The position numbers and the translations under genes are program-made. Below, in pieces: positions 1-64,000 of a stretch of 64,000 nt of DNA; within the stretch, counting starts at the first letter, position 1, and each line of letters opens with the position of its first letter. The notes beneath the pieces are model-generated. The model was not told the DNA's origin. It searched no databases and saw nothing but the letters and a program-made list of their open reading frames with translations. Source of the stretch: Syncephalis fuscata S228 (taxonomy: Eukaryota; Fungi; Zoopagomycota); assembly GCA_025786725.1 (NCBI GenBank), contig JAHLTZ010000038.1, forward strand, positions 1-64,000, in the 5' to 3' direction.

Positions 1-492
1 ATAGATATAGATTTAAGCGATATTTAGATTTGGCAAGAACAGGGCCACAATATGCTGTACAGTCATCCGGTTTGTACTAGTCTATCATTATTTATGTATT
101 TATTTAAATAAATAAATGTAGCATTTCTTATTTATTAACATACTACTATTAGTTGCGTTCATATAAATACAGACATCTTCCCATTTAATAATAGTACTAG
201 TTGTTTCTGCTATTGTTATTACACTGATAATAAACAACCTATTAAGCCATTGAATGTGCTTTGAAGGCAAACGATTAAATTTGATGCATCCATGCAGTTG
301 AGCTAGACAATTGCTCTGTTGAACATAATAACGAGTGGTGAGTGCATCAAAGTTTAAAATATTTATTGGCATAGATGTATTATCCAGTACGCTTATATCC
401 AACATTTACTTGTACCATTCGTCTATTATCGCATACTATTATGTATTATTCTACAATACACTAGCCGCATTCTGGTTATTACATGCGGCAAT
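1..492 (-). repeat. Left arm of a long, near-identical inverted repeat (partner 1819-2309); may extend beyond the window start
   Basis: 1-~490 is the reverse complement of ~1819-2309 (gatttggcaagaacagggccacaatatgctgtacagtcatccggtttgtactagtctatc vs 2223-2290). Mirror ORFs 100..405(-)/1906..2151(+) and 335..526(+)/1755..1976(-). Confidence 0.95.
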
Positions 493-1818
493 ATACTTTG
501 CTCATTACGCTATATACACTGTTTGACACTGCTTTTATGTTTTTTACCGTACATTTGCTATTCTACATATCATTTTATTATCGTCCATCCTTCATCTATC
601 CAACCATATTTATTTTTGCACTAGCTTTATCATTAATAAAATTAAACTATTTTGCTCATGCACATACACGCTGTTTAACCTTCTGGTAGACAAACTAGCT
701 GTTGTCAATTAGCAACGGCTTTGGTGCTGATCAACGGAACAATGCGTATTCACAGCAATGGCAAGGCCAACCGGAAATGGTGCAATGGTTGGCTCACAGC
801 TTCAAACCTTGGGTTTATCTCAACTTAGCTTTTGATGCTGTTATATATTCATATCGAAAAGTGGGACTGTTGGGAAGGTACTGAGCGATATACAGTGTGG
901 ACTGAGGCCAACATAAGTGAAATGGAGCAAGTATGGTGTGCAGTGTACTATTACATAGACAAATACGTAGAAGCAACGCAGGGAAGCAAGTGATGCGTAA
1001 ACTACGTAAAACTACGTAAAATAAACAAAATACAGTAGCTGAAATACGAGTAATGACCTGCGAGGACCATACTAAGCGGCCCTTAGCTGAAATGGCTACA
1101 ATGGCTACAGTGGCTGCACTAGAATAGGCTGAATTGATAGCTAATAGCCAATATACCATACACTGATCAATGCACTATCATAATAAACAAACTACATCAG
1201 TAAATAAACAAATTTATCTGTATACTTATTATTTATACCAATATTTAACCAATATTACTCTGATATGCATGTACAATTCTGGATAAAATAGTAAGTATTT
1301 GCACATCTCATTTTATTGGCTTAGTATGGCCATAATTGTCGTTTGAGTAGGCAGAATCAATTGGACTGCAGTATATTTTTAGTTAGTTTACTGTTAATTT
1401 TCTAGTATGTCTAATTGTAACCGTGTAACATGGGCATTAGCAAAATGAGTGTAATAAGTGGCCAACTTTAAAGATAAAGCTAGGGTAAAATGGACAACGC
1501 CAATCGATGTAGTGTGGCCAATATACTGTATAACAATATATAACAACACTCTATAAATATAAAGTATATAATATCTATGTCAAATCTACAGTACTAAAGC
1601 TACAGTGTACCAATATGGCCATTCAAGCGCCCGCACAAATGGTGTTAATGCTACAGCGCCTTTCCGATGCCAAAAGCGCTAAAACATAAAAGAGCACTTA
1701 TTTAATAATAGATCTGGAATCAAAACAACAATGGCGTTGCATAGCTCTTATGCGCTATACAATAAACAGCATACAATTTAGTGAATGTACAGCGTAATAG
1801 TTGGGATGAGTGAGGTGT

Positions 1819-2309
1819 GTTGCCGCATACAATAACCAGAATGCGGCTAGTGTATTGTAGAATAATACATAATAGTATGCGATAATAGACGAATGGTACA
1901 AGTAAATGTTGGATATAAGCGTACTGGATAATACATCTATGCCAATAAATATTTTAAACTTTGATTCACTCACCACTCGTTATTATGTTCAACAGAGCAA
2001 TTGTCTAGCTCAACTGCATGGATGCATCAAATTTAATCGTTTGCCTTCAAAGCACATTCAATGGCTTAATAGGTTGTTTATTATCAGTGTAATAACAATA
2101 GCAGAAACAACTAGTACTATTATTAAAGGGAAGATGTCTGTATTTATATGAACGCAATTAATAGTAGTATGTTAATAAATAAGAAATGCTACATTTATTT
2201 ATTTAAAGAAATACATAAATAATGATAGACTAGTACAAACCGGATGACTGTACAGCATATTGTGGCCCTGTTCTTGCCAAATCTAAATATCTCTCAAATT
2301 TATATCTAT
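1819..2309 (+). repeat. Right arm of the long inverted repeat; member of a dispersed repeat family
   Basis: Reverse complement of 1-492 with only scattered substitutions. Confidence 0.95.
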
Positions 2310-4079
2310 TGAAGAGGGTCAGTAAACGAGATGAGCCACATGTGCCAATGATGTTTGCTGCTTGACTACACCGCAATAAGTAGTGGTTGTCCAAACAACA
2401 TTTGCTCTGCACCATCAGATATCAGATATCTTCAAGCGCAAACCTTATGTCGCCTCAACAGCCAGATACTCAGCAAGGCAACCTCGCAAACAAACACACG
2501 GTAAGCGTACCAATGTTACTATACAAAAGACCAATCAACTATGTGCAGACAAGCGCCTTCTACAGCATGCTGGAGTACACACTGCGTGATATATAGCTTC
2601 TAGAACACTGCATATCCAGTGCTTCATAGCCAAAAGGCACAACTGCATCGCACCTCCCACGCCCGTTTACCGACCTTAGTACATATAGCAGCAACCAGCA
2701 GTGATCTTGTAATCATTAGACGTCTAGCAAGTGCAAAGCATATTGGACAACAAATGGCAGTAAGAGCGAATGAGTGTAGCGTATATCGAGTGGTAAAGAG
2801 TAGAAAGAGAAGATAAAGGTGCAATGTTGGTTCGGAGGAGCAGTAAAGCCAGCTTATGTATTGTGATAGTTGTGGAAAATGTCGCAATAAAACATGAGCC
2901 GTCTAAAACCGTCTATGACCAATGTACTACGTAATTACTCTTAGTCTTCCGTATAAGCAGCTACAACCATTCCAGTAGAATCTTCAGTACATGTAACTAT
3001 TAGTGTAATATGTAGTAAACCGTGTGTTTTCTTGTACACTTATTGCAAAAGAGTCTTTATTGCTGTCATTATATTGTCTGAACATTAATATTGGTAAGCT
3101 CTTTACAACGCGATAAGCTGATGGATTAAATCTAGATTACACGGCTTAACCGACTAAGCGTAAAAATGATCTATGCTAAACTTTACATGTAGCATAGCAA
3201 GTAAATCTGTCTATTTGGCAATATCAGTTATGGCTTTATTTCAAACAATGCCGATCATTTAGGCGGCACGCAAAGCAGCTAAATGGGACCAGTTTCAAGC
3301 TTGTAGCTACAGTAAATACCAATGGCTTATATGTTGAATACTAATGCAATCCATCTAATAAAATCTTTAAAGCAAATTGTTTTTGGCCAAGTTTATTATT
3401 GCTTTTAACTGTGTCGAATAGAGTAGCCAGCACTGTCTACGCCACATGGTAAATATACGTACACTTTGTCCTTATGCTCAAGTAGCTATAGCGCAATACA
3501 TGATTACCCTGCAATAAGCTATACGACACTTTTAAAGCACGTATACATAACACCCATAGCAAATATCTATTTTGTAATAACAAGCTTTATTTGTGTAATA
3601 GCTTATACCAGTTCATCGCTGGCCCGTTTGATACCATTGCAACATATCAGCACTGGAAAACAGCAAAAAGAGCACTAGCAGTGTAAGAAGGCTATTCTAC
3701 TTGCGCGTTTGTGTGCAAAGAGTAAAAGAAGTGCTCAGAGCTAAACTTTGCAACAAACAGCTAACAAGAAACGTATAGCTTCTGCAAATAAAGCATAGCC
3801 ATTAAGCATACAATAATATGGAGCAAATAAAATACCAAAAGTAATTGTGTGAGTAGCAGCATTAAAGCTATAGTGCGCCTTGGAAAGGAATGACTAAGCG
3901 GAACGAGTCAAACTTGTCAATATTAAGCTGGCGTCAAGCTGACAGTAGTTATTGGTAGCGCATAGTAACTGTACGGTAAAATAGCATAACAGCTATCAGC
4001 TATGCTAGTTAAAAGACAACTAGCTTTGTTAAAGCTATCGAGCATATATGCATGAGCAGATAAGCAACTTGCGTGAACT

Positions 4080-4948
4080 TTTCTAATAGTGGTGCTAGAA
4101 CCAAACAGACAACGGTAATAGCTAGCGCGTATTTACTAGATAATAAAACGAATATACAAATTAAAAAGTATGGACAGCAGTGGTATAGCTACTGGCATAT
4201 ATGCATGATCAATGAGCGACATTAGTCGACAGTTGTTAATAATAACGCTAGAACAAAATAAAACCAGTTTTGGATTGAGCATAGATGGGCGAGTGTAAAA
4301 TGACATATAAAACGATGTCAAACTATAGCGCATATAACGCAAGGAGGAATGAGTAGAGTGTGCTGGTGTACTTAATGAACAGAATGTGTCCAGTATGTCG
4401 TAGAATGATACATAGAAGTGCGGAATAAAAGGGAGTGGTGTAGGTAGATAGAGATATATGCATACTGGATAATAAATCTATAATAACAAGTGTTTTAAAC
4501 TTTGATGTCGCTCACCACCCAGCTCCATTTCAATAGGTTGAATGTTTAGTTCAAACGCGTAAATAATCAAAATAGCCATTTAACCACCAAATCACACCAA
4601 ATGTGATGATTTGATCGTTAATAAAACTCACCACCCGTCCCCATGTTCAATAGAACAAATGTGCGGCCAGTTGCGCGAATATCAAAAGTAGCCGTTTGAC
4701 ACAAATCACATTAAATGGTTAATAATTGTAATAAACAGTTATTAATAATAAAAATAATATAATAAAGCTATAACGCACTGAGTGGACTGAGTGAAGCTGA
4801 TTGAAATGCATAATGAATATAAGTGTTCAACCTGTCATTGACTAAGAGTAGGATGTAAAGATACATCTTAATGATATTGTTGGATTAAAAATATATGCAT
4901 ACTGGATAATAAATCTATGATGATGGTATTTTGGGCCCTGATGTCAGG
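4080..4948 (+). repeat. Diverged copy of the dispersed repeat family, with internal partial re-duplications
   Basis: gcatactggataataaatcta...aaactttgatgtcgctcaccaccc at 4460-4520, with partial repeats at 4620-4720 and 4898-4948, matches 1920-1980. The reverse complement of 4136-4330 matches 10570-10750 and resembles 555-660. Confidence 0.8.
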
Positions 4949-6512
4949 TACTTTAATTTTATGTTCACTAAAAGGAATGAAAAGAGAGTGGAGTCAAAAG
5001 TGGTGGAAGTGAGTCGAACGGTTCAACCGTTCAATTGTTCAACAGTAAAATGGTGGCATGGTGGCAGAACGGCGGTATTCCACCATCTCACCGTTTTGCC
5101 AGTGCACCGTCCTGCCACTACCATTCTGCCATTCCGCCATTTTGCTTTGACAGTCTCTGACTATCGACTATCAGTCTACATTTAAAGCATTTGCCGTTTT
5201 TTGGAGCTACAGGTAAGCATTGTTATGTTTTATTAAATATGTATTATTGTGCGGACAAAGACGGTGTAGCACAAATAGCCATGTACGCTTTTATAATCGG
5301 CTGTTTACTATGGTAAGATAACTGGCGCTGCTATGTAATAAATACTTGTTATTTTTACTTCAAACTACTTACCATTTAATCAACTGTTATTTTTACATAG
5401 ATATTTAGGTATGCAGTGTTAGTGTTGCTGTTTGCATTCATGCACTGTGTTTTGTTTTCAAATAATACTAGCTTTTAAAAAGATCACAAGCCTTTTCCTT
5501 GCCGTGTTATAATATGGAATAATATAGATTCAAATGAATGGTCAAATAAAGTGTAAAATAATGGCAATAAAGGTATAGTATGCGTATTGCACAAGCAATC
5601 AAGTAAAATATACAAACAATACGGCGAGTAACAAATAAACGAGTTTTATCAATAAGACATGATGAGTATAGTTTAGAATAGAATGAATGGATAAAATAAT
5701 AGTGAAGATATACATAGACGATTAAGTAAGTACATAAATTGAAACTATAGCAATAAAGCTAGCGGCAATAAAATACCTGCTGTAAATGGGTTGTGCTTAT
5801 TATATGATCGATCGATATATGACTTAATAAATACAGAATAGTAATGATATGGGTGGATAGAAGGCATATGCATACTAAATACTAAATCTATAATGACGAG
5901 TATTTTAATGGCTAATGCCATCCACCACACAGTTTCATGCTCAATAGATTGGATGTTGTTAAATTTAGCCATTTATCTTTCAAATCATACTAGATCATCA
6001 GCAAATTGTTTAATATTATTATACTAGCCTTAACACAATTAAAAAATCAAACGAACCACTATTGCTATTATTAAAATGACCAGTGTGGGTGTAGCTTTAT
6101 AGAATGTAACTAATTTTAGTATGCTATCAGTATAGTACAATTCAAATAATTGAATGGCATAACAAAGCTACTAGATATTATACTAATGTTGATTTTATTA
6201 TTTATTTATTTAAGGTATGCTAAATGGTAAAAATGGCCATAAGAAAGTAGCTGTATTTGCTACTACCTACAATCAAGATAGCTATTGGCTTCGTTGTTGT
6301 AGATATTACATTATGAACGTCATACTAATAGTTGACATCCATACATATGCACATTCAATAATGCATAAAAACAACAGCAATAACAATATCTATTGCAGAA
6401 TTTTCGATAATATTCAACTTACATGGAATGCAATCAATGTCAATACACGCCAGCAAGATGTACCTATTAAATGCAATGCTAGTAGGTATATGGTTAAGCA
6501 ATATATAGCGAT

Positions 6513-6802
6513 ATACAGCCGTTGATGTTATGTTATTGCACACGTAATAAAGTGATTAATACTATTGCTATAATTACAAAATATTAGTACCGTTGCTGTT
6601 GATTGTGCTCAAAATACGTGTCAATAACCATTATACATAGAATAATATTAACATTGCAATGCATGGTCGTATGCCACTAATGGTTGTTGACACGTATTTT
6701 TATTACAATGAATAGCAACAACAATGCTAGTATTTTATAGTTATATTAGTAGTATTAATTGATAATATTGCATGTACACTAATATATACTTCAACATCTG
6801 TA
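6513..6802. repeat. Imperfect ~290-bp inverted repeat (hairpin, MITE-like)
   Basis: aaaatacgtgtcaataaccatta (6611-6633) pairs with taatggttgttgacacgtatttt (6678-6700); degenerate pairing continues out to ~6513/6802. Confidence 0.75.
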
Positions 6803-6829
6803 GATTACTTAACTACGTTCTTTGATAAT

Positions 6830-7940
6830 ACAGCATATAACATGGCAACTTATTAGTGCATATTAGTATTATTCGTCAGTAATGCCAGCTAGCTGCTGCC
6901 GGCAACTTCACAAGCATGCTAAGCAGCAGTCGCTGTACCTTATTTGTTACTAGCCAATACCAGTGGTGCTATTTTGTATCAAACATAGTTGGCACAAATC
7001 TGTAGTATGTCCAACAAAGCTAACTACATATACCGTCGCCGGTACTGTTAGTGCTAGCTATTTATTAATAAACTGCTGTTTAAACATTAAGCAATTACAG
7101 TAGTGTATATGTTTATTTGAGTGTATAGCAATAGCTGTAATAATAAGCTGGTATGCAGCATTTTATTATTGCTAACAGTATTAAAATAGTATTATATTAA
7201 TTAAAAAACCAATCAGCATACTAGACAGCAAGCTATACTTTAGATGGCATGTTGTTAGCCGTATGGTATATACAATAACTGATGTATATACTGTTTTATC
7301 GGTATATCATACCATAAACACCGTAATATTGTGTTGATTTCCATCGTGATACCATGTTTATTTTGACTATAGGCATTAGCAAATACGGTCAATTTCTTAT
7401 AACTATTTCAACATTTAGCATTGTATAAACAAGTTGTTCACGTTATTGAAAAATTAATAAAACTAGAATGCTGGTAGTTGTAGAATATCATTTATTTACC
7501 TAAATTGTATTGTATTACTAAAACATAATCTTTTATATTTGATATAACACACCAGCGTTATATATGTAGTTGATAATAACGCTAGTTTATTTGGAATGTT
7601 ATTTGTATTAAATTTATTAAATTATTACTAAGCAACTTATCAAAATCTAATGCAATTAAGCTTAAATAATCACATTTAATATCATTCGTGTAGTTGACCC
7701 ACATATTCGGTATATTGAACATGAAACTGGGCGGTGAGTGACATCAGCCATTAAACGTTCATTATCATAGATTTATTATCCAGTACACATATATCCTTTA
7801 TCCAAATATATCATTTCTACTGTGTACTTTATTACTATATTCAATTTTATAACATACTAAACGTATTTTATTTATTATAGTTTGCAATGCATTTTACTCA
7901 TTCCGCTCATTGCGTGACATGCACTATAGCTTCAAACTGC
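6830..7940 (+). repeat. Degenerate ~1-kb segment duplicated at ~14030-14760
   Basis: Colinear blocks: cagtaatgccagctagctgctgccggcaac ~ cagtaatgtcagctggttgctaccaacaac; gtgttgatttcc...ataggcattagcaaatacggtc ~ gtgttgattcc...ataggtatcaaaaatacggcc; attgaacatgaaactgggcggt ~ attgagcataaaactagatggt. Confidence 0.7.
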
Positions 7941-8922
7941 CGATTTTGTAAGTATCGCTGTATATTAAATATACTACATATTGTTCTAGCATATAAAAAT
8001 GCATATTATCTATAAATTGTTGTCAGTCTGGCCCTGGATTTATGGATAGTATATCGCAACTCACATGTTTATAGAATGTTAATAGTATGTGTTGCTAGAG
8101 AATATATGCATATTGGATAGTAGATCTATGATACTGAGTATTTTGATGAATAGTGTCACTTGCCATTCAGTTTCAAGTTTAATAAAACGAAAATCTAATT
8201 TAATTACACAAATAGTATTGAATGTTATTATTTAATACCAATTTGCGCTAAATAATATTTGTAATTAGAATAGATAAATGAGTATAAAAGCAAGAATATA
8301 TGTAGCTTATTATTGTTTAGAGTTCTTATTTTATAATAAATACTATTATTATATAGTTTAATCACTGTTTATATAATTGGGTATATGCAGTAAATAACAA
8401 TTACTTACTGGTTATGTTTGCGAAACAGTTGATTGTTGACAATTTTCAGTATTAGTGTTTAGCATATTGCTATTATAGCTATTCATATGTTGCCATTAAT
8501 ACGATGTTCAATCATATGGCAAATGATCACATGGATATAATAGTATAATATCGTGATATTAATAACACTTAATCTTAAAATGCAGTGCGCTATTGCGGCC
8601 ACGAAAAAGACACAATATAATGAATAATTGTAAAGCAGAAAAATATTAAAAATAAATTAATGTTTTATTATTTTGTGATTATGTATTCTTTTATATTAGA
8701 CTACTATTAGTAAGAATAACTAAAGTTATTTAAACAAAATGAACAATGGAAAGAAAAATAAAATGAAAATTACTGATAGCTATATGATGATAAGGCAATT
8801 TAATTGGTATATAAATGCAAAGCACATTACCAAAAAAGGGAACAATAATGATATGAAAAAGGTGATTTAAAACAGTATTACTAGACCTTTACCATTTTAC
8901 AATTTATTCATTTATTGTTTTT

Positions 8923-9793
8923 ATGCTTTTTATTATGTTAAATAACGCTAGTATTACACTTTACAGCGTTGATGTGCCTCATTTAGCGCGTGCCGATAAT
9001 CTAGGAACAATGTTATCAGATGCTAATATTCCATTTAAAGAACAAAACATAAGGCTTGAAGACTGGAGTGCAACTCGAGAGTTGCTACAAACGACAGCAA
9101 TTGGCCATGCTAACAACAACTTATCGGCAAGTGAAGTGCGAAATCCTTACGGCGGTGCACCTACACTTGAAATCGACGGCCAATGGTACGCACAAACAGT
9201 ACCTATTATGCGCTTATTGGCGCGTGAACTTGGTGAGTTTTATCGATAAAGAAAACCAAAACAATTATTCATTTATTTATCTATTTATTCAAGGCAAGTA
9301 CGATGGTAACGATAGTTTGAAAAATACATGGTTGATGTCGTTGCAGATTTAGCCATTGATTGGCGCGCCGATCGAGTCAAGAAAAATTTGAGCAAGGATG
9401 TAAGAGGCTTGCTGTTAAGCAAGCATAAATGTAAACAGATGCTAAGTAATTATATGCATAGGAAAAACTGATTCAACGATACAACAAAAGAGATCGTCTT
9501 GTTTCATTGCTGCCATTCAAGACTACTTGCAACGTCGCGATGGTACTTACCTTCTCGGTGAAAGAGTAAGTCGCTATATACTGTATTGCTGTGTTATTAA
9601 CCATAATATTAGATAAGCTATGCGATATTTGCTTTATAGTCTAGTCTATGATGAGACACCAGAGGCGTGCAAGCTTGACGAAGCCTCACCACTTTACAAA
9701 CTCTATAAAGCAGTTGGAGAAAGACCCCGCGTTGCAACCTATGTTAATAACTGGGAGCTCAATAGACTTGAAACATGGAGTAATAAACTGTGA
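8923..9793 (+). pseudogene. Glutathione S-transferase, 4 exons, several apparent frameshifts (pseudogene or assembly errors)
   Basis: N-domain ARADNLGTML..NPYGGAPTLEIDGQWYAQTVPIMRLLARELG; C-domain pieces EKYMVDVVADLAIDWR, YLQRRDGTYLLGER-ISYA and LYKAVGERPRVATYV, separated by GT-AG introns. Frame breaks near 9315, ~9500 and ~9620-9640. Confidence 0.8.
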
Positions 9794-10564
9794 ATAAACA
9801 ATGGCGTTTTAAATTTCATTATTAAGTGATTGTTTCCCTAATATGTGTTTAAAATTTTTTTATTTATTAATATATTTTATTTAACTAATAAAACACTTGT
9901 AATTTTTTTCTTAATATTTGTGTTAGCAACAGTATTCTATTTACTAGCACATTTAATTTAGAAAACACTTTTAATCCATGTATATTTTCTTGGCTTTAAT
10001 ATGATTTTATTCAATAAAACAAATTACACGGAATAGTCGCTTAGTATGAAGTGTAGTCATTACTAACATAACTTTATATATCTTTAAGTAGCAAGAAGGT
10101 CGTACTAATAGAGCTTATTACAGATTTGCGGTATTTTATACATAGCTAACGTAGAGATAAGTGATATCTGCCAGTGGAACTCTGTGTTGCATCGAGCCAC
10201 ACATCTTTTCCTTTGATACTTTCGACTTAGATTGGGATGAGGATCGTAGTTTTATTTGTTGTCGTTATCGTACCCTTCATTTTTACAAAATAACTGCGTA
10301 TCTGGCGATTTAGGACGGCAATGATTGTTAATTGCGATGCTGGTGGTAGGTGATGCACAATATAGCCGCATCGGAGCAGAGAACACCTGTCGTAGTGTGA
10401 TCATCACCAGTCTTGGAATCAGTGTTGGCCGTTTAGTTGGCGGCGGTGGACTGTTTTCATCGTTTTCGTTTTCATTATCTTGGGCTCGTTTACGTTTCTC
10501 TGGTGTCTTTGTCGCCGACGTTTCTTGAATAAAAGGTGGTGTAATAGATTGTTTGCCAATTATA

Positions 10565-10835
10565 ATTTTGACATTATTTTATATGTCATTTTATACTCGC
10601 CCATCCATGCTCTATCCAAAACTGTTTTTATTTTTGTTCTAGCGTTATTTTTATAAATGTCGCCTAATGTCGCTCATTCACTTATGCATATATGCTTAGT
10701 AACTATACTACTACTATTCATACTCTTTACTTCGTATATTCGTTTCATTATATATTGTTATATCGTTTAATATCTATGTGCTATTCAAAACTGCTGTTTA
10801 TTTGGCGCTAGGCCTATTGGTTGTAAAGTTTAGCT
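10565..10835 (-). repeat. Copy of the dispersed repeat family
   Basis: ttttatatgtcattttatactcgcccatccatgctctatccaaaactg... closely matches the reverse complement of 4136-4330. Confidence 0.85.
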
Positions 10836-13169
10836 CATTCCTTTTGTATCTCTCACTGGTCCATATACACTGTTCCATTTACTTTCCTGTCTATACACTT
10901 TAGCGTGTCTACTCGTCTTATTGCGTAGTGCTTTATTTTTAATAAATGTGTGCTGTTTATTAAAGTGGTTCACTTGTTAATCACTTTATTTATGACGTAA
11001 TATGTCAATAGCGCTTAAATCAACGACTACTTTTATACAATACACGGCATGCTCAATTCAATTTGTATACTAGCACTGAAAAGATTGAATTTGATCCAAC
11101 GCTATTAAATACAGCTGATTGGCGTAAAAGCTTTGTTTCAATAATGCCATTGATGTTGGTTTAAATACGTGGCGACAGCACCATTGAAAAGCCGTATTGC
11201 TTCTGAGAAAAATGAAGCCATAATATTAATGGACTTGCACTGCTTATTGGCAATCTACAACTGGAAATTGGTAGTGTTGATAAGTTGTTGTTAATTCATA
11301 AGTAAACAGAACAAAGTAATATGTTGCGTTGAATTAAGCATATTTAAAAGAAGGCAACAAGATTGGCACAGCTTCTTAATATTAAAGCCAATCTGATGGT
11401 GAATTGATTAAATAGTGCGATAAACGAGTCGACAGTGAAATTAGCCCATACCTTGGCAATAATCAAAACATGTATGAGTATATTTAGCATATAGATATGA
11501 TAGTGATACTTTGACATAGATCATTCGATTAATGTATTGCAGACTATAGAGCATTACAAAAAGACTATTGTGCATGTACATAGCAACTGTTTTGGTACAG
11601 ATCGATATTGAGCTAATACAGCTATTTAAAGTTTCCAACGATGTTATGACAAAGTTAATAGTTTTGACGCTGGAATAGTGCCAATGAACGTTATTACAGA
11701 GCGCTATATAATGAATATGTATCGATTATAACATATAAACAGCTACATTACTAACACGGATAATTGTATAATATATATATATAAGCATTAATAAACAATC
11801 AAGCAGCCGTCAATGGTCAGTAGTGAACATGAAAACATTAAATTACTGTTGCCATCAACGTATAGCCAGCTGTATTAGTTAGCTGGCAATGGCAACATTG
11901 TAATATTGCTCATGATTACTATAGAAATTAGCATTATTCTATTGACAAGATCGTATTGTTAATATCTATCTAAATAGTAGAAATTAATAGCAAGCGCTAT
12001 TAGCAAATGGACAACTAAGCACCATGCATATTTTAATATATATATATATAGCTGGCCAAACGCTATTAATCAATGTTGTTTACCGACTAGCTGGTTGCAT
12101 AGTATTTACGGATACCTGCTGATTAGCTGTATCAACTGATTAACAATAGCCAATATAATAGTATAGCAATATTCTGTTAAGCAATATGCTAGTAATCGCG
12201 CGTCAACACCGATAAAATATGAATATTTGATTATTTCCATAGCCGACTATAGGTTAATAGACATGTAACATGGGTATCAGTTAATCATATGGCTACATTA
12301 GTGCTATCTGTTATTGTGTATTGCTGGTTACTGGTCGACAGTTAGTGTTGAATATACTGCGTGCATCATTGGCATGATATAGCTACCGATACTAACAGTT
12401 AGTGAGCGCTATTTATACAGCTTACTACCATTGTAAACCAATGCTATGTATTGCAGTGCAACAACTAGGAATTGGCAAAATAGTTGCTATTTGTATTGCC
12501 ACGACAGTAGTGAGCTGTGTTTAATAAATGCCACAATTGAAGTTATTGTTGAAGATTACCGATTGTCAATATAAACATGTATACTAATGCTGGCTATTGA
12601 GAATTGTCATGCCAGTTGTTACTGGGTAATTGGCGACACAAGTAGTAAACCTAGTGTTGGTACTTGCCAATTTGAAACATATCTACAAATAACATGGACA
12701 GTTAACGTCTGCTCGTTTAGCAAGTGGCAGCATAATATGCACTGTTACTAACTGATGACTATGCATAAGATTTGCTTTTGTATACCGGCAACAGTATGGA
12801 GTGCGCACCAATGACAATACTATACCAATGGCTGTTATTGTTATACACTCCACTACATAATTGTATACGGTATGTAGCCAAAATCGCCATTGTCTGTATA
12901 ACACATTTATAGCCATTAACATTGTCAGTACTATTACTGATGACTGATAGCATCTGTATAGTTGCCAGCGGCAATGCCACATAACATGATCTACCAATGA
13001 TGCAGGTTATACTTAGTACATACCACTACTAATACCAATAAAACAGTATATATATATTAGCCGATGTTGTATTAAAAATAATGATATAGTTAGCAAATTG
13101 GTATTGGTTACTAATAATCTACTATGATTACGTAAATTAGTGCTGTCTAGCTGTAATTGATTATTTACT

Positions 13170-13695
13170 AATAATAGTTAATTAATTAATACACTTTTTA
13201 ATTAGTATTGTATGTATTCATATTGTCAAAGCAGTAAAGGGGAGATTATTACAGGTTTTTTTATTAACCAAGTAATTTTTGCCAATTTTTAGTTCCATCA
13301 GTAATGTAGCTAAAAACACATAATATCATTCATTATAACTGTATAGTCTTGACGCGCCAATACATGCAAACTATGTATTTTTTTAAAAATGTGGGAAGGC
13401 GCTACAAATAAAAATAACAATATTATTATAAAAAATGGCATTTTCAAGTACTTCTTTCCAGTTAGTATCTTCCTACAATTTTTTAAAAATACATTATTTG
13501 TATGTATTGACGCGTCAAGACTATACAGTTATAATGAATGATATTATGTGTTTTTAGCTACATTACTGATGGAACTAAAAATTGGCAAAAATCACTTGGT
13601 TAATCGAAAAAATAGTAATAGTCCTTTGTGATTTTAATAATGCAAATATGCACAAATACTAAGCAAAAAGTGTATTGATTAGTTAATTAAAACTA
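13170..13695. repeat. ~525-bp foldback palindrome (MITE/foldback-like)
   Basis: 13263-13356 (attaaccaagtaatttttgccaatttttagttccatcagtaatgtagctaaaaacacataatatcattcattataactgtatagtcttgacgcg) is an almost exact reverse complement of 13508-13603; the outer arms pair more loosely. Confidence 0.92.
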
Positions 13696-15232
13696 GCCAA
13701 CATTGATTCATGTAGCAATGGCTAACCACTATTCGTTAATATACCTATATCATCATCTATTATTAGTATTATTTATGTGTTCATGTTGTTTGACTAGCAT
13801 AATTAATGGTATGAATGGTCTATTAATATTAGTAGCGTATAAATGAAATTAGAATATTGCAACCATTAATATATAATAGATATTAACGTGTATTTTGATC
13901 ACAATCGACCGCAGAGGCACTTCTATCTATTGTGCGCTCATAGTAATATTATTAACCGTTATTGTTATGTGTTTAATAACATATACAACGACAGCTGTAT
14001 ATTGTTCGATTATATTGCTTGCTAATACAACAGCCAATATATGCAACTTGATAGCGCGTATTGATATTAGTCATCAGTAATGTCAGCTGGTTGCTACCAA
14101 CAACGCTGCAAGACTACTAAACAGCAGCTGCTATACTTGTATTTGTTACTGGCAAATGCCTGTGTTGTTACTGCTGTGTATCATTAAATACATACATGTA
14201 TGTATGTCAACTGTTTAATATAAAATTTATATTATAGTGTTGATTCCAATTGTGGTATTATGCCTATTTTAATTATAGGTATCAAAAATACGGCCATTTT
14301 CATATAGATCTTTTAAAAATTAGCGTACGCTTAAATAAATGGCTTTATATTATATTATATTACTAATATATTACAATTAGTTACATTTGATACTACAGCT
14401 GTGTTATTTATAAAACAATAATATAAATACTTGATTTGATTATCTTATTTGTGTTAAGTTTAATGCATTAATATTAAATAACTTATTGGAAGTTTAGTGT
14501 GATTTAAGTTTTAAATAATTGTATTTGATGGCACTCGCGCAATATAACTACAAATTCTTTCTATTGAGCATAAAACTAGATGGTAAATTACATTAAGCAT
14601 CAAAATATTTATTATCGTATTATTATAAATAGTAATAGTACATAGTGATAACGCCTTATTTAAAATTGTTTTGTCGTTTAATGCTGGCTCTACTCATTAT
14701 AATTTTTATTTATTTCACATATTTTTTCATGCATATATATATACGCTATAGCGTTAATATCATTATTCATGCACTTTATTTTATTAGTGTTATAAAAACA
14801 ATCAAGTATAGACAGTATAAAGCATTATGAGTGAGTAAATGGGAATGTATAGATATCAGCACTAAAGTTATAGTATGCATGACAACATGATAAACTTGAG
14901 TTAAAAATCACAATTTGTAGAGCTAGCATCAAACAAACAGCAGATTTAAATAAAACAAGGTTAAAAGTATATAATAATATACAGCGTATACTTGACACGT
15001 TTTAAAAGCCATTACAATACATTTTAATGTTACAATACAAATATAATTAACCTAAAATCATCCATTCAATATAAATATAAAACAAAACAAATTCTATTAA
15101 GTTGAGCGTGCAGTTTATATTGAACATTTTTTTTGACAGAGATCATATTAAACTAGAATGATGCTAATATCTTAATTCTTTGTTTAAAATTAATACTTTA
15201 TTTTTACCAATTAAATTAAAATTAAATAGACA

Positions 15233-17323
15233 ATATTATAATAATATGACGATTGTGCTGATTACAATATAGAACAATGCATTATTATTTCTAAACTACA
15301 ATCTATTTCTATGGAAGCACGTTAATTATCTGAAATAATTATTGAAGTGTAAAACAATAAATTAATATAATCCTTTTTAAGCAGATAAATTTAGTAATTA
15401 TAAGATTTAGTTTAAAATAAAATCGTTACAGTTTATTGCATTCAAGTCATGAGGTTAAGAGCGTAAGGTGTCATTAGTCATTGAGTAAGCATTTATCCAC
15501 AGTACACAGAGCTGCCGTTGGACTTACAGGCAGTACCAGGGCCACAGGCCATCCAGACAAACGATCCATGATTGCATTGACCGAATTTGCTGCCATCACA
15601 TTTAAATTGTCCAGGAGTACATGATCCACTAGCGCTGGAAATTGAAGCAACTGGAGCAGCTGAAGTAACTGAAGCAACTGGAGTAGCTGGAGTAGCTGGA
15701 ACAACTGGAGCAACTGGTGTAGCTGGGGTAGCTGGGGTGACTGGTGCGTCTGGTGCAGAGGCTTCCTCCACATCAATTTCCTCCACATCGATGTCCTCCA
15801 CGATTTTATCTTCATTGTCGCGTCTAACACGTTTTTTGCCAGGATTAATTATAACATCAGCGCACTGTTCATATTCTTCAATTTCGGTGACGCGATGGGA
15901 GGCGTGCCACATCCAGCGAATGATTTTGCGGCCAGTAATGTCAGATGGAATGTTAATTGTCCATGGTGCCGCAGGTTTTGTCTTGGCACATCCGTCCTTT
16001 GAAGCGATCAGGCGTGGATTACTAAAATCTGGGTTAAGAATGTATACTTCGCACTTGCCAATGTGTTCAGCCGTGATTTCAAATTCAAGTTTAACTCTAC
16101 GGCCTACTGTGGTGACTGTACCAGCGGGTTCACCGCGGCAAACACCTTTAAAATTGGGGCTCTTAAGATCATCAACTAAAAACGATGCTTTTTGAATACC
16201 ACGGGGTAATGGCTTAGTCATGTAGCCGTGAGCCGATGTGCCTGAGATAGCAGAGAGCGCAATGACGGCGGCGGCGCAGAAAGTCATACCAATAGCGGAT
16301 GTAAAACGAGTCATTTTAAAAATCAAATTTGTTGTTTTAATGGGTTTAAAAGTTGCGTAGTTAAAGGACCAGCCTTGTCGTTGAAATCTAAAAGTTTGCG
16401 TAAGAGAGTGAGCGCTGTTGAGCTATTGAGTGTAGTGAAGATTTGTTTTTTATGAACTAAATGTTGCACTATTTATACTGAATTTATTAAAATGAAAACA
16501 TAAATTATTTATGGGTATTAAAGAAATGAACCGAGACCTCAAAATTGTGTGTTTCATTTTGTGAAAAACAAAGCCACACGTTACTCCATTGTTGTTGTTA
16601 CAAAGGAAATCTAGTCAACTGACTGTTTGAGTATTTTATTACATCGTCACTATATAAATTGTGCTATTTCACATATTGCTGTGTATTTTAATGTAAATAA
16701 GATTGCTTTACCAACATTCAACACATGTGGTTCAAGTGATTTGGTGTAAATGAGTAGATTGACACAAAAAGTTAATATAGGAATGCATCATTATATATGA
16801 AACAATGGTCATGCTGATTGTACTTGCAAATGCTGATGCGCCATTTTAAGGCTTTATTCACTCCCCCTTACATACAGCACAATAGACATTTAAAACGGCT
16901 TTCAACTCGTTGTCGTTGATGCCATGTTACTGGCTGTAATGCAAGCTGAAAGTTATGCAAAGCAGCAATAATAGACATGATTTTCTAAATTTATGTTTAT
17001 GCATTGTTACAACGCAATCTAATGTTATAAAAATATATTGACCATTTACAGTAATGATTGCAGTATAGAACATTCGATCATTATTGCTACATCACAGTAT
17101 ATCTATATAACGACATATGAGTTATTTATAGCTGTGGTGCCATATATATAGTCAACATGATATTACAGAATCGTTAGCTAGGTATGAATTTTATTTATAA
17201 ATACATACATAGTTGGCCACATCTAAAGTAAACAATTAACCAAATCTATAGCTACATAAGTTTGCTCTAGCAAGCCTAAAATGCTAATTTCTACTGGTTG
17301 TTTAATATTTAAGATTCTATATT
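15233..17323 (-). repeat. 2.09-kb duplicated unit carrying the solo type-B LPMO-like gene; circular permutation of 30258-32360; flanked by ATATT direct repeats
   Basis: The reverse complement of 17323-17033 matches 32071-32360, and that of 17033-15233 matches 30258-32075. ATATT occurs at 15233-15237 and 17319-17323. Confidence 0.92.
15493..16314 (-). CDS. Secreted histidine-brace (LPMO-like) protein with acidic/Pro-Ala linker and C-terminal CBM19-like chitin-binding module, type B, copy B1 (273 aa)
   Basis: Signal peptide ending ...SGTSA|HGY; mature His1; ITAEHIGKC (His56); RWMW..H...EEYEQCADV; C-terminal CTPGQFKCDGSKFGQCNHGSFVWMACGPGTACK. Single exon. Confidence 0.88.
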   Translation of the reverse strand: MTRFTSAIGMTFCAAAVIALSAISGTSAHGYMTKPLPRGIQKASFLVDDLKSPNFKGVCRGEPAGTVTTVGRRVKLEFEITAEHIGKCEVYILNPDFSNPRLIASKDGCAKTKPAAPWTINIPSDITGRKIIRWMWHASHRVTEIEEYEQCADVIINPGKKRVRRDNEDKIVEDIDVEEIDVEEASAPDAPVTPATPATPVAPVVPATPATPVASVTSAAPVASISSASGSCTPGQFKCDGSKFGQCNHGSFVWMACGPGTACKSNGSSVYCG

Positions 17324-17747
17324 GACCTAAAAATAATTATTTAATGTTTTAATTAATAAAATAATACTTTATCAAAACTAGCCAACAGCTGTTGCTAATA
17401 ATATATCAATTATTTTATATTTATATATCATTATTTTTACCTATAATAAGAGATATTTAAACAAATAAATAGCATTCTAGCGTTACTGTCTAGCACTTAA
17501 GCACACTATCATCATTGTACATGCACAGTCTTGACTATCTTTGGATAAACTTCAAAATCCGCTCAAAGTAACACGGTCGTGTAACCGAGATTGACCTGCT
17601 CGGCGATAACTTAGAAAGCTAAAAGGCGCCCATCCAACTTCCGATTCCCGCGCTATCTTTACTTGCTTTACCTTCCCATTTGCTAGTATATTTTACATAT
17701 CCATTGTTTAGTGTGTACCTTGTCATTTAAACGACTTTCTGGCCAAT

Positions 17748-19172
17748 ATGTCTGCCTTGCTAAATATCCTGGCCCCGCTGATTGTGCCGGGGCAAACCAC
17801 GCACAAGCTGCCTATGAATGAGCTACTTAATGCACCATTGGAGGAATTTCTTGAAAATACCATGCGTAGTGCTCCTGGCATCTTCGATGCGGATGGACAA
17901 GACCGCCGCCGCCTACTAGAAGCATTTGACGATTTGTCAGATAGACGCGAAAAGGCCGCCGTATTTCAAAAAATCTTTCATTATGCGGCACAAACCTGTA
18001 TGGTAGATCGTGATCGATCGGTAATTCTTTGGGTACAGACACTGGTTGAGACGCTTTTTGGCTATGCTGTCACGTCCGAGGAAGCTGAGCGCGAGATTGG
18101 CAACGATATCGATGCGGGTAGCGATGATGATGGTCAGCAGTCGCGTGGACTAAGCTTTGCCGCAGCTACAAAACAGTATACGCCTAAACGTACGGGTGGC
18201 GGTAATAACCAGGGCAATCGTCCAGCTCAGCGTCGAGGCAATAAAGACAACGATGCTTACGTGCCCAGTGATAATGATGATGATGAAGATGACTATAACC
18301 GTTCTAACCGACGCGGCAATCGCAACAACAACAACAACAATAATAATAACCAAGGACCTACTCGTACCAATGCTGGTGGTGGTAAAGGACCACATCGTGG
18401 CGATAATAGCGATTATCAAGGCGGCAATAACAATTACGATAACCGTAATGATCGCCGTAATGACTATCAAGGTGGTGGCGGTGGCGGTAATCGTCGTCGC
18501 AAGGAAGTCTATATTTCAGATGAAGCACATGCAGTTGCACGTAAAGTCTTCAGTAGACCCAGTTCATCTGAAGGATATACTTGCTCTGCTCACTTTTTCC
18601 CTTCAGACGATGGCTATGCCGTAAGTACACCAATATAGTTAACTATATAAACTAAATTATTTATTGATAATGAACATAGGCATTCTTGGCCACCTTGGAA
18701 GCAACACAAAAGACAATGGATATTTGCATATTTACTCTAACCGATGACAAGGTCGTTGATAAAATACTAGATGCCAAATCTCGTGGTGTTCAGGTAAAGA
18801 GCACATTGTTTACTAGCCTTACACGCATCAATATAGATGCTAATTAAACTATACTACTAGATTCGTCTTATTAGTGATGACACCCAGTCAAAGTGCTTGG
18901 GTGCAGATCCATACCGTCTTCGTGATGATTATGGCATTCCTGTAGTGACTGACCATAACATAGCCCATATGCACAACAAGTTTGCCATTCTGGATAGTCG
19001 TGTTCTCATCACTGGCTCATACAACTGGACCAAGGCAGCTCATTACAACAACAACGAGAATATGATTATATTGAACCACGCACCCACCATTAAAGATTAC
19101 GAACAAGAATTTGAACGCTTATGGCGTCAATTCAACGATGAAGAACGCCGTGGCATACGCGCCTCTGAGTAA
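17748..19172 (+). CDS. Phospholipase D-family nuclease (PLD6/Zucchini/Nuc-like, single HKD) with long Gly/Asn/Arg-rich disordered region; exons 17748-18620, 18680-18793, 18861-19172
   Basis: HMHNKFAILD...ITGSYNWTKAAHYNNNEN (HxK-x4-D-x6-GSxN), MDICIFTLTDD and RGVQIRLISDD; the GT-AG introns keep the frame. Confidence 0.92.
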
Positions 19173-19277
19173 TCTTTAGTAACTGAATCCACTTTAATAA
19201 ATTAAATGGTTTTTTACTAATACACCACATTTTATTTGTACTCTTTATTGATTATCAAGTAAACACTTTATACTAAC

Positions 19278-21082
19278 ATGGGACGCAATCGTAATTACAA
19301 TCCCGTAGAGGCACATCGTAAGACACACTACAATACAGTTATTTGTAGCATGTATAGTAACTAATGCCATTATTAGGCAAGGCGCAGCACAAACGGGAGA
19401 TAAAAAAGGTCAGTTTAATGCTTGTAATAGATTCTGCCTTGTATTTACAAGCTATAGCCTACAGAACAAAGAGGAGCGACGAAAGCAGCGGGAATCAAAG
19501 CTAGAGACAGCTAATCTAACTGAATTGAAGGAGCAAGTTGCGCATTATAGCGCATTAGGTAAGTAGTGCTTACACTGATCCTCGTGCTTTAACCATCGAT
19601 CTATTATTAATGGGCTAGTACAGAGTCGAATGATCGTTTGGACGCTGCATCTCGTAAAAAGTTGGAGCAATCCAAGTCCCGATTACAGAAAGCAACCAAG
19701 ATTCAACAGGTACTAACTAATTTATTGATTCTATATTATATTATATTATATTATATTATATTATATTATATTAATGGTTTATATGGTAGGAAATACGACA
19801 GAATCGCCCTCGGTAAGTCATGATTGTTTTAATAATATATATGGCTGTTAAACAATAGGATGTTGTTATTAGTCAGCCAGGTAGTACTGCTTCCTCTACA
19901 GCTGATCCTACTATACCAAAGGATCCTACACGGTCAATCTACTATCACCCAACACTGAATCCATTTGGTGTGCCACCACCAGGACAGCCTTATAGAGAGA
20001 TTGGCAAGTCACTAGTTATACAGTGTTGCATATTAATGATAGATACTACTATAGATGATATAGAACCGACACCGAGTGAACAGAGTGTAGAAAATGATTC
20101 TAATGGCGAGTCCGGCTCTGATAATTCAGGTAATTAAATAATAATAATAAGCGTATTTTTACTTAAACTATTGTACATTAGATGATAGCGGCAGTGAATC
20201 AGATGCTGATGATATGCCAGAATTGCCACCAGACTCACCGCCCTCTAATGCTGGTTCTGATCAAGAACAATTAAGCGATAATGAAGATGATTTACCGGAT
20301 CTGCCTGAAGGCACGCCACCTCCATTACCTTCAGAATTAGAAAACACTACCACCGCAACAGCAACAGCTCCGTTTAGACCGCCATTTAATCCCAACTATC
20401 CACCACCATTTGTGGGTAAGTTAACAAAACTAATATTAATATAGACACTATAGATTGTAAATAGGAGGACCTGTACCTTACCCGACATATCATCCACCAC
20501 CTATGATGAATTATGGTAGATACATTTAGTTAAAGGGAAACTACGTACAGTTAACATTTGATAATAGGAGGACATCCGCCACCACATCTAATGAATCGTT
20601 ATCCAAAACCTCCACCGCCTCGTGTACATGGTGCACGAACCGGACCGGCTTTTATGGATCCATTGAATCCAGAAGAGCCATACCAGTTGTTTCCACAACA
20701 GCAACAGCAACAGCAACCACCTGTTGCCACAGCACAAGCAACTATATCGGCTCAGCCTCAATTACGTGATTTACAAAAAGAATTAACTACTCTGGTACCA
20801 ACAGCTGTGCGTCGTAAATTGGATACAGCTACAGATAGTAATCGTTATAGTCATGATACCCGTAATCAAGACGGTACATCGATGGCGAAACGTATACGTG
20901 TTAATACAGCTCCTGGTTTGCAGACTCCAGACACCGTATCTTTATCGACAAGCGCAGCAAAGCCAGCTTCTCAACCGCCACCGCCACCAACGTCACAGGC
21001 ATCAACCAGTAATAAGGCAGCGCCTAAAAAACTACAGGATGAATATAGTAACTTTATGAAAGAGATGGAAGGATTAATGTAA
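19278..21082 (+). CDS. WBP11: WW domain-binding protein 11-like splicing factor, multi-exon
   Basis: MGRNRNYNPVEAHRKAQHKREIKKNKEERRK N-terminus, RSIYYHPTLNPFGVPPPG, Pro-rich middle, ATISAQPQLRDLQKELTTLVPTAVRRK, C-terminal DEYSNFMKEMEGLM. Confidence 0.85.
19733..19772 (+). repeat. (ATATT)n microsatellite in a WBP11 intron
   Basis: attatattatattatattatattatattatattatatta. Confidence 0.9.
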
Positions 21083-22587
21083 TCTGAAAAGATAATAAAT
21101 AGATTTGTAGTATTTATGTGTAGTCAAGTAATAATGATAAATATAGTTTAATTAATAAGTTACTGTGATGTTAATAATTGCGTAGTGTAATGCTGAATAC
21201 TATGTTTATAGACAAGCGCTTATAAAAGTACTTGTAATTTATTAATCATAAAAGTTAAAAAGTTAATCACAACAAATGCAATAAGTTTTTAATTTAAAAC
21301 TGCTTATTTACATAATTTGATTAATTGTAGCAATATTAACAGCAATGCCAATCACGTTTTATTTGTTAAAGACTTTTAACAATATGTTTGTAATAAATGC
21401 AACTCAAAAATACAATACAAAAATATATGTAAAAATTAGCACTAATAATGTTGAAATAGTAGTCAGTGTTGGAACAAACGTTGTTATTGAAAACAAAAAC
21501 CAATTACTAATGAAACAGCTATTAAAATAAAATATGTTATTAAAGAGTATTTAAGCTGCGATAAACATCATTACAAGAAAACAAAATGTGCTGTAAACAA
21601 AAATGATTTAAGTTAATAAATGAAATTTCTAATTAAAATTGAAAAACGGGATATTTTCAAAATTTTCTTTGTTCTATATAAATGCTCTTTATTCAACTAT
21701 AATAGCGCGTGTCAGCTCATTGTTAGTATGAAATCCGTTATTAAACATGATATTCATTGGCAAGTTTGCAAAGATAATAAGCCAACTAAAAAATATATAT
21801 TATTTTGAAAATACTGGCCTGTGTTTAAAGACCGCGTGTAAAAATCAGCCAAATTTAGATATCAGAAACACGAAATACAGTATATTGTTACATGTTGTTA
21901 AAACAACCATTTGAAAACTTTGCGTGAGCATGATTCTAGAAACAAAATAAATCCGGTCAAGTTTAGGATTTATTCGGCAATATACGCTATGATTTAACTG
22001 GCAGTTATTTTATGGGGTATATCCATATGATACGTGTGACAATGTTACAAAAGCAGCAATATTTACATTTACTATATTGTTATTGAAGTATTCCTTTCTA
22101 GATGTCACCGTGGTTGCACCATAGGCTGACGTATGCTGAAAGGGGATAATTGTGAGTTCACTTTCACATGGTTCAACTATTTTAGTTTGTATCAGCAACA
22201 ACAGGGGACACAGCGTAAAAAAAGAAAAGCTTTTCGAGTCATAGTTTCCAGCTAACTATTTATTATAGATAATAGAATAGAATCAAATAATATTTTGTCG
22301 AGTGAACAATTGACGTTAAATTGTATATACAGAAATGCTTATATGGAAATAAATTAATAGCTAATTATGGAATAACATATACCATTTATTATTTATAGTA
22401 ATTTCTTTGTATAAAATTAAAAATACCGGTTTTATTACTTTTTTGAAACAATAGGCAGCTGATACAATAACCTGCACTTTCCATATCTTTCAGTTGCACA
22501 CACGCATATATATAGCGCTGTTTCGTTTACTAGAAAATATAAAATATCATCAACTTTATTTTCGATACAAATTACATCAACTTTATC

Positions 22588-24654
22588 ATGCATACAAACC
22601 TTCAGCTTTTATCTTTGGTTCTTGCTGCTATAGCCGGATGTAATCTTCGTGGATCGGTAGTTACAGCTCGGCTACAGCAGCAACCCGCCCTGCTGATAAA
22701 AGCCAATCAGGAATTCATGCTACAAAATAATCTTATTACTTCAAATCAGATTAAAAACAATACTGCTACGACTCCTGCTGCAACATCCAAATCCAAAAAG
22801 CCAATACCATCTAAACCATTATTCATTCCAAGTATTGTACCGGGTCCACAATCCAAATATGAAACGCTATCTACGTCGCCTATGCTACAACAGCGTGCCG
22901 CCACCTCTAATTTTGTCAACAATCCAGAATCAACTGCACTAAGTTTTGCCATGACGCAACTCAAAATGAAGAAGAACGAATATATAATTAAAGATTCATA
23001 TATGTCATCTAGCACTGGTATTACACATGTTCGTTTCAAGCAAATTGTCCAAGGAATTGAAGTCAGTAATGCCATTATTTCTGTTCATGTGAATTCACAA
23101 GGAAAAGTCATCGCTTATGAGGACAACTTTAACAAAAGTGCCAATCCGTCTAAAAATCAGCTATGGAATGGCCAAACTTCTGTTCGGTTTACACGTCCAC
23201 GAAATGCATTTGCTACATTGGCCAAACATGTAGGAAAATTAGTTTCTGAAGAAACTATTATTGAGAGTGTTGCGGTAGATGAAAATGGAAAAACTCAATA
23301 TATATTAAAAGAAATACCGGATGTAATGGAGAATGTTGTTGCTAAAAGAAGTTACATTCAAGGTGAATCGGGCAATCTTGAGGCTTGTTGGGAGTTTTTG
23401 GTAAACTACGGCGGCAATTATTTTAATGCCCATGTTTCAGCCGATGGTCAGAACGTGCTGGCGATTTCGGATTGGATTTCATACGCATCGTATAATGTAT
23501 TCAAACTTGGCGACACTGATCCGTCCAAGGACAAGCGAGTAATGATAAATAATCCCGAAAATAAAATAGCTTCACCTGAAGGATGGCATCGATTCGATGG
23601 TCAAGCTACAACAACAACACAAGGAAATAATGCCGATGCGCAATGGGCAGGCGATGACTACGATGATTATAACAGACCAGAGGCAAAAAATCTAGTATTC
23701 GACTATCCACTGGATTTAAACAAGGGCCCAGCCGCCAACAAAGAAGCTGCCGTTACAAATATGTTTTATGCCATCAATAGTATGCACGATATTGCTTTCC
23801 GTTATGGTTTCAATGAAGAAGCTGGTAATTTTCAAAATAAAAACTTTAATAAGGCAGGTAAGGGCAAGGCCAAAGACGCTGTATATGCCGTTGCACAAGA
23901 TGCATTGGGTTCCAACGGCGCTATGTTTATGAGCAAGCCAGATGGACAGGCACCTTACATGTCTGTGTGGACATGGCAAACCACCAGTCCGGGCCGTGAC
24001 GGCGCTTTAGTAAATGATCTTGTTGTGCATGAATATACACATGGTATATCAGATCGACTTATTGGTGGTGCTTCGACACCCAACTGTCTAAGTACTCAGG
24101 AGGCGAAAGGTCTTTCGGAAGGCTGGAGCGACTTTTTTGCTGCTTGGATGCAAATGAAGGCATCAGACAATCACGACAAGATTACAGCAATTGCATCGTA
24201 TTTGGGTGCAAATGATCGTCCTTATTCGTATTCTATACACAAAGAACGCAATCCATTAACATTTGGTATGGCAAATCTAGCAGATCCTATGAAACGTTAT
24301 GTAGTAGGAACTATTTGGGGTACTATGCTATACCAAATATACTGGGTATTTGTCGACGCACTCAAATTTACAGATAAAAGGGAAACTCCAGATGCAACCA
24401 AAGGAAATACTCGTGTATTCCAGCTAATCATCGACAGCTTAGCTGTGACACCATGTAATCCAACGTTTATTCAAGCACGAGATGCAATTCTTCAATCTGA
24501 AAAAAATAATAATTCTAAAGATTCATTTTATTGTAAACTATGGGCTGTGTTCGCCTTCCGTGGCCTAGGTCACAGTGCTGGCTATGATAGCAATGGAAAA
24601 CCGATAGAAAAGTTTGATGTGCATCCAAGCTGTACCAGTAAAGCGACTGCATAA
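22588..24654 (+). CDS. Fungalysin (peptidase M36) secreted metalloprotease, preproenzyme, intronless
   Basis: Signal peptide; FTP propeptide (TGITHVRFKQIVQGIEVSNA); YGFNEEAGNFQ; zinc motif HEYTHGISDRLIGG; GLSEGWSD; PCNPTFIQARDAI. Confidence 0.97.
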   Translation: MHTNLQLLSLVLAAIAGCNLRGSVVTARLQQQPALLIKANQEFMLQNNLITSNQIKNNTATTPAATSKSKKPIPSKPLFIPSIVPGPQSKYETLSTSPMLQQRAATSNFVNNPESTALSFAMTQLKMKKNEYIIKDSYMSSSTGITHVRFKQIVQGIEVSNAIISVHVNSQGKVIAYEDNFNKSANPSKNQLWNGQTSVRFTRPRNAFATLAKHVGKLVSEETIIESVAVDENGKTQYILKEIPDVMENVVAKRSYIQGESGNLEACWEFLVNYGGNYFNAHVSADGQNVLAISDWISYASYNVFKLGDTDPSKDKRVMINNPENKIASPEGWHRFDGQATTTTQGNNADAQWAGDDYDDYNRPEAKNLVFDYPLDLNKGPAANKEAAVTNMFYAINSMHDIAFRYGFNEEAGNFQNKNFNKAGKGKAKDAVYAVAQDALGSNGAMFMSKPDGQAPYMSVWTWQTTSPGRDGALVNDLVVHEYTHGISDRLIGGASTPNCLSTQEAKGLSEGWSDFFAAWMQMKASDNHDKITAIASYLGANDRPYSYSIHKERNPLTFGMANLADPMKRYVVGTIWGTMLYQIYWVFVDALKFTDKRETPDATKGNTRVFQLIIDSLAVTPCNPTFIQARDAILQSEKNNNSKDSFYCKLWAVFAFRGLGHSAGYDSNGKPIEKFDVHPSCTSKATA

Positions 24655-25359
24655 AACTAGCTTAATAAACAATGAATAGATATGTCAATTAGTCGCAGTA
24701 GAAGTGTTGGTGTAACAATGTCAAGTAATATTCTATGTATATTATAATCTATTTAATTTTACAAATAGCCATGTAATAATGGTAATTCATATTGTAATAT
24801 ATATGCTATTTTTAAATTAATCTATTGTTTGCTACGCGTCAATTAACAGAAATGCAAACGAATAGGTAAAAATACCTAATAACAGAGTGCTAGAATGATA
24901 AAAGCACAGCCAAGCAAATATAGTTTGATGAATTGTACATGTAGCAGATGACCTGTTTATTTTCCACATAAAGGCCGGTTAAATTGTGGCCGAATCCAAA
25001 ATTCAAGGCCCAGTGAGGAGATTTGACCAAGTTTGTGCACATACACGCGACACGATTCTACTAAAAATATAAAAAGCATAGGCGAGATCGTTACCGGAAT
25101 GACACTATAATGATACTTCTTGTGTAATATTATTACCATAATTCTTGGCTAAATATTTTTAGAATTAATAAAAAATTCTTGGCAAACTACAATACGTAGT
25201 CAACTCTACATTTTAAATAATATAAATATGTAGCTGCTAATTTGCTAATTTAGAAATAATTATCAACATCATCACCACTACCAATAACAACAACAACACT
25301 CTTTGGCGCTTTCAAGCCTTTCCAGTAAACTCTATTACGTCCCGGTCTTTGACAGCATT

Positions 25360-51524: not shown

Positions 51525-52351
51525 TTTACAGTAATGAATGGAAAAAAGAAATAACACGCATAGACAACGCGTTTAAAAGAAAACAAGAACAATAGCTGTA
51601 GTAGCAGCAGAAGCAACAATGGTCGTAGTCGTGGCTGCAAGAATAGGAAAGAAAGACGAAGAAGCAGCGGCGGTAGTACTGCAAGATACTATTTAGAAGC
51701 TTTACAGACAGAAAAGATTATGTGCAACCATGCGGTGTTTATATACGGCGCCTCTGTCTTCTCCTTCATCACACTAACTACTGCTGAATATGACGATGCC
51801 AGTCGCGATGTCGTCAGTGCCTCGTCTTTTGTCCTTACATTTCTCTCCACCCGTGTTCATATTAGGTGGTCATCGTGGGAAGAATTCGGTCAAAGGATAA
51901 TAGGTGAGTTTTTCGCCTTATTCTTTCCTAATATGTCCACTAAAAATGTGGGCCTGTTTTGCTGACGTGCAATTGGATTGGTGCTGAAGTCTTGTATATA
52001 TATATTTATACGGGTCATGATTTTTGGTTTAGTAATCCATTTACCGTTGTAAACCATTTAATGGTTCATATAGACTATTTATTTAACAGTTGTTATTTAA
52101 ATAAAAAAGTGCGTGATTTAATTAATTACTAGATTACTATAAACTGCACAAACAATACACTAGCATTTTAGTCATTATAAATTGAGCAATTCAATTACTA
52201 TTTTGCTGTTATTTTGTACACATCGGAGTCCCGAATAAACTTGTTTTAATTGCATTCGACATGCGCTATTCAGTATAAATCAATATCATTGGGCCAAACA
52301 AGCTGCCATTAAAGCATTATATAGCTGGTCTTAATAGTAAAAAACTAACTC

Positions 52352-52358
52352 TGAGTCA
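52352..52358. promoter_or_regulatory. TGAGTCA (Gcn4/CpcA/AP-1 consensus) in the divergent AASS-transferase intergenic region
   Basis: Perfect consensus ~40 bp upstream of a TATATAAA and ~96 bp upstream of the transferase ATG. A single 7-mer can occur by chance. Confidence 0.35.
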
Positions 52359-52453
52359 CATCTGGATTTCAATAGATTATCAATTTTTATTTTTTATATA
52401 AAGACAGGCCACTAACGAAGCAGTGTACTATAACTTATCGCACAATCAACAAA

Positions 52454-53772
52454 ATGAGCCGCCATCTACCTGTACAGCTGATTAAACCCGATACATCTTT
52501 GCCGGAACAAGCCATTAGGCTAAACGATGTTGATTTATTCCAGCCATCCGTCCATATTAAGCCAACGTTTCTTTACCGTAATCATGACCATTCTGCTACG
52601 TTTATGAAACAGATGACCTGATTAAAGGATTACGGCTAACGTTAAATCAGTTTTCCATTTACTATGGACGATTAGGCAAAACCGAGGATAATCGTATAGA
52701 AATTCGGCCATCTGATGAAGGAATACGTCTGTACGAAACACACATTACGACCGACTTTGATAAATTGGGGCCGCATTGGCGCTACGCTGATATACCATTG
52801 GACTTTGACACTGAACCATTGGCAGCTGAACGTGGGGATCCGCTTTGTGTGGTAAAGATCACACGATTTGCTAATAATAGCGGTGTGGCAATTGCCACTC
52901 TACAGCATCATTTGATAGTCGATATTGCTAGCGCTAATCAATTTGTTCGCGTTTGGGCGGACTATGTGCGTGGCGACTCACCGCCCACATTTGAATCGAA
53001 CCGTTCCTTGCTAAAGAGTCGCCTGACTAATACAGGCGCCCTATCTTTTCCTACCGGTCTTAGCATTACGTCATTACTAAAACCTCAAAAAACGGCTATT
53101 CTTTATGCTACTGCAGATAATCTAGCCAAATTAAAAGCTGATGTGCAAGCCGATATACCCACCGATCAAAAAGACTCGGTGCCATGGATATCTACACTTG
53201 ATGCATTAAATGCTCTTTTGATAAGAGCACAGCTGCGTGTGGAAAGTAGCAGCGACATTCGAGTCCTTACTATTCCACTGAATTTAAGATCTCGTCTACC
53301 AGATAAAATACCACTTAATTATTTCGGTAATGCTACACTGCCTATTATGATGAAGATTACGGTTAAAGATATTCTTTCACAGTCTATTGGTTATTTAGCA
53401 GCCATGATTCGACGTGAAATCAACAAAATCGATGAAAATTATATTGATGAGCTACTTGTTAAGGCGGCCAACTTGCATACTGAATGGCCAACGCTAGATT
53501 TTATACTTAAAAGGTTCTGTGAACTAGATCTCTGCCTGACCGATTGGTCCAAATCTGATTTGTATTCTGCAGACTTTGGACATGGAAAACCAATTCGTTT
53601 TCGTTGTGCTGGCGCTATATATGGACCGCCTGTTTGCAATATAGGTGTTCCACCTAGCGATACAAGCTCGACAATCGATGGAACCGAGTTGTATGCCAGT
53701 GTACCAGCCGATTCTTTTGAATTGTTTGCACAAGATGAAGAACTATGCAAATATTTAACATTACATGGCTGA
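52454..53772 (+). CDS. BAHD/Tri101-type CoA-dependent acyltransferase, intronless, apparent 1-bp deletion at ~52608
   Basis: HxxxD motif (QHHLIVD), NYFGNA and DFGHG (DFGWG-like). The N-terminus MSRHLPVQLIKP..LNDVD..FLY joins DDLIKGLRLTLNQFSIYYGRL if one A is added at 52607-52609. Confidence 0.9.
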
Positions 53773-54209
53773 TATAATCAATTATCTAATTAATTTAATT
53801 AGCCAATCCATAAATTAAATAAAAGCTATTATAGACGTTTAATGTAAGTAAAGGATTAATTAATCCTAAAATGCTTATAGCGTAATTATTTTCATCTTTA
53901 ATTATGTTATATATTCACGTTAATATACTTTTTAACAAAGCTTGCACTAGAAACATACTTAAATTATACAAATAATACAACATTTTCTTTATCATTAATA
54001 CAAAAAAGTGCTACATAATATAATGCTGGATTATTAATACGGTCTATATAGATACTAATAATATATATATATTTTCCAATTCTATTACACCACTAAATAA
54101 ACACTATTAGTATAACCAAAACTATTAGATAAATACAATAATTTGTATTGTAAAAACAAGAATGATAATCAAATAGGTTGCATATTCAAAAAAAGCTTAT
54201 TCTATTCTT

Positions 54210-57200
54210 CTAGTTATTGCCACTCGTGCGACCTACTAGCGTCACTTGAGCAGTGAGTGTAGGTAACGCTTCTCTTGCGTCGGCCGCTTCTCCAGCTGCA
54301 AGAGGAGGTGGCGAGGGAAGAAAGCCTACTTTAACTAAGAATGCAAAATAAAGACCCAATAGTGCTTCCATGTTAGGACAAGTAATGTCGGTATCCTCTA
54401 GAATACGCTTCGTATTTCTAGTATCTAGTTCGGGTGCCTTGGTCGATGTAGGTAAATCGTCAAGTACAAAATGCAGTAATGGATAGAGCGCATTATCTGC
54501 TGCACTTAGCGTAAAGTCCATCAACTGTTTACGCCATACGACATACTCGACGGCATCTACTTTATAGCCAAATCGGGGCAATGCCTGGAACAAATCACTA
54601 AACCGGAATCTATTGTAAACACCAATTAATAAATAATCCTATATATATAATACTATTTACCGTTGGGTGTTGAATATGTGGTAAACACCTCTATCGATAC
54701 CTTGTGATTTACACGCCACTTCAACTGTAATATTGGCCACATAGTCAACTGAGCACATGTTAACCACATTAGACATAATAGGCACTTGGCCCAGTTGCAA
54801 ACAGCCTTTAACCAAGCGCCAAATGAAATCATCGGCATTGGTTACGCCTGTATGTGATTCACCCAAAATATAGCCTGGACGAATAATAGTGGCGGGCAAT
54901 CCACGTCGACGTGCTTCCATAATTAACTTTTCTGCTACCCATTTAGATTGACCTATATAGCCACAAACAGTTATTATTCAGCCCAACAATAATAATAACA
55001 ATATTAAATACTTACCGTAACCGCTATGTAGACCTGTACGACTACCTTCTAGTGTATCTTCTTCTAGTACACCACCATCTTCATTGCCTATGCGTAGTTC
55101 ACCTTCGTGTACATAATGAGCTGTATCGAGTACTGATGTAGATGACACAAAGTGGAATGGTTTAATTCGGTGTTCCGAGGCTAGCTTCAACGCTTCTAGT
55201 GTACCCAATACATTTGGAGTACGTAATTTCTGATATGGGTACACCCAATGTACCTATTATTTACAATATAAGTTTACAACATTAATAATCGTAATATTAC
55301 TTACCAAAGCACCGTTATGAATAATAACATCAACTGATTCAGTTAATTGACGCCATTCTGCATCGGCTACACCAAGATGTGGTTGGGCCAGATCACCAGG
55401 AACAGCAATAATGCGGCATCACTGGCCCATTGTTCTTGCCATACTAGGTGGGCTTCACAGTTCTTGCGTATACGTTCCATGGCTGATACGGCATCACTAC
55501 CACGCACTAAACAGTAAACACGACTTGTCGGCATCCTATTAAGTAAACGAGCAAGCAAGAAAGCACCCAAAAAGCCCGTCACACCCGTGAGGAAGAAAGT
55601 AGGCTGCTTCTCTCCCTCCACGTTATCTAATGGGAACTGCTCGAGTGGTGGATATGTATCGGCCAATTCATCAACAAGTATTTGTAGGTCAGCTGCATAA
55701 TCCACGGTGACACCATCAATGGCTGTGGGTGCAGTAGATGGCTGTTCTTCGGTAATCGTTGCACTTGTACCAGCAATATCCGTAGAGGCAAAACCAAAAT
55801 CACCATCTCTAATACGATCAATCTCCTTACTCATACCACGAATTGTTGGTTCTCTAAAAACAAGACCCAATGGAATGTCTACACAACATTCTTTACGTAC
55901 TTCAAATATCATTCGAGTGGCTAAAATCGAGTGACCACCCAAATCAAAGAAGTTATCTGTAACTGATACCATAGGCTGATTCAAACAACGGGCCCAAATA
56001 TCGTGCACTGCTTGTTCAGTGGGTGATAAACGCTGCTTTCTATGTTTACCACCACGACGTCCAGTCAATCGAGCAGTATCTGGGAAGGGAAGCGCTGGTT
56101 TATCCACCTTGCCATTAGGTGTAAGTGGCATTTTAGCCATTGGCACAAATACTAGTAAATCATTAATACTGTTGTTATTACTATTGATACTGTTACTTAC
56201 AGCTGGGTACACTGTAACTTGGTAGTTTTGTCTTCAGATAATCACGAATATTACGAATTAATCGATGATAATTGCGCTCATTACCCGGTAAAGATGCTTC
56301 ATCCATACTACTCATACCACTTTCGGTAGCATCACCTTGTTCAGAAGGATCATCTTCAGGGAGTAATGGCACAAAATAGGCCACCAACGTTTGTTCTTCG
56401 TTCTTGTCACGACGAACGAGTGTTACATTTTCACGTACACGTGGATGTTGCGATAAATGTGTATCAATTTCTCCCAATTCAATACGAAACCACGAATCTT
56501 TACTTGATCATCAGCCCGACCCGTACATTCGACTAATAACAACCAGTCAAGTAACTATAAGTGCCAATTACTAATAAAACAGTTTATACTTACCATTACC
56601 GTCAGGTCGATAACGACCCAAATCACCTGTACGGTACATACGATCACGTAATCCTTTGTAGAACTCATTCGGTGCTGGCGCTGCATCTGCACTATTCGAC
56701 ACAGTGTGATCAACAAGCCAGTTGGTCAAAAACTTTTCTTGTGTCACTTCTTCTAGTCGCAAGTAGCCTTCAGACAAGCCGCTGCTTCTTACGTAAATCT
56801 CGCCCACTTCACCGACCGCACAGGTTTGACGACTCGTTCGATTAACAACCAGTAGCTGGACGTCATTCATACCACGACCCGCTGGAATAACTTCTTTACA
56901 CGCGGTAAGAAAGAGTGAATCATTAGAAAGAGCCGGAATAGTGAAGTACGAAACAGCACGCTGTGTCTCTGTCGTGCCATACATATTAACAATACGGCAA
57001 TTCTGTGCTAAATGCTGTAAACGATGACAATCACGCTTGGTAAGGATATCGCCTACAAAAAAGGCTGCCTTCAATGATGGAATAGCCGTGGTAGCATTGG
57101 CTGATAGCAATTGACCCATAGCCGGTGTCAAATGGGTTACAGTCACTGATTGATCAGCCATCCATTGGGAGAGTCGACCCGGTGTGCCAATATCATCTGC

Positions 57201-58979
57201 AGTGGGCACATGTAATTCAGCACCAAAGAATAAAGGTGTAAAAATATCACGTTGAATTGGATCATGAGCAATGCCCGATAACATTGTAAATCGATCCAAT
57301 TCACTTAGACCGAATTCAGTAGACATCCATGGATAAAAGTGGGTCAATGAAAAGTGACGACCACGTACACCTATTAATTAAATAGTAATTAATAATTAGT
57401 AATTAATTAACTAAAAACTATTAACAACTTACCTTTAGGAATACCTGTACTGCCACTAGTAAATGATAGCGTACCAATAGAGTCGATGCCTACAGGTCGC
57501 ATAGCTGAATTATCGTCGCCAGTAGTGCCTTCTAGGCAATCTGCGGTATTGTCATCTAGTTGGCCACCTAGTAGTACACCATCATCTAGTAATTGAAGGG
57601 CCGGTACTTCACAATGTAGTGATAACTCTTTGTTAATATAGGCTTGTACTTCAGGATCGATCTTTCCTGCCCGTTGCAGCATAATTACTGCTCGTGGCTG
57701 TGCAACCGATAAATAGATGTTTTGACGTGCCGGTGGATAGGCTGGGTCTATAATTTATATAATTAATTAATTGATTGATTGATTGATTAATTAGCTCATG
57801 AATTACCGATAACACTGAAGGTGGCACCGGCCATTAATACACCCATAATGGCTACTACTAGATCTACACCACGATAAGCATAGATCACCACGACATCTTC
57901 ACGTTCTACACCACTGCGGATTAAATGCTCGCAAACTTGTAATGCAGCTCGGCGTATTTGTGTATATGTAAATACTCGCATATCAGATGATTGGTCTTCG
58001 TGGCTCTTTTCGACACCGAAAGCAACAGCACTGTCATCCTCTTTATGCTCTATCACACACGGTCTATTTGGATGGGCACATGCATTATCAATGAACTTTT
58101 GCGTAATAGAGCCGGGCCAGGTACGCCAATGTAGATCGGTTGTTGGATTGGGCACTGCCTCATTGCAAAGATCGGTGACCAAATTGATATAGCCAATACG
58201 TTCACCTGAACCGTGTTCAACGACCTGAATAAGTTGAGCAATTAAATGCTCAATACGCTTCTTTGAAAATAGTACTTGATTATAGGCCAGTTGCACCTCC
58301 ACTTGTGGCCATAGCTGATGTGTACTCGATGGACGTGTATGTATAATAATCGTTAGATCAGTCATTGTTGTTTGAGCCAGTGTGTCTGGATTGGTGTCCG
58401 TACGGTCAAAGAACCGTACTTTGAATGGTGGTGTTGGTGAAGTGGCACCTGTTTTCTTATGATCGCGTTTCCAAAGACCATCAAGTAATAGAGGAAATGG
58501 TATTTCATCTCCTGCTGCCTCTTCTTCTACCTGTAGTATGTGTATTGTATTAGTATTTACTTAATAATAACAATAGTTAATAAATATACCTTTTGCACTT
58601 TACGAATAACATCTTCTAGTGTGTCTTCATCAGTTAAACCAACACGAAGCACTAGAGGATTAGCAGCAGCTGATGAACTGCCAATAACAATATCTTCATC
58701 GCCAGTATAGCGGTGTAGCAGTACAACAAATGCCGCTAACAGCACCGTAAATGGCGAAGGCGGCATAGCTTCTTCGGTGGCTGCTGTTGCATTCAGTGAC
58801 AGTCGAAGGAGTGCTAGACCGGTTTCTTTGCGTAATGGTACCGATTGCACTGCTTCTACAACTTTAAACGGTGTGGGTCGTGGATAGTCGGTGGGTAGCT
58901 GTAGTTCAGATAGCCCGGATAGACGAGTGAGCCAGCGCTGAAGTAGCTCGCCATTATCCAATACGTTACTAGGCGACAT
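54210..58979 (-). CDS. LYS2: L-2-aminoadipate reductase (NRPS-like A-T-R), multi-exon; apparent 1-bp deletion at ~55417
   Basis: LPTDYPRP; [14 protein letters not shown]; [17 protein letters not shown]; [12 protein letters not shown]; [10 protein letters not shown]; FFDLGGHSI (PCP Ser); [10 protein letters not shown]; GYGQSKW; [13 protein letters not shown]; LHFVLDDLP. Confidence 0.97.
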
Positions 58980-59407
58980 AGTGGCGCAAACTATATATTC
59001 GGTCAATTGGCGGACAAACTATCTATCTATAAGGTGCAAGCAAATAGAGAATGCAACAGAAATACAGTGGTATGCGTCCACGTCAATAGCAATAAGTAAG
59101 GTAGATAGATAGAAAACCGATAGTTTTACCGTGTAAATAGAACGCCGTATTTATGGGCAAAAACGAGTAGCAAAATAAACCAGTACCGACACTAATAAAA
59201 CTATCACAAAAAAGATCTCGTCTTATTATTGATCAATCAATTCCCAAACATAGTCAATTGCAGTATCAGTTGATAGTAGATCGAGATGATCTATTGCGTA
59301 AAGTTAACTGGATCAATATGAATTGAATCAGTGCAGATTATAGATGATACGGCACAGATCGGCTTGCTTTCTTTTCTTTTTATTATTGTTGATAATTTTA
59401 CATAACA

Positions 59408-60543
59408 ATGTTGTTGACTATTCAGCCATACCGTGTTGTTTCACGTGTTGCCACCAGCACATTGACGGTGAGAAGAGCATTGGCCACTGCTGCGGCAACA
59501 ACAGCAGCAGCCAGTAAGCCTAGTCTTGCCTCTATGGTAAAGCGTTTACGACAAGATACACAGGCACCGATGACACGGGCCCGTGCAGCAGCAGAGAAAT
59601 TCCCAAACGATTATGATTCGGCACTTAACTGGCTACAAGAGGAGCTTGGACGTGTGGGCCGCGAGAAGGCTTCCAAGCTAGCTGAACGAGTAACCAGTGA
59701 AGGTTTAGTGGCAGTACTTGCCGGTCCAGGTGCCCGCGGTGTTTTAGTTGAAGTAAATAATCCAAATTACAAACCAAAAATAATATCAATGCTAATTATC
59801 ATAATATTTGTAATTTATAATTTATAATTTATTTAGATGGCTTGTGAAACTGATTTTGTAGCCAAAAATTCCGTATTCCGTAAACTTGCTGATCAAGCAG
59901 CGATTACAGCTATGTTGGCTGGTGATTTTCCATCTAATGCAACACCATGCTCGGTAAATAAATTGGCCAAAAGTATTCCAGAATCAGCACTGTTGGGGCA
60001 CCATTACTAGAACTACCAGAAAATGCACCCTCTATCGATCCAACGATGGCTCCAAAAACCGTTAATGAAGGTATTCTAGATGCCATATCAAAATTGGGTG
60101 AAAAGATAGCATTACGTCGTGCAGTTATTATGGATGGTGAAGCCGTAGACTCACCACAAATAATGCGTCGTGTTGTTGGATATGCCCATGGTGGCAGTGA
60201 TGCGGCTGCTGGTCGTATAGCATCGCTTGTATTGGTGGAAGCTGAAGCAACTGAAGCTAACACATCAGTCATTACTGCACCTGGGTTCGGTACGGCATTG
60301 ACGCTTCTAGGTCGTGATCTAGCTCGTCAAGTAGTAGGATTTGCACCAACGATGATTGATGTACCAGCAAATGAGACGAGTGAAGAGGCAGCCGGTACCG
60401 CTCTACTCCGACAGCCATCGCTGCGTGGTAATGGCACTGTAGCTGAAATGCTAACTCACTTTGCTCGTGAACAAAACGTCGAAGCCATTCGTGTAGTCGA
60501 TTTTGTTCGTTATGAAGCAGGAAGTGAAATCAAAAATGAATAA
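59408..60543 (+). CDS. TSF1: Mitochondrial elongation factor Ts, 2 exons, apparent 1-bp deletion at ~59996
   Basis: Presequence; VKRLRQDTQAPMTRAR; KASKLAERVTSEGLV; VE-MACETDFVAKN; ISKLGEKIALRRA; LARQVVGFAP; VVDFVRYEAG. Confidence 0.93.
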
Positions 60544-60913
60544 AATTATTAATTAGACACAGTACACTTAACATATTAGTAACTCTATAGTGTTACTATT
60601 ATTCAAATAGAATGATTAGATAGTTCGAGAAAGTGTTCCATTCTTTATGCAATAAAATATGGATTTCCATGTTCAATTGGCTGTATAGTCATAGGTAGTT
60701 GACTATAATAAAAAGCAAATGCAGTAATTGACATTAAAAGAAATCCATGGAATGGTTATTGGAATAGAAAAACAAGAATCAGATACACAATAAGAAACGT
60801 GTCCATCATTTACGACAGATACACATTATGCGCTATACGCTATACGTTTAGACTAATAAAACTGTGCCCAGTAGTCATTTGGCTAATTTGACTGCCGCAG
60901 CATTACTACAAAT

Positions 60914-61698
60914 CTAACACTCTTCATCGTGGGACTGTTGCATACTGGGCATCACCTTGCGATAGTCTAATGGAGAGGCAAGGGGGGCCAGTTCACTGCC
61001 TCGACTAATAGTACTATACAATCAAACAATAGCAAAATAGCAAAATATGGTTGGTCAATAACATACTATAAGCCACACTAGCAACTTACTTGGCCCGCAT
61101 CACTTCAATGAGCAATTGACCAGCCGACAAAGAAACCATCTATTATATCATATCATATCATATCATATCACATAACAATAGCGAATTAATAGACCATACA
61201 ATTACCATCTATTAAATCCACTTACCACAGAAATAAAAACACCAGGCAAAAAGCTCATGACCGCCAACATAATAAGATAGCGCAGAATAGTGGTCATTGA
61301 ATAAAAGCCAGTTCTAAAGAATATCTGACGTCGATGTACTGGATAGCTAAAACGACGGAGTTAATAGATTGCTTAATTGGGACTACGTGCTCTTATGGTG
61401 CAGTCCATTAACTACCATAAACCACTTACCGATAAGGATATCGCTCCAACATATAACTGGCCGCACGTTCGGATAGACACAAAAGAATCAACACAAAATA
61501 AGTTAAAAATTGCTGAATTGTCGATTCCATGGGCAGTGTCATGATTAATAGCTTCAATTCAGACATGGGTGCTACATTAAAAGTCATAACACATACAATT
61601 TATGAACAAGACCAATCTAAGCAACACTACCATAACTACTTACCTTGATGAGCGTCTGCATCACCGCCCATATCTCTACGAATATAGTTCATATTCAT
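60914..61698 (-). CDS. Ctr-family copper transporter, 5 short exons (missed by the ORF track)
   Basis: Spliced translation MNMNYIRRDMGGDADAHQ..FLTYFVLILLCLSERAA..FFRTGFYSMTTILRYLIMLAVMSFLPGVFISVMVSLSAGQLLIE..HDEEC*: three TM segments, with MxxxM (MLAVM) in TM2. Confidence 0.75.
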
Positions 61699-62312
61699 GG
61701 TGAACAGCAAAAACAAGGGTGTGTGTGTGTTGTTTATAACACTGGTATACTAATAGCTGATTATGCAAAGGTAGGCACTACTTAAGGTGCGAGAAGAAGA
61801 ATAAAGATGTTGACTCAAGCTAGAAAGGAATCTTACGAAGGATAGTCGACGACAAAGAGTAAGGCACGAATGAAACAGCACTACGCACAATAGACTCTGG
61901 GTCAAGTATGAAACAGTACGGCAATGGTGGCAAGTCTTGCGTGGGTATATGCAGACAGGTGTACTATTTATGGACAACGGCACACTGTCTGTTATTCAAA
62001 AACGAACAATCTACAATAAAGGCAGGGTGATTACTTGGGGTGCCTTTCTAGATATAACAAAAGTTATGACGATGTACTACTGTAAACAACAACGACTATG
62101 AACTGAAATAGACAAAGGTAGCAAGCACGAGAATGAGTAGGAGGATAAGTGGAAGAGGAAGAGAAGAGGGAAAGGGCAATGGTTGAAACACGTGTGCAAG
62201 GCCAAATACCAAAAGCATTAATACTAATGACAATAATATGTTAGTGGAAATCTATTGGAGGCTTATTATCTGTATGTGCCATCATCACTATGAGCAATTA
62301 AAGATGTTAGGA

Positions 62313-62333
62313 TGTGTGTGTGTGTGTGTGTGT
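62313..62333 (+). repeat. (TG)n microsatellite
   Basis: atgtgtgtgtgtgtgtgtgtgta. Confidence 0.9.
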
Positions 62334-62739
62334 ATACTATCATTAAACGACGTGCTTAAAAGACACCGTCTCAAGAATAACCAGTATTAAAGGAAAAAGC
62401 CAATATTTTATACATCAATCAATAGCGTCTTTGTATTAATTAGTAACAATACAATAAATAGAATATGAATTAATAAATTACAATATAACTGAAAAGTATG
62501 AAATAATGTTTATTTGCAGTATTATTCTTATGGTCATAGGTGTTGTTTTAATGGTAAATGAATTCATTGACTTTTTACTCATTTCGTTAATAGTGGGAAA
62601 CACATAAAATATTTATCATTTGGTGTATTTCTGTAGTAGTAGTAGTAGTTTACATGAAGATTAAAAATAATAAAAGATGATTTGGATTGATTGAATCGTT
62701 CAGTATTGTTAATAGATGAAAGAAGAATAGTTGTTGTCG

Positions 62740-64000
62740 TTAAACAGTACTAATTAAAAAGTTAAATTCGCTATCGGGTGAAGCTACAGGTCGGTCGACC
62801 TTTGAAGAAGCCATATTAGAACCTAATGATGGATGGATGACTTATTAATACATCCATTCACACACACACACACATCTATTTATATAGATTATTCTATTTA
62901 CCTGTAGCGGTGATGACTTGGGGATTGCCCAAGGTTTGGTTGAGGTGCTCGATCCATTGACGCCAGAAATTGGGGTCTCCGCTTGGAAGTAGAAAGAGCG
63001 ATCCACTTTATCCATTATAACAAATGCATTCGCTATTTGATCGGAGGGCACCTCAAGTACACTCGCTGCTTCAAGATCAATATGGCCCTTGTAATACAGT
63101 TGGCCACCATCCTTTTCCTTAGCGAATACCAATAAATCGTTAAATAGGAAACAGACCCGCTGTTTTGTCTTGTCGGTCAACATCATCATTTGTGACAAGT
63201 TGCCTTGATAGATTAGTTGGCGGGTGGGTGTGGCCAGTGGCATGGTTAAACCCTTGAGCGATGCCTGCACCTGTCTAACCTCTTCACCTTGTCGAACAGT
63301 GCGGGCCCTGTAAATAGAAGCGAGTGGATGATGGGTTAGTGTGGTAAACTTAATAGCCGTCACATAACTTACAGTTTAGCCGATTCCGATTTGATTTGAC
63401 GGATTTGCTTTACACATTTCATAAAACCGTGATATTCTGGATCTTCATACGAATACAGTTCCAGTATCTTTTGTAGAAATGTGTGGTAGTGGGTAATATG
63501 TTCAAGTGGATTGCTTAACAAGGCACGAATGTTAATATGCTCTACTTGTTCGGCACACTCCTATTAAATACACATCCATTAATACCATTATGACATACTA
63601 TAACAATTAGCTTACTTCTAATGTACGGCGGAATAGTTGGTTGCTTGAATAGAGTTCGTCAAAGGTGGCCATCATATCTGGATACTGCTTCATATAATGA
63701 AGATAGAATCTAAATCCTGGCATCTATTTTAAATAATGAGCTACTGCCATCTATAATAGATTATGGATGTAACTACTTACATGGTTGTTAAAGGCGTTAT
63801 AAGCATTTTCTAACGTGCCAGTCTGTGCGTGTTCTTTAATACTAAATAGTATTAATATTAGTAAAACAGTCTTGTTATTTCTATACTACATACGCTCGTT
63901 CCAAGTCACGCAGAAACATTTTGTGGAATTGAATGGTTTTAATGGCACATGCAAAAATGCAATCCAATTTCTCTTCAGTGAACACCTCGGTCGATGTCTG
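62740..64000 (-). CDS. Rho guanine nucleotide exchange factor (DH-PH), 3' part only; 5' end lies outside the window
   Basis: DH helix INIRALLSNPLEHITHYHTFLQKIL; PH RQLIYQGNL..QRVCFLFNDLLVFAK..YYKGHIDL..RSFYFQAET..WIEHL; introns; 1-bp deletion at ~62973. Confidence 0.88.

Follow-up and report, generated by a model that had tools for sequence, protein, structure and literature searches.

Tandem gene families are subject to concerted evolution, an analogous background for the locus described here. Among the closest described systems are microhomology or non-homologous tandem duplications followed by NAHR and gene conversion, as in the yeast CUP1 arrays, in which single-gene tandems of 1.2–2 kb have junctions with little or no homology (PMC4232551). 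The locus in Syncephalis fuscata has in common with these systems a single gene, a head-to-tail unit of ~2 kb and a short-homology joint, as well as later exchange between repeats that gives mosaic, locally homogenised paralogues (PMC4232551); yet the exchange here would be between inverted loci 13–15 kb apart, and a whole diverged paralogue (gene B) moved into an array of gene A.

Duplications mediated by circular DNA, such as human cSDPs (PMC7450558) and eccDNA-mediated duplications (PMC7188851, where cattle and wine-yeast cases are cited), share with the locus a permuted order and donor ends joined inside the derived copy at microhomology. In those cases the circle has a unique opening point and its insertion involves no homology, as at the human insertion sites described by Chicote and colleagues (PMC7450558), whereas the S. 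fuscata insert is bounded by a perfect repeat of 432 bp. Tandem duplication on the donor side was treated by Takahashi and Innan as a typical false positive for circle signatures and this class was removed from their eccDNA survey, although a circle is not strictly excluded by it (PMC7188851); a donor-side tandem, which may be secondary, exists for the S. fuscata insert. The XylA eccDNA of evolved yeast (PMC4352087) likewise has a circle joint at short microhomology and reintegrated as a tandem array, but that circle had a replication origin, could be isolated as a molecule and went back to the locus it came from, whereas a circle in S. fuscata is hypothetical.

The window, which is the whole stretch of DNA analysed, covers bases 1–64,000 of contig JAHLTZ010000038.1, and all structures are known from assembled contigs of one S. 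fuscata assembly (GCA_025786725.1), to which a second contig, JAHLTZ010000176.1 (contig 176), also belongs. The repeated gene in the window is intronless and its product is secreted. A profile search of the product gave a match to Pfam LPMO_10 above cut-off (E 1.9e-9), and His1, His56, His112 and Tyr120 are invariant among 10 relatives compared; judging from this match and these histidine-brace residues, the gene encodes a lytic polysaccharide monooxygenase (LPMO). Fungal LPMOs with a chitin-binding-type tail also have the N-terminal His after the signal peptide and the invariant second His and Tyr, but the tail here is only CBM19-like, the CBM19 match of an A copy being below cut-off. PDB 7P3U, which we take to be an AA11 enzyme, was a weak sequence match (E 0.007). 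A single unit with one B gene (the solo unit) has the following features:

15233–17323, minus strand: solo unit, X-S-promoterB-geneB-downB, 2,091 bp, with AATAT at either end
15090–15232, minus strand: flank F2 past the 3′ AATAT, with weak collinear similarity to the upstream region of a DBP9-type helicase
15233–15237, minus strand: AATAT microhomology at the 3′ end of the solo unit, reading ATATT on the plus strand
15493–16314, minus strand: solo gene B, 273 aa, with signal peptide, LPMO domain (invariant His1/His/Tyr), Pro/Ala linker and CBM19-like Cys-rich tail
16601–17032, minus strand: solo copy of S, differing at ~11 sites from S2, S3 and both S copies of contig 176, which are all the same
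17033–17323, minus strand: X of the solo unit; no array-native homologue is detectable for its initial ~170 bp, and its end carries a homologue of the R repeat
17319–17323, minus strand: AATAT microhomology at the 5′ end of the solo unit, reading ATATT on the plus strand

The remaining copies form an array on the plus strand, upstream of a DEAD-box helicase gene:

27730–28457, plus strand: gene A0, 97.5% identical to A1, its frame broken near 28179 by a one-base deletion
28631–29062, plus strand: S1, with alleles at 28942, 28949 and 29031 that are absent from S2, S3 and both contig 176 copies; 29031 matches solo
29356–30084, plus strand: gene A1, 242 aa, identical to A2 in DNA
30259–30690, plus strand: S2, left duplicate of the 432-bp entry homology
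30977–31816, plus strand: gene B of the array, 279 aa, with 1 substitution against contig 176 B and 11 against solo B
31817–32075, plus strand: downB of the array, its last 65 bp with 6 substitutions against both flank-anchored copies
32071–32075, plus strand: junction AATAT between downB and X, head-to-tail, present too in contig 176 at 8983–8987
32071–32361, plus strand: X of the array, the same sequence as the second X of contig 176
32362–32793, plus strand: S3, right duplicate of the 432-bp homology
33089–33817, plus strand: gene A2, 242 aa
34020–34215, plus strand: region before the DEAD-box helicase gene plus its initial codons (ATG at 34184), homologous to the end of X and 5′ S

The solo unit, read from 17323 to 15233, aligned end to end with array positions 32071–32365 followed by 30259–32075, with 33 substitutions in 2,089 columns (1.6%) and a few indels, one of them an 18-bp indel in the linker repeat. 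The solo unit is thus a circular permutation of an array unit, as the original prediction had correctly stated, namely of the 2,103-bp array insert, and AATAT was confirmed at both solo ends and once at the head-to-tail junction of the array (32071–32075). Solo-array identity ends at both 5-mers. An overlap of at least 5 bp at a random junction of this composition has a chance of ~0.024. A permuted derived copy with the donor ends joined inside, closed at a junction of so little homology, is what a circle would leave. A reading of AATAT as a transposon target-site duplication was rejected, as the 5-mer is the overlap at the joint and belongs to the junction itself; none of the ORFs tested matched a transposase family, which agrees with the earlier remark that no transposase is visible, and no matching terminal inverted ends were seen on the solo unit, so that no marks of cut-and-paste transposition were seen. 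In-register recombination between the ~80-bp R repeats, which are 76% identical and lie near both ends of the unit, was rejected as the source of the junction because the joint is displaced from that register by ~290 bp. The 10-bp repeat found at 17034 and 17318 does not exceed chance expectation (~3 such pairs expected per 450 bp by hand estimate).

S2 (30259–30690) and S3 (32362–32793) are perfectly identical over 432 bp, and once the 2,103 bp from one S start to the next are deleted, what is left is a regular A-S-A tandem; its two units differ by 4 substitutions in ~1.63 kb. Given the identical S copies and the regularity of the array after removal of the insert, B is a young insert in the array, brought in by homology at S, with S duplicated in the process.

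An older history is recorded in S itself. The end of X together with the 5′ part of S (32305–32495 in the array and 17085–16900 in the solo unit) is a diverged copy of 34020–34215. Compared with the helicase upstream region and its first ~9 codons, this segment scored 79 against a shuffled maximum of 42, and it is joined to LPMO upstream sequence; S is therefore an old tandem-duplication joint born at the array. Most copies of the LPMO family now have this remnant of the helicase promoter upstream. For solo B, the simplest origin would be that a single array unit was long ago copied linearly, in inverted orientation.

Contig 176, of 19.2 kb, also encodes the A protein. It is collinear with the window from 24174 to 10771, with flank substitutions of 0.51% and 0.67%, and from this collinearity, the low divergence and the small size it is probably the other haplotype of the isolate; three of four Zoopagomycota tested were non-haploid (PMC6784888). 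A paralogous segment or a mis-join are the alternatives, and either would weaken the explanation preferred below. At the solo position contig 176 carries two units, in the order flank-AATAT-X-S-promoterB-B-downB-AATAT-X-S-promoterA-A, followed by ~55 bp of A-type 3′ sequence and then by solo-type downB-AATAT-flank. This head-to-tail tandem (6878–10989) has a period of 2,105 bp and a microhomology joint. Array positions 30262–33870 align with contig 176 in unbroken linear order; the 3,609 columns contain 3 substitutions (0.08%, against 1.6% between solo unit and array) and 2 single-base indels. This 3.6-kb tract is thus closer than the allelic flanks (0.5–0.7%); its switch points lie in S and in the shared block past the stop codon. 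S2, S3 and both S copies of contig 176 are identical to each other, the A gene of contig 176 differs from A1 and A2 at 2 sites, with the B base at each, and its B gene differs from array B at one site. Between the first unit of contig 176 and the window's solo unit, divergence is 1.77%, three times that of the flanks. Most of this excess falls within S, with 11 sites, and within the initial 40 bp of X, the repetitive linker and the final 65 bp of downB, the latter with 6 sites, while the core from promoter to downB differs by ~0.8%, compatible with alleles.

Stitching of the array B insert, or of the contig 176 tandem, out of reads that belong to the other locus, by way of the S and S-A repeats, might in principle have produced this near-identity, the array insert and contig 176 being 99.9% identical. 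One-base indels at 30835, 31939 and 28179 resemble consensus errors, and the exact junction sequence had no match in the metagenome contigs searched; the LPMO proteins were not found in any independent assembly. However, the allele pair 31537 A plus 31543 T of array B occurs in neither contig 176 B nor solo B, contig 176 shows substitutions of its own together with both flanks of the solo locus, and the solo unit is a distinct sequence rather than a collapse of contig 176. A chimeric assembly is on these grounds improbable.

With a probability of roughly 0.55, we favour a tandem duplication that arose by microhomology at the solo locus and was later carried into the array by ectopic gene conversion. 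A slip of replication or repair between the AATAT sites, 2.1 kb apart, would have made a head-to-tail tandem; the tandem and its junction are present in contig 176, and the solo locus would be where they first arose. An A-type gene of the array would then have overwritten the second unit from S/promoter to ~55 bp beyond the stop codon, conversion being the proposed mechanism of a mosaic that is directly visible. A break in S of the A-S-A array would finally have been repaired on the solo-locus tandem: repair would have entered at the first S, copied promoterB-B-downB-X and exited at the second S, with 2,103 bp inserted between identical S copies. That product is present in the array; its direction and place in the order of events we infer. 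The single solo copy in the window would be the second allele, which was never duplicated or has since collapsed to one unit. Neither a free circle nor a transposase is needed.

The allele patterns fit this sequence of events. S2, S3 and both S copies of contig 176 are of one type, and S1 differs from them by three alleles that it has retained, a pattern expected if the donor supplied both flanking S copies; A1 equals A2 while contig 176 A departs from them at two B-type sites, which fits a tract that ended before the A2 coding sequence. A tract from the first to the second S of contig 176, ending at that point, yields the S, A and B patterns directly. The locus thus has a donor-locus tandem with a microhomology joint, and a tract bounded by long homology and closer than alleles, as tandem duplication plus conversion would leave. 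Homogenised tandem arrays of the LPMO family at other loci and in S. plumigaleata were counted in the same direction. On contig 42 of S. fuscata at least 4 homogenised LPMO copies stand in tandem, with catalytic domains 94–99% identical, and S. plumigaleata has a tandem array of 3 copies. A and B (~83% identical in the catalytic domain, B being 17% diverged from A) form one clade, separate from the other S. fuscata and S. plumigaleata copies, which are themselves grouped by locus. Duplication plus conversion is the normal mode of this family.

Several smaller features of the family were recorded. The contig 42 array (at least 4 copies) lies at 8641–20923, with an inverted fragment at 1875–2321 and mosaic identities of 77–97% between units. 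The broken frame of A0 at 28179, which a public gene model of 228 aa bridges, may reflect a pseudogene or a consensus error. A block of ~60 bp with short inverted ends in the A1 and A2 promoters (29117–29185 and 32848–32918) differs from the B and A0 promoters there, and further copies of it were absent from the sequences compared.

That a ~2.1-kb circle was involved had been the central claim of the original prediction. Its 5-bp joint, the entry through S homology with duplication of S, and probably a solo-to-array direction all stand, but the contig 176 tandem, carrying the same junction at the solo locus, takes away the need for the circle. A retained tandem from which a linear copy could explain the permutation had been named beforehand as evidence against a circle, and contig 176 is essentially such a tandem (3 substitutions), with A rather than B in its second unit. 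Because of that second unit, and because contig 176 may be a later product of array-to-solo transfer, a circle is made unnecessary rather than excluded.

In the circle version of events, unlikely in our estimate, a free circle of 2.1 kb closed at AATAT at the solo locus and entered S of the paralogous array 13 kb away by one crossover, targeted by homologous recombination; the contig 176 tandem arose later, a B-A cassette being written back into one solo allele by array-to-solo conversion, or else through a second circle. It predicts an identical array structure, since the permutation, the 5-bp joint and the S duplication are all real, and a single array-to-solo tract accounts both for the near-identity of contig 176 with the array and for its solo-type 3′ tail. 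Yeast provides a precedent in a microhomology circle that was reintegrated in tandem (PMC4352087), but that circle had a replication origin, and none is known on the 2.1-kb unit. The circle is, besides, superfluous given the contig 176 tandem, and it requires conversion of both S copies to the donor type as well as two B-type patches in contig 176 A, or else later homogenisation of A1 and A2. The 6 substitutions beside the joint would also suit a synthesis-based event better than clean excision. Circles could be released by the contig 176 tandem and by the array alike, through S-S or X-X recombination.

Starting from the tandem or from the circle takes a similar number of events. The S1 and A-coding alleles lean towards the tandem first, and the excess divergence between solo and contig 176 leans the opposite way. 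Against the tandem, one long array conversion into a single solo allele would build the contig 176 structure too, and such array-to-solo conversion would explain the 1.77% divergence of the first unit against 0.5–0.7% in the flanks; moreover, since the tandem is B-A and not B-B, an extra conversion is required. Tandem duplication first is nonetheless preferred on the strength of the observed tandem, the allele patterns and a prior by which tandem duplication at short homology is more frequent than the ectopic reintegration of a small circle that has no known origin. A tandem that preceded the array insert and served as its source is favoured but not proven.

That substitutions cluster next to the joint points to error-prone synthesis there, judging from general knowledge of microhomology-mediated BIR, and this would suit a single template switch (MMBIR/FoSTeS type) as well. 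Starting from a broken S of the array, synthesis would have entered the solo S and run through downB, jumped back by 2.1 kb at AATAT, continued through X-S and returned to the array, with neither a free circle nor a prior tandem, contig 176 being secondary. The same product is expected; the 65 bp leading up to the joint hold a cluster of substitutions, and the 76%-identical R repeats lie near both unit ends. Such a switch, however, needs a long tract and a back-switch even though homology already copied would have allowed immediate rejoining, and a second event is still required for contig 176; it is quite unlikely.

Where the junction was made bears on the direction of transfer. The first ~170 bp of X had no match among the array-native flanks. 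The ~80-bp repeat is common to the 3′ flanks of A and B, and in A2 it continues into the helicase upstream region. Flank F2, past AATAT at the solo locus, weakly resembles that upstream region (p 0.02 anchored, 0.005 local, 0.001–0.13 global and 0.02–0.06 by pair-HMM), while X past the junction does not continue the R/helicase-upstream homology (p 0.06–0.77). With the start of X lacking an array-native homologue and downB running weakly into F2, the junction was probably made from solo-locus DNA; this evidence is suggestive, and the weakness of the F2 continuity signal (pair-HMM p 0.02–0.06) counts against the preferred explanation. Origin at the solo locus fits an A-S-A background that is very young while the B within it is 17% diverged. 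X as the native array continuation of downB, plausible by eye, was not significant in 3 tests. The X end as an R1 remnant gave p 0.003 when anchored and 0.15–0.2 in local tests.

The original prediction had also offered the reverse path, in which the unit popped out of the array by S-S recombination and integrated at an empty AATAT site with 5-bp microhomology to give the solo copy. This is topologically possible, S originated at the array and B must ultimately come from the array lineage. However, the array without its insert is a regular and very young A-S-A tandem, whereas B is 17% diverged from A; the homology that X fails to continue past the junction is weakly continued by F2; and neither allele of the solo locus, in the window or in contig 176, is an empty site. 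The path is accordingly disfavoured, and we consider it very improbable.

S. plumigaleata has no LPMO at either site, its gene order is rearranged and its intergenic DNA is saturated, so that a comparison with this sister species says nothing on the direction of the events. From 17748 to 34184 the S. fuscata order is PLD, Wbp11, M36, hydrolase, LPMO array and helicase, all on the plus strand, and in S. plumigaleata it is Wbp11(−), M36(−), hydrolase(+), PLD(+) and helicase(+). The LPMO array occupies the PLD position of S. plumigaleata, and the solo copy adjoins PLD. An intronless relative of the PLD-domain protein, 47% identical, lies at 1386–6905 of a metagenome contig, beside NRPS-like genes. 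At 22588–24654 of the window a complete ORF of 688 aa encodes a fungalysin (M36) with an FTP propeptide, the public gene call being only 297 aa.

The first 15 kb of the window is gene-poor: among the ORFs tested, a GST-like gene at 8866–9793 (weak GST_N match) is the sole recognisable gene from the contig start to the solo copy. The contig begins with a 505-bp inverted repeat, 97% identical (1–505 and 1806–2309), which may be a non-autonomous element or fold-back; ORFs near it matched no transposase family. Dispersed repeat families, 67–86% identical, occur in this part at 287–511, 1803–2024, 4320–4546, 4869–4933, 5842–5957 and 7683–7932, with further pairs at 4137–4322 and 10567–10754 and at 6743–6971 and 13940–14170. 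Imperfect palindromes at 13175–13689, 6511–6805 and 43199–43248 (about 78%, 70% and 86% self-complementary) are MITE-like or AT-rich hairpins.

The permuted LPMO copy most likely reflects routine gene-family turnover. As a fresh instance of known processes, tandem duplication followed by conversion would be unsurprising to specialists. Were the circle route true, eccDNA-mediated gene movement would extend to an early-diverging fungal phylum, and, as far as a limited literature search goes, no earlier report of a gene moved by a circle exists for Zoopagomycota; this move would also have been targeted by homology. Under the preferred explanation, the locus would be a natural example of a circular-permutation signature arising from a donor-side tandem and gene conversion. 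Its intermediate would be visible on contig 176, probably the isolate's second haplotype, and such a case would urge caution in eccDNA scans based on one haploid assembly. In this mycoparasite, a secreted LPMO family varies in copy number and in A/B mosaic structure.
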